A stretch of DNA of 64,000 nucleotides from Candidatus Omnitrophota bacterium (GTDB lineage Bacteria > Omnitrophota > Gorgyraeia > Duberdicusellales > 4484-171): the NCBI GenBank assembly GCA_024231025.1, contig JAAEQW010000090.1, positions 21,490 through 85,489 of the forward strand. Reading direction: 5' to 3'. Shown in pieces: positions 1 to 64,000 of this stretch. The position numbers and the translations under genes are program-made. How positions within the stretch are numbered: position 1 is the stretch's first letter; each line of letters starts with the position of its first letter. Under the pieces are notes generated by a model. It was not told the origin of the DNA and ran no database searches. It worked only from the letters and a program-made list of their open reading frames with translations.

Positions 1-69
1 GCGCTTTTAGTTTTTCGTTAAGTTAATACTTACCACTTACAACTTAAAACTAAGCACTGTATCCTACAT

Positions 70-666
70 CTATTCATGATGCCTTTCGTACTCTAAATCA
101 TCTTTGAGGGTAGTATTCTCTTCCTTCGTTTTTTCTAATTCTTCTTCCAAGCTATCTGTCAGCTGCTTTGCTTTTATAGCACTTTTTTCCAGCTCGGCCT
201 GTTTTGTTTTGATCGTATCAAGTTCTTCTTGCAAACGAGCGCACTGTTTGGCAATATTTTCTTTCTCCTTAATAAAGGAGTCAATATCATCCTCCAATGC
301 CGTTATTTTGTTAATTAGTTCTTCATTCTCTTCTTTTATGCCATCAATACCAGCATTATCCTGCCTTAACGTATTTAGTTGTGCTTCATAAATTTTCTTC
401 TGCTGATAAATCTTTTCAACTAATTCAGCTTCTTTTGCCTGTGCATTTTGAAGCTTCTTTTCAACAGCACTATAGTCGGCGCGAGTAGCAACAGATTCAC
501 CCCCTAAAGAAGAGACCTTCTCTTCTAAACCACTCATCCGTTCGCCTAGAGAATCGCTTTCGGTTATTTTTCTCTTAGATTTTCCGGATTCAATTACTGG
601 TGCGATAAATTCAAAAGCAACAAGCGCTATCGCCGCAAAAACAAGTATTCCAACAACTATAATCAT
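70..666 (-). CDS. Membrane-anchored coiled-coil protein (N-terminal TM helix, long heptad-rich Glu/Lys region)
   Basis: ORF translation: hydrophobic N-terminus MIIVVGILVFAAIALVAF followed by about 170 aa of E/K/L-rich coiled-coil-like sequence. No recognisable catalytic motif. Confidence 0.45.
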   Translation of the reverse strand: MIIVVGILVFAAIALVAFEFIAPVIESGKSKRKITESDSLGERMSGLEEKVSSLGGESVATRADYSAVEKKLQNAQAKEAELVEKIYQQKKIYEAQLNTLRQDNAGIDGIKEENEELINKITALEDDIDSFIKEKENIAKQCARLQEELDTIKTKQAELEKSAIKAKQLTDSLEEELEKTKEENTTLKDDLEYERHHE

Positions 667-739
667 TTACTCCTCCACAACAATAAACCTACCATCTCTG
701 TACTCAATATAAACCACGCCTTTTACAGCTACGCATTGT

Positions 740-905
740 CAAAAATTCCAAATTCCAATACACAAATTACAAACAAATTACCCGCCTGCCGGCGGGCAGG
801 CAATTCCAAATGATCAAAATATCAAACAAAATAAGACACTATTGTTTTGTTCATTGGATTTTTGGTAATTGGATATTGTTTGTGGTTTGTGATTTGTTAT
901 TTGGT
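740..905. repeat. Intergenic palindromic repeat element, copy A. It has AT-rich ACAAA(T)TAC arms around a GC-rich hairpin core CCCGCCTGCCGGCGGGCAGG, and its left and right arms are imperfect reverse complements.
   Basis: Direct reading: left arm caaaaattccaaattccaatacacaaattacaaacaaattac; right arm ttggtaattggatattgtttgtggtttgtgatttgttatttgg. The GC hairpin sits at 781-800. A related copy lies at 24655-24835. Confidence 0.55.
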
Positions 906-1052
906 ATTTCATTTTTCTATAAAGATTTCGGCATTATCTACTGCTAAAATTCTACCACTCCTTTGAAGTTTCCTCAACAAAAATTAAAACGCGATAAAGA
1001 TTGTAAAGATTATGAAAAAAAGATATAATAAAACTACCATTAAGGAGGGTAT

Positions 1053-1385
1053 ATGAAATTTAAAAAAATATTCGTTAAAAACGTGTGGTTCGAAATAATA
1101 GTTCTTTCTGTTGTTAATACAGTTTTACTGGGAATACTCATTTGGGGCTATAGCCTTTCATCAAGATTGCCGGCAATGCTGGTATTTTTGCTGTTTCTAT
1201 TCTCGGTAATTATTCACTCGTATAAGCACAAGTTTGAAAGCCTCCAGTTTGACCTTTCTAAAAAAGGTAAACTCATGATATTCATGCGTGCCTGCTTGCC
1301 ATACATACTGCAGACATTGCTCTACACGCAATGCGCTTTATTAGTGGCCTGGATATTGTTTAACATGAGTGCCGGCGGTAAGTAA
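1053..1385 (+). CDS. Small integral membrane protein (3 predicted TM helices), hypothetical
   Basis: The ORF has a strong AAGGAGG RBS 7 nt upstream of the ATG. The translation is dominated by hydrophobic helices. Confidence 0.4.
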   Translation: MKFKKIFVKNVWFEIIVLSVVNTVLLGILIWGYSLSSRLPAMLVFLLFLFSVIIHSYKHKFESLQFDLSKKGKLMIFMRACLPYILQTLLYTQCALLVAWILFNMSAGGK

Positions 1386-1386
1386 C

Positions 1387-1944
1387 CTATTTGCTGCCAT
1401 CAAACCAAAAATGATTTTTACGCGCTATAGATAAATCTACAATCTCATGTAGATCGGGAGCGAGCCGGAGGGCGTCGTAAATACTACGATCAAAAGTGCA
1501 AAGCTCAACATGTTTACCATAACGACCCTTAACCTCTTGAATAACTTCTACAAAATCTGAATCACCGGTAACTATAACGGCTACATCATATTGATTGGAA
1601 ACAGCCTTGGAAAACATGTCCAAAGCAATTTTCACATCAAGACCTTTTTGCATCCATGTCTTGCCGATATGCACTAGGCGACCAAGTTTAACTTCAAAAT
1701 AAGGAATACCCAACTTAAGTTGCCTGAAATATTCGTGCTGTTCCTGGTATGTTTGAGGATTTTCTGTTTTGCTAAATTCAGCAGAATAATAGTAACAACG
1801 AATCAACTTTCGTTTGCCGGTAATCCACCTTATTATGTTTTTCCAATCAATGTCTTTGCGCTTTATAGGCTTTTTTAAGCCCTTTAGATCCTTCATTTTC
1901 TGAACTACATATTCAGCATCAATAAAAATCATTACTCGTGTCAT
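1387..1944 (-). CDS. NYN-domain (LabA/YacP-like, PIN-related) putative nuclease
   Basis: Translation MIFIDAEYV...[24 protein letters not shown] matches the conserved acidic core of the NYN/LabA family. Confidence 0.65.
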
Positions 1945-2267
1945 TATTCCTCCTTTTGTTAAATAGCCAAATTACAAGGTGTAAATTCCAATATTTAATT
2001 ACCAAACCGCTTGCTTATCGGATATTTTTGGGCAAGTAGTGTTGATAAATAAAGACAAGAAGTAAAAATAGTTTTCCAGGCAGGCCCTGAGACCTTAAAA
2101 GCATGGTATCCGAAACGAAGTGAAGGATTTTTAAGGTCGAAGCGCCAACGAAAGTCATCGCTGGATGACTTAAGTGGTGCCAAGAAAATTGGTTTCTACT
2201 TCTTATTTAGTCTAGCATACATTTCTCCTTGCAGCAACTCACAATCCTGTGATATAATTCGTTTATC

Positions 2268-2714
2268 ATGTTAACAGACAAAATTTATCAAGACTACGTA
2301 ACTGCCTTAAAAGCAAAGAACAAACAAAAATCTGAATTCTTGAGTTTTGTTCGCGCCGCTTTTAAAAATAAATCTATCGAACTTAAAAAAGATTCTCTCA
2401 GTGATGATGAAATTTTGGCGGTTCTGAAAACTCAGAAAAAAAGACTTCAAGACACCAAAGACAGTGTTGCTTCATCCAAAAGGCAAGATTTAATCGAACA
2501 AGCAGAAAGAGAAATCACGATTCTCAATGAGTATCTTCCAAAAGCCATGGACGAGAGTGAACTCATAGAAATAATTGATAAAGTAATCCAAGAAACAGGT
2601 GCCTCATCCCCTAAAGATATGGGCGCTGTAATGAAAGAAGTTATCGCAAGATCAGCCGGTCGAGCCGACTCAAAAAAAATAAGCGAAATAGTAAAAACTA
2701 AACTTATCTCTTAA
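2268..2714 (+). CDS. yqeY: GatB/YqeY domain protein
   Basis: A 148-aa protein with the characteristic YqeY N-terminus (KIxxDxxxALKAKNK) and C-terminal GatB-like helical segment. Confidence 0.7.
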   Translation: MLTDKIYQDYVTALKAKNKQKSEFLSFVRAAFKNKSIELKKDSLSDDEILAVLKTQKKRLQDTKDSVASSKRQDLIEQAEREITILNEYLPKAMDESELIEIIDKVIQETGASSPKDMGAVMKEVIARSAGRADSKKISEIVKTKLIS

Positions 2715-2998
2715 TTCTGTTCGCCAGTCGAATCCTTCAACATACTCTGAATAAATTCACTTACCGGATGTGTTTTATTGTTGATGGCACTGTTAACTAA
2801 GGTGTCCAGCTTGCCCGGAGATTCTATGATGCGTCTTATTTTGTCGAGATTAAAATCAACTTCATTATTAAAATAATCTGCTAGATCGACCATAAATTGA
2901 TCGACGCTATAATTATTACAATAATCGCCAAGCTCAAAAAACTTTTCTTCTCTTTGCTTGCGACGAAATTGGATATCTTCGTTATCGTTATTTTTCAT
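2711..2998 (-). CDS. Hypothetical acidic protein (95 aa)
   Basis: ORF only. It overlaps its neighbours by 4 nt and 1 nt, which suggests translational coupling. No recognisable motifs. Confidence 0.3.
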   Translation of the reverse strand: MKNNDNEDIQFRRKQREEKFFELGDYCNNYSVDQFMVDLADYFNNEVDFNLDKIRRIIESPGKLDTLVNSAINNKTHPVSEFIQSMLKDSTGEQN

Positions 2999-5094
2999 TA
3001 TTTATTTTCGGCTCGTTTCTTATCTTCAATTACTTTCTCAGCTATTTCAAAAGGCACCTCTACGTATTTTTCAAAATGCATCGAATAACTTGCTCTGCCA
3101 CTAGTCAAAGAACGCAATGTTGTCGCATAGCCAAACATCTCAGAAAGAGGTGCCTCACAAGAAACAACCTGCGTGGACCCTTTTGTTTCTATTCCAAGTA
3201 CCTTGCCTCGCTTAGAGCATATGTGACCAACAACTGAACCTACATATTCTTCGGGTGTTGTAATCTCAAGTGACATGTGCGGTTCAAGCAAAACCGGTTC
3301 ACTCTTCATAAACGCCTTCTTAAAACACTCTCTAGCCGCAAGTTTAAACGCAAGTTCTGAAGAGTCAACTTCATGATATGACCCATCAACCAACTCAACT
3401 TTAACATCTACCACTGAAAAACCAGCGTATACGCCCTTTTTCATAACCTCAATTAAACCTTTCTCGATTGCTGGAATATATTCCTTAGGTATCGCCCCTC
3501 CCTTGATGCTATTAGTAAATTCAAACCCCTCTCCGGGTTTGGAAGGAGAAACGTTCATAACAACATGGCCATACTGCCCTCTTCCACCAGTTTGCTTAGA
3601 ATGCTTATACTCTTGCTCGATTGAATTAAGGATTGTTTCTTTAAAGGCAACTTTTGGCTGCCCAACATCAGCGACAACGCTAAATTCATGCTTTAATCTA
3701 TCAACAATAACCTCCAGATGCAGTTCTCCCATACCGGAAATTACTGTTTCCTCAGTTTCTTTATCGCTGTGTACACTAAAAGTAGGATCTTCCTCTGAAA
3801 GTTTCATTAAGGCCTTGCCAAGCTTATCCTGATCGGTACGACTCCCCGACTTAATGCTAATTGCAATTACCGGAGCAGGGAATTCAATTGCTTCCAAAAG
3901 AATCTGATTTTCTAAACAAGATAGTGTATCGCCTGTAACAGTATGATCCAACCCAATCGCCGCAGCAATATCACCAGCATAAATATTTGAACGACTTTCT
4001 CTTTGATTAGCATGCATCTGTAGAATCCTGCCGATCCGTTCTTTTCTGCCCTTGGTGACGTTAATAACATATGAACCTGCGTCCAACGACCCTGAGTACA
4101 CTCTAAAATAAACTAGCTTTCCCATATGCGGATCAGCTTGAACTTTAAAAGCAAGGGCTGAAAAAGGTTCACTATCGCAAGCATTACGTTTTAATTTTTT
4201 TTCCGGATCGTCAGGATCCGACCCCTCTACTCCAGGCAAATCTGCCGGTGATGGAAGATACGAAGTTACAGCATCAAGCAAGCGCTGAACCCCTTTATTC
4301 TTGAAAGCCGAACCGCAAAGAACAGGAACTATTTTGTTAGCAATCGTCCCTTTACGAATCGCAGCAATCAACTCATCCTTTTCTATTTTGTCTTCAGATT
4401 CTAAGTATTTCTCCATCAAAGTATCTTCAAGTTCAACTGCCTTCTCAACCATAATATGATGATAATCTTTGGCTACTTCTTTATAGTCATCTGGAATTTC
4501 TTCAACATGAAAATTCTTACCCATAGAATCATCGTCATAAATATAAGCCTTCATTTCTATAAGATCAATAATGCCATGAAAATTATCTTCGGCGCCAATA
4601 GGAATTTGCAAAGGAATAACATTCGCGCCTAAATCTGCTTCAATCGCCTTAACGACTGAAAAGAAATCCGCACCAACGCGATCCATCTTATTTATAAACG
4701 CAAGCTTAGGAACTTTATACTTATCTGACTGACGCCAAACAGTTTCAGATTGAGGCTCAACCCCTCCAACCGCACAAAAAATAGCTACTGCTCCATCTAA
4801 AATACGCAAACTCCGCTCAACCTCTACTGTAAAATCAACGTGCCCGGGGGTGTCGATAATATTAATGCGCCGGTCTTTCCAGTAGCAAGTTGTTGCCGCT
4901 GAGGTTATCGTAATCCCTCTTTCCTGCTCTTGCTTCATCCAATCCATTTGAGCTTTGCCATCGTGGACTTCACCTATCTTATGCGAGCGACCAGTATAAA
5001 ACAATATACGTTCAGTTACGGTGGTCTTGCCCGCGTCAATATGGGCCATAATGCCTATGTTTCTTACTTTTTCTAAATCAATCATTCGAGCCAT
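2998..5094 (-). CDS. fusA: Translation elongation factor G (EF-G)
   Basis: N-terminal G domain [17 protein letters not shown] and NKMD motifs; 698 aa; full EF-G domain architecture recognisable. It is not flanked by rpsL, rpsG or tuf. Confidence 0.9.
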
Positions 5095-5291
5095 AATATT
5101 ACTCTCCTTATCTTTTAAATTCCGTCATCAAATAATAAAATTCTAATATCTAAATGCGAAACCCTAAACAAATTCTAAGTTTGAATTTTGGTTATTGCTA
5201 AGAGGCGAGCCTGAAAAAATTATTTGTTAAAACCAGCGGATTTACAACACATTCCAAATTGCCTGCATAAAACTAGAGTTCGCCAATGAGC

Positions 5292-5456
5292 TTATCTGCC
5301 CTTTCTTTTGGCTTTTTCTCTCCTTTTTTGAGACGGCTTAACGTAATGTTGTCTTTCTCTATATTCTTTTAGAATACCTTCTCTTTTACACTGAACCTTA
5401 AACTTTCTCAATGCTCTTTCGAAATCTTCTCTTCTCTCGATCGTTACTTCTGCCAT
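5292..5456 (-). CDS. rpsU: 30S ribosomal protein bS21 (54 aa), copy 1. It is below the size cutoff of the supplied ORF track and was found by manual translation.
   Basis: Minus-strand translation MAEVTIERREDFERALRKFKVQCKREGILKEYRERQHYVKPSQKRREKAKRKGR is canonical bS21. Confidence 0.8.
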   Translation of the reverse strand: MAEVTIERREDFERALRKFKVQCKREGILKEYRERQHYVKPSQKRREKAKRKGR

Positions 5457-5569
5457 GTTTTTACCCCCATTAAATTAGGGAAAATTATACCGTACTTTCA
5501 GAATAATGCAATAAAAAAATCCCTTGAAAATTTCTTTGAAAAAAGGAGCGATTTTGGTATACTCTTACT

Positions 5570-6940
5570 ATGTTTACAGACATTGTTGCCAAACAACAGA
5601 ATTTTTTTTACGAAGGGTCAACAAAAAGCCTTTCATTTCGTGTTAAACAACTCCAAAAGCTAAAAAGTATAGTAAAAAGTAGCGAAAAGGATATTCTCAA
5701 GGCCCTAAAACAAGACTTAAATCGCCCTCCCCTCGAGAGCTATGCCTCAGAAGTCGGCTTCATTTTAAGCGAAATAAGCTACACCTTAAAGAATATTCAC
5801 AACTGGATGAGCCCTAAAAAAGTAAAACTACCAATTACTTACTTTGGAACAAAAGCCTTCATTGTGCCTGAACCGCTGGGATTAGCCTTGATTTTTGGCA
5901 CCTGGAACTACCCCTTTCTTTTATCGCTACTTCCTTTAGCAGGTGCAATATCGTCTGGTAATTGCGCCATTGTTAAGCCATCGGAATATGCCGCTACCTC
6001 ATCCAATATTATAAAAAAAATAATTAACGACAACTTTGATCCTGCTTTCATAACAGTTGCTGAAGGCGGAGTCACCGAAAGCGAAGCCCTACTTGCCCAA
6101 AAATTTGACTTTATATTTTTCACCGGTAATCCAAATATTGGGAAAATCGTAATGAGTGAGGCAGCAAAAACGCTTACCCCGGTAGCTCTTGAATTAGGCG
6201 GCAAAAGCCCTTGCATTGTGCACAAAGACGCAAATATAAAATTAGCTGCAGAAAAAATTGCTTGGGCAAAATTTATCAACGCCGGACAAACATGTGTCGC
6301 ACCTGACTATCTTTTAGTTCACAACCAAATAAAAGAAGAATTAATAAGACATATTAAAGAATACATAACAAAATTTTACGGAAAAAATCCTGCCGAAAGC
6401 CCTGACTACTGTCGGATAATTAACGAGAAACACTTTGACCGCCTCAGCGCATTTCTGCGTTCTGGAAACATTATAATCGGCGGACAAACCAATCGTGATA
6501 ATTTATATATCGCACCAACCGTAATTGATAACGTCTTCTCTCTTGAATCAGCAATAATGGAAGAGGAAATATTTGGTCCAATCATTCCAATTATTCCTTA
6601 CGAAGATATTCGTAGAGCCGTTTCGATAATCAGATCTAAACCAAAACCATTGGCTGCTTATATTTTTTGCGATGACTCAAACACAGAAAACTATATCCTT
6701 AATCGGGTCTCCTGCGGAAGTGTTTGCATAAATGATATTATGCTGCAAACTTCCACCTACGCCCTTCCATTTGGCGGGGTGGGAGAAAGCGGCATGGGTC
6801 GCTACCATGGTAAGGCTAGCTTTGACACCTTTTCTAATTTCAAAAGTATTCTTCAAGCACCAAAATCTTTTGACATTAAACTCAGATACCCGCCTTATAA
6901 AACGTCTAGTTTGAAAATTATGAAACTTTTCCTACGGTAA
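5570..6940 (+). CDS. NAD(P)-dependent aldehyde dehydrogenase (class 3-like)
   Basis: ELGGKSP catalytic-Glu motif, the GQTC segment and a Rossmann GxxxG region; 456 aa, typical of the ALDH superfamily. Confidence 0.85.
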   Translation: MFTDIVAKQQNFFYEGSTKSLSFRVKQLQKLKSIVKSSEKDILKALKQDLNRPPLESYASEVGFILSEISYTLKNIHNWMSPKKVKLPITYFGTKAFIVPEPLGLALIFGTWNYPFLLSLLPLAGAISSGNCAIVKPSEYAATSSNIIKKIINDNFDPAFITVAEGGVTESEALLAQKFDFIFFTGNPNIGKIVMSEAAKTLTPVALELGGKSPCIVHKDANIKLAAEKIAWAKFINAGQTCVAPDYLLVHNQIKEELIRHIKEYITKFYGKNPAESPDYCRIINEKHFDRLSAFLRSGNIIIGGQTNRDNLYIAPTVIDNVFSLESAIMEEEIFGPIIPIIPYEDIRRAVSIIRSKPKPLAAYIFCDDSNTENYILNRVSCGSVCINDIMLQTSTYALPFGGVGESGMGRYHGKASFDTFSNFKSILQAPKSFDIKLRYPPYKTSSLKIMKLFLR

Positions 6941-6960
6941 GAATTTTAAAGTCGTGCAGA

Positions 6961-7230
6961 TTATTTCTCTTTTATTATCGTAACTCTATCATTAAGAAAA
7001 TAAACATACGTATGCTTGTCGCCAAAATAATAATGCCAAATAGCATTTTGCCCCTTAAAAGAAACATTGTGCGGATTACCCAACATATTCATAACATCTG
7101 TTGTAGAAGAAGATTTTTCGATTTCGCCAAATGGTGTGTTATAGGCAATCGGCTTTTGCTGAGCATAGCAAGCAGACAAAAAAACTAAAAAGCACATCAA
7201 AACTAATTTATTAAAAATACTTTTTCTCAT
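6961..7230 (-). CDS. Small lipoprotein (signal peptide with LSAC lipobox)
   Basis: N-terminus MRKSIFNKLVLMCFLVFLSAC, with the lipobox Cys at the predicted cleavage site. It ends 1 nt before the upstream receiver gene (stop-start overlap). Confidence 0.4.
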   Translation of the reverse strand: MRKSIFNKLVLMCFLVFLSACYAQQKPIAYNTPFGEIEKSSSTTDVMNMLGNPHNVSFKGQNAIWHYYFGDKHTYVYFLNDRVTIIKEK

Positions 7231-7631
7231 TAACTTATTTGGTCTTCGGTAGCACGCATTACTCTAGAATAGGAAACAGCTTTTTCAATTAGTGAAGATA
7301 TTTTATCCATATCAAAAGGTTTGGTTATATAGTTATAGGCACCCAAGGCTAAAGCTTTATCAATCGTATCATCAGAAGGAAAAGCCGTCATGATAATGAT
7401 TACCAATTTAGAATCAGTTTCTCTAATTTTACTCAAAACAGATAAACCGTCAACACTCGGCATTCTTATATCAAGCATTACCGCATCATATTGATTATTT
7501 TCGATAGACTCTAACCCTTCTTCTCCAGAAGCAACAAAGACAACTTCATATTCTTCTTTAGTCAACCAATTGATTAAAGCTGTACCAACTGGTGTCTCAT
7601 CATCAATAATTAAAATTTTTCCTTTTTCCAT
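7230..7631 (-). CDS. Single-domain response regulator (CheY-like receiver)
   Basis: ILIIDDE...D(54-equivalent)...MPSVDG...T/K motifs of a REC domain; no output domain. Confidence 0.8.
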   Translation of the reverse strand: MEKGKILIIDDETPVGTALINWLTKEEYEVVFVASGEEGLESIENNQYDAVMLDIRMPSVDGLSVLSKIRETDSKLVIIIMTAFPSDDTIDKALALGAYNYITKPFDMDKISSLIEKAVSYSRVMRATEDQIS

Positions 7632-7645
7632 TTCTACTCTTTAAG

Positions 7646-8005
7646 CTAACTAGCGTCTACTGCTGCTTTTTTTCTGGCAATGCCATCTATGTACCCAATA
7701 ATTTTATTGCGAAAAAAAGAATCCATTTCAATAAACTTTGCACCAACCAAAAATCTAGAATTTATCTCTTTATTATCACTGCACCAAACCACTTCACTTG
7801 AAGCTGATATTGGTTTTTTAAATCCCGGAAGGCTGATGTCTAAACTAAGAAGCACCCCCGGTTCTAACTTTTGAAAAGTAGGGAAGCTCACCCCTCCACC
7901 TGAAATATCATCACTAGTAGCAGAACCACCCAAAAGAGCACCTGCCAGTCTATGGCTTACACGCAAAGGTTCATTTGCCCTAATAAATTCGCGACGTTCC
8001 ATCAT
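7646..8005 (-). CDS. PilZ-domain protein (putative c-di-GMP receptor)
   Basis: RREFIR (RxxxR) and DDISGGGVSF (D/NxSxxG) are the paired PilZ c-di-GMP binding motifs. Confidence 0.6.
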   Translation of the reverse strand: MMERREFIRANEPLRVSHRLAGALLGGSATSDDISGGGVSFPTFQKLEPGVLLSLDISLPGFKKPISASSEVVWCSDNKEINSRFLVGAKFIEMDSFFRNKIIGYIDGIARKKAAVDAS

Positions 8006-8062
8006 AAAACTATATTACTACACCAAACAACGCAATTCAACTTTTATTTGGATTTGACTCAT

Positions 8063-8401
8063 CTAAAGTTGATTAAAAATCATATTGTAATACGCAAAAA
8101 CCGATTTCAAAGAATTGATAAGCATCACCATCAAAGTAATACTTAAAACACTAACCACACCACTTACAATTATTTTTGTTTTTTGCGTATAACGAGGATT
8201 ATACCAAAGTAATGGCAAAGCAAAAGGCGCAAGAGGGCCAAGAGAAAGCAGCGTAATAACAAGTATGTGAGTTTTAAAATACCATTTAATCGGTTCCTTA
8301 TTGACTGACTGTTTCACTCGCGCATCTAAAAACTCACCACAATAACGGCATTTAATAGCTTCATCCTGAATCTCTTCGGCACAATAACGACATTTCTTCA
8401 T
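8063..8401 (-). CDS. Zinc-ribbon (CxxC..CxxC) membrane protein
   Basis: [24 protein letters not shown] zinc ribbon followed by two hydrophobic helices. The start is trimmed to the MKKC methionine rather than the longest ORF. Confidence 0.45.
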
Positions 8402-8434
8402 AATTGTTTTATTATAGCACCAGAGCAAAGGGCA

Positions 8435-8600
8435 GACAATAGACCATCAATAGACCAAAGACCATAGACAAGAGACCAGAGACAATCGATCTAGTTGTAA
8501 GTTATAGGTTTTAAGTTCGGAAAATTCCGGACCAGAGACCATAGACCGTTGGTCTAGCTATAAGTAGGGGCACAGCGCGCTGTGCCCTTGCGGACAATTT
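8435..8600. repeat. Intergenic repeat cluster: a run of AGACCA(T/A) direct repeats at 8-11 nt spacing plus a perfect 20-bp GC palindrome GGGCACAGCGCGCTGTGCCC
   Basis: Direct reading of tagaccatcaatagaccaaagaccatagacaagagaccagagaca ... ccagagaccatagaccgttggtctag. The palindrome is at 8564-8583. Confidence 0.5.
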
Positions 8601-8725
8601 CATTAAATAATACCTCGTTACCAAACCCCCAAAGGTAACGTGGTTTTCGGGTGTGTTGCTGGGTTGTATTAATTCCAAACGCTTGGTTTTTGGTTATTGT
8701 AATCTAGAGAAATATATTTCGCAAA

Positions 8726-8881
8726 TTACTTATATGCGGATCCACGATTATCTGCGGATAACATAATTACCAGTTTTCTGCTTTCTTCAATTTCGTAAAA
8801 AAAACGATATCCACCAATACGATATCGCCAGGTAGAAGGGGTATAGTTAGTAAGTTTTGGGTTAGCGGAAAACTGACGAGA
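8726..8881 (-). pseudogene. RelE/ParE-family toxin remnant: C-terminal roughly 50 aa only, with no start codon
   Basis: Minus-strand frame reads ...TWRYRIGGYRFFYEIEESRKLVIMLSADNRGSAYK*, which matches the conserved C-terminal half of RelE/ParE toxins. Upstream in frame are TGA TAA TAA stops and no ATG. Confidence 0.35.
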
Positions 8882-8887
8882 TTATTA

Positions 8888-9247
8888 TCACTCTCTGCCT
8901 TGGGTGCGGTTCATATCCTCTAATACATTCTGAATATCCACTTTTGTTTCAGGAATATTTTTAGTTATAATTTCCCAAACAATATCTAAATCAACTCCAA
9001 AATACTCATGGATTGTAATATTGCGTAGTCCGACCATCTTTTTCCAGGGTATATTTTGATATTTCTCCTTAATATCTTCGGGTACATTCCTTGCGGCTTC
9101 ACCGATAATTTCGATTTTGCGAATAACTGCATCCTCTACCATTTCATTCTCGGAAAAATCTTCATAAGATAAGCCTTTTATATATTCTTCAATCCTATTC
9201 ATCGCTCCTAATATATCTTCGATGAACAGTTTATAATTTCTTTTCAT
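8888..9247 (-). CDS. hepT: HepT-like (DUF86) HEPN-family toxin of a nucleotidyltransferase TA pair
   Basis: A 119-aa protein with the DUF86/HepT fold signature (EIIGEA...R(x)4HxY-like region, NITIHEY). It overlaps the upstream MNT gene by 4 nt. Confidence 0.7.
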   Translation of the reverse strand: MKRNYKLFIEDILGAMNRIEEYIKGLSYEDFSENEMVEDAVIRKIEIIGEAARNVPEDIKEKYQNIPWKKMVGLRNITIHEYFGVDLDIVWEIITKNIPETKVDIQNVLEDMNRTQGRE

Positions 9248-9534
9248 ACGTACACTACTTCTTTTAGAATCGCGTCTCTCAATTGGGGCTTTAAGGCTTT
9301 CTTTGTTACCAGGTCCACTTTAATTCCCAAAGCATCCTCTAGAAAATTCTTTAAATCGATAAACTCCCAACCTATTTTACCAGAGAATTCTACCAAAAGA
9401 TCAACATCGCTTTCTTCAGACGCTTCTCCATGGACAAAAGAACCAAAAATACCAATATTTTTTACTTTAAATTCCTTTTGTAACCGTGGAGTGATTTTTC
9501 TCAAAATTTGTGTTATCTCTTCTCTTGTTTTCAT
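9244..9534 (-). CDS. mntA: Minimal nucleotidyltransferase (MntA-like antitoxin)
   Basis: GIFGSFVHGEASEESDVDLLVEF is the classic GS..(x)n..DxD nucleotidyltransferase motif. Confidence 0.8.
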   Translation of the reverse strand: MKTREEITQILRKITPRLQKEFKVKNIGIFGSFVHGEASEESDVDLLVEFSGKIGWEFIDLKNFLEDALGIKVDLVTKKALKPQLRDAILKEVVYV

Positions 9535-9619
9535 TTTAACAGCTCCTTTCCAAACCTCAGCCTCATGGCATATATATTATACTCCGCATATATTGACTTT
9601 CAATGATTTTCCACAACAA

Positions 9620-12600
9620 TCACGCCGCAAGATCAAAGACAGGTTCTTCTTGTTCCTGATCAGCTTTTTTGAAATCACGCTCAATAGTAATGATTTGAAA
9701 TGTAAAGCCTTTGAAAGTTTTAATGTCAAAAGGAAGTGACTCAAAATTAGAAAATGGCGCAATGGAGCCACCTGTTTGCGACTCTTCATCTATCTCTAAC
9801 ATTTCTGGATTAAGATCAATACCGCCGGGATTGGTGTTTGGGAGTGTAGCGTCGACCTCTCCCCCGGCGGTTTGTTGTGCCGACGCTAAATAATCTAAAT
9901 GATTTTTCTTTTCATTATTTTGGTCAAACAAATTAGCCCCGACCAATGCTGGTCCTGCACTATTTTCTATAGAAGAATTTTGTTGAACGGTTAGAATTTG
10001 GTTACCATCAAACGCTTGTTTTAATTTATCCCAATAATTCTTTTCGCCTATAACCAATAGATTACCCTTTGTTTTTACTTCTGAGGATAAGCGCTTGGCA
10101 ATTTTGGAAAAATGATATCGATTCATCCAATAGCAGCTGACATATTCAGCGCAAGCAGTTACCACTTTGGTTCCAACAACTTCCCTGTTTTTAGCCTTCG
10201 TATGCATCGCTAAGATTTTCTCATCAGCAATTGTTCCATTGGATGATTGCGCGGCCCGAACCTCTCGATCCCACTCCATAAACAAATCGATCTCACCATA
10301 TTCTTTACACACCCTAAACAAATCATGCCTAATATCAACAAGTTGACGCCCCTCTGCTAAACTATCATCCAAAGATATAATTTTCTTGAAAAATCTAGAT
10401 GAGGTTGCGGCCAAATAAACCAGGGGTCCGTATAACGTTAAGAATGTATCCTCAATCTTGTTACGCTTAAATCCCAAATTCTCCATCTTAATCGTAAACG
10501 CATCGATCAAACCAACCAATTCGTTAATCCGCTCGAAACCACGGTCGCGCGTAAACCCTACCGCAGCAACATTACTAACGCCACCGCGGAGAAGCGCTTT
10601 TTTTATCGAACGCAATTGCTTTCTGTAAAGATGTGTTTGCCATTGGAAATTGAGATCAAGATCTAAAACAAGATCTTTAAAATACTGAGCATCACCATCA
10701 TCGTAAGCTTTGATTAAAAATTCTAGAAATTGACCGATATCCTGAGAAGCTTTCACAGGCTTAACAATAAAAACATCTTTCTTGTCTAGCGAATCTCGTT
10801 TTATCCCCAATTCATTTTTCCCAGATAATTCTCGAGCATATCTAGTCATGCCTAACAAATGGCACCCCCCAACAACAGTCATCGCAACACCATCCTTACC
10901 TACAATCCCGCTTGCTTCATGCAGCGTGTTTTCAATCATTGCCCGATCCCTATCTTTTGCCGATAACATAAAAAAGTTAAAAGAATCGCAATAATTACGA
11001 ATTACCCCCAATGGGATGCGTTCTTCTACACCAATCTCTTTCATAATTGCCAAAACTTCTTTCGAAGCAATTGAAGTCGATTGGCTCAAATCGTATAACC
11101 GATCAGACAAATCAATACTCTCTTTAGCGGTAAGAAATTCAACAATCTTCTTTCCATAATAAGCTGCAGCCTCTAAATAGACACTCGCTTCTTTACGCAG
11201 CAAATCATCATCGATAGCCACAAAATGCACCTGATCAATGAAATCCCTCATATGTACATGAAAATATCCTAGCACCCCGTAGGTAAGGAGAGTAAAATCA
11301 TCGGCAATCTCTTCAATATTATTTTCCAAGTAATTGACGATATCTTCTAAGTTTGAAACATTATTACCTTGCTTCTTTTTATCAGCAATGTAGATCCGGA
11401 CATTAGAAAAATGCGCCTGCATATTCGCGATAATATGCCGATGCCCATTGAGAGCTTCTTTCCGTACTCGTTCTACCCCCTGATGAGTTAATTCTAATCC
11501 CAACATAGCAAGTTTACCGCAAGCCGCTATCTCTCTAATCGTTTCTATATCTTTTTGTAACGAGTCCATCACCTTGCGTTCAGTTTGAAGTAAAGTGAAA
11601 AGATCCCAACAGTATCTCACGCTGGAAGCAGCATTGAGAACATTATTAGAAAGAGCCTTCTCAATCATGTCGTATTTTAAGGAATCGGCATGGCTATACC
11701 CTAATATCGCTAAGTCCCCTCCCGAAGCAATGCCTCCTCGAACATATCTAAGCACGCTATCATGATTTCGCACACTGCGATTACTGACACCGGAAGCTCT
11801 GGCAATAGCCTCTGACACCGGACCCACACCAAGGCTAACCGCTCCTACACCAGCCGCCTTAAAGAAACTCCTTCTGTTTATTTCCATCGGCTTTAGTATC
11901 TCAGCGCCTCTATCCTTATACTCAGCTTTAATCTCTGATAGATTGCGCTCAGTTACATCAACTTCAACATTGATCCCTATTTTCTCAAGCTTTTTCTCCA
12001 GGGCCTTGGCATTTTTACGGTCAAATGGATCAGCGTCAATCAAATATTCATATAGACCGTCTATCTTCTCTCCTTCAGGCAGGCGCTCATTAATCAACCT
12101 CTCAACATCCAATATTGTCATCATTAAACCGAGTGGCATATCCTCTTTCTTCAAAACTCCAGCAAAAGCTAAACCAAAAAAATTAGCCAACTCTTCTTCC
12201 TGCTCCTTCAATCCCTTAGAAAGCCTGCCAAAAAGACGCACTTCGTCGAACAAAGCATGGGCAGTTTCATGGCCATCAACAAAACGAATCGCTTCCTCCA
12301 GTGTTGGAACCCGACCAAATTTATCAGCAAGATCACTGAGCTGCTCTTCCAACTGCTTGCGATTCAAATGAACCCGCCGAATTAACCTACCATCCTCATG
12401 AAACCGAGCATGCAACCCGTGGATTATATTGGCGATGGTCAGTGGAGAAACTAGTGGTGGAAAATATTCAGTATCGGCGTCGGAAGTAACTGGCACAACT
12501 ACATCAGAGAGCCCTTCTTCATCGCTGGTAATTTGATGACTTCTTGAATTTGGATCAATATCGACCCTTGACGAAGGAATGCTAACAGCCTGGGACTTCG

Positions 12601-15600
12601 CACTCATAGCGGCTTTCTTTAATAATGTTTCCATATTAGAAAGCATCATCGATACTTCTTCGATGCTGTTGGCAGCAATAACATTATCTAAATCCGGCAA
12701 CTCCAGGCCTTCTGCTTTTAAATCGCTGGTTAACTCATTATTTAATTTTGCCATATATAATTGCTTACCGGCACCGCCATAATTCAAAACAATAACTTTT
12801 TTATTGTTTTTCAAAGCTACTACTGCTTCGTGAATGGTCCCTAAACTACCATTCAACACGATCATGACATCCGCCACCATTGCCATACCTACACGGCGCT
12901 GGTGCATATCCTTACCAATATATTGTACCGCTACTCGATTATTAGGAGATATCCTACTGTAACCAACAGCACTCATTCCTTGAGGTAATAAAGCAAAAAA
13001 CCGTTCATCACTATTCTGACTCAACGAACAAACCCCCTGATAAACATCTTTTCCTACCCCTGGAACACCACCGGTAAATACATAACCTTTATCTTTTACG
13101 TAATCAGCTAAGCATCTCCCTAATTCTTCTCCTATTGTAGGAGAGTAATCTGATGACGGGCTAACCGCGCCGATAACTCCAATCCTTATCCCTTCATACT
13201 CTTGCCGTATATATTCTGCTTGCCATTGTATTTCATCCCCTTCCTGATCGCTACGTCTTCGCGTTACGTCTTTTTGACCAGGAGGAATCTTTTCGTGAAA
13301 AAATATTTCTAGCAACCATCGAGTCGTATCTGGACTATCTACCCCTACCCCACTCGGCATAATCAACATTGGGTAATCATTCCCTTCAACACTATAACTA
13401 TTACCTATTTTAAGAATATCTTTCTGTTTTATTCCTGTTTGTTGAGCAAAGAAACTGGCGGCATTTCCTTTATTTACTTCCAAAGGCACTATATTCAGGT
13501 TAACTTCAGTATCAACTACTTTATATTTATGCATCAGACCTAAATCACCTAAAGCCATTTTTAAAGCAATAATCAACTCCTCCTTTTGCTCATTGGTAAC
13601 ATTATCTACAGCAATAATCGCTGAACGTTCAGTTACTTTAAAACCAAATTTCTCTAAATCCGTTGATTGTAATTTACCAACTATGCTTCTTCTATCCTGT
13701 GAATCAATAGCGTAACTGGTAAGGATCTCATCATTCCCTACGTCATAACACCCTGCCCCATTCTGCTCAAAAACATAAAGATTTTTTAATGCTTCTGAGT
13801 TTACTCTCCTGCGCATTCTTCTAACAAACACTTTATCTATCGACTTCGATCTGCCGCTTACAATACCCACCTTATACCCTGCCTCTAACATCCCGGCAAT
13901 TAAGTCTAAAATTTCACTGGATATTTTTTTCCCTCGAAGCTTCAAGGTGCCATCAATATCTAAGAGTACCCCACCGAACCTTTTATCTGCCCTAAAAGGC
14001 AAACTATCTAAATTATCTTTTTCAGCGACCGGCACTGCTCTTTGTTCATTCAAATCTACTAATCGCTCAACAATAGCAAATTGCCTTAGAAACTCATCTT
14101 CAAAAGTATGAGACGGATTTACTCCTTGACGGTTAACAACAAATCGTTTGCTGATATGATCATCGATGGAACCGCTAAGATGTTTATCCTGACCATTAAG
14201 CTGTCTCATGTAATCAGGCATATCCTGATTAGAAACATTGACAGCAGCAACAAACAGTCTCGATTGATTAATGGGATCTAATCCATCAATGCTGTCAGGA
14301 TTAAACGCCTCTGGCTTATCTCTCACTTGCCGATTTGACCATCGCCCACCCATAGTTACTGAAATATCGCTACGATTCATCGGATTATAATACTCACTTC
14401 TATAGGCATTGGCATCTCGATCTGGTATTGCTAATTCTTGCTTTAATCTTCTCAACTTATCTACAAATCTCATAATCATTTCATATGAAGAATAAACTTG
14501 ACCTTCATTACGTTGAGGATTGAAAAAATCCTGAAAATATTCCTGCTCTCTTAATTGATCCGCGCCTTCAATAAATTTGTCTCCTGCTAAAACATAATTA
14601 ATCAAAAGCATGACGTTAACAAAGGCTTTATGGGCATCAGGATAACGTGAACCACCTTGCACGTCACGCATAAAACTATTACTGCCGTCCATCATTACTA
14701 CTTCGGGTTGTTCTTTTAACATGAATCTTAAAGTATCATCATCGAAAAGCTGTTCTTTTCTTTTTGCACAAATAAGATGTTCATCATCATGGGCCTCAGT
14801 AGAACCAACCCTTACTTCAGCGATTTTTATCCCTAAGCTCTCTAAGCGAGTCTTTATTGGCGTCGCGAGAAACCAACCATAAGAAAAATTCGGCACGACT
14901 AAAACCTTTCGACCGGAATTTTTTAGAGCAACCACAAAGTCGAAGAACTTTTTCACCTCATAAGAAGTATAAGATAAGGCGGTTTTGGTTGAATCCTCCA
15001 CTTCATCTTGCGATAAACGGTTAAAATTCTCTAATATCTCCCTAAACCACTCAAAAGTATAAGTCTCTCGTTCTGACTCTCTCCCGCACTGACGAACATA
15101 CTCATTACAAAAACGACTATACTCTAAAGCTACTTTTAATTCATCATTAGGGTCAAAAGAATTATTAACTTGAGGATTATATACTCTCCAAATAGCCATC
15201 AAACTCTGGGGATCATTCGCCGCATCAATTCTTTGATTAAGAGTAGCCGAAGGATAAAATCCATTCTCTAAAAGCAATTTAGTATTTTCTACAAATTTCT
15301 GAGATATTTCATCTGACCGTAATGGCAATATAGAATCATAGGTAGAAGGATTATTTAATGCAGGTATAAATGTCTGTGATTGATGCAAAACCACAATAAA
15401 ATCACAAACGACCTCAAGATTTTCCTTGGTAACGAACTCGCTTTCAACTAATCTTTGCAGCATAGAGTACGCGGATTCTACTGTTTGTGCTGGTAAATGA
15501 TCCTTTACCTTTAGAGAAAATACAACTTCAACCATAATATCAAGGATGGCTTTTGCCTGGTTATTATCTGCAGCATGCAGCAATTTTTCTTTTAGAGACT

Positions 15601-18600
15601 CGAGATCGCTATATTCTAATCGAGGTTGGCTATGAATCAAACCAACACGCAATGCGTCGTAAAAAAATCTTCTACTATCATACTCAATACTATCGCCGGT
15701 TAAACCCAGAATAACCCTCGCTCTTTCCTTGGTGAACTCAACTTTACCGAAAAGACCCCTAAAAAATTCGAAATCACCAGATTTTTCATCCCAACAAGAG
15801 ATCAAAAGAGAAGCAAGTTGAATTTTTTCGAAACTACCATCTTCTGCCCAGCCAATAGCATCAATCAGCCCTCCAAATGAAAACGGCAAAAACGTAAGAA
15901 ATTCATTGCTTAAGATGCTAAACAAGCATTCTCGCGCTTGTGAATTTTGCACTTTACCAATTACTACCGCTAAATTATTAAATAAACTTGGATCTTTTCC
16001 GACTACATGCACTAAATCTTTCGCGATTCGTTTAGCTACCAAATTCTCACTTGAGATGCCTCCTTGAGAAACAATCCCGTCAATTGCTTTAACAATCAAA
16101 CCAGGATTACTAACTAATACCATGCCAATCCCAGCACCAACACGACCCTCTGTCCTTTCTACCACACTAAGTATAGTTTTGAAATCATCCTCATCGGGTC
16201 GCATCTGCTGATTACCAACGAGAGCGTGAGCAAAAACCGCGCTAAGCTCTCTTAAAGTTTCTTCATCTTCTGTGGTTGCTAATTTTGTAATAAAAATATC
16301 CTTGCTTGATTCAGTCAAAGAAACGTTCTCATTATTTTTGAGGAGGTTTTTTAAGACAGTGGCGGCTCTTTTTAAATCCTGCTCGTTATCAGCCCTGTCA
16401 ATTAAGACAAGTAGGTCTTCGGCATGATCTTGGCTGCTAAAACAGTGCCCGCAAACATAAGCGATCGCCGCTTTTGTTGAATCATTCTCTGTCTGGTTGA
16501 ATGATTGCGTCACTTTGTCGTTTAAACCAGAAAAATTAATAGCGTCTTCTTTAATTGCTCCGTAGCTGAAAGTCGCCGCCAAACGCCCATCAGTTTTTTC
16601 AAGCGCGGAAAGAATAGAGTCTACGTCTTCAGGGTCTAACCATTTATCTACTTTTGCTGCCCATGCTATATTAGGTAAAAGAGCCAGGATACTCTCTAAA
16701 TCTTCTTCATTTTCTTGATCACTAAACTCAGAGACAAGAGAGTTAAATTTGTTAAGAACGATTCTAAGACCTGCTTCGCTAATATTTAAATTATCCCTGT
16801 TTTTTTGCTTAATAATTGCCATCAAGATTGAAGATGCTTTAGCTAAAACCTGCTTGTTCTTCGAATCTCTTATTAAATTCAATAAAACTTCAAATTCTTG
16901 AGCATTAAACTTAGAAACAAATGGAAGAGCTATGTCGCGGCCAAGCGCATCATCGAGAACGGAAAGGATTGCTTCGCGCAAAGAATCATCACCAATACTA
17001 GCCAACGCACTGAGGATATCAGAAACTAAAGCTCTTGGCGCGCTACTGTCGCGAAATGCTGAACTAATAATACGCTCAAACCAATCAAAAGTAATCTTAC
17101 CCGATACGCTTAGGGTAATAAGATCAGAAATTAATTTAGAGACCGAATCATCTTTTTTGCCACGCCGTAAAACACTAATAAGAACAGATTCAACAGTACT
17201 TTTTAAATTTTCAAATTGAACATTATTAGTTGCTAAATCAACCATCTCCGCAAGCACATCAGGATTACACTCTAGGGCACCCTTAAACACCCAACCAAGA
17301 TGCTCTTTAGCCCTATCATCTACGGCTCTTTCGCGAGCCTGATATAATATCATTATTTGGTTACAATTAAGCTTAATTGCAGGATCGTCTCTATCTTGTT
17401 TTAAAGCTAGTGCGAGCGAACGCATAGTCGCATCATCATCTGAATTTTCTATCGCGGTCAAGATTCGAGTAGTAAAGCCCGGGTTGTATTTTACCGCCTC
17501 CCCTAAAACAAGCGCGTAGCAAACCTTGATTTCGTTCCTTTCAGGATCATGCGTTGATTGTTCCGATACTGAAAGAGCTAATTCAATTATGCGCGGATTA
17601 TTAGATAATAGCCGTTCTCCAATAGATTTATTCACCCCCCACATGTAATCATCTGAAACACCGACGAATATTCCAGCTAAAAGTGCCAGGTTTTCTGCGG
17701 TTTGTTCTAAATTATCACTAATAATCTCATCTTTAAAAACAAAAAAAGCAGAATTGAAAAAATCTTCAAGCCTCTGCTCATGGATAGATTCCCTTGTGCT
17801 ATTAGTATTCAGCACAACGCTCAACAGTTTATCGAGAATCTCATCTAAATTTTCTCTAGTTTGTTCTATACTATCTTCTACTATGATAATATCCTTTAAG
17901 GACGTAAGAAAATTGCTAAACAAGGGTTGAAGGTAACTTTCCGGCCCAGAAGCTTTTCGCTTAGGACTACTGGATCTTCGTATTTTATTGAGAAAAAATC
18001 TTAGCTCATTGCCGATCTCCTGTAAATTAGTAATCGTTTGTTTAGGGTCATCTTCTACAATAATCACATCTCTTAAGGAGGAAATACCGAGAAGTATGTA
18101 CTTTGCGTCATCGATCCCTGCTTTAGTACATAAATCTATTAATTCCTGTGGTAGCCCTTGTGAGTGTTTAATAATTTCCTGAAAACCAGAAGGAAGCTCG
18201 TCAAACGGTATGTCAGTAAAAGGATAGAGCTTTTGAAAGTATTCCGATTGCACTGAATTTCTCTGAGTCTGATTTTTTTTAATAAATGTAGTTAGGGCTT
18301 TATCGGGCCCGAGTAATTTTGGATACTCATCCGGCATAATTTGTTTGGCTGCTGCTCGCAGTAAATCATGGCCTGACGCTTTCGAAGAGAGCAATTTGTA
18401 ATTTTTAAAAGCACGCAAAAGAGCGTCACCCTCAATAGTCAATCGTGCCACCTCCGAATTTTGATTATTCTTTAAGACTAACTTCCCTTTAAGCCATCCG
18501 CGCTGAGTCAAAAACCTAAAAACTCTGTCTAAGCCAAAACCACACAATAGCTTGGCAATCGCCCCTTTCACTTCTATTTTTATTAATCCTCTCTTTAATA

Positions 18601-20428
18601 AATACTCGCCAATCTCATGCGTCAATGCCAAGCCTTTTAATTTTGGATCATTATAAATATCACGATAAAGAGCAATAAGATTCGGATTGTCCAAACCTTG
18701 TTCCCTGGCAAAACCAAATAAATCTTTAATTAACTTCAAAAAAGTAAAAAGTTTGGGTCTGTCTTTAGAAGGAAGTGTTTGAGCTAAATCCAATATCGCT
18801 AAAAAAAACTCAAGTCCAGTTTCCTGATCTCCAAGGTCCATTCGCTCAATACTCTCCCGAGCCAATAAAGCCGCATCAAGATCCTCCAAGTCAAGATCAA
18901 CCGCCCCCAACTTTTTCCCCTCACCATCAAACACCTCAACAACCCCCACGCTTCCTTCAACCTTAACCTCTCCTGCTACAGCCTGATTTCCGATTTGCGC
19001 AATATCGCCTGACTTATCCTTTGAAGAAACATCAGACGGCGATTCTTTGAGCTGACTACCAGAGACTAATGCCCCATCAATGCCATCAATTTTAATTTTT
19101 GCCATTGTTGGATGATCATCAGTTTCTTGTTTAATCAGTTGATCATGTTCTGAGCTTGTGCCAACTTCTAATTGGTCTGGAACCATTTTGACAATTTCTT
19201 CAAGACTCGCGCCCCCCGAATAATATCTGCGATTGAGTTTTTTATTTAAATGCGGATCAAAATCACGACGAATATAATTGTAAACACCTTTTTTGTAAGC
19301 TTCTAAATATTGGTTATAGATTTTCTCTTTTATCTCGGGGTCATCCCCTTCAACCCCGGCAATTTTGTTTTTGTCGAAATATATCTGGTCTAGGATGTTA
19401 GTCTTCGCTTCCGGGGACACGTACCGTTCTCGGCCTTCGGCCTGCGCTTCCCTGCCCGTCCGGCAGGCGGGCGGTACATGTCCCCGTGGGGTTTCGACAG
19501 TCTGGCGAAGCCGTTTCTTAAACCAGGTTGCCAAAATCAATGCATTATATATTTGACGTAATTGACTGAAAGACTGCCCATTGTTTACTTCTTCTTCGAT
19601 TGCCGGCAAGATCACTTCTTTTGCAATTTGGGTAGAAATATTATTAGAGGGCACGGCACGCCGTGCCCCTACGATGTTTTGTTTTTGGGCAACACCTGCC
19701 TGCCCGTCCGGAAGGCGGGCCTGCTGGTAGGCAAGGTAATCTTCTTCCAACATAATCTTAAGACGACTTTCTTTAACAAAGGCACGATTTCCTGCCTGAT
19801 GAACCACACATTTTTCAGGAACAATCCAAATCTTATTAAATGTATTAAGTGGTATTTTGGTTGTGCCATACAACTGATAGGCTCGACTATAAACCTTCTT
19901 CCAAAATTCCTTGCCTAATGGACTCTCCGGATAAGTTAAAGATGCGGTTAATTGCTTTAAAATATAATCTTCGCCTAAAAGATCGCGGCCCATATCAGTT
20001 AAGCCTAATTCGTAAGGAATTACGCTATCTTTTTCATAAGGCGAAAGATTAACCCAAAGGTCTTTTGCCGGAGTGGTTAACGAAGTAAGAAAATACTTTA
20101 TTAGTTGTTGGGTCTGAATCTTTAACTGCTCATCACTAAGGACCGCATCACCTTCATCAATAATAAAGCTAAATTTAAATGGGTCATTAGGCGAAAACTC
20201 TAAGCCCCGCAAGGTAATTGGCTCAAAATTGAGGGTAGTTTTGACAAGCTTAGTGGGAGCAGGCATATACTCCAATGCGGAAGTATAGCCCGGACGAACC
20301 AGATATGTGGAAAAAATAGATAGCAGAAAAACACATATAAAGAACCCGATTAGGGCTCGCAGTCGAATTCCCGCTCGTTTTTTATAGAATAGTAAAATCA
20401 TAAACCAAACACCATATAAATGTAACAT
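9620..20428 (-). CDS. Giant multi-domain protein (3602 aa). It has an N-terminal TM anchor plus a roughly 400-aa domain shared with the 38194-44445 protein. Downstream are long HEAT/ARM-like helical repeats, a HAD-IIB phosphatase-like domain (motif LLDIDGTL, about 13300-13990), a SLOG/LOG (TIGR00725-like) Rossmann domain (about 12770-13200), and a TraB/GumN/TIKI-like domain with GxxH...GxxH (about 10800-11750). A conserved C-terminal module is shared with the two other giants.
   Basis: One uninterrupted 10.8-kb ORF. The domain calls rest on motifs read from the translation: DIDGT; GGxPGxG...NGSLGTIHE; ILGYSH...VVGGCHLLG. The C-terminus is PGGIDLNPEMLEID...PFDIKTFKGFTFQIITIERD. Confidence 0.85.
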   Translation of the reverse strand: MLHLYGVWFMILLFYKKRAGIRLRALIGFFICVFLLSIFSTYLVRPGYTSALEYMPAPTKLVKTTLNFEPITLRGLEFSPNDPFKFSFIIDEGDAVLSDEQLKIQTQQLIKYFLTSLTTPAKDLWVNLSPYEKDSVIPYELGLTDMGRDLLGEDYILKQLTASLTYPESPLGKEFWKKVYSRAYQLYGTTKIPLNTFNKIWIVPEKCVVHQAGNRAFVKESRLKIMLEEDYLAYQQARLPDGQAGVAQKQNIVGARRAVPSNNISTQIAKEVILPAIEEEVNNGQSFSQLRQIYNALILATWFKKRLRQTVETPRGHVPPACRTGREAQAEGRERYVSPEAKTNILDQIYFDKNKIAGVEGDDPEIKEKIYNQYLEAYKKGVYNYIRRDFDPHLNKKLNRRYYSGGASLEEIVKMVPDQLEVGTSSEHDQLIKQETDDHPTMAKIKIDGIDGALVSGSQLKESPSDVSSKDKSGDIAQIGNQAVAGEVKVEGSVGVVEVFDGEGKKLGAVDLDLEDLDAALLARESIERMDLGDQETGLEFFLAILDLAQTLPSKDRPKLFTFLKLIKDLFGFAREQGLDNPNLIALYRDIYNDPKLKGLALTHEIGEYLLKRGLIKIEVKGAIAKLLCGFGLDRVFRFLTQRGWLKGKLVLKNNQNSEVARLTIEGDALLRAFKNYKLLSSKASGHDLLRAAAKQIMPDEYPKLLGPDKALTTFIKKNQTQRNSVQSEYFQKLYPFTDIPFDELPSGFQEIIKHSQGLPQELIDLCTKAGIDDAKYILLGISSLRDVIIVEDDPKQTITNLQEIGNELRFFLNKIRRSSSPKRKASGPESYLQPLFSNFLTSLKDIIIVEDSIEQTRENLDEILDKLLSVVLNTNSTRESIHEQRLEDFFNSAFFVFKDEIISDNLEQTAENLALLAGIFVGVSDDYMWGVNKSIGERLLSNNPRIIELALSVSEQSTHDPERNEIKVCYALVLGEAVKYNPGFTTRILTAIENSDDDATMRSLALALKQDRDDPAIKLNCNQIMILYQARERAVDDRAKEHLGWVFKGALECNPDVLAEMVDLATNNVQFENLKSTVESVLISVLRRGKKDDSVSKLISDLITLSVSGKITFDWFERIISSAFRDSSAPRALVSDILSALASIGDDSLREAILSVLDDALGRDIALPFVSKFNAQEFEVLLNLIRDSKNKQVLAKASSILMAIIKQKNRDNLNISEAGLRIVLNKFNSLVSEFSDQENEEDLESILALLPNIAWAAKVDKWLDPEDVDSILSALEKTDGRLAATFSYGAIKEDAINFSGLNDKVTQSFNQTENDSTKAAIAYVCGHCFSSQDHAEDLLVLIDRADNEQDLKRAATVLKNLLKNNENVSLTESSKDIFITKLATTEDEETLRELSAVFAHALVGNQQMRPDEDDFKTILSVVERTEGRVGAGIGMVLVSNPGLIVKAIDGIVSQGGISSENLVAKRIAKDLVHVVGKDPSLFNNLAVVIGKVQNSQARECLFSILSNEFLTFLPFSFGGLIDAIGWAEDGSFEKIQLASLLISCWDEKSGDFEFFRGLFGKVEFTKERARVILGLTGDSIEYDSRRFFYDALRVGLIHSQPRLEYSDLESLKEKLLHAADNNQAKAILDIMVEVVFSLKVKDHLPAQTVESAYSMLQRLVESEFVTKENLEVVCDFIVVLHQSQTFIPALNNPSTYDSILPLRSDEISQKFVENTKLLLENGFYPSATLNQRIDAANDPQSLMAIWRVYNPQVNNSFDPNDELKVALEYSRFCNEYVRQCGRESERETYTFEWFREILENFNRLSQDEVEDSTKTALSYTSYEVKKFFDFVVALKNSGRKVLVVPNFSYGWFLATPIKTRLESLGIKIAEVRVGSTEAHDDEHLICAKRKEQLFDDDTLRFMLKEQPEVVMMDGSNSFMRDVQGGSRYPDAHKAFVNVMLLINYVLAGDKFIEGADQLREQEYFQDFFNPQRNEGQVYSSYEMIMRFVDKLRRLKQELAIPDRDANAYRSEYYNPMNRSDISVTMGGRWSNRQVRDKPEAFNPDSIDGLDPINQSRLFVAAVNVSNQDMPDYMRQLNGQDKHLSGSIDDHISKRFVVNRQGVNPSHTFEDEFLRQFAIVERLVDLNEQRAVPVAEKDNLDSLPFRADKRFGGVLLDIDGTLKLRGKKISSEILDLIAGMLEAGYKVGIVSGRSKSIDKVFVRRMRRRVNSEALKNLYVFEQNGAGCYDVGNDEILTSYAIDSQDRRSIVGKLQSTDLEKFGFKVTERSAIIAVDNVTNEQKEELIIALKMALGDLGLMHKYKVVDTEVNLNIVPLEVNKGNAASFFAQQTGIKQKDILKIGNSYSVEGNDYPMLIMPSGVGVDSPDTTRWLLEIFFHEKIPPGQKDVTRRRSDQEGDEIQWQAEYIRQEYEGIRIGVIGAVSPSSDYSPTIGEELGRCLADYVKDKGYVFTGGVPGVGKDVYQGVCSLSQNSDERFFALLPQGMSAVGYSRISPNNRVAVQYIGKDMHQRRVGMAMVADVMIVLNGSLGTIHEAVVALKNNKKVIVLNYGGAGKQLYMAKLNNELTSDLKAEGLELPDLDNVIAANSIEEVSMMLSNMETLLKKAAMSAKSQAVSIPSSRVDIDPNSRSHQITSDEEGLSDVVVPVTSDADTEYFPPLVSPLTIANIIHGLHARFHEDGRLIRRVHLNRKQLEEQLSDLADKFGRVPTLEEAIRFVDGHETAHALFDEVRLFGRLSKGLKEQEEELANFFGLAFAGVLKKEDMPLGLMMTILDVERLINERLPEGEKIDGLYEYLIDADPFDRKNAKALEKKLEKIGINVEVDVTERNLSEIKAEYKDRGAEILKPMEINRRSFFKAAGVGAVSLGVGPVSEAIARASGVSNRSVRNHDSVLRYVRGGIASGGDLAILGYSHADSLKYDMIEKALSNNVLNAASSVRYCWDLFTLLQTERKVMDSLQKDIETIREIAACGKLAMLGLELTHQGVERVRKEALNGHRHIIANMQAHFSNVRIYIADKKKQGNNVSNLEDIVNYLENNIEEIADDFTLLTYGVLGYFHVHMRDFIDQVHFVAIDDDLLRKEASVYLEAAAYYGKKIVEFLTAKESIDLSDRLYDLSQSTSIASKEVLAIMKEIGVEERIPLGVIRNYCDSFNFFMLSAKDRDRAMIENTLHEASGIVGKDGVAMTVVGGCHLLGMTRYARELSGKNELGIKRDSLDKKDVFIVKPVKASQDIGQFLEFLIKAYDDGDAQYFKDLVLDLDLNFQWQTHLYRKQLRSIKKALLRGGVSNVAAVGFTRDRGFERINELVGLIDAFTIKMENLGFKRNKIEDTFLTLYGPLVYLAATSSRFFKKIISLDDSLAEGRQLVDIRHDLFRVCKEYGEIDLFMEWDREVRAAQSSNGTIADEKILAMHTKAKNREVVGTKVVTACAEYVSCYWMNRYHFSKIAKRLSSEVKTKGNLLVIGEKNYWDKLKQAFDGNQILTVQQNSSIENSAGPALVGANLFDQNNEKKNHLDYLASAQQTAGGEVDATLPNTNPGGIDLNPEMLEIDEESQTGGSIAPFSNFESLPFDIKTFKGFTFQIITIERDFKKADQEQEEPVFDLAA
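19411..19489. repeat. GC-rich palindromic element inserted in-frame in giant gene 1. Its inverted arms CCGGGGACACGTACCG / CGGTACATGTCCCCG flank a nested GCCCGTCCGGCAGGCGGGC hairpin. It is translated as ...PRGHVPPACRTGREAQAEGRERYVSPE...
   Basis: The arms are exact reverse complements except for one mismatch. GC content is far above the surrounding gene. The paralogous giant 2 has no insert at this position. Confidence 0.6.
19649..19722. repeat. Second in-frame GC-rich palindromic insert in giant gene 1. It contains the GGGCACGGCACGCCGTGCCC hairpin plus a CTGCCCGTCCGGAAGGCGGGC hairpin and is translated as ARLPDGQAGVAQKQNIVGARRAVP.
   Basis: Both hairpin types also occur intergenically, at 8564-8583 and at 781-800 / 24757-24777. 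The paralog (giant 2) carries a different palindromic element at the equivalent position. Confidence 0.55.
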
Positions 20429-20552
20429 TTAATATACGAAAAAACCACAAAATTAGCTTGTTTTTAAAGGATTTTTGAAATCGCTTCCAAAATTATGGAC
20501 AACGTCTTAAATGTTATTATTGGACGATGATCAAAAATACTAACGAGTAAAT

Positions 20553-20581
20553 TTGACATTGGGATAAAATTATGGCATAAT
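20553..20581 (+). promoter_or_regulatory. Sigma70-like promoter (TTGACA, 17 nt spacer, CATAAT) placed 9 nt before the ATG of the AAA ATPase gene, implying a leaderless or near-leaderless mRNA
   Basis: TTGACA at 20553-20558, CATAAT at 20576-20581, ATG at 20591. There is no room for an RBS. Confidence 0.45.
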
Positions 20582-20590
20582 TTACGTAAG

Positions 20591-21700
20591 ATGGAACGCT
20601 ATCTTAATAATCAAATACTAAAAGATCTCGAGAAAAAAATGGTTTTTCTTGGTGGACCACGACAAGTAGGAAAAACTACTCTTGCTTTACAAATTATCGA
20701 TAACAAGCGAAATTACCTCAATTGGGATATTGCTGAACATCGGGAGAAGATCCTTAAACGCGAATTACCTCCCGGAAACCTTCTCGTTTTTGACGAAATT
20801 CACAAATATCGTTCGTGGCGCAACTACATAAAGGGCCTTTATGACTTACGCCACAATGAACAAAAAATACTCATTACTGGAAGCGCACGCCTGGATTTGT
20901 ACCGCTTCGGAGGAGATTCCCTGCAAGGTAGATACCATTATCTCCGGCTTCATCCCCTATCAATAGCAGAACTTAAAATCACAAAGCAAAAAGACTTTCT
21001 GGCCCTGCTCAACTTGGGTGGATTTCCAGAACCATTTTTAGGTGGATCGCAAATAGAAGCTAAGCGTTGGTCGCGGGAATACCGCACGCGGCTTCTACAA
21101 GAAGATATTTTATCTTTAGAGCGAATACATGATATCGGTAATTTGGAGCTACTTACCTTGCGCCTTCCAGAACTTGTAGGAAGTCCTTTATCATTAAATG
21201 CCTTACGAGAAGATCTACAGACAAGTCACAAAACTATTACTCGCTGGATGGACGTTCTTGAGCGCACCTACGCAATCTTTAGGCTTCTCCCTTTTGGTGC
21301 GCCGCAAATACGCGCAGTTAAGAAAGAGCGTAAACACTATCATTTTGACTGGTCTCTAATTCCAGAACAATCTTACCGTTTTGAAAATATGGTTGCGTCA
21401 CACCTCTTAAAGTGGGTGCATTTTCAAGAAGACACAGAGGCACGTAATCTAGAGCTCCGATATTTCCGAAATATGGATGGGCAAGAAGTAGACTTTGTAA
21501 TTACCGAAGATAAACAGCCAATTCTACTTATTGAATGTAAATTGACCGACACTAAAATAAGCAGGCCGTTAAAATACCTTAAATCACGCTTTCCAAAAAG
21601 TAAAGCCTGGCAAATTCATGCCTCTGGTTCTAAAGATTATCAAACCTTCGAGGGCATTCGCGTCTGCCCTGCATTAGCATTTTTACGTACGCTCATTTAG
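20591..21700 (+). CDS. AAA+ ATPase with C-terminal DUF4143-like domain (COG1373 family)
   Basis: Walker A LGGPRQVGKTT and Walker B LLVFDEIH; a winged-helix/DUF4143-like C-terminal half typical of this family. Confidence 0.75.
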   Translation: MERYLNNQILKDLEKKMVFLGGPRQVGKTTLALQIIDNKRNYLNWDIAEHREKILKRELPPGNLLVFDEIHKYRSWRNYIKGLYDLRHNEQKILITGSARLDLYRFGGDSLQGRYHYLRLHPLSIAELKITKQKDFLALLNLGGFPEPFLGGSQIEAKRWSREYRTRLLQEDILSLERIHDIGNLELLTLRLPELVGSPLSLNALREDLQTSHKTITRWMDVLERTYAIFRLLPFGAPQIRAVKKERKHYHFDWSLIPEQSYRFENMVASHLLKWVHFQEDTEARNLELRYFRNMDGQEVDFVITEDKQPILLIECKLTDTKISRPLKYLKSRFPKSKAWQIHASGSKDYQTFEGIRVCPALAFLRTLI

Positions 21701-21779
21701 TTTTTTCACCAAAATAGCCCCATTTTTCCCTTGCCAAAACACCAAAATATGATATAACCATATTTACAAAGGAGAAATT

Positions 21780-21947
21780 ATGGCAGAAGTAAGAATTGAA
21801 GGAAATGAAAGTTTCGAAAAAGCACTAAGAAAATTCAAGGTTCAGTGCAAAAGAGAAGGTATTTTAAAAGAGTTTAAAGAAAGACAGTATTTTACTAAAC
21901 CGTCTCAAAAAAGGAGGGAGAAAGCGAAGAAGAAGAAAAGGCGGTAA
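21780..21947 (+). CDS. rpsU: 30S ribosomal protein bS21 (55 aa), copy 2. It is below the size cutoff of the supplied ORF track.
   Basis: Translation MAEVRIEGNESFEKALRKFKVQCKREGILKEFKERQYFTKPSQKRREKAKKKKRR. AGGAGA RBS 6 nt upstream of the ATG. About 75% identical to the 5292-5456 copy. Confidence 0.8.
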   Translation: MAEVRIEGNESFEKALRKFKVQCKREGILKEFKERQYFTKPSQKRREKAKKKKRR

Positions 21948-21992
21948 CGGGGTTTTTGTTTGTTGAAACATAAGTTAAAGGGAGAAAAGTTG

Positions 21993-22274
21993 ATGGAAGA
22001 ACAGAAAAAAATTTACATGGGAAATTTGGAATTCGGCGTTACAGAAGATGATATCAAAAAATTATTAACCGAAAAAGGCATAACTCCAACTGCAGTAAGA
22101 GTGATAACCGATAAATTTACCGGAAGATCTAAAGGTTTTGGGTTCGCAGAATTCGACACTGAAGAAGAAACCGAAAAAGCAATTGAAGCTTTAAACGGTC
22201 AAGATCTAAACGGACGCGCATTGCAAGTAAACAAAGCTCGCAAAATGAAACCGCGTGATGATTTTGGAAATTAA
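21993..22274 (+). CDS. RRM-type RNA-binding protein (glycine-poor Rbp-like)
   Basis: RNP2 IYMGNL and RNP1 KGFGFAEF motifs. GGAGA RBS before the ATG at 21993; the ORF track starts earlier at a TTG. Confidence 0.8.
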   Translation: MEEQKKIYMGNLEFGVTEDDIKKLLTEKGITPTAVRVITDKFTGRSKGFGFAEFDTEEETEKAIEALNGQDLNGRALQVNKARKMKPRDDFGN

Positions 22275-22299
22275 GACAGAAGACAAAAGTTAACTACTC

Positions 22300-22334
22300 A
22301 AAAAGCCCCGAGATTTCGGGGCTTTTTTTATTTT
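22300..22334. terminator. Bidirectional rho-independent terminator between the convergent RRM and ABC-F genes
   Basis: aaaaAGCCCCGAgatTTCGGGGCTtttttttatttt: a GC stem flanked by an A-run on one side and a T-run on the other. Confidence 0.65.
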
Positions 22335-24232
22335 AGAAATTTCGCTTTTAATTTATTAATTTTAACTTCAATAGCAAGAATATCCTCGTTAAGCTTTTTA
22401 ACCATCATTTTATATTCGTTAACCACTTCGCTTCCATGCCGAGGATTATCAACAACTCGTGCTTTAACATTTCGATCGGTCTTAAGTTTTTCTTGCTTCT
22501 TTCTTAGGCCCTTTATTTTCTTAGAAATCAAAGCATTTTGTTCGTTTTTTGTATCTTCCTGTAGCTTTACTCCGTTAGTCGCTAATGCTTCTTTCTCTTT
22601 ACTGGTAACATAACGGCTCTTTGCTTTGCCTTTCTTGGAGGTATCTTTAGTTTGACTCTTCTTGCGCAAATAGTAATCAAAATCACCAGGAAATTTCTTA
22701 ATCTGACCATCCTCTACCTCAAACACCGTATTAGCAACCGACCGCACAAAATAAATATCGTGGCTAATAAAAACTAATGTTCCCTGATATTGCGTCAAAG
22801 CTTTGACAAGCGCATCTACCGCATCAACATCAAGGTGAGTTGTTGGCTCATCAAGCAGCAAAAAATTTGGCGCTTCAATTAAAAGTTTAGCCATAATCAA
22901 GCGGCTTTTTTCTCCACCCGATAAAATTTTTACCTTCTTATCAACATCATCTCCGCTAAACAAAAACATGCCAAGAATCGTACGAACAGTTTCTGTCTTT
23001 ACGTCAGCTGGAGATGCCGATAACGCCTCGTCTAAAACATTGCGATCTTCATTTAAAACATCCATTCGTGTTTGAGAAAAATATCCAGTGCTGATATTGT
23101 GCCCAAGAGCGCGTGTTCCGCTGTCTGCATCAATTACTCCAGCAAGAATTTTAAGAAGGGTTGATTTTCCGGCACCATTAACACCAGAAAAAACTGCTCT
23201 TTCTCCATTTATAACCTCAAAATCAATATCTTTATAAACCTCGATATCCCCATAAGATTTAGAAACTTTTTTTAAATCTACCACGCGGTACCCACTACGC
23301 TGCGTCGGCGGGAATTTAAAAGTACGAATACTATCTCGACGATCAGGAGGGATCACAATCTCTTGCATTTTTTCTAAAACTTTACGTTTCGCGCGCACCT
23401 GCGATGCTTTATTGGGTTGAGCATGAAAACGCTGAATGAAACCTTCTAGTTGTTTGCGTTTTTTTTCTTGTCGATCAAATTGCTTTAGTGCATGGCTACG
23501 ACGCTGATCTTGAATATCGCGATAGTGTTGATAATTACCTTTTACTTTATTTATTTTACCAAATTCCAAAACCAAAGTATAATTTGTTACTTCGTTAAGA
23601 AAAACTTGGTCATGCGAGACCATAATAAATGTTCCGTTGTAACTGGAAAGATAATCCTTAAACCAAAGAGCAGCATTTAAATCAAGATAATTTGTAGGCT
23701 CATCTAAAAGAAGGCAATCGTAATTTCCAGTTAAAAGCCTTGCTAGCAGCGTACGCATTTGCCAACCTCCACTCATTTCTTTAACTGGGCGATTAAAGTC
23801 GGCTTGTGAAAATCCAAGACCGCTTAGAATTTTTTTGGCTTTATACTCTAACTTAAAATATCCTAGCATTTCCAATTCATGCAGAATGTCTCCATAACGA
23901 TGAGAAGCCGTTTGGTTGTTTGCCTCTAATTTATTTTTCTCTTTTTTAAGTTTAACAATTGTTGGGTCGCCTTCAACCACTTCTTGCAGAACTGTATGAT
24001 TAGAAGGAAATTTTGACTCTTGCGGAAGATACCCAATGCGCGTGCCCTTATTGATTTGAATCCTGCCCGATGAGATCTCTATCTCACCGAGAATAAGATT
24101 AAACAAAGTTGACTTTCCCGCTCCATTTGGACCGATAAGGCCAATTTTTTCTCCTCTAGTAATAGATAAAGAAACTTCCTCAAAAAGCGCTCGCTTCCCA
24201 TAAGTTTTTGAAACATTACTTATTGCAATCAT
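22328..24232 (-). CDS. ABC-F family ATPase (two tandem ABC ATPase domains, no TMD; translation-factor-type ABC protein)
   Basis: Two Walker A motifs (GPNGAGKST, GVNGAGKST), two LSGG signature motifs, a long inter-domain linker and a basic C-terminal coiled-coil tail. Confidence 0.85.
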   Translation of the reverse strand: MIAISNVSKTYGKRALFEEVSLSITRGEKIGLIGPNGAGKSTLFNLILGEIEISSGRIQINKGTRIGYLPQESKFPSNHTVLQEVVEGDPTIVKLKKEKNKLEANNQTASHRYGDILHELEMLGYFKLEYKAKKILSGLGFSQADFNRPVKEMSGGWQMRTLLARLLTGNYDCLLLDEPTNYLDLNAALWFKDYLSSYNGTFIMVSHDQVFLNEVTNYTLVLEFGKINKVKGNYQHYRDIQDQRRSHALKQFDRQEKKRKQLEGFIQRFHAQPNKASQVRAKRKVLEKMQEIVIPPDRRDSIRTFKFPPTQRSGYRVVDLKKVSKSYGDIEVYKDIDFEVINGERAVFSGVNGAGKSTLLKILAGVIDADSGTRALGHNISTGYFSQTRMDVLNEDRNVLDEALSASPADVKTETVRTILGMFLFSGDDVDKKVKILSGGEKSRLIMAKLLIEAPNFLLLDEPTTHLDVDAVDALVKALTQYQGTLVFISHDIYFVRSVANTVFEVEDGQIKKFPGDFDYYLRKKSQTKDTSKKGKAKSRYVTSKEKEALATNGVKLQEDTKNEQNALISKKIKGLRKKQEKLKTDRNVKARVVDNPRHGSEVVNEYKMMVKKLNEDILAIEVKINKLKAKFLK

Positions 24233-24618
24233 CGTATTGTAATTACCTGTCCCCGATTAACCATTCCTTCTATTTTATACTTAAACCATGCCTTTAGAAG
24301 ATTGCGAGTAAACGGAATTAACCCCACAAATCCAAGACCATCTGTTATAAAGCCCGGCGTTAAAAGCAGCAATCCACTGCAAAGAATAATTACTCCGTCT
24401 AAAACTTTATCAGTTGGCATAACTCCGCGATTAATATCGTTTTGAATTCTGTATAGGGTAAGAAGCCCCTGAAGCTTAGCCAGGTATGCTCCGGTTATCC
24501 CAGTAAAAATTACAATTGCAATAGTAGCACCAAGCCCAATATATGAACCAACTTTGATCAATAAAACAAGCTCCAAAGCCGGAACAAGAGTAAATAATAA
24601 AATTAAATAGCCTAACAT
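24229..24618 (-). CDS. fxsA: FxsA-family cytoplasmic membrane protein
   Basis: Two N-terminal TM helices and the conserved LLLTPGFITDGLGFVGLIPFTR segment. Confidence 0.6.
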   Translation of the reverse strand: MLGYLILLFTLVPALELVLLIKVGSYIGLGATIAIVIFTGITGAYLAKLQGLLTLYRIQNDINRGVMPTDKVLDGVIILCSGLLLLTPGFITDGLGFVGLIPFTRNLLKAWFKYKIEGMVNRGQVITIR

Positions 24619-24654
24619 GATTGCCTCCTTGATTGTTTATTGACTCTGTCAAAA

Positions 24655-24835
24655 ATCTCAAGCTCCAAACATCAAATCACAAACAAATCACAATAACCAA
24701 AAAATCCAATTTCCCAAACAGTTTTAATTATTTGGTAATTCGAAATTGAATACTGTTTGCCTGCCCGCCGATGGGCGGGTAATTCGTAATTTGTAATTTA
24801 TTATCTGGCATTTCATTTTTTTATAAAACTTTTGA
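24655..24835. repeat. Intergenic palindromic repeat element, copy B. It has AAATCACAAACAAATCAC arms and a CCTGCCCGCCGATGGGCGGG hairpin core, and is related to copy A at 740-905.
   Basis: Over the first roughly 45 nt (tgtcaaaaat(c/t)...cacaaacaaat(c/t)ac) and the terminal ggcatttcatttttt, the two copies are about 80% identical. Confidence 0.55.
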
Positions 24836-24861
24836 CATTGATCAGTTATTAGAGTAAGACT

Positions 24862-25842
24862 TTAAATACGGCATTTCGTTATCTTTGATAATTGTTTTTT
24901 ATTCTTATCAACCACCTCAACGCACGCCTTATAACCTTGCCAAACAATTTCACGCGCGCGATAAAACTCTAGCGTTGCAATATGGTCAGTGGCAGGAGTT
25001 ATTATTAAATCTGCCGCTTGAGATGTAGTCTTAACAACTTGATACTCCATAGTATAAAGCGCGTTTAGTATAGTTTCAAAAATAGACGGTATACCTTTTC
25101 GCTCTTCAATCTCCTTTACGTCAATGAAATTTTTAACAAATCCTTTTATACTACCAAATAAATCTCTATTGCCACTAAGCTTAACTACCCCTTCGTTAAC
25201 TGTTTTTGAAGCAGCACTTGCTTTTTCTGTCAGTAAAGACTGGCCAGATGTAACATTTGAAAAAGACTTAGGTTTTTTAACTACGTCTGAGGCTAAAATA
25301 AAATCTGCTCCTTTTTGACGTAAAACATTAGCCGGAAGCGGATTGACTATTCCTCCATCAATTAGAACCCGACCGTTATGGCTTACCGGAGTAAAAATTG
25401 CCGGAATCGATATGCTTGCGCGAACCGCTTTCACAACTGAGCCTTCATTTATTATTACTTCTTCACCGGTTTGAATATCGGTAGCAATAATCCACAGTGG
25501 TATTTTTAAATCTTTAAAATCAATATCACCAATTAGTAATTTCAAAAATTCCTCAACTTTATTGCCGGAAACGAACCCCTGAAACAAAAAAAAGAAATTC
25601 GGATCAGCAAGCTTTAAAATATTCTTAAAATCAAGAGCTAACACAATTTCCTCAAGCCCCTTGACTTCAAGATGTTTGGCGTAATAGGCTCCAACTAAGG
25701 CCCCCATGCTTGTGCCAGCAATCATATCAATTGCAATACCGCTTTCGCCTAAACCGTTCAAAACACCAATATGAGAAAGACCACGCGCCGCTCCACTTCC
25801 TAAGGCCAAGCCAATTTTTTTTCTCTTGTGTTTAAATATCAC
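24862..25842 (-). CDS. Patatin-like phospholipase
   Basis: Oxyanion GSGAARG, nucleophile elbow GTSMG and a downstream DGG catalytic Asp motif. Confidence 0.8.
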   Translation of the reverse strand: MIFKHKRKKIGLALGSGAARGLSHIGVLNGLGESGIAIDMIAGTSMGALVGAYYAKHLEVKGLEEIVLALDFKNILKLADPNFFFLFQGFVSGNKVEEFLKLLIGDIDFKDLKIPLWIIATDIQTGEEVIINEGSVVKAVRASISIPAIFTPVSHNGRVLIDGGIVNPLPANVLRQKGADFILASDVVKKPKSFSNVTSGQSLLTEKASAASKTVNEGVVKLSGNRDLFGSIKGFVKNFIDVKEIEERKGIPSIFETILNALYTMEYQVVKTTSQAADLIITPATDHIATLEFYRAREIVWQGYKACVEVVDKNKKQLSKITKCRI

Positions 25843-26560
25843 TTTTTAATTTACTCCAAAATTCTTGCCAGGGAAATTTTTTACCAGGACATTCGGTTCT
25901 GGCGCTTTTTACCCGACCATGGCCAATAATGCGACTCTTTGGTATTCGATAATACCTACGCAAGCGATTAACCAAGTAAGCTAAAGATTTTAATTGTTTC
26001 GCAGATACGCGATCTTCGCTGAAATTTCCTACCAAACAAACGCCTATCGCCTTAGTGTTCATATTTGCTGCCTTGCAATGTGCTCCATTTTGCTGTTTTA
26101 TCCAACGCCCTGATACTTCAATCTGACCATTGTTTTTGCCCTTGGTGCCGTTATCAATAACAAAGTGATACCCTAATCCATTCTCAAAACCACGAGCATT
26201 GTGTGAACGATTAAAACTAAGAGCATTACCAGTGTCAGTCGCACTATGGTGAATTATAATGTATTTCCATTTTGCGCAAGGATACAAGGGCACAACAGGT
26301 CTTATTGGTGCAGCGTCTAATATTTTAAGAGTTTGACCTATCTTGAGTTTAGAGGTACACAAATTATTGTTGCGCATGATATCTTTAATCGAAACATCAT
26401 ACATCTTACTTATTCGCCAAAGAGTTTCACAAGGCGCAACGGCATGATACGTGTCCATTCTAACTTGCGGCCCCGAAGGAATATGTGTTACCCACAAAAC
26501 CTGCCCACTTGCACAAGAAGTCAAAAACAACACACAAACTAATAGTAATATTTTCTTCAT
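25832..26560 (-). CDS. Secreted LysM-domain N-acetylmuramoyl-L-alanine amidase (Amidase_2 / AmpD-PGRP fold)
   Basis: Signal peptide MKKILLLVCVLFLTSC, a LysM segment (YHAVAPCETLWRISKMY) and amidase_2 motifs (IIHHSATD, GYHFVID). The start is trimmed to MKKILLL; the gene overlaps the feoB stop by 4 nt. Confidence 0.7.
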   Translation of the reverse strand: MKKILLLVCVLFLTSCASGQVLWVTHIPSGPQVRMDTYHAVAPCETLWRISKMYDVSIKDIMRNNNLCTSKLKIGQTLKILDAAPIRPVVPLYPCAKWKYIIIHHSATDTGNALSFNRSHNARGFENGLGYHFVIDNGTKGKNNGQIEVSGRWIKQQNGAHCKAANMNTKAIGVCLVGNFSEDRVSAKQLKSLAYLVNRLRRYYRIPKSRIIGHGRVKSARTECPGKKFPWQEFWSKLKSDI

Positions 26561-28626
26561 CCTAACCCCAACAACAAACCACCCTGATAAATAATAAAAG
26601 AAAACATCCAAGCAACAACGGTAGTATAGAATACCGCAAATATTGACCAACGCCAAGAGCCAGTTTCTCGTTTTATAACCGCAATCACAGCCGCACATGG
26701 CATATAAAGCAGGATAAAAACCATCAGCGAATAAACGCTAAGTTTAGTAAAAAGTTTCCTGCCTTCTTGATCAATAGCATTTTGCAATTTTACACGCAAA
26801 GCTTCTCCGGACTCATTGTCACCAACCGAATGGACTGTTCCCAAAGTAGCGATTATAACTTCTTTTGCGCCAAAGCCGCCGATTAATGCCACTGATGTTC
26901 TCCAATCAGCAAAACCCAGAGGCTCAAAAACGGGTGTTATGGCTTTGCCAATTTTACCGGCATAACTTTGTTCTAGCTGCTTTGATTTAATGTCATGATT
27001 GTGCGGAAAATTACTTAAAAACCAGATTGCAACACAAGCAACAAATATAATTGTTCCCGCTTTTTTCAAATAAGCCGAAACCATATCCCACACATGAATC
27101 AATAACCCTTTTAATGCTGGAAGTCGATAAGGCGGGAGCTCCATAACAAATGCATTAGCTTCTCCGCGAAACATATAATTACGAAATATTTTTGCCATTA
27201 TTATCGCTACAACTATTCCAATCAAATAAAGTGAAAACAAAACATTCCCAGCTGCTTCTTGTGAAAAAAACGCCGCAATGAACAATGTATACACAGGAAG
27301 ACGTGCACCACAACTCATAAAAGGATTAACCAAAATAGTAACTAATCGATCTCTCTTATCATTAATCGTGCGCGTTGCCATAATTGCCGGCACATTGCAA
27401 CCAAACCCTAAGAGCATCGGAATAACAGAACGCCCATGCAGCCCTAATTTATGCATGAAACCATCCATAATAAAGGCTGCTCTAGCCATATATCCCGAAT
27501 ACTCCAAAAAGCCCATTGCTAAAAACAATAAAAAAATTATTGGCACAAAAACTAAAACGCTTCCTACTCCACCAATTATTCCGTCAACTACCAAAGATTG
27601 AATTGCTCCCCCCACAGGCAAAAACTTTACTGCTAAGTTAGCTAAAAAATTTTGACCGTTTTCGATTAATGCTACCAGCGGCTCACTTAAAACAAAAGTA
27701 AACTTAAATACGGACCACATCAGGACCAAGAATATGGGCAAACCCACCACTCTATTGATAAGCAATTTATCAATTTGATCAGATGTGGTATGGCGCAATT
27801 CATAACTTCTAACAACAGCCTCAGAACATGCTCCGCTTATGTATCCATATCGTTTATCTGCAAATATAGCCTCTAAATCATCGCCAAACATCACTTTAAG
27901 ACGTTTAACGCTTTTGGCAATCACTGCCACAAGTTCATTGCTGCAGGAACCATTGATTGCCTTCTTGCTAACATCATCATCGCCTTCTAGTAGCTTAATC
28001 GCAAGCCAGCGCGATGAATATCTTTTAGCTAATCTATCATCTTTTCGTATAACTTCTTCTATCTTTTCTATCTCCTCTTGTATTTTAGAACCATACGTTA
28101 TAGTATAATCATTGCAAGCAGGCTTTTCCTTGAAAACTCTAATTACCTCATCAAGAAGTTCGTTCAAGCCTTTCTTTTTGTTAGCCGTCGTAGTAATAAT
28201 TACAGTACCCATAAGTTGAGAAAGCTTATCTAAGTCCATCACATCAACTTCTCTTTGCGCTAGATCGTACATATTAAAAGCTAAAATTAAAGATAAATTC
28301 AACTCCATGAGTTGGGTAGTAAGATATAAATTCCTTTCAAGGTTGGATGCATCAATAATGTTGACCACTACATCCGGTTTTTCATCAATTATGAAGTTAC
28401 GAGCAACAATCTCATCAATTGAATGCGCAGTTAAACTGTATATCCCCGGTAAATCGACTAATTTTATTTGATACCCCTTATATTTAAAAACGGCTTGTTC
28501 CTTTTCTACAGTTACTCCAGGATAATTACCAATGCGTTTGCGCGATCCAGTAAGGCTATTAAAAATGGTAGTTTTACCTGAGTTAGGATTACCCGCTAAA
28601 GCAACGGTTATTGTTTTATTAGACAT
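26557..28626 (-). CDS. feoB: Ferrous iron transporter FeoB
   Basis: N-terminal G domain (ALAGNPNSGKTT, DLPG, NxxD) followed by a polytopic membrane domain; 689 aa. Confidence 0.9.
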   Translation of the reverse strand: MSNKTITVALAGNPNSGKTTIFNSLTGSRKRIGNYPGVTVEKEQAVFKYKGYQIKLVDLPGIYSLTAHSIDEIVARNFIIDEKPDVVVNIIDASNLERNLYLTTQLMELNLSLILAFNMYDLAQREVDVMDLDKLSQLMGTVIITTTANKKKGLNELLDEVIRVFKEKPACNDYTITYGSKIQEEIEKIEEVIRKDDRLAKRYSSRWLAIKLLEGDDDVSKKAINGSCSNELVAVIAKSVKRLKVMFGDDLEAIFADKRYGYISGACSEAVVRSYELRHTTSDQIDKLLINRVVGLPIFLVLMWSVFKFTFVLSEPLVALIENGQNFLANLAVKFLPVGGAIQSLVVDGIIGGVGSVLVFVPIIFLLFLAMGFLEYSGYMARAAFIMDGFMHKLGLHGRSVIPMLLGFGCNVPAIMATRTINDKRDRLVTILVNPFMSCGARLPVYTLFIAAFFSQEAAGNVLFSLYLIGIVVAIIMAKIFRNYMFRGEANAFVMELPPYRLPALKGLLIHVWDMVSAYLKKAGTIIFVACVAIWFLSNFPHNHDIKSKQLEQSYAGKIGKAITPVFEPLGFADWRTSVALIGGFGAKEVIIATLGTVHSVGDNESGEALRVKLQNAIDQEGRKLFTKLSVYSLMVFILLYMPCAAVIAVIKRETGSWRWSIFAVFYTTVVAWMFSFIIYQGGLLLGLG

Positions 28627-28855
28627 TTTTCACCAACACCTTCTGAGCCATCTTAAACCCAAGAGCAAGTCGTATGCTGCCAACCATAATCACGCATGGA
28701 CCACCCTTATGCGATTGCAAAACCTTAAATCTCACTCCTTCATTTAAGCCCATATCAGCAAGCCTACGCTTAGAAGTTTTACCTCCTGCGATAGACACAA
28801 AAACAACTTCCTTACCTATTGCGATATCAGCTAAAGTTAATATTTTTTCTTTCAT
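28619..28855 (-). CDS. feoA: FeoA-domain protein
   Basis: A 78-aa SH3-like FeoA fold (LxxLxxGxxV.....G.....RLxxMGL..G). It sits immediately upstream of feoB and overlaps it. Confidence 0.75.
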   Translation of the reverse strand: MKEKILTLADIAIGKEVVFVSIAGGKTSKRRLADMGLNEGVRFKVLQSHKGGPCVIMVGSIRLALGFKMAQKVLVKNV

Positions 28856-28867
28856 CTCATTTGTTTA

Positions 28868-29266
28868 TTAGAGCTGACCCATAGATTTTATAAACTCTGT
28901 AAGCTTATTAAATGTTTGCGGACTTATTGTATGTTCCATGCGACAAGCATCCTCGCTTGCGGTTTCAAAGTCAACACCCAAAATTTCATTTAGAAATTTA
29001 ATAAGCATATCATGGCGACATTTAACACTTTTGGCAAGCTTCTGCCCTTGTAAAGTAAGCTCAACGTAACCGTAACGTTCATGCACTACTAATCCGTTAC
29101 TAGAAAGTATCGCCAAGGCTCCGCTAACACTGGGAGTTTTAACCCTCATGAGACGGCTTATATCCTTAACCCGAACCACTCCTTTTTGTTCGCTCAATAA
29201 AGCGATCACTTCCAGATAATCTTCCATACTTGAGGTTATTTTTTTTTCTTTCATAATCTTAGGCAC
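28868..29266 (-). CDS. DtxR/MntR-family metal-dependent transcriptional repressor
   Basis: N-terminal wHTH (MEDYLEVIALL...VRVKDISRLMRVKTPSVS) and a metal-site helix (CRHDMLIKFL), directly upstream of feoAB. Confidence 0.75.
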   Translation of the reverse strand: MPKIMKEKKITSSMEDYLEVIALLSEQKGVVRVKDISRLMRVKTPSVSGALAILSSNGLVVHERYGYVELTLQGQKLAKSVKCRHDMLIKFLNEILGVDFETASEDACRMEHTISPQTFNKLTEFIKSMGQL

Positions 29267-29329
29267 ATCTTTCTTTGTTAGTTAAGCCTAACATATTTAG
29301 TAAAAGATGTCAATTCATTCTCAAGGTGA

Positions 29330-29884
29330 TTAAGCCTTATTATTTAAGGAAAACATATTGCAGAAAAGATAGCCCTGCTCGATAGCATCTTCAAGGGCAA
29401 CGTGACTTTTTTTACACTTATCAAACCACTCTTTCGGCATTGTAGTTTTTGTGATTTGGTGAAATGGTTTTTTCATCATCGCCATTGCATAGCTCTTGAT
29501 ATCAAGAGCTACATAAGAAAATGGATTGCTGCCGGTAAACTTAATTAAGTACCAACTAATAAATGAAAAATCAAAAGATGCCGGATAACCCACAAATACC
29601 GGCGTTGCTCCTAGGCTGGTTAACCAATTAGAGTAATTTTGCATTGCTTTATTCGGCGGTTGCAAATTGCTGCGGCAAGCCTGCCACGCCTCAGCTTGCG
29701 TGCTCCACCACTGCATGGTGTCGTGGTCCTCTTTGGCAGAAGGTAAAGTTTCTAGATTTACACTAAATGTTGAGATTATTCTTTTATCAAGAGTAAATGC
29801 CGCCGAACCAAAACTAAGCATTGAATATTCGCCGGGGATAGGGCCATCTGACTCGACATCAGTACTTACATAAATTTCTTGCAT
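29330..29884 (-). CDS. DEDDh-type 3'-5' exonuclease-like protein
   Basis: Exo I-like DVESDG near the N-terminus and an H-x4-D motif (HVALEDA) near the C-terminus. The assignment is tentative. Confidence 0.45.
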
Positions 29885-29886
29885 AT

Positions 29887-30333
29887 TTAATCAACACAGG
29901 GAAATTGCTCGTTGCATTCTTGAACGCAAACCTTAGGATTTTCAAAATAAGAAAAAGTACGCAACCCACTCTCTAAATCAAAATGTATTTTAACTGGCAC
30001 ACAGCTTGCGCAAACGAATTCAGATCTTTGCGCTTTTAGACTGCCCTTTTCTTTATATTCCTCTCCCGGCTCAGCAATAATCGGTATGATTTGCCCATCC
30101 ACGCAATTGTCTTTGATCTTAATATAAACTGGAGCCTTACCTATGTATTTGTAACCAATTTTAATAATTGCATCGCAGGTTGCATCAATTTCAAGCACCC
30201 CCGGAGCATACTCGGATACGATTTCAATAGATTCTGAAGCTAATTCGTCTGCGTCATAACAATTGCTTTGCGCAAAAACAGTTGATCCAATTAAAACCAA
30301 GCCGAAAATAGCTAATAATACATTCTTAAACAT
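29887..30333 (-). CDS. Secreted Cys-rich protein (signal peptide), hypothetical
   Basis: Signal peptide [21 protein letters not shown] and at least 8 Cys residues in the mature part. The start is trimmed to the signal-peptide Met. Confidence 0.4.
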
Positions 30334-30359
30334 AACCATCTCCAAATATAATTGAAAGA

Positions 30360-30632
30360 TTAAGTATTGTGTCCCGGAATTTTGGGAATTTTGCAATTGT
30401 TTTTGCAATTACCCTTTGTTAGCCCAGCCCCTTTGAACCACTCATCGATTTCCTCTTTTGACCAACCCATCTCTTGGGCAAAAAGCGCATAATATTTTTC
30501 TTTTGCATCATGTAATTTTCGAAAAGCACTTTTAAAGACAGGATCACCTGGGTCAGCACTATCGACTATCGCATCAACCTTATCCCTAAGTTCGATAAAA
30601 TCATTTAAAGCTTTTTGAGTAGCTTGCTTCAT
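30360..30632 (-). CDS. Hypothetical 90-aa protein
   Basis: ORF only. Confidence 0.3.
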   Translation of the reverse strand: MKQATQKALNDFIELRDKVDAIVDSADPGDPVFKSAFRKLHDAKEKYYALFAQEMGWSKEEIDEWFKGAGLTKGNCKNNCKIPKIPGHNT

Positions 30633-30648
30633 TTTGTTAAAATCCTTT

Positions 30649-32073
30649 TTACTTTTTCTTTAATTTTTTATCTTTTCCCGCCGATTGCTTATATTTTCGA
30701 TCAAAAGATCCAACATACATTGCTCGCGGACGAAATATACGATTATGTTTGAGATATTCCATAACTCTGGCGGTCCAACCAGCTGCCCGACTGACCGCAA
30801 AAATCGGTGTAAAAAAGTCAGGTGGAATACCTAGGCAAGAATAGACAATTCCCGAATAGAAATCAACATTAGGAAAAATCCCTTTTTTGGCGCCAAGTGT
30901 TGAAATAACTTCTTTCTCTAAAGCCTTGGCTATTGAAAGCATCGTTTTCGCTTGCGCATCGCCGCCTTCATTAACTAAGTGCTCTGCTAATGGACCTAGC
31001 ACCCTTGCCCGAGGATCATAAGCCCTGTAAACTCTGTGGCCAAAACCCATAATTTTCTTTTTCTTTGCACGAGCGTGTTTGTACCAAGATGCAACATTAG
31101 AAACAGAACCAATTTCTTCCAGCATTTTAAGAACTTCTTCATTAGCACCGCCATGAAGCGGCCCGCTTAAAGCAGCGATTCCGGAACCCATGGCAAGATA
31201 TATGTCAGATAATGTTGACGCAACAACCATTGTTGCAAAGGTACTTGCATTCATGCCATGATCAGCATGAAGAATTAACGCAACGTCCATAACCCGCTCT
31301 TCAACGGGAGTTGGTTTTTTACCGGTTATCATATAAATCAAATTTGCCGCATGGCTCAATTCTGGATCAAACGCAATCGGTAAAAACCCCTGACGGATTC
31401 TTGCAACTGCACCAGCAACCGAAGAAACACCTGAGATTAAATGATAGCACGCTGGATACCCTTCCGGAGGATGCAAATCTAGACCAGCATCTTTAGATTC
31501 TTTGACTCCTTTTTTAAATTCATATATAGCATGCTCTTCTCCCATGGGAATAGTTTCCATAGGAATGGAATCTTCATCAGCGCTAATAATTTTGGAACGA
31601 TCAGGTATGTAGTCTGGGCTATCGGCATAGGTGCACTCGTAACGCATAAAATTTGTTCCCGCACGTAAAGCCGCCATGGCACTCATTGTTCGAATCGGAA
31701 ACCCCATTAAAGTGCCAATGGTATTTGGTATATTGCGATATTCAATGAGCTTCTCATTAAAAGAGCTCAACTGCGGTTTCGTGGGAAGATTACCATGGAG
31801 AAGCAAATAGGAAACCTCTTCAAACGTGGAATAAGCGCATAAATCAAATATGTTATAACCTTGGTAGATTAATTCACCCTTGGACCCATTAACATATCCA
31901 ATTTTGCTTTCGCAAGCGATCGCGCCTTCAAGACCCGGACCGACCACGCAATCAACCGGCCATTTAACAGGCGCAGCGAATGCCGGTTCAATGTCACCCT
32001 TGGTTTCCTTGTGAGCCTTTTTCTCTGCATCAACAATAAGTTTGGTAATTTTCTTTGTTTTCACATGTTTCAT
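30649..32073 (-). CDS. gltA: Citrate synthase
   Basis: Signature GFGHRVYRAYDPRA (G-[FY]-G-H-x-[IV]-x-[RK]-x2-D) plus the catalytic His/Asp context; 474 aa. Confidence 0.85.
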   Translation of the reverse strand: MKHVKTKKITKLIVDAEKKAHKETKGDIEPAFAAPVKWPVDCVVGPGLEGAIACESKIGYVNGSKGELIYQGYNIFDLCAYSTFEEVSYLLLHGNLPTKPQLSSFNEKLIEYRNIPNTIGTLMGFPIRTMSAMAALRAGTNFMRYECTYADSPDYIPDRSKIISADEDSIPMETIPMGEEHAIYEFKKGVKESKDAGLDLHPPEGYPACYHLISGVSSVAGAVARIRQGFLPIAFDPELSHAANLIYMITGKKPTPVEERVMDVALILHADHGMNASTFATMVVASTLSDIYLAMGSGIAALSGPLHGGANEEVLKMLEEIGSVSNVASWYKHARAKKKKIMGFGHRVYRAYDPRARVLGPLAEHLVNEGGDAQAKTMLSIAKALEKEVISTLGAKKGIFPNVDFYSGIVYSCLGIPPDFFTPIFAVSRAAGWTARVMEYLKHNRIFRPRAMYVGSFDRKYKQSAGKDKKLKKK

Positions 32074-32211
32074 AATTACATCTCCGCCTCAAATGCCAAC
32101 ACCATTACAAAGTAACATCCCCTTCTGGACTATTATATTAGTACAAAACACTTCCAGATGCAACCTATTTTAAATAGGATTACCGTAAAATCATTAGCGA
32201 ATGGCGATATT

Positions 32212-32619
32212 TTAGCGGCGATTAAGAACTTCTTCTATTTTTTGATGTAACTCCTCGGACCGAAAAGGTTTACGTATATAATCATCACTTGAAGATTTAA
32301 CACTATTTATAATGTCGGGGATACGCATCGCAGTACAAAAAATAACCGGTATATTCTTTGTAGTTTCTTTAGACTTAAGGCGACGATGCACCTCAAAACC
32401 ATCCAAATCAGGCATATTAATATCAAGCAGTATTATATCGGGTTTGCTTTTGGAAACTTTCGTTAAGGCTTCTCTGCCGCCAGAAGCTTCTTCAACTTCA
32501 AAATTTCTCCTGGCCAACATCAACCCCATCAACGACCTTACTTCATTTTCATCGTCAACAATTAAAATTTTGGAAACTTGTTGTTCTACATCCATGTTTT
32601 TCCTTTTATCTAATAGCAA
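32212..32619 (-). CDS. Single-domain response regulator (CheY-like)
   Basis: The ILIVDDE...DINMPDLDG...K receiver motifs. Confidence 0.8.
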   Translation of the reverse strand: MLLDKRKNMDVEQQVSKILIVDDENEVRSLMGLMLARRNFEVEEASGGREALTKVSKSKPDIILLDINMPDLDGFEVHRRLKSKETTKNIPVIFCTAMRIPDIINSVKSSSDDYIRKPFRSEELHQKIEEVLNRR

Positions 32620-32836
32620 CCTCGGATTCCTGCATTTCTCGATAGGTATTTATAAGAAACTTCCTAAACTTCTGAAGACCATCATAAGTTAAGGCAGTAG
32701 TTATGCGATGTTTTCCCTTAACTGAGATAGTCAAGTGCCGGTTTATGTCGCGTCCTCCGGGGTAAACCATTAAAGGAATACAAATTGCTTCACTTTTTTC
32801 GTCTTCTAAATTTTCGGTTTTTGCTTTTTGCGACAA
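32606..32836 (-). CDS. Hypothetical 76-aa protein upstream of the receiver gene, overlapping it by 14 nt
   Basis: ORF only. Confidence 0.3.
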   Translation of the reverse strand: MSQKAKTENLEDEKSEAICIPLMVYPGGRDINRHLTISVKGKHRITTALTYDGLQKFRKFLINTYREMQESEVAIR

Positions 32837-32978
32837 TGCCTTCTCCTGTTTAAATTAAGTATACACCCCAAACACACCACTATTATACTCACATCAATAT
32901 TTTTTTCAACAAAAAATTCAGAATAACTTCAAAAAATTAACCGCTACTTAATCTGCTGCGAAAAGATCAAAGAAATAT

Positions 32979-33380
32979 TCATTCATCTTCCTGCTTTTTT
33001 GGTAAGCTCTCACTTAAAACACGATGAATTTCTTCTAACAAATATTTCGGGTTAAACGGCTTCGTTACATACCCTTGAACTTTTAATTCTGATATTGCTT
33101 TTAGTCGATCATAGTATTCACCTTTGGCAGTAACCATAATAATCGGAATATGACCAGTAGCAAGAGTGGCTCTTAATTGCCGTCCGGCACTAAATCCGTC
33201 GGTTTCAGGCATGGCAACATCTAAAAGTATTAAATCCGGTTGCTGCTCTATAGCAAGTTTTATGCCAAGTTCCGCGTTTAGCGCACCAATAACTTCGTAA
33301 CCGTTAGCAACCAACCTTTCAGTTACTATTTTTTGAATATCATAACTATCATCAATGTATAAAATTTTTGCTTTAGCCAC
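32979..33380 (-). CDS. Single-domain response regulator (CheY-like)
   Basis: The ILYIDD...DVAMPETDG...K receiver motifs. Confidence 0.8.
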   Translation of the reverse strand: MAKAKILYIDDSYDIQKIVTERLVANGYEVIGALNAELGIKLAIEQQPDLILLDVAMPETDGFSAGRQLRATLATGHIPIIMVTAKGEYYDRLKAISELKVQGYVTKPFNPKYLLEEIHRVLSESLPKKQEDE

Positions 33381-33403
33381 GAATAAACTCCCGCTATAAA
33401 GTA

Positions 33404-33898
33404 TTACTTTATGTTTCTTATGGAATTCTGAGCAGTATCATGTTTGTTTTTTAAAAGATTTGATATAGTTTGATATGCTCGGTTTTCTTTCTGCATATTT
33501 TCCTGCTGCTTTTCGCCAATTAAATTTGGATATGGAACCGGCACAGGTGCTGGAGGTGTTTTGGGTGATGGCGTTTTACAAACATTAGGAGTTGAATCGG
33601 TCCCGCCAGATGAATCGTCAGATGAATCGCCTGAATCACCACCGCCTCCGGCAGATGCACCAGTCGTAAGTCCTCCAAGAAAAGATGTGTCCGGCTTAAA
33701 GCTATTTACATCAATCCCCTTAAAGGCTTCACTTGCATGCTCTGAAAGGTCAGTTAAATGTTCACTTTGCTGCGGGGGGTGTGAAGCATCTTCCTTTGAA
33801 GTGCTTTTCTTTAAGGAGCTTTTTATTTTGTCGTAAACACCAGCTGAAGCAGAATTAATAAAAAACACAGCCACAAACATTGTTAACAATAATTTCAT
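33404..33898 (-). CDS. Secreted Gly/Ser/Asp/Pro-rich low-complexity protein
   Basis: Signal peptide MKLLLTMFVAVFFINSASA. The mature part contains GGGDSGDSSDDSSGG and PPAPVPVP tracts. Confidence 0.4.
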   Translation of the reverse strand: MKLLLTMFVAVFFINSASAGVYDKIKSSLKKSTSKEDASHPPQQSEHLTDLSEHASEAFKGIDVNSFKPDTSFLGGLTTGASAGGGGDSGDSSDDSSGGTDSTPNVCKTPSPKTPPAPVPVPYPNLIGEKQQENMQKENRAYQTISNLLKNKHDTAQNSIRNIK

Positions 33899-34018
33899 AT
33901 TTATAATCCTCCCTTCAACACCCATAGTATAACTTGCACCTAATTAAAATCAAGATTTTTCTCTCACAATAAACACTAACAAAATCAAAAAATTTTATAT
34001 TTTGCGTGATCCCAATGT

Positions 34019-34396
34019 TTACGGTTTAACCCATGTAATGTTTCGATAATGGTTAATACGTTTGAGCGTTTTATTGCAATCAAGCACAATACATACCGCA
34101 TCTATTCTGCACTGTTTGAGATAACCTTTCCAGGTAATATAAGCTTTTGCGTTCCAAATTAGCTTATTTATTTTTTTACGATTAAAAGACTCCTCAGGAG
34201 TACCAAACTGATCTCCAACTTTTGTTCGCACTTCAATAAAAACTAACACCCCTTTATGTCGAGCAATTAAATCGATTTCTGAATATTTAGTTCGGTGATT
34301 TTGTTCAATAACGCGGTATCCTTTTTTCTGCAGATATTTTTTGGCAAGTGCTTCTCCTTTACGACCAATTTCTAAATTTTCCTTTTTCACAAACAC
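34019..34396 (-). CDS. yraN: YraN-family (UPF0102) endonuclease
   Basis: A 125-aa protein with GEALAKKYLQKKGYRVIEQNHR...EIDLIA...FIEVRT, typical of YraN. Confidence 0.75.
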   Translation of the reverse strand: MFVKKENLEIGRKGEALAKKYLQKKGYRVIEQNHRTKYSEIDLIARHKGVLVFIEVRTKVGDQFGTPEESFNRKKINKLIWNAKAYITWKGYLKQCRIDAVCIVLDCNKTLKRINHYRNITWVKP

Positions 34397-34430
34397 CTTT
34401 TATTGCTAAGTAATTGTGTGTGACTTCATC

Positions 34431-35978
34431 CTAAAAATGAACATTCTCATTTTTTTCGCAAGAACGATATTGCAACGCTTCAGCCATGTGGGAAGCTGAT
34501 ATCTCTTTGACACCTTCTAAATCACTAATCGTTCGGGCAACTCTAATCATCTTATAGTAAGAACGTGCTGAAAGATTAAAATTGGCGCCAGCTTTAATAA
34601 GAATCTGGCTCACTTCCCTAGAAAGATAACAATATTTTTTAATCTGCTTATTGCCCATTTCAGCATTAGTGTATATTGTTTCGCTGCTAAAACGTTTTTG
34701 TTGTATTTTTCTTGCCATTATTATTCGCTCTCTTATTACTTTTGAAGACTCCAGAAAATCAGGCGCCTTATCATCACAAGAAAGTTCTTTAATATCTACT
34801 ACTGGCACCTCAACGCAAAGATCAATACGGTCTAAAATCGGACCAGAAATTTTTTTTCGATACCGTTCTATTTCTCGTTGCGTGCAAATGCAAGTTTTTT
34901 TAGGATGAAGCAAGTATCCACACGGACATGGATTAGCTGAAGCAATTAATGTAAAACGAGAAGGAAAAGTAGCTTTATCCCTACTGCGGCAAAGTGTAAT
35001 GCAGCCGTCTTCTAGTGGCTGTCTTAATGATTCTAAAGCTAGGCGAGAAAATTCATTGAACTCATCTAAAAAAAGTACTCCTCGATGGGCTAAACTAATC
35101 TCTCCAGGCTTTAGCCTACTTCCTCCGCCGATAAGACCGGCATTAGAAGTTGTGTGATGCGGCGTACAAAAAGGACGAGTTTTAATAACTGAGCCTTGCG
35201 GAGGAATGCGCCCAGAAGCAGAATAAATTTTGGTTACTTCTAGCGACTCTTTTTCACTCAATGAAGGTAAGATTCCAGGAAATGCCCGAGCCAACATTGT
35301 TTTGCCTGAGCCCGGACTTCCTATCATAAAAAGATTATGACCACCCCCAGCAGCAATCTCCATCGTTCTTTTAGTTTGTTCCTGACCCAAAACATCACTC
35401 ATATCAAATTCAGCTTCACTAACTTCTTCTTTGCTGTCATTCTCTTTATGTGTTACTGGTTTAAAATCAATTTGTTTACAAAAAAATAACACTAGCTGTG
35501 TAAGACTTTCTACAGGGTACACATTAACCCCTTTGATAATCGAAGCTTCGTTAGCTGAAGAGTGCGGAACAAATATGTTGTTGACTCCTCTTTCTTTGGC
35601 AAATAGTGCAAGCAGTAATGCACCTTTGGTATGACGCAGCGTTCCGTCTAAAGAAAGCTCACCAAAAAATAAACTTCTTTCTGGTAATTTACAACCTATA
35701 ACTGTTGCCAAAATTCCTACGGCAATCGGCAAATCATAAAATGACCCCTGTTTTGGTACATCTGCTGGAGCCAAGTTAACCACAATTCGTCTTTCTGGAA
35801 ATTTAATATCAGAGTTTATGATTGCAGTTCTCACTCTTTCTTTACTCTCGGCAACAGCTTTGGTTGGTAAACCTACAATCTCAAACGCAGGAAGCCCTCG
35901 CTGGGCAACATTTACCTCAACCTCCATTGCCACAGTATGAAGACCCAAATTTAAAGCTGACGCTACTTTTACTAACAT
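34431..35978 (-). CDS. comM: YifB/ComM Mg-chelatase-like AAA+ ATPase
   Basis: An N-terminal Lon-like ChlI domain, Walker A GSPGSGKT, Walker B LFLDEF and a C-terminal ComM helical domain. Confidence 0.85.
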   Translation of the reverse strand: MLVKVASALNLGLHTVAMEVEVNVAQRGLPAFEIVGLPTKAVAESKERVRTAIINSDIKFPERRIVVNLAPADVPKQGSFYDLPIAVGILATVIGCKLPERSLFFGELSLDGTLRHTKGALLLALFAKERGVNNIFVPHSSANEASIIKGVNVYPVESLTQLVLFFCKQIDFKPVTHKENDSKEEVSEAEFDMSDVLGQEQTKRTMEIAAGGGHNLFMIGSPGSGKTMLARAFPGILPSLSEKESLEVTKIYSASGRIPPQGSVIKTRPFCTPHHTTSNAGLIGGGSRLKPGEISLAHRGVLFLDEFNEFSRLALESLRQPLEDGCITLCRSRDKATFPSRFTLIASANPCPCGYLLHPKKTCICTQREIERYRKKISGPILDRIDLCVEVPVVDIKELSCDDKAPDFLESSKVIRERIIMARKIQQKRFSSETIYTNAEMGNKQIKKYCYLSREVSQILIKAGANFNLSARSYYKMIRVARTISDLEGVKEISASHMAEALQYRSCEKNENVHF

Positions 35979-36844
35979 ACTTTCTCCTGAATAAAATGGT
36001 ATTTATCTTTTTCTTTAGTCACTATACCTCGTAATTGCATAAGCGAAAGTGTGGCTCCTAAATCGGAAATTGAAATATTCACTAGACGAGATAGTGTGTC
36101 AATATCTTTTGGTTCTTGAGTCAATTTATCTATAATACCCCGTTCCAATTTATTTAAGCCTGCAGCTGAGAAACGATTCATCGAATATTCTTGATAGTTT
36201 AAGCCATAATTTACCAGTATGTCATTAGCATCGCTTGCTAGATCAGCTCCATTTTTAATAAGCTGTAAAGTGCCTTGCGAAAGTGAAGATGTAATCGGAC
36301 CGGGAACCGCCAATAGCTTGCGATTAAATTTTTTAGCCAGATCAGCAGTAATTAACGAACCGCTATCAAAACCGGCTTCAACAACTAATACCGCTTTTGA
36401 TAAACCAGCGACGATCCTATTTCTTTTCGGAAAAATCCAAAGCGCGGGAGGATGATTGGTTTCTAGCTCAGAAATAATGAGTCCGTTGGCTGCTATTATT
36501 TCCTCATACAGTTTTTTCTGATGACTAGGGTGAATCACATCAATACCACAGGGCATAACCGCAATAGTTTTGCCGCCAACTGAAAGCGCTGCTCGATGTG
36601 CTTGTGCATCAACCCCATACATAAATCCCGAAACAATGGTCACCCCCATTGAGGCAATCTTTGCTACTAATTCATTGGTAGCGCGTCGGCCATAGCCGGT
36701 CATCTGCCTTGCCCCGACTACTGCTAAACAATTTTTAAAAAGTTTGCTGTCCCATTTACCCTTGTAGTAGAGTTGTTGGGGTGGATCACTAATCTGCTTT
36801 AGCAAGCTGGGGTATCTTGAGCTGCTAATCTTTACTGTTTTCAT
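35972..36844 (-). CDS. dprA: DNA processing protein DprA (Smf)
   Basis: Rossmann-like DprA core (AVVGARQMTGYGRRAT...IVSGFMYGVDAQAHRAAL) and a C-terminal winged-helix (DML1-like) region. Confidence 0.85.
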   Translation of the reverse strand: MKTVKISSSRYPSLLKQISDPPQQLYYKGKWDSKLFKNCLAVVGARQMTGYGRRATNELVAKIASMGVTIVSGFMYGVDAQAHRAALSVGGKTIAVMPCGIDVIHPSHQKKLYEEIIAANGLIISELETNHPPALWIFPKRNRIVAGLSKAVLVVEAGFDSGSLITADLAKKFNRKLLAVPGPITSSLSQGTLQLIKNGADLASDANDILVNYGLNYQEYSMNRFSAAGLNKLERGIIDKLTQEPKDIDTLSRLVNISISDLGATLSLMQLRGIVTKEKDKYHFIQEKVC

Positions 36845-37088
36845 AAGCGGATAGCACTGCTTGCTGAAGAGCTTCGCGAACCGAATCGGTTAAAGGAAAA
36901 ACACTGTTATACCATTTACCATCTTTGCCTTGCTCACGCGGTACACCTACAAACAAACCGTTCTTACCATCAACTACACGAAATCCCTTCACTAAAAATT
37001 CATCTGAAATAGAAACATCGCACATAGCTTTTGTCGCTCCTTTTCCGTCAAGTTTGTGAAATTTTGTTACCTTGAAATTCAAAACCAT
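36825..37088 (-). CDS. spoVG: SpoVG-family protein
   Basis: An 87-aa protein; the DVSISDEFLVKGFRVVDGKNGLFVGVPREQ segment matches the SpoVG core. Confidence 0.7.
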   Translation of the reverse strand: MVLNFKVTKFHKLDGKGATKAMCDVSISDEFLVKGFRVVDGKNGLFVGVPREQGKDGKWYNSVFPLTDSVREALQQAVLSAYENSKD

Positions 37089-37405
37089 CTCGCACCTCCT
37101 TTGTTTTCACTTAATAAAAGAAACATCCTATCCAGAAATAACACATTCTATGACATTTGTCAAGGAAATATAACATTTTTTTGTCAGATAACAGGTAACG
37201 GAGGTACCTTTTGCAAGTATTCCAATGCGAAGAAGTTATAAGCTTAACCTCGCAATTAAAAATATAGATGTGTTTTTGCATGGATACGGCTTAAAAGAAA
37301 ATTTCTTTTAAACGTATAGGTTATTGGGAATCAACTTGTTGCAAAGGGTATCTCTAATTTGAAAGGATTTGGGTGAGTTCGTCTTCGCAATTATTAAAAA
37401 AGTGA

Positions 37406-37807
37406 TTACGTAGTGGTTGAAGATATTTTGGGTAAAACAAAATCTCGAATTTGTTTAGCCATTTCAATACTTGCAATAGCTTCTTTGCTGGTGGGAATAT
37501 AAAAATCATCGGGGTATCTTACTTCAACGGCAAAAAATGATAAATTACCCACGCTAAGGTTGAGGAATTCTTTATTTTCTTTCGCACAAAGTTCAATTAA
37601 ATATTCCAAATTATGGGTTTTTCCAAAATCTACGGCTTTAAAAACTAAATAGGCTTTCAGATATTTTTCAATAGCTTGCTGACAATGAAAACATATCGCC
37701 TCTGTAACCCGCTGTTTTTCTTCTATGGCATTCTCATGCTCAGCTACCTTCAAATCATTATCAGCTTTATCAACCCATCTTTTCAAATATTCCTGCTTAC
37801 CTGTCAC
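37406..37807 (-). CDS. HEPN-domain protein (toxin partner of the upstream MNT)
   Basis: All-helical 133-aa protein with an R-x(4-6)-H-like HEPN region (EVRYPDDFY). It overlaps the MNT gene by 4 nt. Confidence 0.65.
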   Translation of the reverse strand: MTGKQEYLKRWVDKADNDLKVAEHENAIEEKQRVTEAICFHCQQAIEKYLKAYLVFKAVDFGKTHNLEYLIELCAKENKEFLNLSVGNLSFFAVEVRYPDDFYIPTSKEAIASIEMAKQIRDFVLPKISSTTT

Positions 37808-38115
37808 AAGACTACTCCTTCGCCTAAAGCATTCCGCACGATACTACCTGGCTTGTCTTTCAAATACTCAATATCGTCTTTGTCTTTCACAACAACATCA
37901 GCATCAATAAGATCACCGGCAAATTTTTTACGTAAAAGTGTAGCCAGCCGAATTTTTTCAGTTATCGAGATATGCCCAGAAAGAATTAACAATAGATCAA
38001 AATCGCTATATCTTGTCTGGTCACCCCTGGCCCTCGAACCAAAAAGAATAACCTTATCATAATCAACCGCGGCTAAAGATTTTAAAATTTTCGTTTTTAA
38101 CTCTTTCGATACCAT
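37804..38115 (-). CDS. Minimal nucleotidyltransferase (MNT antitoxin)
   Basis: LFGSRARGDQTRYSDFDLLLI is the GS...DxD nucleotidyltransferase motif. Confidence 0.8.
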   Translation of the reverse strand: MVSKELKTKILKSLAAVDYDKVILFGSRARGDQTRYSDFDLLLILSGHISITEKIRLATLLRKKFAGDLIDADVVVKDKDDIEYLKDKPGSIVRNALGEGVVL

Positions 38116-38193
38116 ATTCCACCTCTAATTAGTAACATTATATCATGTTCCTTAACGAATCCAACTATGAATCTCAAAGAACTCAAAGAACTT

Positions 38194-41100
38194 TTACCGC
38201 TCAACCGGCAAAAGCATCTGGGTGAGTTCGCTTGAGGAGATGTCTTCGATTGAGGTAACGGTGAAGATTAATCCTTCATAGCTAAACGTAGGGGCGCCGC
38301 TTGTCTGCGCCCGCTTCACAAAAACCCCCTCCCCTTCGGTTTGGAGGTTGAAGTTTTTGCGTAGCATGTCGATGCCACCGACACCACCATTATTCTCAGG
38401 AAAAGTAACTTCATAGACATACCCCGAAAAACGTAAACTTCTCCTGCAATCTACATAATGTTGCCTTTCTATTTTAACACCTTCATATTCCGGTTGGCTT
38501 AACAATTCTTTTATCAAACTATCGACCTTTTTAAATTCCGTGCTTAAGCCATAGGTTCCAGCTACAATTTTTCCTCCTGGCTTCACTACCCTTAAAGCCT
38601 CCTCTAGTACCTCCTTAGGGTGGGATACCGGAAACAGATCAGAGAGAACACCAGTTGAGGTCATCACAACATCTTGACTATGATCGGCTAACTCTTTCGA
38701 CTTAGACCTTTCTCCCGCTGAAAATTCACCTAAAATGTGCTTAATCTCTCCTTTCAATTCCTTTCTAAAAAAAGGCTTCTTTAAAAAGATATCAGCAGCA
38801 TCTTTACTCATTAAATGCGCTCGAGGGTCTAAACTGTACGCAATATAATCAATCTCTAAAGTTGATGTAACTACCCCTAAACAACCTAAAGGATAGGTAC
38901 CATCTATCCCAACATCAACAACTGAATCACCACTTTTTAATCCGAGCCCATTTAAAAAACTAACTACCTCCTTCCAATCATCTCCCCCCTTTATGCGCTT
39001 AAATCTTCGGATTGCAAAATCATCTTTGGTTCGTTTTTTAATAATCACACCCTTAGGTTCCTCCTGCCTGGATGAACCGCCCCGGGAATGGATTGCTGCT
39101 GGTGGCTTAAGTGGTCTCTTGCCTTTCTTGGGCTTGCCGTTACCCACACCTGGCGCTTGGAGAAAATCACCCCGCCAAGGTTTGCCTGAAATTCGTCGAC
39201 CAGCATCAGCCGGAGCAGGCAAACCTTCATTTTCAAGTTTCAAGAACTGATCCTTTATCTCCTCGCTCATAACCTTAAGGTATTCAGGCTGATTGAATAT
39301 CCAGTGACTAGCGCCTTCAATTACTATCTTTACGGTCTCTATCTCTTCGCCCTTGCTGTTATGAAATTTCCTATCCTCTATCTGATAGGGAAATCGAAGT
39401 TCACCAGAAATGCTAATAATTCTTCTTAAATGTGGATTGTCTATAATCTTTTTTGCCTTATTCAACATCACCCCTTCTATTGCAACGATAGTTGAAACTG
39501 GATATTTTTCTTGCTCAATCGCCTGAATCCATAAATCAAAACCAGCGCTATAGGCAACAGGAATAAATGGTTTTTCAGATAGTTGTTTAGGTATTTTTTC
39601 AGTTATTTCTCTCACCAGCTGCTTGCGCTTAAAAAGGTATCTATGAATATCTAAGACTCGCCTAATTTCTTTAAATATCGCGTTTTTCGGCCATTTCTCG
39701 CTTCGTTCAAACAGCGAAACACTATACACCTCTTTTGCTTGATTTGCTAATAGCTTGAAAAAACCTTCCATATATTCTGGCAATCCACTCCCCCAATTTT
39801 CCACCCCATTCGAAACCACAAAAGGCGAAGAACTATTGGTTAAAGAAAAACCAGAACCGTCCGTTTTATTGATTTCATAAATATATCCATTAAAATCTAA
39901 CCCTTCTCTATAATTAACATAATTTGGTTCTCCCACCCTAATACCTTCGTATTCCGGTTGGCTTAGTATCCTTTTTATCAATCTCTCAACTCTTTCGAGT
40001 TCAGGTTTCATGCCATAAGTTCCTGCTACAATTTTCCCTCCTGACTTCACTACCCTTAAAGCTTCCCTTAGCGCCTCTTCGGGATTGGAATCCGGTGCCG
40101 GATCAGAAAAAACACCAGTTAGGGTTATCACAACATCTTGACTATGATCGGCTAACTCTTTTGACTTAGACCTTTCTCCCGCTGAAAATTCACCTAAAAC
40201 ATATTTAATTTTTCCTTTCAATTCTTTTCTAACCAAAGGATTCTCTAAGAACATTTCGGCAATATTTTCACTTTTTTCATGCGGTCCACGCTGCAATCCA
40301 TACCCCACATAATTAATTCCTAAGCTTGACACGACTAACCCTAAATAACCCGAGAAATGAACCCCCTCAACCCCAACATTAGTAATTGAATCACCGTTTT
40401 TTACTCCTAACTTATTTAATAATCCAACCGCTTCTTGCCATGCCCTTTCGCTTTTTATATTATTAAATATTCCCAAATCCTCAAGATCCTCTGCAGTCGG
40501 TTTATCCGCAATCGCACCATCAATCTCTTTAATCGGCATAATTATAGTAAATGTTGTGCCGTGGTTTTGGGAATCTTCTTCAATATGGCGGCTTTTGACA
40601 TTGATTGTTGCGCCTAAATCATCGATAAGCTCTTTAACTATTGATAAGCCAATTCCGGTACCAAGATTACCTTTGGTAGTTTTGCCTTCTTGAAAGATCC
40701 AGCCATCTTTTAGTTTATCTTCAAAGATACCAATACCATTATCGGTGATTGAAATGATTACGTTATTATCGGTTTGTTTTACACTTGCGCTAACTTCCCC
40801 CTGATAAGGCTCATCCTTGATTTGCTCACACTCCCTAGTCGCATACGCAGCATTATCAAATAAGTTGCTCCAAATAAAATCAAGCTGGATTGCGTTAGCC
40901 TCCATCTGGACACTGTCATTACGCGACATTTGCCAATCAACCTTTTTGTAAATATTGCGATACCTCTCTAACGCACTATACAGAGATTCCCCGACACCTA
41001 CTATTTTCATTTCGGCAGAGTCGTCAATGGCATCTTTTAGATCTTCTAGAGCATCCAAAGCACCTTGCCCTCTTCGTCTGACCTCCAGTATGGTATCGAT

Positions 41101-44100
41101 CATTTCATCCAACTTTCTATCCAACTTCTTATCATCACTACCAGCTAAGTCACCTTTAATCAATTGAAGAAAATTAATTACTTCTTCTTTCGAATCTATT
41201 ATTTCCTCTAATTGCGTAATTAAATCTACGACTATTGCGTAAACTAAAGATGGGAAATCTAACCTCACAGTTAAGTTGAATATGGCAAAGGTAGAGGCAT
41301 CGACGATGTTTCTGAGATTTGTTTTTAATCTTTCACTTTTTCTCGATAATTTTTCCCCTAATTCAATCCTTTTATCATCTTTATTTTCGCTTTCCCTTAA
41401 CTTTTCCAATACCGAATCAATAAGTCCAAAATCAAAAACACTAGGCATTATTCCATGTGAGTACGATTTTAGACCGATTTTATCAATTAACGCCTTAATC
41501 GTTGTCGGTGGATTAGGATAACCTTTTGATTTTAACTCAAGCCTGCTTAAGATAATCAAATAATCTATGCTATCCTCTGAAGATGTTGTTACAGCTTCTT
41601 CCTGATCGTACATATATTTAAAATAAATTAAGTACTTTTTAAGATAATCTTTCTCCTGCTCATCTAACTTTCGCTCACTTGAAATCTCACGTAATTTTTC
41701 CAGATTAATAATGCGTTCTTTTATAAGATAATAACTTTTTACTCTTTCAAATTGCTCCTTTACATAAACCATATCATCATCGATAGGATGTTTGGGGTAG
41801 AGTTCTTCCATGTAAGTAATTAAATCCTGCAAGCCGCTTTTCTCTTTGTCAGCTTCCCAATCATCCTGATAACCATCGGGAATATTTTCAAAAACATACC
41901 CCATAATCTTTGCTAAACTATAAATGTCCCAAGAAGGATAACGAGGGTAAAACCTTAATCCACTCGGAATAAAACTATCCATCCCTGAGCGCCTAGGCAT
42001 TGCACCAATCGGCGCAACGAATTGAGGATCAATCATTCCAACTCGCCTTTCTTGATTAACGATTATATTGCGCGGATTAACATCACCAACAACAAGCTTT
42101 TGTTTGTGAACGTTTTCGCAAAAGCTGAGAACTTTGGCAAAAACATCAATTTGTTCAACAACAGAAAAACTACCAAAAATCTCTCCCACCTCAAACCAGC
42201 TATCAACAACTTGATAACCTTCTATTTTAATTACCTTTTTTCCAATTTGTTGACCACCAGAGATATTCTCCTCAGTCATCTGAAGATTACCATCTTCATC
42301 AACACCCGCTCCTTCTTTTTTTAACTGTGAAAACCCCGGCATATCGAGTTGATTAAATTTGACCAGAGTTCTTAACTCGCGCATATTCATTTTATTTTCT
42401 AATGCCAGGATGCTTTCGCCTTCTTTCCTATATCCACCACCAGAAACTTTACAAAAAATTGCATCATCATCAGAAAGAGAATAAATAGTAGAATACCCTC
42501 CAACACCTAACACAGACCTACCTAACGTATTGACAATTGCATTGGTAAAGTACGGGCTAAGTAGCGGATCGTTTTTTATTGCATCTAGATAATATTGCCG
42601 AACTTGTGCAGCGCTTGTGTGAACCGGCAATGGTTCATGCTCTGAGAAAGTATACTTTATCGCAGCAGTTTCTTCTTTAGTAAGTTGTGGCGTTTTTAAA
42701 GAAGGGAAATTATCCAAAATGGTCCAAAGCCCTCTCGCACTTATGCTTTTAAAATAATCCGGTAAGTAATACCTGCTATCGTCTTCGCAAACCATTCCTA
42801 CATCTGATAAGATTTGTAGTGAATTATTTACCCCTTTATCATGTCCGATCGCTACCATTTCACGCTCAAACCCTTCAAGCGTTTTAGCCTTATCTTTAAA
42901 GATTTTATTCCTCATCATATACCCTAAAAGAACATCCGGAGTCACTTCCAAAATGGAATCAGAAACCGACCCACCACGGGGATGGTTTGCTGCTGGTGGC
43001 TTAAGTGGTCTTTTGCCTTTTTTGGGCTTGCCGTTGCGCGCACCTGGCGCTTGGGGAGAATCCCCTCGCCGAGGTTTACCTGAAACTCGAGGGCGAGATT
43101 CAAGAGAAATAGAACCGTTCCTATTTTCATCAACTGTTCGGCCAGAAGCAATAATTCTTTTGGCTTTGGTGGCAGAAAACATGCCAGAAGCAACGGCATC
43201 GCTAATATTTTGTGCGACTTTCAAGTTGTTCGGTAAAGAAATAAAATTGCACCCTCCGGAGAAATATTTTCGGTTGATGCGTTTGTGAGTTGTTGGGTCG
43301 CGTTCGGGTTTTATGTAATTGTAGACGCCTTTTTTGTAGGCTTCGACGTAAAGATTATAGATTTTATCTTTGGCGCCTTTGCCTTCTAGGTCAATGCCTT
43401 TTATTTTGCCTTGATCGATGTAATGTTGATAGAAGGTATCTTTGAACTTCTCTTTGAACCATACCGCAAGGATTAGGGAATGATAGATTTGACGCAAGCG
43501 TGCGAAATTCTTCCCGTGATTTACGTCGTGGGATATTTTAGGAAGGATTGTTTCGCGCATCAGGCGAGATGTTATTTCATTTACTTCCGGGGACACGTAC
43601 CGATCCCCGACTACGTCGGGACTTCCGGTACATGTCCCCGTCCGATCCGGTACATGTCCCCGTGCAACATAATCGTCCTCAAGCATTACCTTCATCGTGG
43701 CTTCGGTGATATAGGCGACATCTTTATTTTCATAGACTACGCTTTTATCGGGCGTGATCCAAACCTTGTTAAAGGCGTTGATGGATAAATCAGAGACGCA
43801 AAGTTTTGCGTCTCTACAGTCTTCATAAACCTTTTCCCAATAATCTTTTCCGGTTTCACTCTCTGGATAAGTTAAAGAAGACAAAAGCTGCTTCAGAATA
43901 TAATCCTGACCCAACAGATCCTTTCCTAGATCGGTTAGGCTCAAATCATCTGGAGCAACTCTTGTCTTTTCGTAGGGAGACAAGTTAACCCACAATTCCT
44001 CTTCAGGAAGGGTCAAACCTGCCAAAAAATACCGGATAAGACGGCTTGCTTCCTCTTGGTTAATATCTTCCTGATTAGCGGTGTCAACGATAAATTCAAT

Positions 44101-44445
44101 ATTTAGAGGATTCTCAGGGTCAAAGCGCAACCCTTTCAATACAGAGTAAGAATAATCCTGGGATAACGGAAGTAACTTAGTTGGAGATGGTAAATTATAC
44201 GCATGAGCGTGACTTATCGCGCCCTTGCCCTTAAGGCGCAGCAATCCCGGCAACCTGCCCCGATCGAATAGTCGGGGAATCGCTGCCGCCAATATTGCTA
44301 CCGCCACAAAAACAGCAATTACCCGAAAAGGTACAGACCCCTTCCTTAATGTAATTTTTCGAATCACAATTTGTCTCCCTACAAATAAAAAAGCATGGAT
44401 CTCGCCTCCCCAGGCATAAATCCATGCTTCCCTAATATATACCAT
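38194..44445 (-). CDS. Giant multi-domain protein (2083 aa). It has the N-terminal TM anchor and roughly 400-aa domain shared with giant 1. A basic Pro/Gly/Lys-rich linker is followed by a eukaryotic-like protein kinase domain (VVGDVNPRNIIV, about 41800-42900), a HATPase_c (GHKL) domain (about 40520-40950), a class I SAM-methyltransferase-like domain, an alpha/beta-hydrolase-like domain, a second copy of the linker and methyltransferase-like domain, and the shared C-terminal module.
   Basis: Continuous 6.25-kb ORF. The motifs read are: glycine loop GVGGYSTIY; catalytic D-x-N-P-x-N; N-box LFDNA; G1 DNGIGI; G2 GTGIGLS; methyltransferase motif I VVDVGIDGT and motif III VVKPGGKIV. Confidence 0.85.
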   Translation of the reverse strand: MVYIREAWIYAWGGEIHAFLFVGRQIVIRKITLRKGSVPFRVIAVFVAVAILAAAIPRLFDRGRLPGLLRLKGKGAISHAHAYNLPSPTKLLPLSQDYSYSVLKGLRFDPENPLNIEFIVDTANQEDINQEEASRLIRYFLAGLTLPEEELWVNLSPYEKTRVAPDDLSLTDLGKDLLGQDYILKQLLSSLTYPESETGKDYWEKVYEDCRDAKLCVSDLSINAFNKVWITPDKSVVYENKDVAYITEATMKVMLEDDYVARGHVPDRTGTCTGSPDVVGDRYVSPEVNEITSRLMRETILPKISHDVNHGKNFARLRQIYHSLILAVWFKEKFKDTFYQHYIDQGKIKGIDLEGKGAKDKIYNLYVEAYKKGVYNYIKPERDPTTHKRINRKYFSGGCNFISLPNNLKVAQNISDAVASGMFSATKAKRIIASGRTVDENRNGSISLESRPRVSGKPRRGDSPQAPGARNGKPKKGKRPLKPPAANHPRGGSVSDSILEVTPDVLLGYMMRNKIFKDKAKTLEGFEREMVAIGHDKGVNNSLQILSDVGMVCEDDSRYYLPDYFKSISARGLWTILDNFPSLKTPQLTKEETAAIKYTFSEHEPLPVHTSAAQVRQYYLDAIKNDPLLSPYFTNAIVNTLGRSVLGVGGYSTIYSLSDDDAIFCKVSGGGYRKEGESILALENKMNMRELRTLVKFNQLDMPGFSQLKKEGAGVDEDGNLQMTEENISGGQQIGKKVIKIEGYQVVDSWFEVGEIFGSFSVVEQIDVFAKVLSFCENVHKQKLVVGDVNPRNIIVNQERRVGMIDPQFVAPIGAMPRRSGMDSFIPSGLRFYPRYPSWDIYSLAKIMGYVFENIPDGYQDDWEADKEKSGLQDLITYMEELYPKHPIDDDMVYVKEQFERVKSYYLIKERIINLEKLREISSERKLDEQEKDYLKKYLIYFKYMYDQEEAVTTSSEDSIDYLIILSRLELKSKGYPNPPTTIKALIDKIGLKSYSHGIMPSVFDFGLIDSVLEKLRESENKDDKRIELGEKLSRKSERLKTNLRNIVDASTFAIFNLTVRLDFPSLVYAIVVDLITQLEEIIDSKEEVINFLQLIKGDLAGSDDKKLDRKLDEMIDTILEVRRRGQGALDALEDLKDAIDDSAEMKIVGVGESLYSALERYRNIYKKVDWQMSRNDSVQMEANAIQLDFIWSNLFDNAAYATRECEQIKDEPYQGEVSASVKQTDNNVIISITDNGIGIFEDKLKDGWIFQEGKTTKGNLGTGIGLSIVKELIDDLGATINVKSRHIEEDSQNHGTTFTIIMPIKEIDGAIADKPTAEDLEDLGIFNNIKSERAWQEAVGLLNKLGVKNGDSITNVGVEGVHFSGYLGLVVSSLGINYVGYGLQRGPHEKSENIAEMFLENPLVRKELKGKIKYVLGEFSAGERSKSKELADHSQDVVITLTGVFSDPAPDSNPEEALREALRVVKSGGKIVAGTYGMKPELERVERLIKRILSQPEYEGIRVGEPNYVNYREGLDFNGYIYEINKTDGSGFSLTNSSSPFVVSNGVENWGSGLPEYMEGFFKLLANQAKEVYSVSLFERSEKWPKNAIFKEIRRVLDIHRYLFKRKQLVREITEKIPKQLSEKPFIPVAYSAGFDLWIQAIEQEKYPVSTIVAIEGVMLNKAKKIIDNPHLRRIISISGELRFPYQIEDRKFHNSKGEEIETVKIVIEGASHWIFNQPEYLKVMSEEIKDQFLKLENEGLPAPADAGRRISGKPWRGDFLQAPGVGNGKPKKGKRPLKPPAAIHSRGGSSRQEEPKGVIIKKRTKDDFAIRRFKRIKGGDDWKEVVSFLNGLGLKSGDSVVDVGIDGTYPLGCLGVVTSTLEIDYIAYSLDPRAHLMSKDAADIFLKKPFFRKELKGEIKHILGEFSAGERSKSKELADHSQDVVMTSTGVLSDLFPVSHPKEVLEEALRVVKPGGKIVAGTYGLSTEFKKVDSLIKELLSQPEYEGVKIERQHYVDCRRSLRFSGYVYEVTFPENNGGVGGIDMLRKNFNLQTEGEGVFVKRAQTSGAPTFSYEGLIFTVTSIEDISSSELTQMLLPVER
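43587..43663. repeat. GC-rich palindromic element inserted in-frame in giant gene 2, translated as RGHVPDRTGTCTGSPDVVGDRYVSPE. Its left arm CCGGGGACACGTACCG is identical to the giant-1 element at 19411. Its right arm CCGGTACATGTCCCCG is tandemly duplicated.
   Basis: Direct reading. The identical 16-mer contrasts with the otherwise diverged paralogous flanks. Confidence 0.6.
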
Positions 44446-44537
44446 TTTTTATATATAAAATCAAGGTAAGCGACAATCAGGGGCACTCTTTGTAACTACC
44501 TGAACATGAAGAGGTTATAGGTCTAAATTATAATTTG

Positions 44538-45260
44538 TTATATTTTCTCGAGGCAGGCATCCGACACCCATGCTACTTTACCATCGCTACGTTTTAACTT
44601 ATACCACCCTTGCTTATGGTCAAGAATTAAGACTTTTTGACCCTCGTAAAGGGTAAAATGAGTTGTTGCCATATCAAGTGGTTCAAACTTAGCTTGCACG
44701 TCTGAAGAAATTACCACTGCCTGGCTATTTAAAAATTCAAGCTTTGCCTTAAGCAAAAACGATCCACCAAATAAAATAATTACCAAAATCACAGCAGTAA
44801 AAATAAATCTAAATCGATTTACCTTATTAATAAAGCAAAAAGCTAATGCGCAAACTAAAGCAATAAAAACAAAAGAAAGAAAAACGCTTACCCCATCAAT
44901 GGGAAAATCACCAATTACCCTCATAAACCAAGGCTTCCGCTCAGTAACATTATGCTTTAATAACGATGATACATAATTATAATTTGCCACCAGATCAGCA
45001 TCATGCGGCATAATTCGCTTTGCCCTCTCATAATATAACACCGCCTTAGCCAATTTGCCTTGCTTAACATAGCAATTACCGATATTATAATGAAGATTAC
45101 CACTCACTTTTTTGAGGCTCAATATCTTTTGATATTCTAACAGTGCCTTAGAGTATTGACCTTGAGCATAAAAATCATTTCCACGCTGAAAATCACCTCT
45201 CTCTTGGGCATAACCGCTTAATACCGCAAAAAACAATATAAGTATAAAAATCTTTTTCAT
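44538..45260 (-). CDS. batE: BatE-like TPR protein with C-terminal SH3b domain
   Basis: Signal peptide, TPR repeats, a TM segment and a C-terminal SH3-like region (KVLILDHKQGWYKLKRSDGKVAWV). It is the last gene of the Bat operon. Confidence 0.55.
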   Translation of the reverse strand: MKKIFILILFFAVLSGYAQERGDFQRGNDFYAQGQYSKALLEYQKILSLKKVSGNLHYNIGNCYVKQGKLAKAVLYYERAKRIMPHDADLVANYNYVSSLLKHNVTERKPWFMRVIGDFPIDGVSVFLSFVFIALVCALAFCFINKVNRFRFIFTAVILVIILFGGSFLLKAKLEFLNSQAVVISSDVQAKFEPLDMATTHFTLYEGQKVLILDHKQGWYKLKRSDGKVAWVSDACLEKI

Positions 45261-47071
45261 AATTTAACTCTTTCTAGATAATCAACTATCTCTCTTAATT
45301 GATCAAACGACAACTGCATACCCACCTTATCAACCGCACCCGCTGCAAACCGAGCCATATCGCAAGCCTCAAACAATTGCCTCATTTTATCTATGATATT
45401 TTTGTCGATACCTCCTAAAACAGCAATCTCATCAACAAAATTTATGGTAATTCCAGCAGAAGCAAGATGAAATTTATCACCCAAATACTCCTGCAAAGTC
45501 TTAAACGCAATATTATAAAAATCCTGAGATTTGCCCGAAACCATTAGATGCCTAGCTCGATTGATCCCAATTTTCGCCTTTTTTGGAGCTTGAAGTCTGC
45601 GCGCATAACGACTATCGGTTCTTAGTCGTTTGGTTTCTAAGAAAACTACTGCTGCAACAGCCGCAATGAAAACAATTAAAAAATGAAATATTATAAATCC
45701 TAATTTATTGTGCAAATAATGATCTTTCCTTCTAAGTTGACCGACATCCTCTTTAATATAAACTATATCCTCACCTACAACATCCTTGGCATAAGTTACA
45801 CCGCCATCGCCCGATTCAAACATTTGTGCCTCATCTAAAATCGTACCGCCTTCAACAACGATCGCTGTTGGCTCATTAGTAATTGTCAAATATTCGCCCA
45901 CCTTAGGATTAAAAAAAGAAAAACCTATAGCCGGCATCTCATTAATCGTGCTCTTTTTAGGAATCACCACCTGCTCAAAAAGTTTACCACTCGAGGTTGA
46001 TGTTACTTGCGGATCATAAATTTTGAAATCATCTCCTAAGTTAAGATCGATCAAATTAACTGTTTTGAAATTTCCATCTCCTGAAACTACCATTTTTAAA
46101 GTAATCGGATCGCCAACTTTAACTTTTTTTGGACTTATCTCTACATCAAAATTAAAATCACCAACAGCTCCATTAAAATTATCAGGCTTACCGGCAACCG
46201 GTAAATCTTTTATTTCAATATTTTCTTCAGGTGCAGATAAATTAAGTGGGTATCTTTGGTAATTGGCAAAAAAATTGTCAAATATATTTCCACCAAAAAA
46301 TCCTGAACCAAAAAAATCATCATCAAACGCAGATGACTTCCTTCTTCGTTTTTCAACTATCAAGTTACAATTTAAACCTACTGGTCCAAAAACAATACTT
46401 CCTGAGCGCAAAGCAAAAACATCAGTTGAAAATTCAATAACATCATAATTAATGCCATTCATTCTTTCCTTGTATTGCCTGGGCTGACTAAAATCACCCA
46501 CAATGATGCCATCTTTTGGAATCTTTGGATATTGGATATCCCTTATCCCTAAATTATCGACGTAAAGCTTAACTTTTAGCGGTATAATTTCATTAACATA
46601 GGCTTTATTTTTACCTAATTCAGCAACTATAAATGCCCTATCTTCTAAATCATAGCTCTCTTGAGGTTGAGAACCCCCCCCTGATGCGGCTATTTTATTT
46701 GCAACCTCTATGTTAACGGGTAGCGAAGAATAGTCGATGCCCTTATGATTAATGGTAATCGAAGGAATCACAAAGCTGCCCTCTTTTAAAGGGATTAAAA
46801 TATAGTTGTGAGTTATCGAGCTTGAAACTTGCCCATTAACAATTGACATTTTGGTTGATGGTCCTAAATACCGCACGTCAAAACCATCAATTTCCGGCAG
46901 CTGCGGTCTTTCGATGCTTCCAATGCCGCCAAAAGTAAGGCTCAATGTTGCAGTTGATCCGATTGAAACTCCACTACGATCAACACTAGCCTCAAAGCTA
47001 ATATCTGCGGCTAAAAGTGTCATACTTAACAATAAGAATAAAAGTACAAAAAACTTGCTCTTCACTACCAA
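45257..47071 (-). CDS. batD: BatD-like protein (oxygen-tolerance operon; large exported beta-rich protein with a C-terminal TM)
   Basis: Its size, signal peptide, C-terminal TM helix and position between the TPR proteins of a vWA/MoxR operon match BatD. Confidence 0.65.
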   Translation of the reverse strand: MVVKSKFFVLLFLLLSMTLLAADISFEASVDRSGVSIGSTATLSLTFGGIGSIERPQLPEIDGFDVRYLGPSTKMSIVNGQVSSSITHNYILIPLKEGSFVIPSITINHKGIDYSSLPVNIEVANKIAASGGGSQPQESYDLEDRAFIVAELGKNKAYVNEIIPLKVKLYVDNLGIRDIQYPKIPKDGIIVGDFSQPRQYKERMNGINYDVIEFSTDVFALRSGSIVFGPVGLNCNLIVEKRRRKSSAFDDDFFGSGFFGGNIFDNFFANYQRYPLNLSAPEENIEIKDLPVAGKPDNFNGAVGDFNFDVEISPKKVKVGDPITLKMVVSGDGNFKTVNLIDLNLGDDFKIYDPQVTSTSSGKLFEQVVIPKKSTINEMPAIGFSFFNPKVGEYLTITNEPTAIVVEGGTILDEAQMFESGDGGVTYAKDVVGEDIVYIKEDVGQLRRKDHYLHNKLGFIIFHFLIVFIAAVAAVVFLETKRLRTDSRYARRLQAPKKAKIGINRARHLMVSGKSQDFYNIAFKTLQEYLGDKFHLASAGITINFVDEIAVLGGIDKNIIDKMRQLFEACDMARFAAGAVDKVGMQLSFDQLREIVDYLERVKL

Positions 47072-47907
47072 TCCTTTAACACCTTAATTGCCTTACCCTT
47101 ATTTAGCTCTTTGGTATAAAGCCCCCTGGGCTCGGCTTGCTGACGATAATCTTCTAACAACATTTGAGCCTGTTGAGCGCTCATCGCTTGGGCATCATTT
47201 TTACCTGAACCACTATCATTTTGCGCACCATCTTCTTTGTTTGATTCGGATAACTGTTGGTTGCGATTCTCATCAGTTTGCTGTTGCTGGCTATCGCTTT
47301 TGTCTTGTTGCTTTTGCTCCTTGGGGCTCTGCTTTGGCTGTGAGCCTTGTTCTTGCTGCGGGTTCTGCTTTGGCTGTGATTCTTTTTGTTGATCTTTATT
47401 TGAATCACATTGCTTATTTTCTTGTTGTTGTATTTTTTCCTGCAAGCGCTTAAGCTCTTCTTCCACTAAATCATAATTATACTGAGCATCTTGGCTTTCG
47501 TCATCACTTTCTATAATTTTTTTGTAATGACTCAGAGAGCGTTTTAGTAAATCGACTGCGGCGGTCAGATTGCTATCTTCATGCGCTGCTCCATGCATAT
47601 ATTCAGAATTAGCAAGATTATAAAATGATTTTTTTTGCAAATCTTCGCTTTCTGAAATAATTGCCTTTTGAAAATGTTCAATCGCACGAGAAAAATCTTC
47701 CATTTTGTATAACGCTGCACCAAGATTAAAATTTATTAAATCTGATTCGGGCCGCTCACTCAAGGCCTGACTATATTTGCTTTCGGCTTTGTCGAATTCG
47801 CCATTATTGTATAATACATTGCCTTGATTTATTTTTCCGCGTAAAGATGCCGCTTGAATCGGAAAAGCAATAGTCAAAGTAATTATTATCAAATAGACAT
47901 TTTTCAT
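47065..47907 (-). CDS. batC: BatC-like TPR protein with a Gln/Lys-rich low-complexity tail
   Basis: Signal peptide, TPR repeats, then a QQENKQ...QPKQNPQQEQGSQPKQSPKEQKQQ tract. Confidence 0.6.
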   Translation of the reverse strand: MKNVYLIIITLTIAFPIQAASLRGKINQGNVLYNNGEFDKAESKYSQALSERPESDLINFNLGAALYKMEDFSRAIEHFQKAIISESEDLQKKSFYNLANSEYMHGAAHEDSNLTAAVDLLKRSLSHYKKIIESDDESQDAQYNYDLVEEELKRLQEKIQQQENKQCDSNKDQQKESQPKQNPQQEQGSQPKQSPKEQKQQDKSDSQQQQTDENRNQQLSESNKEDGAQNDSGSGKNDAQAMSAQQAQMLLEDYRQQAEPRGLYTKELNKGKAIKVLKDW

Positions 47908-48902
47908 ATTTTTCTTCTTCTGTCAACAAAAGTATTCACCAGTAACAACATAAGAGCAATCATCAAAGGTATCTGAAAACGCTCAGTATAAAGCTTGCTC
48001 TTTTCTTCTTTTATATTGCGCTTTTCAAACTTTGAAAGTTTTTTCTCATAAAGCGATACCAAACCAAAATCGGCACCACCCGCACGCACATAAGCCGCCT
48101 TAGTGCTAGAAGATATGTATTTAAGAAGCTCTTCGTTTAATCTTGATTTAACAACGTTACCGTCATTATCTTTTAGAAACATTTTTTTGCCATTCTCATC
48201 GGTTAATTGTATTAGCTCACCATCTTGCGAACCAATACCTAGACAAAATATTTTTACCCCTTCAGCTTTAGCCTTATTAACAAGTTTCTCTAAAACGCTG
48301 CGATTGTGGTCTTCACCATCGGTTATTATTATCATAATTTTATATTTGCTTTCGCCTTCATCGTAACTTTCAAGCGCAGTGCTAATAGCCGAAGCTATCG
48401 ATGTCCCACCAATAGGAATAGAGTTTACATTTAAGTCATCAAGAGCCAGCAAAAATCCGCCATAATCAGCGGTTAAGGGGCACTGTAAAAAAGCACTTCC
48501 GGCAAAGCCCACCAAACCAATGCGATCGCCGTTCAATTTACTTATTAAATCACGTATCGCCAACTTTGAACGAAGCAAGCGATTAGGCGCAACATCACTG
48601 GCTAACATACTTTTTGATGTATCAACAGCAATTATGACGTCTAATCCTCTTCGTTGAATTGGAAGCCATTTAAATCCCGCTTGGGGTCGCATTAACGCCA
48701 ATAACGAAAAAATAAAAACTAAGACAATTAAAAAGCCCTTTAGCTTATGGTTACTCACAGAATAAGCAATTCTAGGAAGCAACTTCATATCAACAAAAGA
48801 GCTAATATCCTTTTTGCGTTTTTTAGCCGCCCAATATAAAAATATTACTACAGCAAATACTGCCCAAAACATATTGATAAAATAAAAATGACCAAATCTC
48901 AT
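47904..48902 (-). CDS. batB: vWA-domain protein BatB
   Basis: Two N-terminal TM helices and a vWA MIDAS motif (DTSKSM...TDG). Confidence 0.8.
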   Translation of the reverse strand: MRFGHFYFINMFWAVFAVVIFLYWAAKKRKKDISSFVDMKLLPRIAYSVSNHKLKGFLIVLVFIFSLLALMRPQAGFKWLPIQRRGLDVIIAVDTSKSMLASDVAPNRLLRSKLAIRDLISKLNGDRIGLVGFAGSAFLQCPLTADYGGFLLALDDLNVNSIPIGGTSIASAISTALESYDEGESKYKIMIIITDGEDHNRSVLEKLVNKAKAEGVKIFCLGIGSQDGELIQLTDENGKKMFLKDNDGNVVKSRLNEELLKYISSSTKAAYVRAGGADFGLVSLYEKKLSKFEKRNIKEEKSKLYTERFQIPLMIALMLLLVNTFVDRRRKI

Positions 48903-48903
48903 A

Positions 48904-49899
48904 TTATGGTAACACCCGTAAAACCGTATTAGTTAAAATTACCTCCATTAAAAGCAAAATTAAAGCCGGCAACAAAAACCAACTAAATAACTCCTTATGG
49001 CGCATAAAGCCTTTGTCTTGGATTATTGTTTTTTCCAAACTGTCAATCTCCTTATATATTTCACGCAGCGATTCGGTATCAACCGCTCGATAATATCTGC
49101 CTTCGGTCTTTTGCGCAATTTGACGCAATAATTCTTCATCCAAGGGTATTTCCACATTGCGATACGCCTGCCGACCAAAAAGATCATTCACCGGATACGG
49201 CACCAGCCCCTCACTCCCAACACCGATGGTATATATTTTTATACCTAAAGCCGCAGCAGCTGCCGCAGCCGTTTGAGGCGATATTTCTCCGGTGTTATTT
49301 ACACCGTCGGTTAATAGTATAATTATTTTGCTCTTAGCCGCTGTATTTTTAAGACGATTAACCGACGAAGCTATTGCCGAACCAATGGCAGTACCATCTT
49401 CAATAACGCCTATTTCTACTCTTTTTAAATTAGAAGATAGCCAATCATAGTCTAAAGTTAACGGGCAAACCGTGTAAGCTTTAGCAGCAAAAGCCACTAG
49501 ACCAATGCGATCATGTTCTCGCATAGTTATAAAATCATCAACCACACCTTTAACTGCATCTAAACGATTGCTTCTTGATGATCCGCGATTAAAATCTTCA
49601 GCCAGCATACTCCCTGATGAGTCAATCGCAAGGGCAATATCAATGCCCTCGGTTTCTAAATTGCTTATCTCAAGTGGCAGTCGGGGTCGCGCCAAAGCAA
49701 ACAAAAACAAAACAACCACTAGTAATCTTAAAAAAATAAGATTCTCCGCACACACAACCCTTAAGCCAGGTTTAAAATCTTTTACTAAATCTTTTGATGA
49801 AAATTTTAGACTGTTTACTCTTTTGTGGTTTCGCATCCATAGCGCGCCTAAAACAACAACGGGTACGAAAGCTAAAATTAAAACATCTTTAAAAATCAT
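48904..49899 (-). CDS. batA: vWA-domain protein BatA
   Basis: N-terminal TM, vWA MIDAS motif (DSSGSM...TDG) and a C-terminal TM. Confidence 0.8.
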   Translation of the reverse strand: MIFKDVLILAFVPVVVLGALWMRNHKRVNSLKFSSKDLVKDFKPGLRVVCAENLIFLRLLVVVLFLFALARPRLPLEISNLETEGIDIALAIDSSGSMLAEDFNRGSSRSNRLDAVKGVVDDFITMREHDRIGLVAFAAKAYTVCPLTLDYDWLSSNLKRVEIGVIEDGTAIGSAIASSVNRLKNTAAKSKIIILLTDGVNNTGEISPQTAAAAAAALGIKIYTIGVGSEGLVPYPVNDLFGRQAYRNVEIPLDEELLRQIAQKTEGRYYRAVDTESLREIYKEIDSLEKTIIQDKGFMRHKELFSWFLLPALILLLMEVILTNTVLRVLP

Positions 49900-50390
49900 G
49901 TCTTTAGCCTTTCGGAAGTATCCCCTATAAGCTTATAGGCGCAACTTAAGCTTTTTTCCATTTCTTCCGTTTGTGGATCGTACTTAGCAAATTTAACCAT
50001 ATCGCAATGGTTTAAAAAGTCCTTTAACATGTTTTTATTTTCAACACCAATACTGTCAAAACTAACAAGATAAAATAAAAATTCCTCAGTAGTCATTTCC
50101 GGCGCTCTAATGTCGAAACGATCTTCAAGATATGTTCTAACTATCAAAGAAAGTTCAACATAATAAGGCACAACACTTAAATTTTTATTTTTAAGTCTGT
50201 CCAATGCTTCCAAAGCCAAAACATAAGCTGGTATTTTTGGTTTAATATCAAGTGGTTTTTCTTTTTTCCGATGCTTTTTAATAATAAAAAATACGACAAC
50301 ACCTATTACAGCTAATATGATTAGGGCAATCAACCAAGCGTAATTAAGCCCAAAATTTATCGGTCCTTTTATATCTTTTAATTCAACCAT
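49896..50390 (-). CDS. Small membrane protein (DUF4381-like position in the Bat operon)
   Basis: One TM helix; its placement between the DUF58 gene and batA matches the conserved operon architecture. Confidence 0.45.
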   Translation of the reverse strand: MVELKDIKGPINFGLNYAWLIALIILAVIGVVVFFIIKKHRKKEKPLDIKPKIPAYVLALEALDRLKNKNLSVVPYYVELSLIVRTYLEDRFDIRAPEMTTEEFLFYLVSFDSIGVENKNMLKDFLNHCDMVKFAKYDPQTEEMEKSLSCAYKLIGDTSERLKT

Positions 50391-50391
50391 A

Positions 50392-51270
50392 TCATGAGAG
50401 TCTTTTTTCTCGTATCCTAAAAAATTTAATCAATTCTTTTTCGTAAGGGTTATCACTTCTTACATCAATCATATCTACACCTGATAAACGCAAAAGCCGC
50501 TTGCGCTCATTTATGCGCTGATAAGCTTGTTGTTTATATTTATTAATTATTTTTTTGTTGTTAGTATCAACTGTTAAAACACTATCGGTTTCAAAGTCAC
50601 GCAAACACAACAAGCCAACGCTGGCAAGCTCCATTTCACGAATGTCAGTAATGCTTATTGCCACAATGTCATGGCGCTTATTGGCTACGGTTAGTGATCG
50701 CTTAAAATCAGGAGCAAAAAAATCAGATATCAAAAAGCATACACTTTTTCTCTTTATTACTCGATTTAAATAATCAAGAGCCATATTAATATCTGTGCCT
50801 TTTCCCTGGGGCTTGAAATATAACGCCTCTCTTATGACTCTTAAAACATGGCCCAAGCCTTTTCGCGGCGGAATAAATTTCTCTATCCTATCGCTGAATA
50901 TGATGAGACCAACCTTGTCGTTATTCTTAATTGCCGAAAGAGCCAAAACCGAACAAAGCTCAGCAGCTAATTCACTTTTTAATTTATTAGTCGAACCAAA
51001 ACGGCAAGATGCTGAAACATCCAACACCAACATAACTGTCATTTCACGCTCTTCGACAAACTTTTTTATGTATGGATGCCCCATACGCGCAGTAACATTC
51101 CAATCGATTGATCGCACATCATCGCCAGGTTGATACGCACGGACTTCGTCAAACTCCATGCCTCGGCCCTTAAACACACTGTGATACTGCCCACCAAAAA
51201 CATCCGTAACCATGCGTGAGGTGGTTATTTGAATACGCCTTACTTGCTTTAATACTTCTTTAGGTATCAC
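50392..51270 (-). CDS. DUF58-domain protein (vWA-like partner of MoxR)
   Basis: Conserved DUF58 core with a vWA-like fold lacking a complete MIDAS; immediately downstream of moxR. Confidence 0.75.
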   Translation of the reverse strand: MIPKEVLKQVRRIQITTSRMVTDVFGGQYHSVFKGRGMEFDEVRAYQPGDDVRSIDWNVTARMGHPYIKKFVEEREMTVMLVLDVSASCRFGSTNKLKSELAAELCSVLALSAIKNNDKVGLIIFSDRIEKFIPPRKGLGHVLRVIREALYFKPQGKGTDINMALDYLNRVIKRKSVCFLISDFFAPDFKRSLTVANKRHDIVAISITDIREMELASVGLLCLRDFETDSVLTVDTNNKKIINKYKQQAYQRINERKRLLRLSGVDMIDVRSDNPYEKELIKFFRIREKRLS

Positions 51271-52259
51271 GGTACTTCTATTTCTTCAAATACTCTTTTT
51301 ATAATGCCTTCTGATGTTTTCTCTTGCGCTTCCGCCTCATAACTTACTGCGATCCTGTGCCTTAAAACATCGAAACCAACCGACTTTACATCCTGAGGAG
51401 TTACATAGCCCCTGCCTTGGATAAAGGCATAAGCCTTAGCAGCTAAAGTAAGGCATATGCTTGCACGCGGAGAAGCACCGTATTGAATAAGCTCAACTAA
51501 ATCATTTAGTTTATACTTTTGCGGATCTCTGGTAGCAAATACAACATCCAATATGTACTTCTCTATTTTTTCATCTAAGTAAACTTCATCAACTACACCA
51601 CGAGCACGTATAATATCATCGGGTGTGACTATATTCTCAACTTTTATTTTTTTATCAGTGAAACTCATGCTTTTAAGAATTTTGTGTTCGTCCTGCCACG
51701 AAGGATAAGTGACATTTACCTTCAACATAAACCTATCAAGTTGAGCTTCAGGCAAAGGATAAGTGCCTTCTTGTTCGATCGGATTCTGAGTAGCCAAAAC
51801 TAAAAACGGATTATCAAGTTTAAAAGTCTCTTCGCCTATTGTAACTTGACGCTCTTGCATCGCTTCTAGAAGTGCGCTTTGCACCTTAGCCGGTGCGCGA
51901 TTTATCTCATCGGCTAATATAATGTTAGCGAAAATCGGCCCTTTTTTAACTGAAAAACTACCCTCTTTAGGGTTATAAATGAGTGTTCCAATAAGATCTG
52001 CCGGTAAAAGATCGGGGGTAAACTGCAAACGCTGAAACTTGGTTTTAATCGCTTGAGAAAGCACACTTACCGATAAAGTCTTAGCCAAACCGGGCACACC
52101 TTCAATCAAAATATGTCCGTTAGCTAAAAGGCCAATTAGAAGGCGATCGATAAGATCCTTTTGACCAATAATAGTTTTTGATATCTCCATTTTTAAAGCT
52201 TCTACAAATGCGCTCTCCTTTTTGACTTTTTCATTAATAACCGTAATTCCTTCCGACAT
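51267..52259 (-). CDS. moxR: MoxR-family AAA+ ATPase
   Basis: GHILIEGVPGLAKT Walker A, ILADEINR Walker B and a MoxR-type C-terminal domain. Confidence 0.9.
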   Translation of the reverse strand: MSEGITVINEKVKKESAFVEALKMEISKTIIGQKDLIDRLLIGLLANGHILIEGVPGLAKTLSVSVLSQAIKTKFQRLQFTPDLLPADLIGTLIYNPKEGSFSVKKGPIFANIILADEINRAPAKVQSALLEAMQERQVTIGEETFKLDNPFLVLATQNPIEQEGTYPLPEAQLDRFMLKVNVTYPSWQDEHKILKSMSFTDKKIKVENIVTPDDIIRARGVVDEVYLDEKIEKYILDVVFATRDPQKYKLNDLVELIQYGASPRASICLTLAAKAYAFIQGRGYVTPQDVKSVGFDVLRHRIAVSYEAEAQEKTSEGIIKRVFEEIEVP

Positions 52260-52424
52260 AAAACACCTCCTGATGTAGTCTTACGGGCATAATCTTACTA
52301 AAATTATACCCGATTGATTTAATATCGCTTACACAGATTAATTATTTCATTAATTATTGGGAATTTAGAATAAGATAAGAACCAAAAAAACAGTTAAACC
52401 CGTAGCTCATTGGAACTCAAGCTA

Positions 52425-52814
52425 TTATAAGGGGTGTCCCTTTTTTCTTAACACTGTTTCTACTTTCTCTAGTAACACTTCCGGACGATAAGGCTTTATC
52501 ACATACCCTTTTGCCCCAACCTCAGCTATTGCCTGCAGCACATCATTATGCTGGCCCTTTGCAGTAACCATAATGATTGGTATATCTTCGGTTACTGGAT
52601 TTTTTTTCAATTTGCTACCAGTTTCAAAACCATCCATGCCCGGCATCGAAATATCTAAAAGTATTAAATCCGGCTGCTCACTTTCAGCTTTCTCTAAAGC
52701 CTGCATTCCATCTAAAGCAGTAACAACGCTATAATCATTGGCTTGCAGCCTTAATTGTACCATTTCGACAATATCAGGATTATCATCAACTACTAAAATT
52801 TTTGCTCTAGCCAT
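52425..52814 (-). CDS. Single-domain response regulator (CheY-like)
   Basis: The ILVVDDNPD...DISMPGMDG...K receiver motifs. Confidence 0.8.
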   Translation of the reverse strand: MARAKILVVDDNPDIVEMVQLRLQANDYSVVTALDGMQALEKAESEQPDLILLDISMPGMDGFETGSKLKKNPVTEDIPIIMVTAKGQHNDVLQAIAEVGAKGYVIKPYRPEVLLEKVETVLRKKGHPL

Positions 52815-52817
52815 GCG

Positions 52818-53180
52818 TCACTCCCCAATCAATACCTTTTCAACCCTAGCGATTAGCTTTTCTGGATCAAAAGGTTTTACAATATAATCTTTTATCCCCT
52901 CAATTTCAAACAAATCTTTCATTTTATCTTTCGCGGTAAGAATAATAATTGGCATACCTCGTGTAGCTTCATCAGCTTTTATTTCTTTTACAAAATTATA
53001 CCCGTCTAGTTTAGGCATTGCAATATCTAAAAGTATTAAATCAGGTTTTTCACTTTTAGCCTTCTCAAGCCCTATCGCCCCATCAAGCGCAACCGATACG
53101 CTATAGCTATTTGCTTCCAAGCGCAACTTCAAAACCTCTACAATATCAACTTCATCGTCTACTACCAAAATTTTCTTCAT
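52818..53180 (-). CDS. Single-domain response regulator (CheY-like)
   Basis: The ILVVDDEVD...DIAMPKLDG...K receiver motifs. Confidence 0.8.
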   Translation of the reverse strand: MKKILVVDDEVDIVEVLKLRLEANSYSVSVALDGAIGLEKAKSEKPDLILLDIAMPKLDGYNFVKEIKADEATRGMPIIILTAKDKMKDLFEIEGIKDYIVKPFDPEKLIARVEKVLIGE

Positions 53181-53206
53181 TGCAAACCCCCAAATTAACT
53201 CACACT

Positions 53207-55006
53207 TTACAACAAATAATCCACCAGTCTTTTGATCTGCGCCAAATCAAATGGTTTACCAACCATTGGTATAGCTTTTCGCTTTATATATTCATCTAGT
53301 TTTTCAATCTCCACTTCATATCCCGACATGATTAAAATCGGAATATTTTCGGTATCCACGTTTTCTTTAAGCCTGCCAACCACTTCATAACCGCTCATCT
53401 TCGGCATATTCATATCAAGCATTATTAGATCAGGTGGCTCAGCTATTATTTTATCTAGAGCTTCTTGCCCATCGTTGGCTTCTCTGAAATTAACATATCC
53501 CGTTTCTTGCAAAATTCTTATTAGAGAATTCACTATTGTCGGCTCATCATCAACAACCATTATTGTCTTTTTCAATCTCTCAGCTTTTTCATTGGTTAAA
53601 CCGCCCTCACACTTCTTGAGCAAATCGTCAACTGTGCTACCATCTCTAGGGTAAATTGCATTTCCGTAAGAAAAATTTATTGGAGGTTTTTCTTCAATCT
53701 CAAAAACAACTTTTTTTATTACATGCTTTAATTTCGCATTAACCTCTACAATGCTAACCGTATCAGCTTCTACCACAACAACCATTTTATCTTCCGCTAT
53801 CTCGTTTATAAACTCTCCGCTTCTTAGTTCGCCTTTCAAAGCTTGCAATATGATAGAAGAAATTTCCCGCGCCTTATCTTGCCCGAAGGTTTTCTTTAGA
53901 TGGTCGTAATTGTTTATTTTAAAAAGAATCATAGAAAGCTCTTCACCAATCTCACAAGCTAAAGCAATCTTATTGTTCGTCATCTCATGCAGTGCTTTCT
54001 GTTCAGTATATTTTGGTATAGTAAAAGAAAATTTCGCCCCTTTGTCTTTTCTACTCGTCACTCGCATTTTTCCCCCTTGAGCCTCTATGATACCTTTGGA
54101 AATCGCCAAACCAAGCCCTGTGCCCTTTGCCCCGGGGCCATTTTTTCTTCCAAATTGCTGGAATTTATTGAATACCTTAGTCAAATCCCCCTCGGCAATT
54201 CCATAACCGGTATCAGCTACTGAACACTCCATGCAGTTTTCTTGCTCAATAAGAAAAATTTTTATGTATCCATCATCAGTAAACTTAATGGCATTGCTGA
54301 TCAAATTCACTAAAATCTGCATTGTCTTATCTTTATCTGCATAAACTTTTACGTCTTTTTCAAGCAATTCGCTACTCAATTGTAAACCCTTCTTGCCGGC
54401 TTGTGTAGAAAAATTAGATATCGCATCCGTGATTAATTCTGCCATAGACACCGATTCTTTGTTCATCTGGATTTTTCCGGACTCTATTTTAGACACATCT
54501 AAGAGATTGTTAATTATGCGAATTAATCGATCAATATTTCTTAAGCTATTAGCTAAGGCGTTTCTTTGTTTTTCTGTAGTTTCACCAAGCAATCCTTCAA
54601 AAACTAAAGAAGTTGCTTCTTTTATGGGGGTTAGAGGGGTGCGCAATTCATGAGAAACCGTATCAATAAAATCATTTTTAAGCTGGTCGAGCTTCTGAAG
54701 TTCATTGTTTTTTTGTTCAAGTTGATTATATAGAGTATTAATGCCCTTTTTCGTCTTATCTAATGCCCAAACTTGTATTTCCAGTTCATCCTTGGCTTCA
54801 GAAAGCTGCTTTGTTCTGTCTTGCACTCGACTTTCCAACTCTTTGTTGAGGTCGTCAAGCTTTTTGGATTTTTTCTCAAGATCGGCATATAGAGTCTTGA
54901 TTTCCTGACTCGTTTTGTCTCTGCCCCACTTAGAATCATCCAATTCCTTTTTGCAAAGGCGCAATTCCTCTTCGAGTGTTTTAATCTTTTCTTTATCGCT
55001 ATTCAC
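53207..55006 (-). CDS. Hybrid sensor histidine kinase: N-terminal coiled coil, HisKA, HATPase_c, a divergent middle domain and a C-terminal receiver. It has a GTG start.
   Basis: H-box SHELRTPL, N-box and G1/G2 motifs (DTGYGI, GTGLGLAI), and a C-terminal REC (MVVDDE...LDMNMPKMSG). No TM helix, so it is cytoplasmic. Confidence 0.8.
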   Translation of the reverse strand: MNSDKEKIKTLEEELRLCKKELDDSKWGRDKTSQEIKTLYADLEKKSKKLDDLNKELESRVQDRTKQLSEAKDELEIQVWALDKTKKGINTLYNQLEQKNNELQKLDQLKNDFIDTVSHELRTPLTPIKEATSLVFEGLLGETTEKQRNALANSLRNIDRLIRIINNLLDVSKIESGKIQMNKESVSMAELITDAISNFSTQAGKKGLQLSSELLEKDVKVYADKDKTMQILVNLISNAIKFTDDGYIKIFLIEQENCMECSVADTGYGIAEGDLTKVFNKFQQFGRKNGPGAKGTGLGLAISKGIIEAQGGKMRVTSRKDKGAKFSFTIPKYTEQKALHEMTNNKIALACEIGEELSMILFKINNYDHLKKTFGQDKAREISSIILQALKGELRSGEFINEIAEDKMVVVVEADTVSIVEVNAKLKHVIKKVVFEIEEKPPINFSYGNAIYPRDGSTVDDLLKKCEGGLTNEKAERLKKTIMVVDDEPTIVNSLIRILQETGYVNFREANDGQEALDKIIAEPPDLIMLDMNMPKMSGYEVVGRLKENVDTENIPILIMSGYEVEIEKLDEYIKRKAIPMVGKPFDLAQIKRLVDYLL

Positions 55007-55013
55007 AATTTAT

Positions 55014-55042
55014 ATTATACTGTTGTGAAATTTTGCGTCAAC
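55014..55042 (-). promoter_or_regulatory. Sigma70-like promoter (TTGACG, 17 nt, TATAAT) ending 7 nt before the GTG start of the histidine kinase, implying a leaderless transcript
   Basis: Minus-strand reading: TTGACG-caaaatttcacaacag-TATAAT-ataaatt-GTG. Confidence 0.4.
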
Positions 55043-55055
55043 TTTTTTGCTTTCC

Positions 55056-55637
55056 TTATTTGGGAATATTTTTTAGGTGCAAAAAATCTTTTGCGAGGAT
55101 GGATTTTTTATTCATATCATAAGTTATAACCGCCGGATGAAACATCGGCATAATTTTAACTCTGCCATAAGAAGCAGGCGCTATAAAAACACTGCCATGA
55201 ATTTTTGTTATGCCTTGCACTTTAGCTTCGAGTCCAAATTTTTTTAAAATATAGGAGGTGGCAAAATTACCCAAACAACATATAATACTCGGACGTATAC
55301 GCTCAATTTGTTGGTCTAAGTAAGGAGTGCAAGCAATTATCTCATCACTTTGAGGATTCCTATTCTTAGGCGGGCGGCATTTTAAGATGTTACCGATAAA
55401 AACTTCTTCTCGCTTTAGACCTGCATGCCCTAGAAGTTCATCCAACTGAGCACCGGCTTTACCGCAAAAAGGCCTGCCTTGGGCATCCTCATTTGCCCCC
55501 GGTGCCTCTCCGATAAACATAACCGAAGCCGACAAATCCCCCTCACCAACAACAGCATTAGTGCGAGTCAAGCCCAAAGAACACTTGCTGCAAGTGGATA
55601 TCTGCTGATTAAGCTCTCCGATGTCTGCTAACTCCAT
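55056..55637 (-). CDS. Uracil-DNA glycosylase, family 4
   Basis: GEAPGANEDAQGRPFCGKAG motif and the overall family-4 UDG architecture. Confidence 0.8.
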   Translation of the reverse strand: MELADIGELNQQISTCSKCSLGLTRTNAVVGEGDLSASVMFIGEAPGANEDAQGRPFCGKAGAQLDELLGHAGLKREEVFIGNILKCRPPKNRNPQSDEIIACTPYLDQQIERIRPSIICCLGNFATSYILKKFGLEAKVQGITKIHGSVFIAPASYGRVKIMPMFHPAVITYDMNKKSILAKDFLHLKNIPK

Positions 55638-55788
55638 ACAGTTATTGTATTACAAAAATAAATTTTATCAACTTTTGAAAAGGAATCTCTCAGTTAATAC
55701 ACTCGCCAAACCCGAGGTAACTCAAACCATCTCCGGAATTTCGCCCGAACTTTTCTAGGTGAAACAAGAAAGACCTGACCCCTTTCCC

Positions 55789-58700
55789 CTATGTTGGTGT
55801 TCGTTCAATGCGAATAATTTGGAAAGTAAATCCTTGAAAAGTCTTAATATCAAAAGGAACAACAAAATCCCCACTGTAGGGGCGGCGCTTGCGTCCGCCG
55901 GCATCCTGCACGCCGACATTTTGCACAGTCACCTCATCTATGTTAAGCATCCCTGCACTAATATCAATACCGCCGGGGGTAGTAGTTACTTCGTTAGACT
56001 CGGCGCCGACAGATTTTTTCCCGGCGGTTATAGCCGGCGCGAATGAAGACAGCTTCCGTTGAGCAATTTTATAAAACATCTCCTCATACTTACCCCACTC
56101 ATCCTTATGAAAATCCTCATACTCCTCGGCAAGAGCTTCTAGCTGCTCAAAGCTCATGCGCTCGATTACCCAAGCATGATACGGGGTAAGTTGGGTTTCG
56201 TTTTCGCTGAAGTATCGCTTCTGACGTTGGGCGGCAACATCATGCTCCTCTTCGTCGATATGTTCCGTCCACTCATGGTCAATTACCTCACCCAGAGCAA
56301 AAAAGGTAAAATTATCTTGGTTGATATAATTGGAATTAACGATTATTGATAAGCTGCCATCTTCTTCTTGCCGACCGCAAGCATCCATGGTTTCAGGCAG
56401 CTGGCTAGATAGATAAACTCTGATCTGGCGGTTTCTAAACTTATCAGCATCTTCCATATCCATTGGAGAAGATCTTAGAAATTCGATTAGTGTTTCTTTA
56501 TCGAAGTTTAATTCTTGCCGAGGATCAACCAACTCTTCAAACTGCCCATCAGAAAGCTTTGGTTCCGACACATCAATAACTCTGCGGCTGGGACGTTTTA
56601 GGGGGCCGGGTTTTGATTTACGGGTGTAGGCGATATGTCCTAGAAGGTTTTTGTAGATGCTTTGAGCGATCACTGAGAAATCTTTTTCTTTTGAACTTAC
56701 CTCAGCGGCCGCATACAAACTGAAGAGATGATTGCGATCGATGCTTACCCCTTTATCAGTTAAAGAGTATCCTTCGTCTAATTTGATCTCCCCTGAATCA
56801 TGAAGAGTGCGAAGAATATCTTGCTGCTCCTTAGTCAATAGTTCGATTAAATTTTCGACTAAGCTTCTATCATAAAACTCAAGCAAACGCTGGCCTTCTT
56901 CTGGAGAAGCTACTTTGACATACGTTTTAATCATCCGCAACAATTCAAAGAGATTACGATTATATCGATTTGTTTCTGGTAGAGCATCATTCTCCAAAAC
57001 AGCTTTGATCACCCTACCCACAAAAGGCTCAAAGAGCTCTCGGGCACCTTCTCTAACCCCTTTCATATCCTTTATTTCGTTAAGAACCACGTCCTTCTCT
57101 CTTTGAGAAAGATTGACCTCAGAAGCAAATTCCTCAAATGCAGTAATATCTCGATCGTACTCAGCGATCACATCCACCAATAAATCAAAGATCTCTTCTC
57201 CAGGACTCTTAGCAATATTGAGCAAGGCACCATCTTTGGAAATTTTTAAATCCAAAGGTAGAGAAAAAATCTTACCTAAATTAAGAGAAATGTTGATATC
57301 TCTTCCTAATTGCTCGCCGATATCAGCTTTATAACGATTGGTGCTAAAAATATAGTGCACTAATGACTTGTTTGCTTCTAATTCACTGACCCCTAAAGTT
57401 TTTAATCCGGCGGCAAAATCTGCATAGAGCGGGTCGCGATCATTCCAATTGCGCGGGAGATTGTCCATGGCAATCGGTATAAGCTTCAAAAAAAGTTTAG
57501 GGTTAAGTTCAGTATACTCGCCCCAATGCATAATCACAAAGGCGGTAAATAATCCTAGCAACTCGGAATCGCGAAGTTGCCTCTCAATCTCCTCAGGGGT
57601 TTGATCCTCTAAGCTGCTAAAAAGACTGGCTAATGCAAAATTGCGCGTTTGATCATCGCCGTAGCGAAATACCTGCGCAAAGACTTCCAAGCGTGCCTGC
57701 CAAGGGATTCTTGAAAACACACCTCTAGTCACTGTATTTATCTTATTGGTGGTTTCTGGGTCCTCAACGATTTTAAGTACAGTTGAAAGTAGCACCGCGT
57801 AGAAACTAAGTTCTTCTTTGCTTGCCTCAAGCTCTTCAAGGACTAAAAACCCTTCAGCTAATATTTCGTCTATCCACTCATTGGCTTTCCTACTCTGGGT
57901 AGCTTCAATAAGAGTAACTACGCTTCGAGCGGCAGAGATAAAACGAGGGATATTGGTTAAGTCGATATAAGTTTCTGTTCGTCGCAATTGCCTAGCCACG
58001 GCCATAGCTTCTTTGTGGCGTTTTCGATAACGCTGATAAAGCTTGTCAATCTTTTTAGCTTCACCTGAATCTGCAACCTGACGGCTATGGAGCTCTTCTA
58101 CCTTCAACGCTTCTATTTGCTTTCGTTCATCTTGCATAAATTCAATAGTTTGCTCTCCGACCTCCCAAAAAGTTTTGTCAGTAATTTGTGCGATATCCTC
58201 ATCATCGAAGATATTAACAAGCACACCAAAAGCGTTGGAGTAATGTTTTTCATCAAAAGGCTTATTCATATCACGAAAATCAAAGACAGAAGTAGTTTTG
58301 GCGATCAAGATATAAAGTTCATTTTTGATCTCCTTGAGAGAATCCTCGTCAATAAAAGGTCTGTAAAAGATCCCCATCGCTTCCATACCTAACGCTCGAT
58401 TCTGACTGAAAAACTCACTCGCCTGTTTCTTAATAATCTTAACTATAAAACCAACGGCATCATCCCGAGCAACAGAATCCATACTTAGAAGAAACTGCCC
58501 TACAAATGTAGGTAACCGTCCTGGCTCAAGGGCAAGAAAGATCGGCTCAAGTTTTTGAAAAAATTCTTTCCGCAATCTTTCATCATCGATAAACGGCATA
58601 TATTGCGTAACTAAGCTACTAATTAAATTCTCGATATCTTGCTGGTTTGGCATCCGACTTTCTTGGGGTTCTTCTTGGTCTTGAGCCCTATCTATTTTTC

Positions 58701-61700
58701 CAATTGCCACCTCGGCTTGATAACGAACCGCTTCGTAGTCATCATTTTTTTTCAATTTACCAAGCATTGGGAGTGCTGCCCAAGCTGCTATGCCAAACTC
58801 TCCTAAAGCCCTAGCACTATTTGCACGAACAAGTTCATCACTATCCTCTAACGCTATAATCAAAGCTGACGTGGCTTTTTTAGCTGCGGGGCCGATATCT
58901 CCAAGAATCTTGGCACTTTTAGCACGCACCACCGGATCAGGATTGTTTAACGTCTCAATTAAACCATCAATCATAGCCTGATCTATACTCACATCTTCTA
59001 AACTATTCTCTATCTTCTCAATTGCCTTCTGGGCTGCGGTGCGAACAAAGTCTTTAGAATCATTCTTTGCTAATTTGCGAAGCTGCACGAGTGCAGGTTC
59101 TGCTGCGGGGCCGATATAACTTAAAGCCCAAGCGCTACCTTCACGAGTATCGTGGTTGCTATCTTCTAATGTACTAATCAATAATAGCATGACCTCATCT
59201 GATACGGAGCCAATTTGCCCCAAAGCCCAACTACTAACCATACGAACCTTTGCTTTTTGATCTGCCAATCTCTCAATCAAATCTGGCACCGCTTTCTTTG
59301 CAGCAAGACCAATCCTCCCAAGAGCAGTCGCACTATCGGAACGAACATTATAATCAACATTCTCTAATCCTCTAATCAATCTATCAATTTCAGCTTCTTC
59401 AACGCTGGCATCCTCTGCTGATCCCTTCTCTATCTTCTCGATTGCCTCTTGGGCTGCGGTGCGAAGTTTTTCGTTGAAACCCTGCTTTGATAAATCGCTA
59501 AGACGCGTAAGTGTAGGTTTTGCGGCGGGGCCGATTTCTCCAAGAGCCCAGGCGCTGTTGTAACTAACGTCATTATTTTTATCGGTCAATGTTCCAATCA
59601 AATCTGACACGGCCTCTTTTGCTGCGGGGCCGATATCTCCAAGAGCCCCGGCGCTGTTTTGACGAACATTCTCATCTTCATCCTTCAAGGCTTCAGCCAA
59701 AGCGGACACTGCCTCTTTTGCTGCGGGGCCAATTTTTCCAAGAGCCCCGGCGCTATTACTACGAACAGACTTATTTTCATCCTTCAAGGCTTCAATCAAA
59801 GCGGACACTGCTTCTTTTGCTGCGGGGCCAATATCTCCAAGAGTCCCGGCGCTATTCCTACGAACAGACTTATTTTCATCCTTCAAGGCTTCAATCAAAG
59901 CGGACACTGCTTCTTTTGCTGCAGGGCCAATATCTCCAAGAGTCCCGGCGCTATTGGCGCGCACCTTGAAATCAGGATCCTTCAATGCCTCAATCAATGC
60001 TGACACAGCAGGTTTTGCTGCGGGGCCGATCTTGCCTAAAACCCTGGCGCTATCCTTACGAACCTTAGGGTCAGGGTCCTTTAGCCCTTTAATCAATCTA
60101 TCAACTTCAGCATCTTCAGTACCTACACTCTCTGACCCCTTCTCTATCTTCCCAATCGCCTCTTGGACTGCGGTGCGAACCTCTTCATCGGGATCATTCT
60201 TTGCTAATTTGCGAAGACGCACAAGTGCCGGTTCTGCTGCGGGGCCGATTTCTCCAAGAGCAGTAGCGCTATTGGCGCGAACAACCCAATCTTTATCCTT
60301 CAAGGCCTCAATTAAAGATGACACAGCAGGTTCTGCGGCGGGGCCGATCTGTCCTAAAGCCCAAGCGCTATTCCAACGAACATACTTATTTCCATCCTTC
60401 AAGGCTTTAGTCAAAGCTGATATGGCCTCTTTTGCGGCGGGGCCGATCGCTGCAAGAGCTCTGGCGCTGTTGACGCGTACCTTGGAATCAGGATCCTTCA
60501 ATACATCAATCAATGCTGACACAGCAGGTTTTGCTGCGGGGCCGATCTTGCCTAAAACCCTGGCGCTATCCTTACGAACCTCAGGGTCAGGGTCCTTTAG
60601 CCCTTTAATCAATCTATCAATTTCAGCATCTTCAACGCCGGCATTCTCTGCTGATCCCTTCTCTATCTTCTCGATTGCCTCCTGGGCTGCGGTGCGAACA
60701 AATTCTTCAGAATCATCCTTTGCTAATTTGCGGAGCTGCGCAAGTGCAGGTTTTGCTGCGGGGCCGATTTCTCCAAGAGCCCAGGCGCTATGGCTGCGAA
60801 CAACCTTATCTTCATCCTTCAATGCTTCAGCCAATGCCAACACGGCCTCTTCTGCTGGGGAGCCAACCCCTCCAAGAGCATCGGCGCTATCGGCACGAAC
60901 CTCAGGATCAGGGTCCTTTAACCCTCTAATCAATCTATCAACTTCAGCATCTGTTGTCGATGTCTTTGCTTTCAAAGTGCCAAAGATCTTTATTGTAATT
61001 TTGCTCTGGCTGATATCGCCTAAGGCTTTTTTGACCTCATCGAGTGGGATTTGGATTTCATTCTGACCAGGGTCAACGGAAGTAACATAGATATAACCTT
61101 CACTAAGCCCCTCGCCTGAAAATTCAATAACAATATATTCTTCTCCAATTCCAAATCCATAATGATTAATAGCATAGCTACCCTCTAACTCGGAGAAATA
61201 CTGGCCATCATGTGTCTCGTAAGTAATCTCTCCTTTTTTCTTGATCTCTGCAATAGTCTCTGGTATTTTTGCTACATCTGTTAGTCCAACTGATCCTGCT
61301 ACCATGGCATGCACTGATCGACCAGAATCATTATAAATGGCGTTGAATATTATCTCAAGATCGGGTTTACCCTTCTCTTTGTGCGCTGCGGCTGATTGGG
61401 GGGATTTTTCTTTTTTAACTACTTTTTGATCACCGAGTTTTTGGGCTGCCATTAAGGCAAGCCTTGCGTAAAGATCCTTAACTTTCTGCTGATCTGGTAC
61501 TGAAGCGGAAGCCAAATCAGCCCTTGTCGGGCTACCAAAGCCATTTACTAAGCTGCCCTTAACGTACTTATCAAAAAACTCTTGTCGTTTCTGGTAACCA
61601 CCAGTATACATAGTGTCGTCTGAAACATTCCCCGTCTGCAAAAAATTAAGATAATCCTTCGTAAACAGACCATAAGAAAGGTCGTTAATATTTAACCATT

Positions 61701-64000
61701 CAAGAATAATATCATTGTCAAAAAAGATGGGAAGTAAGCTATCGTAATACTTACCACTTGACCCCCATTTCTCTTCTGAGGTATCGCCAACCAAAAGACT
61801 AACGATATTAACCGGTGAGTCAATTTGTTGATTGACATAGTTAACTATCGCCTGGTATCGAGGTAAGTCTTTCTTTTTGATCGAGGTAAGTGTCTCATCT
61901 ACATGTCGCAAAATGACGACTAGTTCGGATTCACGCCAAGGTCTAAATAACTCTGAATTAATTTCCACCGAGAATTTGGGTAATTTCAGACAATGACCTT
62001 GCAGACTATGTTTCTGACTGATATACATCCATATTTTTGCGGGATGTGTTTCTGTATCCAAGTTTATGGGGTCTATACTAGTTGATCCTGGGGAAATTTG
62101 TTCTTGATAGCGCTGACTTAAATTACTGGCGGCATTAAAGATGTCATTGAGGACTCGGTAGTCAATTGTTTGGGCATTGTTTTCATAAGAAGTGATTACA
62201 TCGCTTAAGACACCGAGACCCTCGGACAAATCAAGACTAGCTACAACTTGCTCAATCGCCTGAGCCAAAGCAAAATCCTCTATCCCTATGCCTGGATGAA
62301 GAGCAAGCATCTGCTCTACTAGACTATAATCTGGTAAGGGGGCGGCTTTTGCTAAATTACGCAAGGAGTCTTCTAGCTCTTTCTGTTGAGAGAGAAATTC
62401 CTCCTTTGCTTTACCAACGGCGGTCTTTGAATGTTTCTTGAGACGCTCTATCTCTTCGTTCAACTCAAACATTCTTTCCTCTAGAGGTGATCGAGAAACT
62501 TCTTGTTCGGGTGGTTTGATATTTTCTTGTGAATCTTGTTGGCCCATTAATCTTTCATCATCCTGTTCAACATCAGAAGTTAAATCAACCTCTATCCACC
62601 CACCCCCCTTAGGATCCATAACTTCAAAGATCGCATGGCCTTCAGAGCTAAAAAGCTGCTTATTCCCATTTGCGTCCGATACCCCGGTAACTATTCTGGC
62701 GGGGATCCCTAAATAGCGGGCCAATAGCATGCCATACATCGCCAGAACAGAACATTGCGCAGTAATCTTTTCTCTTTGATCGAATGATTCGTCATCGAAG
62801 CCATGATTCAACCACCTGGCTGGGGGCACGCCAAACATCTTACCGGTTTCAATCCCCAACGAATAACGAAACCGATCAGCGATAATTCTAATGACCCCTT
62901 CAAGCCTAGTATTAAAATCTAATCTTCTAAACCTATCCAAGCGCTCTTTTAAAATATCCGGGGGCTGATCATCTTCGGGGAATTGCAAATAGTGTTCGAT
63001 AAGCTCCTCAACAGCCTGGAAGGTTTTGTTGGGCTTGCGATAATCTATCCTGTAAGAGACTCTCTTTGTTTCAGAACTTGATCCATCAAAATGAAGAATA
63101 ATGGTCCCATAACTATCCTGAGAAGAAGTAAACTTGTGGCTAGACTCAATGCTATCGATATCGATAGTGGAATTACTATCTGCCATCAATATCATGGTGT
63201 TGCCTACAACTTCTCTTGCAATCGTATTGGTTCTGCCTGTTTTTTCTCCTTGAGGAAGATCTTCAAAAGGCAATTCTGCCTGACGAAGGCGCCCATTTTC
63301 AACTACTGAATAGACTGCTTCTCGTAAAAAATTCACATTCTCTCTGGAGGTGGCGATAAGTGGCCCTTTCTCCTTTATCTGTCCACCTTCAAAATCGCTA
63401 TCTGGCAATGCCATGCCGCGAGGTTGATAAACCTCTACCACCTCTTCATAAGCACTTACCCCTAAAGCTTGACCACCAGATTTGATAACCTCTGCAAGTT
63501 GCGAAGCTTCAAGATAAGGAAGCCAAAACAAGATATGTCTGGGGGCATCACCACTTAAATAATAAAGTTCTTTAGCTTGTCCAACCGCAGAATCAAAAAT
63601 TGAGAACTCTTGATCACCGTCAATGCTATCTTCCTCTAAATCTCCCGCCAAATTGACCGCTGAACCAGCAAGACTTCCAGCAACGATCGCCATCGCCGAA
63701 TAACCAACCTTGCTCTTACGGAAACGATCAAAACCAGTACCTTTAGGACCTACCGAATCCAAAGAAGATTGGTAACGCTCCAGATTCTCGATGTAATTTT
63801 TAAGAAACTCTCTTCTGCGAAGCAACTTCTGATTTTCCGGATTAAAATCAAGTTCGGATTCGGCTTGCTCTTCTAAGTTACGGTATACTTCTAATCTTGC
63901 TTCGATCAACTTTCTCTGCCGGTCAAATACTTCTTGGCGCTGGGCCTGAATCTTGACAGCCCCTTCTTGATCATCCTCCCAATACTTTAGCGAATCTTCA
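55789..64000 (-). CDS. Giant multi-domain protein (more than 2730 aa; the reading frame stays open to the window edge, so the N-terminus is outside the window). It has a transglutaminase-like Cys protease domain (CSVLAMYGMLLARYLGIPARIV...GHAIFEV...GWIEVDLT, about 62550-62770), a coiled coil, about 25 tandem 31-aa PBS-lyase-type HEAT repeats (about 58540-60960) and a long helical region. It ends in the C-terminal module shared with giants 1 and 2 (GGIDISAGMLNIDE...PFDIKTFQGFTFQIIRIER).
   Basis: Continuous ORF; the listed Met is really a TTG and the upstream codons stay open to position 64000. The Cys-His-Asp transglutaminase triad context was read directly. The HEAT unit is ...LKDxDxxVRxxAAxALGxIGPAAKxAVxAL.... 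Confidence 0.85.
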   Translation of the reverse strand, partial: EDSLKYWEDDQEGAVKIQAQRQEVFDRQRKLIEARLEVYRNLEEQAESELDFNPENQKLLRRREFLKNYIENLERYQSSLDSVGPKGTGFDRFRKSKVGYSAMAIVAGSLAGSAVNLAGDLEEDSIDGDQEFSIFDSAVGQAKELYYLSGDAPRHILFWLPYLEASQLAEVIKSGGQALGVSAYEEVVEVYQPRGMALPDSDFEGGQIKEKGPLIATSRENVNFLREAVYSVVENGRLRQAELPFEDLPQGEKTGRTNTIAREVVGNTMILMADSNSTIDIDSIESSHKFTSSQDSYGTIILHFDGSSSETKRVSYRIDYRKPNKTFQAVEELIEHYLQFPEDDQPPDILKERLDRFRRLDFNTRLEGVIRIIADRFRYSLGIETGKMFGVPPARWLNHGFDDESFDQREKITAQCSVLAMYGMLLARYLGIPARIVTGVSDANGNKQLFSSEGHAIFEVMDPKGGGWIEVDLTSDVEQDDERLMGQQDSQENIKPPEQEVSRSPLEERMFELNEEIERLKKHSKTAVGKAKEEFLSQQKELEDSLRNLAKAAPLPDYSLVEQMLALHPGIGIEDFALAQAIEQVVASLDLSEGLGVLSDVITSYENNAQTIDYRVLNDIFNAASNLSQRYQEQISPGSTSIDPINLDTETHPAKIWMYISQKHSLQGHCLKLPKFSVEINSELFRPWRESELVVILRHVDETLTSIKKKDLPRYQAIVNYVNQQIDSPVNIVSLLVGDTSEEKWGSSGKYYDSLLPIFFDNDIILEWLNINDLSYGLFTKDYLNFLQTGNVSDDTMYTGGYQKRQEFFDKYVKGSLVNGFGSPTRADLASASVPDQQKVKDLYARLALMAAQKLGDQKVVKKEKSPQSAAAHKEKGKPDLEIIFNAIYNDSGRSVHAMVAGSVGLTDVAKIPETIAEIKKKGEITYETHDGQYFSELEGSYAINHYGFGIGEEYIVIEFSGEGLSEGYIYVTSVDPGQNEIQIPLDEVKKALGDISQSKITIKIFGTLKAKTSTTDAEVDRLIRGLKDPDPEVRADSADALGGVGSPAEEAVLALAEALKDEDKVVRSHSAWALGEIGPAAKPALAQLRKLAKDDSEEFVRTAAQEAIEKIEKGSAENAGVEDAEIDRLIKGLKDPDPEVRKDSARVLGKIGPAAKPAVSALIDVLKDPDSKVRVNSARALAAIGPAAKEAISALTKALKDGNKYVRWNSAWALGQIGPAAEPAVSSLIEALKDKDWVVRANSATALGEIGPAAEPALVRLRKLAKNDPDEEVRTAVQEAIGKIEKGSESVGTEDAEVDRLIKGLKDPDPKVRKDSARVLGKIGPAAKPAVSALIEALKDPDFKVRANSAGTLGDIGPAAKEAVSALIEALKDENKSVRRNSAGTLGDIGPAAKEAVSALIEALKDENKSVRSNSAGALGKIGPAAKEAVSALAEALKDEDENVRQNSAGALGDIGPAAKEAVSDLIGTLTDKNNDVSYNSAWALGEIGPAAKPTLTRLSDLSKQGFNEKLRTAAQEAIEKIEKGSAEDASVEEAEIDRLIRGLENVDYNVRSDSATALGRIGLAAKKAVPDLIERLADQKAKVRMVSSWALGQIGSVSDEVMLLLISTLEDSNHDTREGSAWALSYIGPAAEPALVQLRKLAKNDSKDFVRTAAQKAIEKIENSLEDVSIDQAMIDGLIETLNNPDPVVRAKSAKILGDIGPAAKKATSALIIALEDSDELVRANSARALGEFGIAAWAALPMLGKLKKNDDYEAVRYQAEVAIGKIDRAQDQEEPQESRMPNQQDIENLISSLVTQYMPFIDDERLRKEFFQKLEPIFLALEPGRLPTFVGQFLLSMDSVARDDAVGFIVKIIKKQASEFFSQNRALGMEAMGIFYRPFIDEDSLKEIKNELYILIAKTTSVFDFRDMNKPFDEKHYSNAFGVLVNIFDDEDIAQITDKTFWEVGEQTIEFMQDERKQIEALKVEELHSRQVADSGEAKKIDKLYQRYRKRHKEAMAVARQLRRTETYIDLTNIPRFISAARSVVTLIEATQSRKANEWIDEILAEGFLVLEELEASKEELSFYAVLLSTVLKIVEDPETTNKINTVTRGVFSRIPWQARLEVFAQVFRYGDDQTRNFALASLFSSLEDQTPEEIERQLRDSELLGLFTAFVIMHWGEYTELNPKLFLKLIPIAMDNLPRNWNDRDPLYADFAAGLKTLGVSELEANKSLVHYIFSTNRYKADIGEQLGRDINISLNLGKIFSLPLDLKISKDGALLNIAKSPGEEIFDLLVDVIAEYDRDITAFEEFASEVNLSQREKDVVLNEIKDMKGVREGARELFEPFVGRVIKAVLENDALPETNRYNRNLFELLRMIKTYVKVASPEEGQRLLEFYDRSLVENLIELLTKEQQDILRTLHDSGEIKLDEGYSLTDKGVSIDRNHLFSLYAAAEVSSKEKDFSVIAQSIYKNLLGHIAYTRKSKPGPLKRPSRRVIDVSEPKLSDGQFEELVDPRQELNFDKETLIEFLRSSPMDMEDADKFRNRQIRVYLSSQLPETMDACGRQEEDGSLSIIVNSNYINQDNFTFFALGEVIDHEWTEHIDEEEHDVAAQRQKRYFSENETQLTPYHAWVIERMSFEQLEALAEEYEDFHKDEWGKYEEMFYKIAQRKLSSFAPAITAGKKSVGAESNEVTTTPGGIDISAGMLNIDEVTVQNVGVQDAGGRKRRPYSGDFVVPFDIKTFQGFTFQIIRIERTPT
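58540..60960. repeat. Tandem 93-bp coding repeats (the HEAT-repeat array) with several units near-identical at the nucleotide level
   Basis: Recurring strings such as gctgcggggccgatatctccaagag(c/t)cccggcgctatt and ttcatccttcaaggcttcaatcaaagcggacactgc at 93-bp phase. Adjacent units at about 59600-59950 are more than 90% identical. Confidence 0.7.

Follow-up and report, generated by a model that had tools for sequence, protein, structure and literature searches.

A C-terminal module paired with a conserved N-terminal domain frames a family of highly variable, putatively secreted proteins in Omnitrophota

Omnitrophota are abundant, uncultured and ultra-small, and are believed either to prey on other cells or to live on them. 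We analysed a 64-kb stretch of their DNA, referred to as the window, whose three largest open reading frames (ORFs), giants 1, 2 and 3, end in a related block of about 60 aa, the C-module. Because this module goes together with a conserved front domain (the N-domain) and an export signal in thousands of proteins, it looks like one half of an undescribed frame for the handling of highly variable secreted cargo. The C-module is the C-terminal signature of an Omnitrophota protein family and probably a recognition element that acts with the N-domain after Sec export, with the variable centre as payload. With a single frame of this kind, candidate surface proteins or effectors of Omnitrophota could be listed from sequence by a simple rule, and the two conserved parts of the frame would be two handles for seeking the machinery that reads them. 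At present, annotations call the proteins of the family hypothetical or give them a misleading name taken from one of their cargo domains.

The three giant proteins of the window

Giant 1 runs from a signal or anchor segment, which is its sole hydrophobic segment (LIGFFICVFLLSIFSTYLV), through the N-domain and a variable centre to the C-module, and giant 2 shows the order anchor, N-domain, centre and C-module (Table 1). The reading frame of giant 3 extends to the end of the window without closing, which leaves its N-terminus out of view; a transglutaminase core and HEAT repeats over about 600 aa were found in the part that can be seen. The N-domain of giant 1 is 57% identical to P0121. Exact look-ups of the window proteins and of P0121 matched no contigs.

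Table 1. Positions of the giant ORFs and of their parts in the window
Feature	Position	Strand	Details
Giant 1	9620..20428	(-)	3602 aa, complete ORF
Giant 1, N-terminal hydrophobic segment LIGFFICVFLLSIFSTYLV	20297..20353	(-)	signal peptide or signal anchor
Giant 1, family N-domain	19208..20269	(-)	residues 54-407, ends …RRYYSGG; family HMM E 1e-143
Giant 1, centre			HAD-IIB, residues 2155-2360; SLOG/LOG, residues 2414-2561
Giant 1, C-module TLPNTNPGGIDLNPEMLEIDEE…PFDIKTFKGFTFQIITIERDFKK	9665..9847	(-)
Giant 1, stretch after the C-module	9620-9664	(-)	14-aa tail ADQEQEEPVFDLAA and stop codon
Giant 2	38194..44445	(-)	2083 aa, complete ORF
Giant 2, N-terminal hydrophobic segment VPFRVIAVFVAVAILAAAI	44278..44334	(-)
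Giant 2, family N-domain	43249..44199	(-)	ends …RKYFSGG; family HMM E 9e-128
Giant 2, centre			HATPase_c, residues 1185-1306; SAM methyltransferase, residues ~1908-1972
Giant 2, C-module ENNGGVGGIDMLRKNFNLQTEGEG…FSYEGLIFTVTSIEDISSSELTQMLL	38209..38397	(-)	followed by 4-aa tail PVER
Giant 3	55789..63999	(-)	at least 2736 aa; frame open at window end
Giant 3, C-module TTTPGGIDISAGMLNIDEV…PFDIKTFQGFTFQIIRIER	55801..55986	(-)	followed by 3-aa tail TPT and stop codon

An earlier note on this DNA had quoted the C-terminal sequences of the three giants, which proved exact on translation, and had proposed that the proteins share a C-terminal block while their N-terminal and internal domains are otherwise unrelated. 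We found the block (GGID…G(F/L)xFxIxxIE) 61-68 residues ahead of the stop codons in all three. The six-frame translation of the window contains the pattern GG[IVL]D only six times, and three of these occurrences belong to the three largest ORFs, at distances of 68, 61 and 61 residues from the respective stops. The shared block is thus real, but it is not equally strong throughout: the tails of giants 1 and 3 are 41.8% identical over 79 aa (BLASTP, E 1.1e-11), whereas the tail of giant 2 is weaker, gave no BLASTP match to either of them and was recovered solely by profile methods. When the untrimmed tails were aligned with MAFFT, the second half of the giant 2 tail was misaligned; after trimming it was aligned correctly. 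The supposed lack of any other relationship did not hold, since residues 55-409 of giant 1 and 85-401 of giant 2 form a common N-domain (41% identity, E 3.6e-81).

With an HMM of eight external modules, the matches to the three tails of the window were weak (E 0.06, 0.23 and 7), and profile-profile tests took its place. A profile of the three window modules matched a family profile built solely from external sequences with a probability of 92.9% (hhalign, E 3.6e-7). Singly, the window modules gave values of 1.1e-5 for giant 1, 7.2e-5 for giant 3 and, over the GGID…NLQT.G.G first half only, 2e-5 (hhalign P) for giant 2. We count giant 2 as a member because of this match together with the identical position of its module and its family N-domain. 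The window modules are far less conserved than the canonical ones: those of giants 1 and 2 are about 25% identical, compared with 41% for the N-domains of the two proteins, and that of giant 2 is the most divergent of the three. Residues differ between the window modules (GF-TFQIITIE) and the canonical ones (GF-VPVIINIQP), and the giants are best regarded as family members from a lineage with a diverged C-module, in which the constraint on it may have been relaxed or altered. A word-indexed search with the 89-aa tail of giant 1 returned no candidates, as the query is too short and too divergent, and a metagenome scan for the giant 1/giant 3 variant gave no close relative. One LPFDIKTF match in that scan sits inside an unrelated 226-aa protein and is due to chance.

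The C-module as a family signature

The module is not confined to the three giants. Using a profile built from 11 modules, we found 5,875 matching protein-cluster representatives at a threshold of E<=1e-3, of which 2,183 remained at E<=1e-10, with the family consensus GGIDLTPANMNLQTQNxGxEIKFHLDPAMLQQLQNAPGFVPVIINIQPMxxLxxFLGL. The module is strictly C-terminal. Of the 150 matches listed, 146 were new representatives, and in every one of these the module is followed by 0-38 aa. A genome scan with canonical modules, which hence samples canonical-type loci only, gave 76 loci with 86 module ORFs, and in all 86 the distance between the module and the stop is 0-24 aa. The tails after the module are short and polar, and Omnitrophota genomes carry many copies each. 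Members can be recognised by a C-module (GGIDL…GFxPVIINIxP…FLG) within about 40 aa of the stop, which is present in all three giants, and by an N-domain directly after a hydrophobic leader, which is present in giants 1 and 2. Neither the C-module nor the N-domain has a match in Pfam or NCBIfam, canonical members included; PDB sequence searches with both were empty, and the C-module is not mentioned in the literature searched.

Paralogous modules within a genome share 64-73% of their amino acids, but at conserved residues the identity of the third codon positions is no higher than 56-60%; selection on the C-module acts at the protein level. These data also bear on the idea that the block has no function in the protein, being either a chance or compositional similarity or a DNA recombination handle kept alike by gene conversion. 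The BLASTP miss of the giant 2 tail and the weak values of the small external HMM would fit it. However, the idea is highly improbable in view of the match between giants 1 and 3, the profile-profile result and the thousands of homologues that all carry the module at the C-terminus. Gene conversion in particular is rejected because the synonymous sites of paralogous modules are largely randomised, although the amino acids are conserved.

Pairing with the N-domain

The N-domain comprises about 350 conserved residues, ends in …YFSGG and is predicted to adopt a novel alpha/beta fold. It is present in 62 of the 86 module ORFs; among those with an intact 5' end, only nine are without it. Of the nine, two are split genes with an N-domain ORF directly upstream (L027 and L052), five are short (99-358 aa) and two are unexplained (L002 with 748 aa and L029 with 532 aa). 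A complete member of 438 aa, encoded in tandem with an 1110-aa member on a 32-kb contig, consists of the N-domain, a 15-aa linker and the C-module and nothing more. C-module and N-domain are therefore almost always found in the same gene, outside the window genome as well. Because the N-domain with which the module is paired is itself borne on a leader, the family has a fixed frame of signal peptide, N-domain, hypervariable centre and C-module.

This pairing speaks against the idea, put forward in the earlier note, of a tag on otherwise unrelated proteins. An autonomous sorting or secretion tag would by itself direct unrelated proteins to an outer-membrane translocon of their own or to a sortase-like anchoring enzyme. 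It would account for the strict C-terminality, the Sec leader of the carriers, the many cargo proteins with diverse domains in each genome and the very high conservation of the module among paralogues at the protein level. Yet complete genes hardly ever have the module without the family N-domain, so that the carriers are not otherwise unrelated, and a member without any cargo exists. Moreover, the module has no HMM match to curated sorting domains, it lacks a transmembrane helix or basic tail, the residues behind it being few and polar, and at the 76 loci no transporter or peptidase is co-located with it. We consider an autonomous tag rather improbable.

The two conserved parts might instead bind each other and take no part in membrane translocation. 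If such self-association occurred in cis, the protein would form a closed loop into which the cargo is inserted; in trans, members joined head to tail could build filaments of mixed composition or a coat on the cell surface, with the variable centres on display. The obligate pairing of both ends in one gene and a minimal member made of the two ends alone agree with this. The C-module is also more conserved than the N-domain across paralogues, as expected if any tail must fit the head of any paralogue. The isolated module is not confidently folded by AlphaFold: a mixed helix and strand structure is predicted with low model confidence, the pLDDT being 28-66 in both models of the 438-aa member, the second of which rested on a less deep alignment and was the poorer one overall. 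However, AlphaFold gave no confident docking of the C-module onto the N-domain in cis, a result to be read with the few alignment rows that carried both parts, and giants 1 and 2 have similar N-domains but very different C-modules. Self-association thus appears unlikely, albeit less so than the autonomous tag.

Export signals and the variable centre

A hydrophobic leader precedes the N-domain in all 54 complete N-domain ORFs. It typically ends in …AQAQ|DFRLPAP, and internal hydrophobic segments are, with rare exceptions, absent from family members. These leaders resemble Sec-type signal peptides, from which we infer export by Sec. With Kyte-Doolittle values of 2.5, compared with 1.7-2.3 in the few canonical members scored in the same way, the leaders of giants 1 and 2 look more like uncleaved anchors than the canonical leaders do. 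Strict C-terminality, thousands of carriers, the lack of a match to known families and the Sec-type signal peptides together make a role of the C-module in extracytoplasmic targeting or recognition plausible.

According to the favoured reading, the protein would be exported by Sec, and N-domain and C-module would jointly be its constant handling part. The C-module would serve as a short recognition element, probably folding on binding, that is read by a conserved partner. A component of post-Sec export, retention or assembly is a candidate for this partner; alternatively, it may be the N-domain of the same or of a neighbouring family member. The centre would then be a variable payload.

The centre ranges from 15 to more than 3,000 aa between members, and its cargo domains include HAD, GGDEF, ABC1 kinase, PLD, SNF2, methyltransferases, M48, HTH and REC. 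Even between syntenic ligA-adjacent orthologues the centres are just 10-30% identical, compared with 55-89% for the N-domains and 75-78% for LigA. The cargo is often of cytoplasm-type enzymes. GGDEF, REC, HTH, SNF2, kinases and SAM methyltransferases need cytoplasmic cofactors and would sit oddly in the periplasm or at the surface, unless they act inside another cell. In canonical members the motif D-x-A-M is about 24-fold enriched (320 observed versus 13 expected). The first copy lies 1-65 aa past the N-domain in 46 of 59 ORFs, and the last copy lies 1-26 aa ahead of GGID in 32 of 59.

By analogy with MARTX toxins, the constant ends might form a delivery frame for secreted polyprotein effectors, bringing the protein into host or prey cells where the central enzymes would be cut free at short linker motifs. 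Centres with enzymes and regulators that need ATP, GTP, SAM or DNA despite the Sec leader, their hypervariability between orthologues and the D-x-A-M motifs bracketing them in canonical members are in line with this idea, as is the inference that Omnitrophota are host-dependent or predatory (PMC10066038; bioRxiv 10.1101/2023.11.21.568195). On the other hand, the domain search of family members found no processing protease common to them, RTX or pore-forming repeats are absent, and D-x-A-M is not enriched in the window giants (1, 0 and 1 copies). As a full account it is improbable, about as much as the autonomous tag. Somewhat less doubtful, though still tentative, is an extension of the favoured reading in which the frame would define the substrate set of an undescribed post-Sec pathway specific to Omnitrophota. 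Such a pathway would export the proteins further, assemble them on the surface or deliver them into host or prey cells. The centres would then be effector payloads, released in canonical lineages at the bracketing D-x-A-M linkers.

Taxonomic distribution and gene neighbourhood

Fifty-two of the 76 loci are titled Omnitrophota and 22 are labelled 'Planctomycetales'. For two of these 22 (L041 and L072), which were those included in a LigA comparison, LigA was as similar to that of Omnitrophota-labelled loci as the latter are to each other. Judged from these sequences, the protein family appears to be very large and specific to Omnitrophota.

The earlier note had also suggested looking for co-occurring transport or peptidase genes. 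Clustering of the neighbours at the 76 loci revealed no transporter or peptidase that consistently adjoins the module genes, and the best flanking clusters, a tyrosine recombinase and a TPR membrane protein, were found in 10 of 76 loci, so that none of the neighbours points to a partner for the module. The 64-kb window contains no secretion-system genes.

Comparison with known systems

The C-terminal domain (CTD) of T9SS cargo (Por_Secre_tail) in Bacteroidota resembles the Omnitrophota arrangement in that an N-terminal Sec signal is combined with a conserved, strictly C-terminal domain on dozens of functionally diverse carriers per genome. However, it has about 80 aa and the fold of an Ig-like beta-sandwich (PMC11285876), whereas the Omnitrophota module has about 60 aa and is predicted, with low model confidence, to mix helix and strand. 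In addition, T9SS cargo lacks the common N-terminal domain with which the Omnitrophota module is almost always paired. CTD models of the Por_Secre_tail/TIGR04183 type in Pfam and NCBIfam had no match at E<=0.01 in the window giants or canonical members, and T9SS machinery (PorK/L/M/N, SprA, PorU/V) was found neither in the window nor among recurrent neighbours. These findings agree with the earlier note, which could assign the block to none of the T9SS CTD, PEP-CTERM and T1SS families; the defining features of all three are absent.

PEP-CTERM/exosortase and LPXTG/sortase systems likewise place a C-terminal signature on many secreted proteins of one lineage, but their signals consist of a short motif, a transmembrane helix and a basic cluster, unlike the short, polar Omnitrophota tail. 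The three giants have no C-terminal hydrophobic segment, and no PEP-CTERM, LPXTG or GlyGly-CTERM match was found in NCBIfam. The conserved unit of about 60 aa also differs from the beta-barrel of about 250-300 aa of autotransporters (T5SS), for which there was no Pfam match. Dockerins are C-terminal modules of about 60-70 aa on many different secreted enzymes, which they dock onto the cellulosomal scaffold. The Omnitrophota module, in contrast, lacks duplicated Ca-binding loops and a known cohesin-like partner, and PF00404 matched neither the window giants nor any of 36 family members.

MARTX toxins share the very large size and the conserved N- and C-terminal regions flanking a variable array of cytoplasm-type effectors. 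Their ends are glycine-rich RTX-type repeats, they are exported by T1SS without a Sec leader, and their effectors are freed by the CPD protease; none of these hallmarks was found in the Omnitrophota family. The family also does not resemble T1SS/RTX substrates in general, which have no Sec leader and carry GGxGxDxUx nonapeptide repeats ahead of a C-terminal signal that is not cleaved: leaders are present, HemolysinCabind/RTX models had no match and GGID is single rather than repeated. Two-partner secretion proteins such as CdiA come close in having a Sec leader, a conserved N-terminal domain, a polymorphic remainder, large size and several copies per genome. However, their TPS domain forms a beta-helix, and the gene for TpsB, which recognises it, lies next to theirs, whereas the Omnitrophota N-domain is predicted to have a novel alpha/beta fold, and neighbour clustering found no Omp85-type gene adjoining the module genes. 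Moreover, the C-terminus is the variable part of CdiA but the most conserved part of the Omnitrophota family.

Giant proteins of Omnitrophota have been published before (Archaeovorin and Dockerin types; long-protein catalogue), with >10-40 kaa, many transmembrane helices, C39/SecA-like domains and adjacent T2SS/pilus loci. The papers on these giants do not mention the N-domain/C-module frame. The proteins described here are like them in coming from the same phylum, in being large multi-enzyme proteins with leaders and, for giant 1, in having PilZ and receiver genes downstream (bioRxiv 10.1101/2023.11.21.568195). Within the window giants, a search for enriched short motifs gave the HEAT-repeat consensus of giant 3 as its sole result.

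Results

Three giant ORFs of the window (Giants 1, 2 and 3; Table) were described in an earlier note as sharing a C-terminus but having unrelated N-termini. Translating the 3' ends reproduced the quoted C-terminal sequences, and three of the six GG[IVL]D occurrences in the six-frame translation of the window lie 68, 61 and 61 residues before the giants' stops. The tails of Giants 1 and 3 align by BLASTP (41.8% identity over 79 residues, E 1.1e-11), whereas that of Giant 2 was missed and its second half could be aligned only once trimmed. The N-termini are not unrelated, since residues 55-409 of Giant 1 and 85-401 of Giant 2 are 41% identical (E 3.6e-81).

Features of the window and, where an L number is given, of other genome loci carrying the family
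Feature	Coordinates	Strand	Remark
Giant 1	9620-20428	minus	3602 aa
Giant 2	38194-44445	minus	2083 aa
Giant 3	55789 to past window end	minus	at least 2736 aa; frame still open at 63999
Giant 1 C-module	9665-9847	minus	
Giant 2 C-module	38209-38397	minus	
Giant 3 C-module	55801-55986	minus	
Nucleotidyltransferase + HEPN/HepT toxin-antitoxin pair	8888-9534	minus	immediately downstream of Giant 1
Nucleotidyltransferase + HEPN/HepT toxin-antitoxin pair	37406-38115	minus	immediately downstream of Giant 2
PilZ + receiver genes	7230-8005	minus	follow Giant 1
Two receiver genes + histidine-kinase/GGDEF/receiver hybrid	52425-55006	minus	follow Giant 3
Complete Bat/MoxR-type operon	44538-52259	minus	between Giants 2 and 3
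EF-G	2998-5094	minus	
Tox-PAAR-like ORF	33404-33925	minus	173 aa
Family gene, L015	10279-15927		upstream of ligA
Family gene, L029	11007-16508		upstream of ligA
Family gene, L041	2127-6599		upstream of ligA
Split family gene, L027	2781-10180		
Split family gene, L052	6312-10234		
Split family gene, L032	7948-10210		

Many proteins that match the N-terminal region common to Giants 1 and 2 share a near-identical C-terminal sequence (e.g. ...GGIDLSPANMNLQTQNGGKAIKFHLDPAQFQQLQNAPGFVPVIINIQPMTNLRMFLGL...), and the canonical consensus of this C-module of about 60 residues is strikingly conserved. When eight canonical modules were aligned with the three window tails, GGI, the G of GF and one I were invariant or nearly so. 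The resulting 11-module profile, scored against 1.84 billion cluster representatives, matched 5,875 proteins (E<=1e-3), of which 2,183 reached E<=1e-10. Because this profile contained window sequences, the window tails were retested against a profile of 18 external modules. The window profile matched it with a probability of 92.9% (E 3.6e-7) and the single tails at 1.1e-5 (Giant 1), 2e-5 (Giant 2, first half only) and 7.2e-5 (Giant 3). A smaller external-only HMM gave only marginal E-values. These comparisons indicate that the window C-modules are genuine yet divergent family members. A metagenome scan for the variant of Giants 1 and 3 found no near relative.

The C-module is strictly terminal. 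Its match ends 0-38 residues from the protein end in 146 of 146 new proteins (150 matches listed). Scanning one genome per species, with the canonical module only as query, gave 76 loci with the module in 86 ORFs, where it always ends 0-24 residues ahead of the stop codon. An N-domain of about 350 residues is also present in 62 of these ORFs; only nine 5'-complete ones are without it. Two of the nine (L027, L052) are split genes with the N-domain ORF directly upstream or overlapping, five are short (99-358 aa) and two are unexplained (L002, 748 aa; L029, 532 aa). Sequencing errors, pseudogenes or frameshifting could account for the split genes, whose N-domain and C-module ORFs lie in different frames; L032, from a long-read assembly, contains several breaks.

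A hydrophobic leader lies just upstream of the N-domain in all 54 complete N-domain ORFs. It typically ends ...AQAQ|DFRLPAP, a sequence setting that is classical for signal peptidase I; with rare exceptions, family members have no other hydrophobic segments. The minimal complete member (438 aa) has nothing but leader, N-domain and C-module, the last two joined by a 15-residue linker, and adjoins a 1110-aa member on a 32-kb contig. The family is present in many copies, with 11 modules in six loci of a single MAG, and tandem arrangements are frequent.

By Pfam, the centre of Giant 1 contains HAD and SLOG/LOG and that of Giant 2 HATPase_c and a methyltransferase, while Giant 3 has a transglutaminase core and HEAT repeats. 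Among 36 other members the Pfam matches are HAD, GGDEF, ABC1 kinase, PLD, SNF2, methyltransferases, M48, HTH, receiver and phosphoribosyltransferase, each in just one or two members, and numerous centres are without a Pfam match. When syntenic orthologues beside ligA are compared, identity is 55-89% for the N-domain and 75-78% for LigA, but only 10-30% for the centre; at the conserved position upstream of ligA the centres are hardly alignable. In 10 of the 76 loci (L004, L015, L020, L021, L028, L031, L043, L044, L072 and L075) family genes have tyrosine recombinase/integrase genes no more than 10 kb away, a linkage that could be tied to turnover of the centre.

Copies of D-x-A-M bracket the centre in canonical members (P0121-P0386, L001-L076), with 320 observed against 13 expected (about 24-fold). 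In 46 of 59 ORFs the first lies 1-65 aa past the N-domain, in 32 of 59 the last lies 1-26 aa ahead of GGID, and DPAM is present within the canonical C-module. The motif looks like a putative site for processing or recognition. No such enrichment is seen in the window giants (1, 0 and 1 copies).

C-modules of same-genome paralogues are 64-73% identical as protein, but third codon positions at their conserved residues are only 56-60% identical. Selection on the protein, and not gene conversion, thus accounts for the conservation. In the AlphaFold models of the minimal member the N-domain was confident (block pLDDT about 90) and the C-module stayed at pLDDT 28-66 in both runs. PDB sequence searches with both profiles gave no match.

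By record title, 52 of the 76 loci are Omnitrophota, 22 'uncultured Planctomycetales' (including CAZABZ and CAZASA assemblies), one Alphaproteobacteria and one 'bacterium'. For L041 and L072, both titled 'Planctomycetales', the LigA encoded beside family genes is 73-78% identical to LigA of Omnitrophota-labelled loci, nearer than some of these are to one another. This closeness argues that the label is a naming artefact for both assemblies (2 of 22 such loci compared), whose public taxonomic labels appear wrong. The N-terminal region common to Giants 1 and 2 had 1,071 matches at E<=1e-5 among indexed candidates, nearly all, where source-named, Omnitrophota hypothetical proteins, with one Candidatus Auribacterota. 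The window belongs to a Candidatus Omnitrophota MAG, and its EF-G is 100% identical to an NCBI Omnitrophica protein. For this EF-G, 119 further matches were listed (76-82% identical), almost all Omnitrophota where source-named; Candidatus Susulua and Candidatus Aureabacteria account for one match apiece.

Discussion

Overall, our sequence data indicate that the shared tail is one of the two constant parts that frame a hypervariable centre, and that the proteins bearing it are, judged by their leaders, Sec-exported. The frame is unmentioned in Omnitrophota giant-protein papers and in the 2026 long-protein catalogue, and full-text literature searches with C-module motif strings gave nothing relevant. 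Family members are named 'hypothetical protein' or after a cargo domain.

In its behaviour the C-module resembles a recognition element: its position is strictly terminal, constraint extends over its full length, and by itself it lacks a confident fold. The earlier suggestion that it matches no known sorting family holds, as neither it nor the N-domain has a model in Pfam or NCBIfam, even in canonical members. Its reading as a sorting or secretion tag stands in part: terminal position and Sec leader agree with it, but the obligate pairing with the N-domain and the cargo-less 438-aa member speak against a stand-alone tag like the T9SS CTD or PEP-CTERM, whose defining features the module does not show. 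We favour a joint role, in which N-domain and C-module would together govern the fate after Sec: onward export, retention or assembly. Docking of the two ends, head-to-tail or in-cis, and a MARTX-like delivery frame would be more specific variants of this joint role. The presence of cytoplasm-type cargo downstream of a Sec leader would fit a role within another cell, in keeping with the host-dependent way of life suggested for Omnitrophota (PMC10066038; bioRxiv 10.1101/2023.11.21.568195).

Within the 64-kb window there are no secretion or sortase-like genes; the neighbours include EF-G, aldehyde dehydrogenase, FeoB, citrate synthase, DprA and the Bat/MoxR-type operon (MoxR AAA, DUF58, an unknown 164-aa ORF, two VWA/BatA-like, TPR, BatD and TPR-SH3). 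Across the 76 loci the commonest neighbours, a tyrosine recombinase and a TPR membrane protein, occur in only 10, and receiver proteins in eight. That a toxin-antitoxin pair lies behind both Giants 1 and 2 may be due to chance or to a linkage that recurs. The PilZ and receiver genes behind Giant 1 and the receiver genes behind Giant 3 echo the published placement of PilZ genes behind Omnitrophota giant genes (bioRxiv 10.1101/2023.11.21.568195). The Tox-PAAR-like ORF, a sub-threshold match (E 1e-5; 26 bits, where the cut-off is 31), adjoins two receiver genes.

Follow-up and report, generated by a model that had tools for sequence, protein, structure and literature searches.

A giant protein of Omnitrophota with HAD-IIB and SLOG/LOG-like domains between conserved family ends

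Omnitrophota are tiny, uncultured bacteria that are apparently predatory or host-dependent. Where the enzymes embedded in their giant genes work, and why they are fused, is a recognised puzzle. Multi-enzyme giant proteins of this phylum have already been published, and HAD and Lysine_decarbox (LOG) are described there as being among the commonest domains (West-Roberts 2023; Nielsen & Lui 2026). In the account of West-Roberts et al. 2023, most domains of the giants are predicted to be extracellular, some of these predictions are called unlikely by the authors themselves, and pilZ genes follow the giant genes.

The window analyzed here is a stretch of 64,000 nucleotides from an Omnitrophota genome. 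It contains a giant ORF, designated G1, at 9620..20428 on the minus strand, which is one intact open frame of 3602 codons plus a stop. All G1 features below are on the same strand. G1 is 100% identical to the NCBI protein P0001 (3593 aa) from a Candidatus Omnitrophica MAG; the gene is genuine and uninterrupted, and it belongs to a Candidatus Omnitrophica genome. Its true start is likely the second Met, M10 (nt 20401), which gives 3593 aa, because P0001 and the paralogs begin at the equivalent Met.

G1 belongs to a family whose ends are fixed and whose middle varies. The fixed parts are an N-terminal hydrophobic helix, an N-domain of ~360 aa (aa 55-413, 19190..20266), which defines the family, and a "GGIDLNP" C-module of ~70 aa (aa 3533-3584, 9677..9832; NPGGIDLNPEML...FKGFTFQIITIER); G1 has all three. 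In the database, 963 proteins match G1 at E<1e-5, nearly all of them through the N-domain. Nearly all of the best 120 of these matches align over just 10-15% of G1, corresponding to the N-domain. The Pfam cargo of these 120 is very diverse, and their source names are all Omnitrophica or Omnitrophota, as are nearly all named members of the family. The N-domain is always located at the extreme N-terminus. Of the same 120 matches, 90 carry the C-module, as do 38 of 46 metagenome members with a complete 3' end (member lengths 439-3553 aa). With at least 963 members, the family ranges from ~900 to >6,000 residues. The cargo across the family includes glycolytic enzymes, methyltransferases, kinases and peptidases; among them are GAPDH, PGK, TIM, enolase, PPDK, PEPCK and malate synthase.

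Two other giants in the window, G2 and G3, are assigned to the same family by sequence. G2 carries both the N-domain and the C-module, and its aa 85-401 are 41% identical to aa 55-409 of G1 (E=1e-80). P0005 has the N-domain, and its C-terminal 2706 aa correspond to G3. The identity between G1 and G2 and the 963 matches bear out the shared anchor domain proposed in an earlier reading of the sequence alone (the sequence-only reading). No relative of the N-domain is found in Pfam, NCBIfam or PDB, and an N-domain profile finds nothing significant among PDB sequences. The G1 copy contains two in-frame GC-rich palindromic insertions, at nt 19412-19486 and 19649-19715.

The cargo of G1 consists of four parts: an X-HAD-SLOG unit, an HExxH module, an internal sequence resembling a twin-arginine (Tat) leader, and a unique stretch of ~670 aa. 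Between the N-domain and this cargo is an unannotated region (aa 450-1700, 15329..19081) with little similarity to anything, and no Pfam match at E<=1. There is a weak XopAD/SKWP match at aa 1133-1291 (E=0.024), and P0017 is the only protein that matches aa 560-730. Three repeats of ~55 aa can be read from the sequence at aa 784-924 (nt 17657-18079). It is this region where about 1500 aa of HEAT/ARM-like repeats had been suggested; no HEAT or ARM family is detected in G1 at E<=1. HEAT_2 is found in G3, at 5.5e-111.

The HAD-IIB phosphatase domain is located at aa 2154-2362 (13343..13969), in good agreement with the earlier estimate of about 13300-13990. Its scores are above the curated cut-offs for both Pfam Hydrolase_3 (49.8 bits, cut-off 20.9) and NCBIfam HAD-SF-IIB (TIGR01484; 51.2 bits, cut-off 41.8, profile positions 2-215 of 221). 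The domain keeps its catalytic residues: the HAD Asp pair, nucleophile and acid/base, is present in motif I (D2157/D2159, DxDGT), motif II has S2191, and motif III has K2320. Motif IV is GNSYSVEGND (N2343, D2351), in which the last Asp, D2351, is kept. The best PDB relative is 4bnd, an alpha-phosphoglucomutase-type HAD-IIB protein. The G1 domain shares motifs I-III and a cap-sized insert with this Cof/phosphomannomutase type, and its motif IV is likewise of the "...G(N/D)DyP" type. It differs from HAD-IIB phosphatases in general in two ways: X always comes before it in G1 and its close relatives, and Asn takes the place of the first acidic residue of motif IV. A seven-way alignment of the HAD-SLOG portion shows that Asn replaces the first motif IV Asp across the whole subfamily, so HAD activity is not assured. 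The alignment keeps DxDGT, the motif III Lys, GNS...G[DN]D, TGGVxGVG, RR and GT.HEA wherever sequence is present; one of the seven, the L004 fragment, starts within the HAD domain and does not include motif I or II.

The next domain is a Rossmann domain of SLOG cluster 4/LOG-like type (aa 2414-2561, 12746..13189). It matches Pfam PF18306 (LDcluster4) at 44.4 bits, above the cut-off of 26.3. The scores for TIGR00725 (27.4 vs 106.9) and TIGR00730 (18.7 vs 96.35) are below the equivalog level, and that for Pfam Lysine_decarbox (21.3) is under its cut-off of 27. Of the TIGR00725/LOG-like domain once placed at about 12770-13200, the SLOG/LOG-like character stands, while the match to TIGR00725 itself is weak. 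The domain contains a TGGVPGVG loop, HQRR (R2511/R2512) and GSLGTIHE (E2534), so that the GxGTxxE motif and its upstream Arg residues are present. The best PDB relatives are the TIGR00725-like 6y01 and 1rcu, with GxGTxxE aligned. NGSLGTIHE and HQRR align with the LOG motif of 6y01, 1rcu and 5zbj and are conserved in the seven sequences. The LOG/TIGR00725-type proteins, represented by these three (5zbj for the cytokinin riboside 5'-monophosphate phosphoribohydrolases), and G1 have in common a Rossmann-type domain with a Gly-rich loop, GxGTxxE and an upstream Arg. They differ in that the Pro and the second Gly of the LOG motif PGGxGTxxE are changed in G1 (NGSLGTIHE), where the domain is embedded in a giant chain. 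To our knowledge, SLOG cluster 4 has no known substrate.

G1 and its close relatives have a conserved alpha/beta domain, here called X, directly upstream of the HAD domain (in G1 at aa 1741-2150, with its core at 1757-2110; 13979..15208). This constant partner of HAD and SLOG was missed in the sequence-only reading. Its invariant residues are N, G, GS, H, D, PD and N, and its structure model has a pLDDT of 65 and a pTM of 0.67. X has no match in Pfam, PDB or Foldseek searches, and profiles built from 8 and 18 sequences find nothing significant among PDB sequences. Any role for X is a guess because it has no known relative. X-HAD-SLOG is also found in six or more other proteins from Omnitrophota, in which HAD and SLOG always occur with X. 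One of them, L002, is from an independent MAG, also has the N-domain and the C-module, and is 45% identical to aa 1741-2575 of G1 over 870 aa. X-HAD is duplicated ahead of SLOG in P0002, P0003, L004 and L005, and is also seen in an Elusimicrobiota MAG; X occurs by itself as a 398-aa protein. In P0002, P0003 and L004, a hydrophobic hairpin lies between HAD and SLOG, indicating that the domains need not share a compartment. PF24161 is listed for P0002 and P0003 in a precomputed table, and our own Pfam search at E<=10 did not recover it. The profiles confirm that HAD-IIB and SLOG/LOG-like domains are fused in a single ORF behind the shared N-terminal domain. The novelty claimed for this fusion was overstated, as Omnitrophota giants with HAD and LOG are published and HAD plus SLOG is present in the six or more proteins above.

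The only hydrophobic helix of G1 is at aa 26-44 (20297..20353; LIGFFICVFLLSIFSTYLV), the single peak (2.46) in a Kyte-Doolittle scan of the whole protein. It is preceded by KKRAGIRLRA and followed by a near-neutral flank, and we interpret it as a signal anchor or a long signal peptide. Based on the basic stretch before this single helix, an N-in/C-out topology is predicted. If the helix works as a signal anchor, a passenger of ~3,500 aa would be placed outside the cytoplasmic membrane. In that location, the LOG-like domain could cleave NMP-type substrates into base and sugar phosphate, the HAD-IIB domain could remove or move a phosphate, and X might perform a further step or bind the substrate. 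Together, X, HAD and SLOG would form a tethered scavenging unit for nucleotides or sugar phosphates in a host-dependent bacterium. We infer that G1 processes nucleotides or sugar phosphates at the cell envelope, and, taken as a whole, a bracketed family with an outside-tethered unit of this kind is the explanation that we favor on balance.

An extracytoplasmic location is odd, because HAD-IIB proteins, LOG-like proteins and especially the ATP- or NAD-dependent glycolytic enzymes of the paralogs are normally cytoplasmic. It can be speculated instead that the helix is just a tether, and that the enzymes form a metabolon at the cytoplasmic face and act on ordinary cytoplasmic metabolites. The family cargo of classic cytoplasmic metabolism, such as GAPDH, PGK, TIM and enolase, is consistent with such a scaffold. 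No dedicated secretion system is found adjoining G1, whose neighbors include EF-G, an aldehyde dehydrogenase, an ABC-F protein, FeoB, citrate synthase and a Bat operon. Giants with only a TM segment and with regulatory or metabolic cargo are read as cytoplasmic-face proteins where Nielsen & Lui 2026 discuss them. Against this, the charges around the only helix of G1 predict the opposite orientation, and some of the cargo seems to have come from exported proteins, judging from the internal Tat-type leaders in G1, P0026 and P0077. A cytoplasmic scaffold is possible, and we consider it rather unlikely.

Downstream of the X-HAD-SLOG unit is the HExxH module (aa 2646-2848, 11885..12493), which is conserved in other family members. 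DGHETAHA (H2720, E2721, H2724) and EExLAxxFGxAF are invariant in five copies. The module ends with (K/R)PM in four of the five copies and with KTM in P0010. It is seen in just three of 122 proteins examined, and is repeated without Tat leaders in P0007. HETAH and the downstream EE pair, invariant in all five copies, were considered as a possible zincin site (HExxH plus a third ligand in a peptidase fold); no Pfam or PDB relative is found, and a profile of the module gives nothing significant among PDB sequences.

The internal Tat leader-like stretch (aa 2846-2878, 11795..11893; MEINRRSFFKAAGVGAVSLGVGPVSEAIA) comes directly after this module. It scores 16.6 bits for TIGR01409, just under the cut-off of 16.7, and 14.8 for Pfam TAT_signal (cut-off 22.7), and it lies deep inside a chain of 3602 aa; hence it is described here as leader-like and not as a Tat signal peptide. 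Three such internal sequences are found in the 122 giants (G1, P0026 and P0077) vs 0.29 expected, and none of 200 shuffles gave as many. We rejected the idea that translation starts internally at M2846, because the only GAGG is 19 nt upstream and a good ribosome-binding site is therefore lacking. The leader in G1 is most readily understood as the remnant of an exported gene that used to stand alone and was taken up in frame.

This capture could be extended to the whole family. The bracketed family would then be a general cargo system, in which whole genes, some with Tat leaders, are captured in frame between fixed ends, and in G1 the HExxH module would cut at (K/R)PM to release a Tat-competent TraB/TIKI-like enzyme. 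We regard this extended proposal as doubtful. If true, the system would allow a host-dependent bacterium with a small genome to position enzymes of any kind at its envelope or outside it.

The narrower idea that G1 is a self-processing polyprotein, in which an HExxH zinc peptidase cuts its own chain at (K/R)PM and frees a Tat-led, exported TraB/TIKI-type hydrolase, appears very unlikely. The invariant HExxH and EE residues, the (K/R)PM ends and the near-canonical leader next to the module all fit it, and proteolytic processing of Omnitrophota giants has been proposed in West-Roberts et al. 2023. However, the searches found no known peptidase similar to the module, its occurrence is restricted to three of the 122 proteins, and its repeats in P0007 are free of leaders. 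In addition, the C-module comes after the fragment that would be released, an arrangement consistent with one intact chain.

The ~670-aa stretch after the leader is found nowhere else, and its first half shows the motif order of TraB/TIKI/GumN proteins (aa 2900-3200, 10829..11731). Its motifs are GxxH (H2913), LGLE (E2979), RDRAM (R3160) and VVGGCHLLG (H3190). The strings that suggested a TraB/TIKI domain at about 10800-11750 are present: ILGYSH lies at aa 2908-2913 and VVGGCHLLG at aa 3185-3193 (nt about 10850-11707). The family is not recovered by any profile search, however, and membership is unproven. There is no Pfam family at E<=10 and no PDB sequence match. A custom HMM of eight GumN/YbaP sequences, run with filters off, gives 1.0 bit, ranking G1 7 of 122 giants. 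Local Smith-Waterman alignment with E. coli YbaP is at chance level (z=0.14). Semi-global alignment (z 2.3) aligns both GxxH motifs, too weakly to count, and hhalign gives a weak match (P=0.002) with the last two motifs in register. The four motifs, starting at aa 2908, 2976, 3160 and 3185, have the canonical order and spacing; this pattern hits YbaP, none of the other 121 giants and none of 20,000 shuffles, although it was chosen after the sequences had been seen. A single-sequence AlphaFold model of aa 2880-3235 is unusable (pLDDT 35). An exhaustive search among 1.84 billion proteins finds only the protein itself. In short, G1 shares with TraB/PrgY/GumN/TIKI proteins such as YbaP the order and spacing strand-GxxH, strand-E, R[DN]xxM and strand-GxxHLxG, and differs from them in having no HMM-level similarity. 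The second half of the stretch (aa 3201-3520, 9869..10828) is an orphan tail with no detectable relative anywhere.

The combination of SLOG with a TraB/TIKI-like domain had also been interpreted as signaling. G1 would then be a conflict or signaling device, whose SLOG domain senses or processes a nucleotide-derived signal and whose TraB/TIKI-like domain is a protease or pheromone-shutdown effector. SLOG proteins sense or process nucleotide signals in several conflict systems, as stated in Brzozowski et al. 2019, citing Burroughs 2015, and a HepT/MNT toxin-antitoxin pair and a PilZ gene (7646-8005) are just downstream of G1. The interpretation is unsupported: PADLOC models of known anti-phage defense proteins match G1 with zero families at E<=0.1. 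The LOG-type catalytic Arg and Glu are retained, which speaks for a hydrolase and against a pure sensor. SLOG is conserved together with X and HAD and not with effector domains, and the TraB-like region is specific to G1. The probability of such a device is very low.

That the last third of G1 (aa ~2640-3520), seen in one assembly only, is an assembly chimera or a recent, functionless read-through into formerly separate or non-coding DNA is hardly credible: it is known from a single MAG, has no relative among 1.84 billion representative proteins and begins like the N-terminus of a separate exported protein, but it runs in frame for ~2.6 kb in DNA of 38-40% GC, where stops are frequent, shows no break in composition, starts with the HExxH module conserved in other family members and is followed in the same frame by the family-wide C-module.

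The G1 family, with no fewer than 963 members of about 0.9 to 6 kaa, is a simpler, mid-sized set of giants. The puzzle of the giants is easier to test here, because the family has one membrane helix and two fixed end-pieces: the single-helix topology is measurable and the end-pieces are expressible. X-HAD-SLOG is conserved enough for purification and assay. The N-domain, the C-module, X and the HExxH module are four candidate new domain families.

The closest described proteins are the "Archaeovorins" of West-Roberts et al. 2023 and the "multi-enzyme metabolic cluster" of Nielsen & Lui 2026, which belong to the same phylum. As described there, these giants and G1 alike have enzyme domains, including HAD and LOG, strung on one chain, are membrane-associated and have pilZ downstream. 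The published giants have 10,000 to 147,000 aa and many membrane helices, with SecA_DEAD, C39 or S8 peptidase domains as typical components. The passages of the two papers compared here do not mention the fixed N-domain and C-module. G1, with 3.6 kaa, one helix and no SecA_DEAD, C39 or S8 domain, is outside the Archaeovorin type (>30 kaa, many helices, SecA_DEAD plus C39/S8).

Another comparison is with MARTX-type modular toxins, in which conserved N- and C-terminal regions surround an exchangeable enzyme array, and the chain is probably processed by an internal protease. The G1 family has no sequence relation to MARTX and no RTX repeats, its cargo is of a housekeeping, metabolic type and not toxins, and its processing is putative. 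The likeness is in the architecture, with conserved ends flanking exchangeable enzyme domains in both.

The giant gene G1 (window positions 9620–20428, minus strand) is one open frame of 3602 codons. Database search recovered the identical sequence (P0001; 3593 aa, from an 89.8-kb contig), titled [quoted passage not shown] at NCBI. NCBI places the start at the second Met, M10 (nt 20401), which is equivalent to where the paralogs begin (MILFLQ..., MIIFFY...). The protein has exactly one hydrophobic helix, at aa 26–44, preceded by five basic residues. Ordinary chromosome genes surround it: EF-G, aldehyde dehydrogenase, ABC-F ATPase, FeoB, and citrate synthase. A HepT/MNT toxin-antitoxin pair (8888–9534) lies just downstream, and the downstream region also contains genes for a small zinc-ribbon membrane protein (8063–8428), a PilZ protein (7646–8005), and a response regulator (7230–7631). 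The position of the PilZ gene agrees with a remark of West-Roberts et al. that pilZ genes are commonly found after Omnitrophota giant genes. Elsewhere in the window, a small ORF (33404–33925) shows a weak Tox-PAAR-like match (26 bits; cut-off 31).

G1 belongs to a family of proteins with an N-terminal helix, an anchor domain of ~360 aa (N-domain), variable enzyme cargo, and a C-terminal module of ~70 aa (C-module; GGIDLNP..., then F/L-x-G-F/L-x-P/F-x-I-x-x-I). The full-length search gave 963 matches at E < 1e-5. Nearly all of the best 120 align to the N-domain alone (10–15% of G1). These 120 are about 2000–6200 aa long, their source names are all Omnitrophica/Omnitrophota, and 90 of them end with the C-module. 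Their metabolic cargo, according to Pfam, includes GAPDH, TIM, PGK, enolase, phosphoglucomutase, PPDK, PEPCK, malate synthase, and isocitrate lyase; the other cargo includes methyltransferases, GHKL ATPases, protein kinases, M48 peptidase plus ABC1, NUDIX, radical SAM, and HEAT repeats. The shared anchor proposed in the sequence-only reading is borne out by G2, another giant of the window, whose aa 85–401 are 41% identical to aa 55–409 of G1 (E = 1e-80); G2 also has the C-module. The third giant, G3, corresponds to the final 2706 residues of P0005, a protein of 4029 aa with the N-domain. The locus-tag prefix of this MAG, GY858, is shared by four or more additional paralogues. Neither end-piece has a relative in Pfam, NCBIfam, or PDB. 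A complete Bat-type operon (44538–52259, minus strand; MoxR AAA_3, DUF58, an unannotated ORF, BatA/VWA, VWA, TPR, BatD, and TPR+SH3) is located immediately upstream of G2 and is not obviously tied to the giants.

Metagenome scanning added more than 580 loci. The 46 members with complete 3' ends range from 439 to 3553 aa, and the C-module is present in 38 of them. Many short members (about 900–1700 aa; among L027–L106) still have both the N-domain and the C-module, and "giant" is thus one extreme of a continuum; all members listed by the protein-database search had at least 1988 aa.

Two GC-rich palindromic insertions are present in frame in the N-domain coding region of G1. The one at 19412–19486 has 15-nt arms (CGGGGACACGTACCG/CGGTACATGTCCCCG) and a 45-nt spacer, and encodes aa ~310–345, a column mostly composed of gaps in 120 other N-domains. 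The one at 19649–19715 is a hairpin (GGGCACGGC/GCCGTGCCC). Both contain the 13-mer CCGGACGGGCAGG, absent from the rest of the window, and their local GC content is 0.53–0.58 versus about 0.38. They resemble the Rickettsia-type palindromic elements, which are in-frame gene insertions.

In the cargo of G1, BLAST against the retrieved homologues revealed that aa ~1590–2356, an unannotated stretch plus the HAD domain, is a single conserved unit. P0002 and P0003 carry it in duplicate, followed by a SLOG domain (48–51% identity). The HAD phosphatase (aa 2154–2362) anticipated by the sequence-only reading is solid, exceeding the cut-offs of both Pfam Hydrolase_3 (49.8 bits) and NCBIfam HAD-SF-IIB (51.2 bits). 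Its catalytic set is present: the Asp pair D2157 and D2159 (LLDIDGTL), S2191, K2320, and motif IV GNSYSVEGND. Among solved structures, the HAD-IIB alpha-phosphoglucomutase 4bnd comes closest, and its motif IV has the same "...GNDYP" form. A seven-way HAD-SLOG alignment indicates that the replacement of the first motif-IV Asp by Asn is a trait of the whole subfamily. The catalytic positions are all kept wherever present (the fragment L004 lacks the HAD start).

The SLOG domain (aa 2414–2561) matches PF18306 at 44.4 bits (cut-off 26.3). DprA (35972–36844), a SLOG superfamily member in the same window, gives a sub-threshold match of 19.3 bits to this LDcluster4 model, indicating that matches near the threshold are unspecific; the score of G1 is well clear of them. 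NGSLGTIHE (E2534) retains the LOG signature, together with an upstream HQRR (R2511/R2512) and the TGGVPGVG loop. Among solved structures, 6y01 and the TIGR00725-type protein 1rcu are closest. G1 scores below the cut-offs of TIGR00725 and TIGR00730, so the domain is LOG-like and not an equivalog. In P0002, P0003, and L004, a hydrophobic pair is inserted between HAD and SLOG (e.g., FIFLPFLATGG...FVLGCLTGIAATIMIF), while G1 and L002 lack it. If this pair forms a hairpin in the membrane or crosses it once, the two enzymes may lie on different sides of it.

The unannotated domain preceding HAD, here called X (aa 1741–2150), is characterized by VVPNxSYG, GSxExH, VVDG(S/T), (R/H)(Y/I)PD, and (Y)RN. 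The genome scan found 18 X-bearing loci, and nine positions are invariant across 18 sequences. Over 870 aa spanning X, HAD, and SLOG, G1 shares 45% identity with L002, which comes from an independent MAG; L002 has the N-domain and C-module, and its sequence past SLOG differs from G1. The X-HAD-SLOG order is repeated in L003, L004, and L005. X is also seen in shorter proteins of MAGs labelled Elusimicrobiota (X-HAD, 1112 aa), Deltaproteobacteria, Woesearchaeota, and Methanosarcinales (398 aa, X nearly stand-alone), none of which has a Pfam match for X. The structure model of X is alpha/beta (pLDDT 65, pTM 0.67); Foldseek found no significant match in PDB, and profile searches against PDB sequences were empty. 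On archaea-assigned contigs (L006, L007, L009–L011; MAGs labelled Woesearchaeota/Methanosarcinales), X resides in proteins of 400–1340 aa. This could be either true cross-domain spread or mis-binning of Omnitrophota contigs, the latter being plausible with an archaeon-attached epibiont.

Downstream of SLOG is a module of ~190 aa (HExxH module; aa 2646–2848) with invariant DGHExxHA and EExLAxxFGxAF. Three copies are found in P0007 and one in P0010, and four of the five copies end with (K/R)PM (KTM in P0010). It looks like a minimal zincin; it has no profile relative and no PDB relative. Directly after KPM in G1, MEINRRSFFKAAGVGAVSLGVGPVSEAIA is a near-canonical Tat-like leader in mid-protein, scoring 16.6 against the TIGR01409 cut-off of 16.7. 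Canonical-looking Tat leaders are also observed deep within the paralogs P0026 (aa 454; ARRDFLKIAGLLLAGLVIPLPSRANSE) and P0077 (aa 1235; SRREFLMMGALGAIGLALIGESTSVQGQE). These three internal leaders compare with 0.29 expected from shuffling, and three were reached in none of 200 shuffles. Most simply, this would reflect in-frame capture of exported proteins together with their leaders.

The remaining C-terminal region had been read as a TraB/TIKI domain. LAILGYSH (H2913), AMLGLELT (E2979), RDRAM (R3160), and VVGGCHLLG (H3190) are present, and their order and spacing match those in the TraB/GumN protein YbaP of E. coli, which is suggestive. A regular expression of the four motifs matches G1 and YbaP and finds nothing in 121 other giants (342,321 aa) or in 20,000 G1 shuffles; its significance is inflated because the pattern was written after viewing G1 and YbaP. 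The region matches no Pfam family at E ≤ 10 and no PDB sequence. Its local pairwise score against YbaP is at chance level (z = 0.14). Against an HMM of eight diverse TraB/GumN proteins, run without any filters, G1 reaches 1.0 bit and ranks seventh among 122 giants. Hhalign places RDRAM and GGCHLLG in register (P = 0.0022; probability 13%), with a score of 28.9 versus a maximum of 27.6 among 60 control windows. Exhaustive phmmer with aa 2850–3520 against 1.84 billion representative proteins returned the self-match alone, and the AlphaFold model made without an alignment has pLDDT 35. As the unbiased tests all fail or are weak, membership is unproven; by the criterion this reading had itself set, it is refuted at the profile level and may still hold at the motif level. 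HEAT/ARM repeats, also proposed for G1, were not detected there by a search that finds them strongly in G3. Three tandem repeats of ~55 aa, (L/F)(R/K)D.II.(E)D..EQT..NL..(I/L), occupy aa 784–924 (17657–18079) and match no known repeat family.

The charge bias at the sole helix would place the N-terminus inside and the passenger outside the cytoplasmic membrane, and the relics of Tat leaders are consistent with cargo derived from exported proteins. LOG-family enzymes split nucleoside monophosphate-type substrates at the N-glycosidic bond, yielding base and sugar phosphate, and HAD-IIB enzymes act on sugar phosphates. With this chemistry, a tethered X-HAD-SLOG unit would suit nucleotide or sugar-phosphate scavenging. 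From published genomes, these bacteria are described as dependent on a host and only partly able to synthesize cofactors and amino acids. We lean slightly towards an envelope-tethered passenger carrying this scavenging unit. Its weak point is that enzymes such as HAD and SLOG, like the glycolytic ones in the paralogues, are normally cytoplasmic, a contradiction also faced by West-Roberts et al. and Nielsen & Lui. The rival reading of a cytoplasmic scaffold is considered less likely, the predicted orientation of the helix speaking against it. What was directly observed is the order of the domains, the conservation of catalytic residues, the X-HAD-SLOG unit, and the bracketing by fixed end-pieces, and we are much more confident in this anatomy than in the location or substrates of the envelope-tethered passenger.

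The G1 sequence is already deposited in GenBank. Multi-enzyme Omnitrophota giants have been published, with HAD, methyltransferase, GHKL, and Lysine_decarbox domains and HEAT scaffolding given as frequent content. An object like G1 is thus not new in kind, and the novelty claimed for its HAD, SLOG, and TraB fusion was overstated. The fixed N- and C-terminal end-pieces, X, the HExxH module, and the internal Tat leaders were not found in the searched passages of these papers. The family and its unannotated modules are of more interest than the domain combination first noticed. Compared with the described classes of Omnitrophota giants, G1 differs by its size, its single helix, and its lack of SecA_DEAD and C39/S8 domains.

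Follow-up and report, generated by a model that had tools for sequence, protein, structure and literature searches.

Palindromic blocks in the N-domain of two Omnitrophota giant genes are probably in-frame REP/TIR-type elements

The 64-kb stretch of Omnitrophota DNA analyzed here (the window) contains three GC-rich palindromic blocks (19412-19486, 19649-19720 and 43588-43662), all of which lie in-frame within the N-domain of two genes for giant proteins. These blocks are probably non-autonomous REP/TIR-type elements that a RAYT/TIRYT transposase mobilized and that persisted only at sites where the insertion was in-frame, stop-free and within a permissive loop. They add a further case to a known phenomenon and do not represent a new kind of element.

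Results

Residues 1 to ~430 of giant 1 form a conserved Omnitrophota N-domain that carries the inserts, and the N-domain of giant 2 is a paralog with ~41% identity. This target is an uncharacterized domain of giant proteins; several N-domain paralogs are present per genome in Omnitrophota. The GC content of the three blocks is 0.73, 0.66 and 0.65, compared with 0.38 for the remaining giant 1 N-domain. An earlier note on this DNA had described the blocks as in-frame, translated, GC-rich palindromes, and its coordinates, arms, GC content and reading frame all hold. In the protein alignment, site A (the linker following DY[LV]A) holds both the giant 2 block and the hpA/hpB block of giant 1, confirming the claim that blocks of different type share one position. 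The second giant 1 block lies at site B (the linker following WFKKRLRQT), where giant 2 has no counterpart, also as claimed. In the AlphaFold2 model, residues 242-261 and 319-361 have a pLDDT of less than 50; these two stretches overlap the inserts and are bordered on either side by confident helices. Such low confidence is expected for loops, and the insert-bearing linkers are predicted to be structurally permissive and disordered. The features are listed in Table 1.

Table 1. Host genes and palindromic elements of the window
Feature	Position	Strand	Description
hpA, intergenic	780..802	+	ACCCGCCTGCCGGCGGGCAGGCA
hpB, intergenic	8564..8587	+	GTAGGGGCACAGCGCGCTGTGCCC, GTAG head
Giant gene 1	9620..20428	-	ORF, 3602 aa
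REP13, giant 1 site B	19412..19486	-	75 nt = 25 codons, in-frame; encodes RGHVPPACRTGREAQAEGRERYVSP, aa 315-339
Small GGCCGAAGGCC hairpin beside nested hpA, giant 1 REP13	19432-19442	-	
hpA nested in giant 1 REP13 loop	19451..19471	-	coding strand CCCGCCTGCCGGACGGGCAGG
hpB, GTAG-headed REP, giant 1 site A	19649..19672	-	in-frame; coding strand GTAGGGGCACGGCGTGCCGTGCCC; encodes VGARRAVP, aa 253-260
42-nt segment with hpA, giant 1 site A	19679..19720	-	ARLPDGQAGVAQKQ, aa 237-250; missing from closest homolog P0010
hpA copy in 42-nt segment, giant 1	19697-19720	-	GCCCGCCTTCCGGACGGGCAGGCA
hpA, intergenic	24758..24780	-	ACCCGCCCATCGGCGGGCAGGCA on - strand; ~80 nt downstream of stop of gene 24862-25842(-)
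Giant gene 2	38194..44445	-	ORF, 2083 aa
REP13, giant 2 site A	43588..43662	-	75 nt, in-frame; encodes RGHVPDRTGTCTGSPDVVGDRYVSP

REP13 has a 13-bp stem (GGGGACATGTACC/GGTACGTGTCCCC) in which a T.G mismatch is almost always kept; the interior is variable. In giant 1, its forward-strand arms, CGGGGACACGTACCG (19412-19426) and CGGTACATGTCCCCG (19472-19486), are 93% complementary and surround CCTGCCCGTCCGGCAGGCGGG (19451-19471) and GGCCTTCGGCC (19432-19442); on the coding strand, the arms read CGGGGACATGTACCG ... CGGTACGTGTCCCCG, in the T.G wobble orientation. In giant 2, the partner arm (the left arm on the coding strand) is duplicated at 43626-43640 and 43648-43662, the right arm at 43588-43602 is identical to that of giant 1, as the earlier note had stated, and an inner hairpin, CCCCGACTACGTCGGG, is found at 43605-43620. 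Both copies are exactly 75 nt long and begin in frame 0 of the host gene; the ORFs are uninterrupted, the arms are translated as RGHVP...RYVSPE, and the two interiors are unrelated to each other. Six matches to the arm motif were observed against 0.03 expected by chance, and the match to the consensus was perfect in five of five window arms. No direct repeat or target-site duplication was seen at the element ends in the window, as expected for Y1 transposition. Both window copies are intragenic and none is intergenic, which is unusual for REPs, these being mostly extragenic.

Two further hairpin families are present. hpB, with its GTAG head, is a REP of the classic type, and hpA has the consensus CCCGCC-N4-GG(A)CGGGCAGGCA; the block at 19649-19722 comprises GGGCACGGCACGCCGTGCCC (19649-19668) and CTGCCCGTCCGGAAGGCGGGC (19700-19720). 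The GGGCAC..GTGCCC motif gave two matches against 0.00 expected by chance. The intergenic hairpins reported earlier were confirmed; their ends differ slightly from the ones first given (Table 1). Membership in all these families was assigned by sequence; the transposase link described below applies to REP13 and not to hpA. Only 2-4 copies per family occur within the 64-kb window, such that there is little sequence behind the term "repeat family" as applied to this genome.

Elsewhere, REP13 was found in >135 contigs from several phyla; outside the window it occurs mostly in high-GC organisms. The arm pair was present at 15 loci of GTDB genomes (Caulobacter, Planctomycetota, Bdellovibrionales and Gemmatimonadetes) and at least 120 metagenomic loci. 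The T.G/C.A mismatch is kept in 125 of 131 short-loop hairpins, which suggests that the REP13 hairpin is recognized as a single-stranded structure. Unbiased clustering of all nearby ORFs revealed one conserved neighbor, a ~200-aa Y1_Tnp (PF01797) protein with "REP-associated tyrosine transposase" as its top NCBIfam match, at a score under the NCBIfam RayT cutoff. Several 29-nt REP13 hairpins lie on either side of the transposase gene at L114, L017, L050 and L046. In a reciprocal test, a RAYT (P0127) was picked from protein similarity alone and its contigs were then scanned for REP13. Here, hairpins adjoin both gene ends and number ~15 per 20 kb in intergenic clusters, with a copy number that differs between two contigs. 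In genomes other than this one, the association of REP13 with a RAYT-like Y1 (IS200-like) transposase is demonstrated, and the REP13 motif, GGGGACAC, fits the published TIR motif GGGGWSAS. The REP13-linked transposase clade has Omnitrophota members (P0190, P0208 and P0231), and two readable Omnitrophota RAYT loci are flanked by a variant repeat, GGGGACACATCAC, rather than by the exact REP13 stem. Given that no Y1/RAYT transposase gene was found within the 64-kb window, mobility in this genome can only be inferred; a cognate transposase is presumably present in it, and the blocks presumably entered these genes by transposition.

The earlier note had proposed a search of homologs for segment-free sites. 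Most N-domain homologs, close ones included, lack the GC-rich segments; the homologs compared are ≤60% identical to the window N-domain, and at that distance no genuinely empty orthologous counterpart of the window's own insertions was seen. The linkers are hypervariable across all homologs, with median lengths among 120 homologs of 31 aa at site A and 16 aa at site B, whereas the site B linker of giant 1 measures 50 aa. P0010 contains VGARRAVP and lacks the 14-aa hpA segment. Site A is empty and AT-rich in P0036 (L147), holds the palindrome GTAGGGACACGGCATGCCGTGCCCCTAC in P0023/L137, which is ~78% identical to P0036, and holds a long GTCATTCTGAGCGAAGCG... hairpin in P0045/L144, from the clade of P0036. 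REP13 variants occupy site A of P0031/L145 and P0061/L136, and GTAGGGACAGGTCGCGACCTGTCC occupies site B of P0090/L146. The different palindromes in the same loops of other Omnitrophota homologs were verified on DNA, and the recurrent strikes on one domain that the earlier note had remarked upon thus extend beyond the window. L108, which was obtained by DNA scan and not by protein search, contains a giant ORF with the N-domain and REP13 at a third site; across genes, sites A and B and two further positions are occupied. Decayed copies, such as RGHVQNRTTKNVSP in P0052, argue for neutral decay.

Discussion

The most probable explanation is that the blocks are copies of small, non-autonomous REP/TIR-type elements. 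Elements of this type move as ssDNA hairpins by means of an HUH/Y1 tyrosine transposase (RAYT/TIRYT, IS200-related) and leave no target-site duplication. Copies in coding DNA would survive only if their length were a multiple of three, if they were stop-free and if they lay in a permissive loop. The two disordered N-domain linkers of Omnitrophota giant proteins would serve as such loops, at which the arms would simply be translated (RGHVP...RYVSP and VGARRAVP). Once in place, the inserts would most likely be neutral passengers, subject to later decay.

It is unlikely that the hairpins are instead kept as RNA or ssDNA structures near the start of a very long mRNA (within ~1 kb), their mobile origin being secondary. 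Their candidate roles, also unlikely, would be ribosome or RNA polymerase pausing during N-terminal membrane-anchor insertion, a processing or stability site, or regulation. The folding check suggested in the earlier note gave mRNA-strand folds of -48.1 kcal/mol (z-score -4.3), -45.7 kcal/mol (-4.3) and -39.8 kcal/mol (-3.0) for the three blocks, the first two being very stable, but no Rfam family matched. Unrelated palindromes recur in the same gene region in many lineages, yet the hairpin is missing at these sites in most homologs, the occupied site differs from gene to gene, some copies are visibly decayed, and the same families occur between genes in both orientations. The window arms are perfect to consensus, the stem has the G.U wobble on the mRNA strand in all five intragenic REP13 copies (two in the window and one each in L136, L145 and L108), and GTAG is on the coding strand in all GTAG REPs. 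This uniform orientation could hint at an RNA-level constraint; however, strand-specific ssDNA insertion explains it equally well, and the sample amounts to ~4 independent events and is not significant. RNA pausing structures have less support than the mobile elements favored here.

One or a few ancient insertions, followed by spread among N-domain paralogs and orthologs through recombination or gene conversion, would be quite improbable. A ~115-nt composite unit, made up of REP13 and a tail that encodes S.LP....KAPQGNN, is common to L108, L136 and L145, VGARRAVP-type REPs occur at site A of giant 1, P0010, P0002 and P0023, and there are several N-domain paralogs per Omnitrophota genome. However, the composite unit is at the third site in L108 and at site A in L136 and L145, and REP13 is at site A in giant 2 and site B in giant 1, a distribution that homologous recombination would not yield. 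Moreover, the interiors of the window REP13 copies are unrelated, and the same families are found outside genes and beside a transposase.

A reading of the segments as ordinary loop sequence of ancestral origin, or as selected loop peptides, with incidental palindromy and GC richness, is very improbable. The linkers are hypervariable, and the closest relatives P0001, P0002, P0003 and P0033 have a short extra site B segment, but this is K/D/N-rich (AT-rich codons) and unrelated. The GC contrast, the ≤0.03 matches expected by chance and the identity of the 15-nt arms with a motif in >135 unrelated contigs also stand against it. Since the match to a repeat family from elsewhere is exact, this reading can be regarded as essentially refuted. 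An assembly or sequencing artifact, with chimeric joins or foreign GC-rich fragments, might be suspected from GC-rich blocks in AT-rich genes and from the mostly high-GC sources of REP13 but is scarcely credible, as one long reading frame is kept with conserved domain sequence on both sides, equivalent in-frame palindromes occupy the same loops in independent ENA and JGI assemblies, and exact 75-nt elements with complete arms are unlike the product of a mis-join.

Among known systems, REP/REPIN elements with their RAYTs (REPtrons; Nunvar 2010, Bertels & Rainey 2011, Di Nocera 2013, PMC3733652) share several traits with the present elements. Both are imperfect palindromes only 24-30 nt long, commonly found as inverted doublets or in clusters, and both lie at either end of a single Y1/HUH transposase gene (for REP13, in other genomes). 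In addition, hpB has the defining GTAG head, and target duplication is absent. By contrast, REP13 has neither GTAG nor CGTC, its conserved part being the 13-bp stem with the fixed T.G mismatch, and its linked transposase is under the RayT cutoff. Its identical stem also spans several phyla, whereas REPIN-RAYT systems are, according to the literature, mostly confined to single lineages and passed on vertically.

TIRYTs ("TIRtrons") are RAYT-like genes flanked by TIRs that share GGGGWSAS; TIRs also form moderately abundant dispersed families, with dimers and clusters, in Acidobacteria, Planctomycetes and Stenotrophomonas (Di Nocera et al. 2013, PMC3733652). REP13 was compared with these by motif and published description, and intragenic, translated copies were not emphasized in that study. 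Bacterial MITEs (Correia/NEMIS, RUP, Nezha and others; reviewed in PMC10969869) similarly have terminal inverted repeats around a non-coding interior and can insert in-frame. The window copies differ from MITEs in lacking a target-site duplication, in arms that are not DDE insertion sequence ends and in a minimal unit of only 29 nt.

Rickettsia palindromic elements RPE-1 to RPE-8 (Ogata et al. 2000) reportedly lie in-frame in functional protein-coding genes, and we know of no transposase tied to them. The earlier note had likened the blocks to such selfish in-frame palindromes. This much stands, with translation, permissive regions and intergenic copies in common, but the blocks are of REP/TIR type and not members of the Rickettsia families: sequences and host differ, and the window elements measure 24-75 nt, compared with ~100-150 bp for RPE-1. 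RPE-4 and RPE-6 have been classed as CGTC-tagged REPs (Di Nocera 2013, PMC3733652), a tag that the window elements do not carry.

No literature report of in-frame intragenic REPs or RPEs in Omnitrophota was found, in keeping with the earlier note, although such insertions have been published for other bacteria. In Opitutus terrae (PVC superphylum), among others, in-frame intragenic GTAG REPs occur singly or as dimers and encode ~20-30 aa, and both uvrA paralogs of O. terrae are struck, at different sites (Di Nocera et al. 2013, PMC3733652). This uvrA pair closely parallels giant 1 and giant 2, with the difference that the target here is the uncharacterized N-domain of giant proteins, in whose loops several unrelated palindrome families are found across many lineages.

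Giant Genes and Their N-terminal Domain

Giant genes are a noted feature of Candidatus Omnitrophota, a phylum for which nearly all knowledge comes from metagenomes. Nearly all genes of the window (GC ∼38%) are carried on the minus strand. The N-terminal domain (N-domain) common to giants 1 and 2 has about 41% identity between them; giant 3 was rejected as a third paralog, its N-terminus not being homologous to this domain. For the giant-1 N-domain (19129-20428), 826 homologs were obtained at E ≤ 0.001 among the candidates scored, and the named homologs of the giant-1 N-terminus were nearly all from Candidatus Omnitrophica/Omnitrophota, which identifies the organism as an Omnitrophota-like bacterium. 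The domain had no Pfam family, and its AlphaFold model gave no significant match to the PDB with Foldseek. Long, membrane-anchor-like helices are predicted at its start. The AlphaFold2 model had a mean pLDDT of 70.5. In two stretches between confident helices, residues 242-261 and residues 319-361, the value drops under 50, and both stretches overlap the inserts (237-260 and 315-340); low confidence is, however, expected wherever the alignment has no homologous columns.

Three other repeats were considered as hairpin elements and rejected as repeats at the protein level. Two GC-rich copies in giant 2 (39100-39240 and 43000-43100), ∼3.9 kb apart, encode SGKP.RGD..QAPG..NGKPKKGKRPLKPP and form an internal repeat of that protein. 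Toward the C-terminus, giants 1 (9800-9890) and 3 (55950-56050) have one short motif in common, ...TAGG...(N/T)PGGID(L/I)..., which hints at a common signal or anchor despite unrelated N-termini. Finally, the GC-rich island at 58800-60800 is a periodic repeat of ∼100 nt (TGCTGCGGGGCCGAT...GAGCCC.GGCGCT) that reflects the array of HEAT repeats in giant 3 and accounts for the local GC peak of 0.47-0.51.

Giant ORFs and hpB copies of the window, and linker contents in homologous loci
Feature	Position	Strand	Description
Giant 1	9620..20428	-	ORF, 3602 aa
Giant 2	38194..44445	-	ORF, 2083 aa
Giant 3	55789..63909		ORF, 2706 aa
hpB	19649-19672	-	24 nt; coding strand GTAGGGGCACGGCGTGCCGTGCCC
hpB	8564-8587	+	intergenic; GTAGGGGCACAGCGCGCTGTGCCC
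L147 (P0036)	site A		empty, AT-rich linker, 25 codons
L137 (P0023; clade of P0036, ∼78% identical to it)	site A		GTAGGGACACGGCATGCCGTGCCCCTAC
L144 (P0045)	site A		70-nt GTCATTCTGAGCGAAGCG... hairpin
L136 (P0061)	site A		REP13 variant
L145 (P0031)	site A		REP13 variant
L146 (P0090)	site B		GTAGGGACAGGTCGCGACCTGTCC, 6 aa added

Hairpin Blocks in the Window

Re-examination of the sequence bore out the hairpins at the positions given by an earlier note on this DNA. They belong to three families: REP13, an arm-bounded element with a 13-bp stem; hpB, a GTAG-headed REP; and hpA, a CCCGCC-N4-GG(A) hairpin. In the window, the arm motif CGGGGACAYGTACCG has five exact sites and one with two mismatches (six matches versus 0.03 expected), and the GGGCAC..GTGCCC hairpin has two matches versus 0.00 expected. 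The GC content of the blocks is 65-73%, compared with 38% in the rest of the domain, and folding of the mRNA strand, which the earlier note had proposed as a check, gave -48.1, -45.7, and -39.8 kcal/mol with z scores of -3.0 to -4.3. Each of the two arm-bounded elements measures exactly 75 nt and begins in codon phase 0, and the giant ORFs continue through them, in agreement with the in-frame insertion described in the earlier note.

In the protein alignment, one linker, which follows DY[LV]A (site A), indeed accommodates both the giant-2 element and the hpA/hpB pair of giant 1. A different linker, which follows WFKKRLRQT (site B), contains the second giant-1 element, and giant 2 is without a counterpart there. 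Intergenic relatives of two hairpin types were likewise recovered, at 780-802, 8564-8587, and 24758-24780. The 64-kb window holds two copies of REP13, two of hpB, and four of hpA; three copies are intergenic, and all those of REP13 are intragenic. The GTAG 5′ head (GTAGGGGCAC...) is present in both window copies of hpB and in the REPs of loci L137 and L146 and is absent from REP13 and hpA; hpB is of the classic GTAG-headed REP design. The hpA consensus is [A/G]CCCGCC-N4-GG(A)CGGGCAGGCA; the two intergenic copies have a perfect stem, and the two in giant 1 have a common extra A, one of them being nested in the REP13 loop.

Four independent intragenic events were counted in the window, all within the two N-domains (∼2.4 kb of ∼52 kb of ORFs), and rough arithmetic gives such clustering a probability of ∼5e-6 under uniform tolerance. 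Rfam covariance models gave no match at the gathering score in the window and five REP13 loci, and those at E up to 10 were chance-level matches. A tRNA or tmRNA origin was rejected.

Evidence for Insertion from Homologs

In a set of 120 homologs, linkers have a median length of 31 aa (site A) or 16 aa (site B); that of giant 1 spans 50 aa at site B. One of the closest relatives (P0010) has the hpB peptide VGARRAVPSNN, but the 14-residue segment containing hpA is missing from it. None of the orthologs compared was closer than ∼60%, and no exact empty site was therefore seen for the window's own insertions. The DNA of independent contigs gives the same picture (see the table). A locus found by DNA scan alone (L108) contains a further giant ORF of at least 2950 codons with an N-domain; here, REP13 is at a third position within a ∼115-nt composite unit that is also present in L136 and L145 at site A, and two additional palindromes are found elsewhere in the domain. 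Decaying copies were also observed, for example in the homolog P0052 (RGHVQNRTTKNVSP). The hairpins are in-frame insertions into otherwise conserved protein-coding genes and are absent from most homologs, and the recurrent use of one domain noticed earlier is seen across lineages, with unrelated palindrome families reusing the same loops.

Other palindromes were noted in these domains. In the giant-2 N-domain, a perfect 9-bp palindrome at 43793-43814 (GAGACGCAA-AGTT-TTGCGTCTC) encodes ...CRDAKLCVSD... where homologs read ...LYGTT..., and here one more small hairpin may have replaced the sequence of a fourth loop. Other Omnitrophota N-domains (L144, 4640-4730; L108, 2150-2194 and 2849-2923) contain two further translated hairpin repeats, one with the sequence GTCATTCTGAGCGAAGCGAAGAATCTC... 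and the peptides SERSEESQ and ILSAAKDL/PQND, the other with the sequence GTCATTCCCGCGAATGCGGGAATCCAG and the peptides VIPANAGIQ and SFPRKRESI. These peptides are presumably also present in "hypothetical proteins" of many phyla.

Anatomy and Distribution of REP13

The conserved 13-bp stem of REP13 consists of GGGGACATGTACC paired with GGTACGTGTCCCC. The minimal unit, a 29-nt hairpin with a 3-nt loop, accounts for 115 of 181 copies, and interiors range up to ∼50 nt. Of 131 short-loop copies, 125 have the same T.G mismatch in the stem (C.A on the opposite strand). Longer interiors vary widely in sequence but are mostly self-complementary (median z of -2.66), with an 8-mer in common for 6.5% of pairs. 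The layout at window positions 43588-43640, arm-ATCC-(variable hairpin)-CTTC-arm, recurs in two Planctomycetota copies.

A scan for both arms, with one genome per species, yielded 15 REP13 loci in Caulobacter/Caulobacterales, Planctomycetota, Bdellovibrionales, and Gemmatimonadetes. At least 120 further loci were found in metagenome contigs, with a locus GC of 42 to 72% among the matches listed. None was found in the viral contigs scanned, and REP13 is therefore not obviously phage-borne. A full-text literature search for the 13-mer gave no match. At the Caulobacter loci (L002-L013), four REP13 arms are arranged symmetrically (U+ U- loop U+ U-) in a unit of 79-80 nt, which immediately follows stop codons in the manner of a REPIN or a bidirectional terminator. 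Duplications of an arm plus its flank are common at REP13 loci (e.g. L054, L089, L103, and L049).

Association of REP13 with a Y1 Transposase

All ORFs of 135 REP13 loci were clustered without prior assumption. The largest cluster comprised ABC-transporter ATPases, a ubiquitous family, from nine loci with a median identity of 33%. The sole well-conserved recurrent neighbor was a ∼200-aa protein with an IS200-like Y1_Tnp domain, for which the top NCBIfam match, full length and under the cutoff, was "REP-associated tyrosine transposase" (RAYT). Several REP13 hairpins lie on both sides of the transposase gene in L114, L017, L050, and L046. In a reciprocal test, a protein selected from similarity alone (P0127) was used, and its contigs (L148-L150) were then inspected: the gene is bordered at either end by REP13 hairpins, and ∼15 more hairpins are present within 20 kb in intergenic clusters (e.g. 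L148). The REP13 copy number varies between two of these contigs from one sample.

The transposase clade comprises at least 7979 protein clusters and includes members from Omnitrophota, Aminicenantes, Planctomycetota, Acidobacteriota, and Deltaproteobacteria. Transposase relatives on plasmids were all below 42% identity, and no PDB entry matched the transposase in a sequence search. No Y1/RAYT gene was found in the 64-kb window by tblastn. RAYT genes of the clade are encoded by Omnitrophota metagenome-assembled genomes, and the two such loci inspected (L138 and L142) are flanked by a variant repeat, GGGGACACATCAC. Flanking of a transposase was seen for REP13, in other genomes, and no transposase link was found for hpA.

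The RAYT adjacent to REP13 in a Bdellovibrionales locus (L007) was rejected as its cognate, the gene having a different flanking repeat of its own. This second, different RAYT-like gene (4650-5800), with its repeat CGGGGGCCACACTATGTATTCCG, adjoins a REP13 hairpin and a RAYT fragment; a single genome thus contains several RAYT/repeat pairs. Two near-identical Omnitrophota contigs (L138 and L139) differ around 11680-11810 by a 61-nt tandem duplication covering the inverted repeat (AAGTGATGTGTCCC) on the right of a RAYT and histidine-kinase unit.

Proposed Mechanism and Implications

The observations are best explained by REP/TIR-type hairpins that would be mobilized as single-stranded DNA by a Y1 transposase of the RAYT/TIRYT type encoded elsewhere in the genome, with insertion proceeding without target duplication. 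Selection would then filter insertions into coding DNA, such that the survivors would be in-frame, stop-free, and in permissive loops, where translation of the arms would yield G/R/P/V-rich peptides. Three observations weaken this model: the window has no Y1/RAYT gene by tblastn, the flanking repeat at the two inspected Omnitrophota RAYT loci is a variant, and no REP13 copy of the window is intergenic. In every intragenic case read (∼7 independent events), the coding strand was the one bearing the T.G wobble, for REP13, or GTAG, for hpB-type repeats. Strand-specific Y1 insertion at the replication fork is established for IS608, and a similar process acting on the co-oriented genes here may underlie this bias; an RNA-level constraint also fits, and the sample is too small to decide between them.

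Beyond this mobilization model, two linked readings are together considered unlikely: that REP13 spread horizontally across phyla and that the N-domain loops are a true landing pad. In the former, REP13 could represent a single hairpin "species" whose T.G mismatch is fixed and which spread with its Y1 transposase over at least 5-6 phyla; if true, this would contradict the view of REPIN-RAYT systems as lineage-bound. In the latter, the landing pad may reflect active targeting, for example of single-stranded DNA exposed at the 5′ end of giant genes, where transcription is high, or positive retention of inserts. Retention could follow if the coupling of transcription and translation is tuned by strong hairpins located ∼0.7-1 kb from the start of a 6-11-kb mRNA, or if the inserts diversify a surface loop.

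The results extend translated, in-frame palindromic repeat insertions to Omnitrophota and mark two to four N-domain loops as insertion-tolerant, which is of use for domain-boundary and structure work. For annotation, RGHVP...RYVSP, VG.R..VP, ILSAAKDL/PQND, and VIPANAGIQ in metagenomic proteins should be read as translated repeats rather than conserved motifs. The REP13 hairpin and its RAYT-like clade also offer a tractable system for hairpin recognition by Y1 transposases and movement between phyla.

Comparison with Known Systems

REP13 (29 nt) and hpB (24 nt) resemble the repeats of REPtrons as short (about 20-40 nt), imperfect palindromes able to form a hairpin. The GTAG (or GTGG) 5′ tetranucleotide is found in hpB alone, whereas REP13 and hpA differ; the same repeats flanking a single Y1/HUH gene were observed for REP13, in other genomes. 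RAYT-like "TIRYT" genes are flanked by inverted repeats with the common motif GGGGWSAS (Di Nocera et al. 2013, PMC3733652). Given that REP13 GGGGACAC fits this motif and flanks a RAYT-like gene, as in TIRtrons, it is assigned to the REP/TIR-type repeats, with a linked Y1 transposase that is RAYT-like.

The RPEs of Rickettsia are an established case of palindromic repeats that are in-frame and translated. The earlier suggestion of RPE-like selfish hairpins is supported and refined: the hairpins are REP/TIR elements and probably not members of the RPE family, from which they differ in host and GC context. Interpretation as a MITE was rejected: TIRs are present but there is no target-site duplication, the flanks (...CCCCA-element-GAAGCG and ...TTGCA-element-GAAGTA) having no direct repeat.

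Intragenic GTAG/CGTC REPs have been described in several species, with the largest number of GTAG cases in Opitutus terrae, a PVC relative in which both uvrA paralogs carry REPs at different sites (Di Nocera et al. 2013, PMC3733652). The linkage of such repeats to RAYT/TIRYT genes is also already published (Di Nocera et al. 2013, PMC3733652; Bertels et al. 2017). Two papers on Omnitrophota giant genes make no mention of palindromes or hairpins, and the earlier remark that no report of such elements is known in this kind of genome agrees with a full-text literature search, which found none for the phylum. The phenomenon itself is known, and the features added here are the reuse of loops by unrelated families, a REP13 stem that is identical across phyla, and an almost invariant T.G mismatch.
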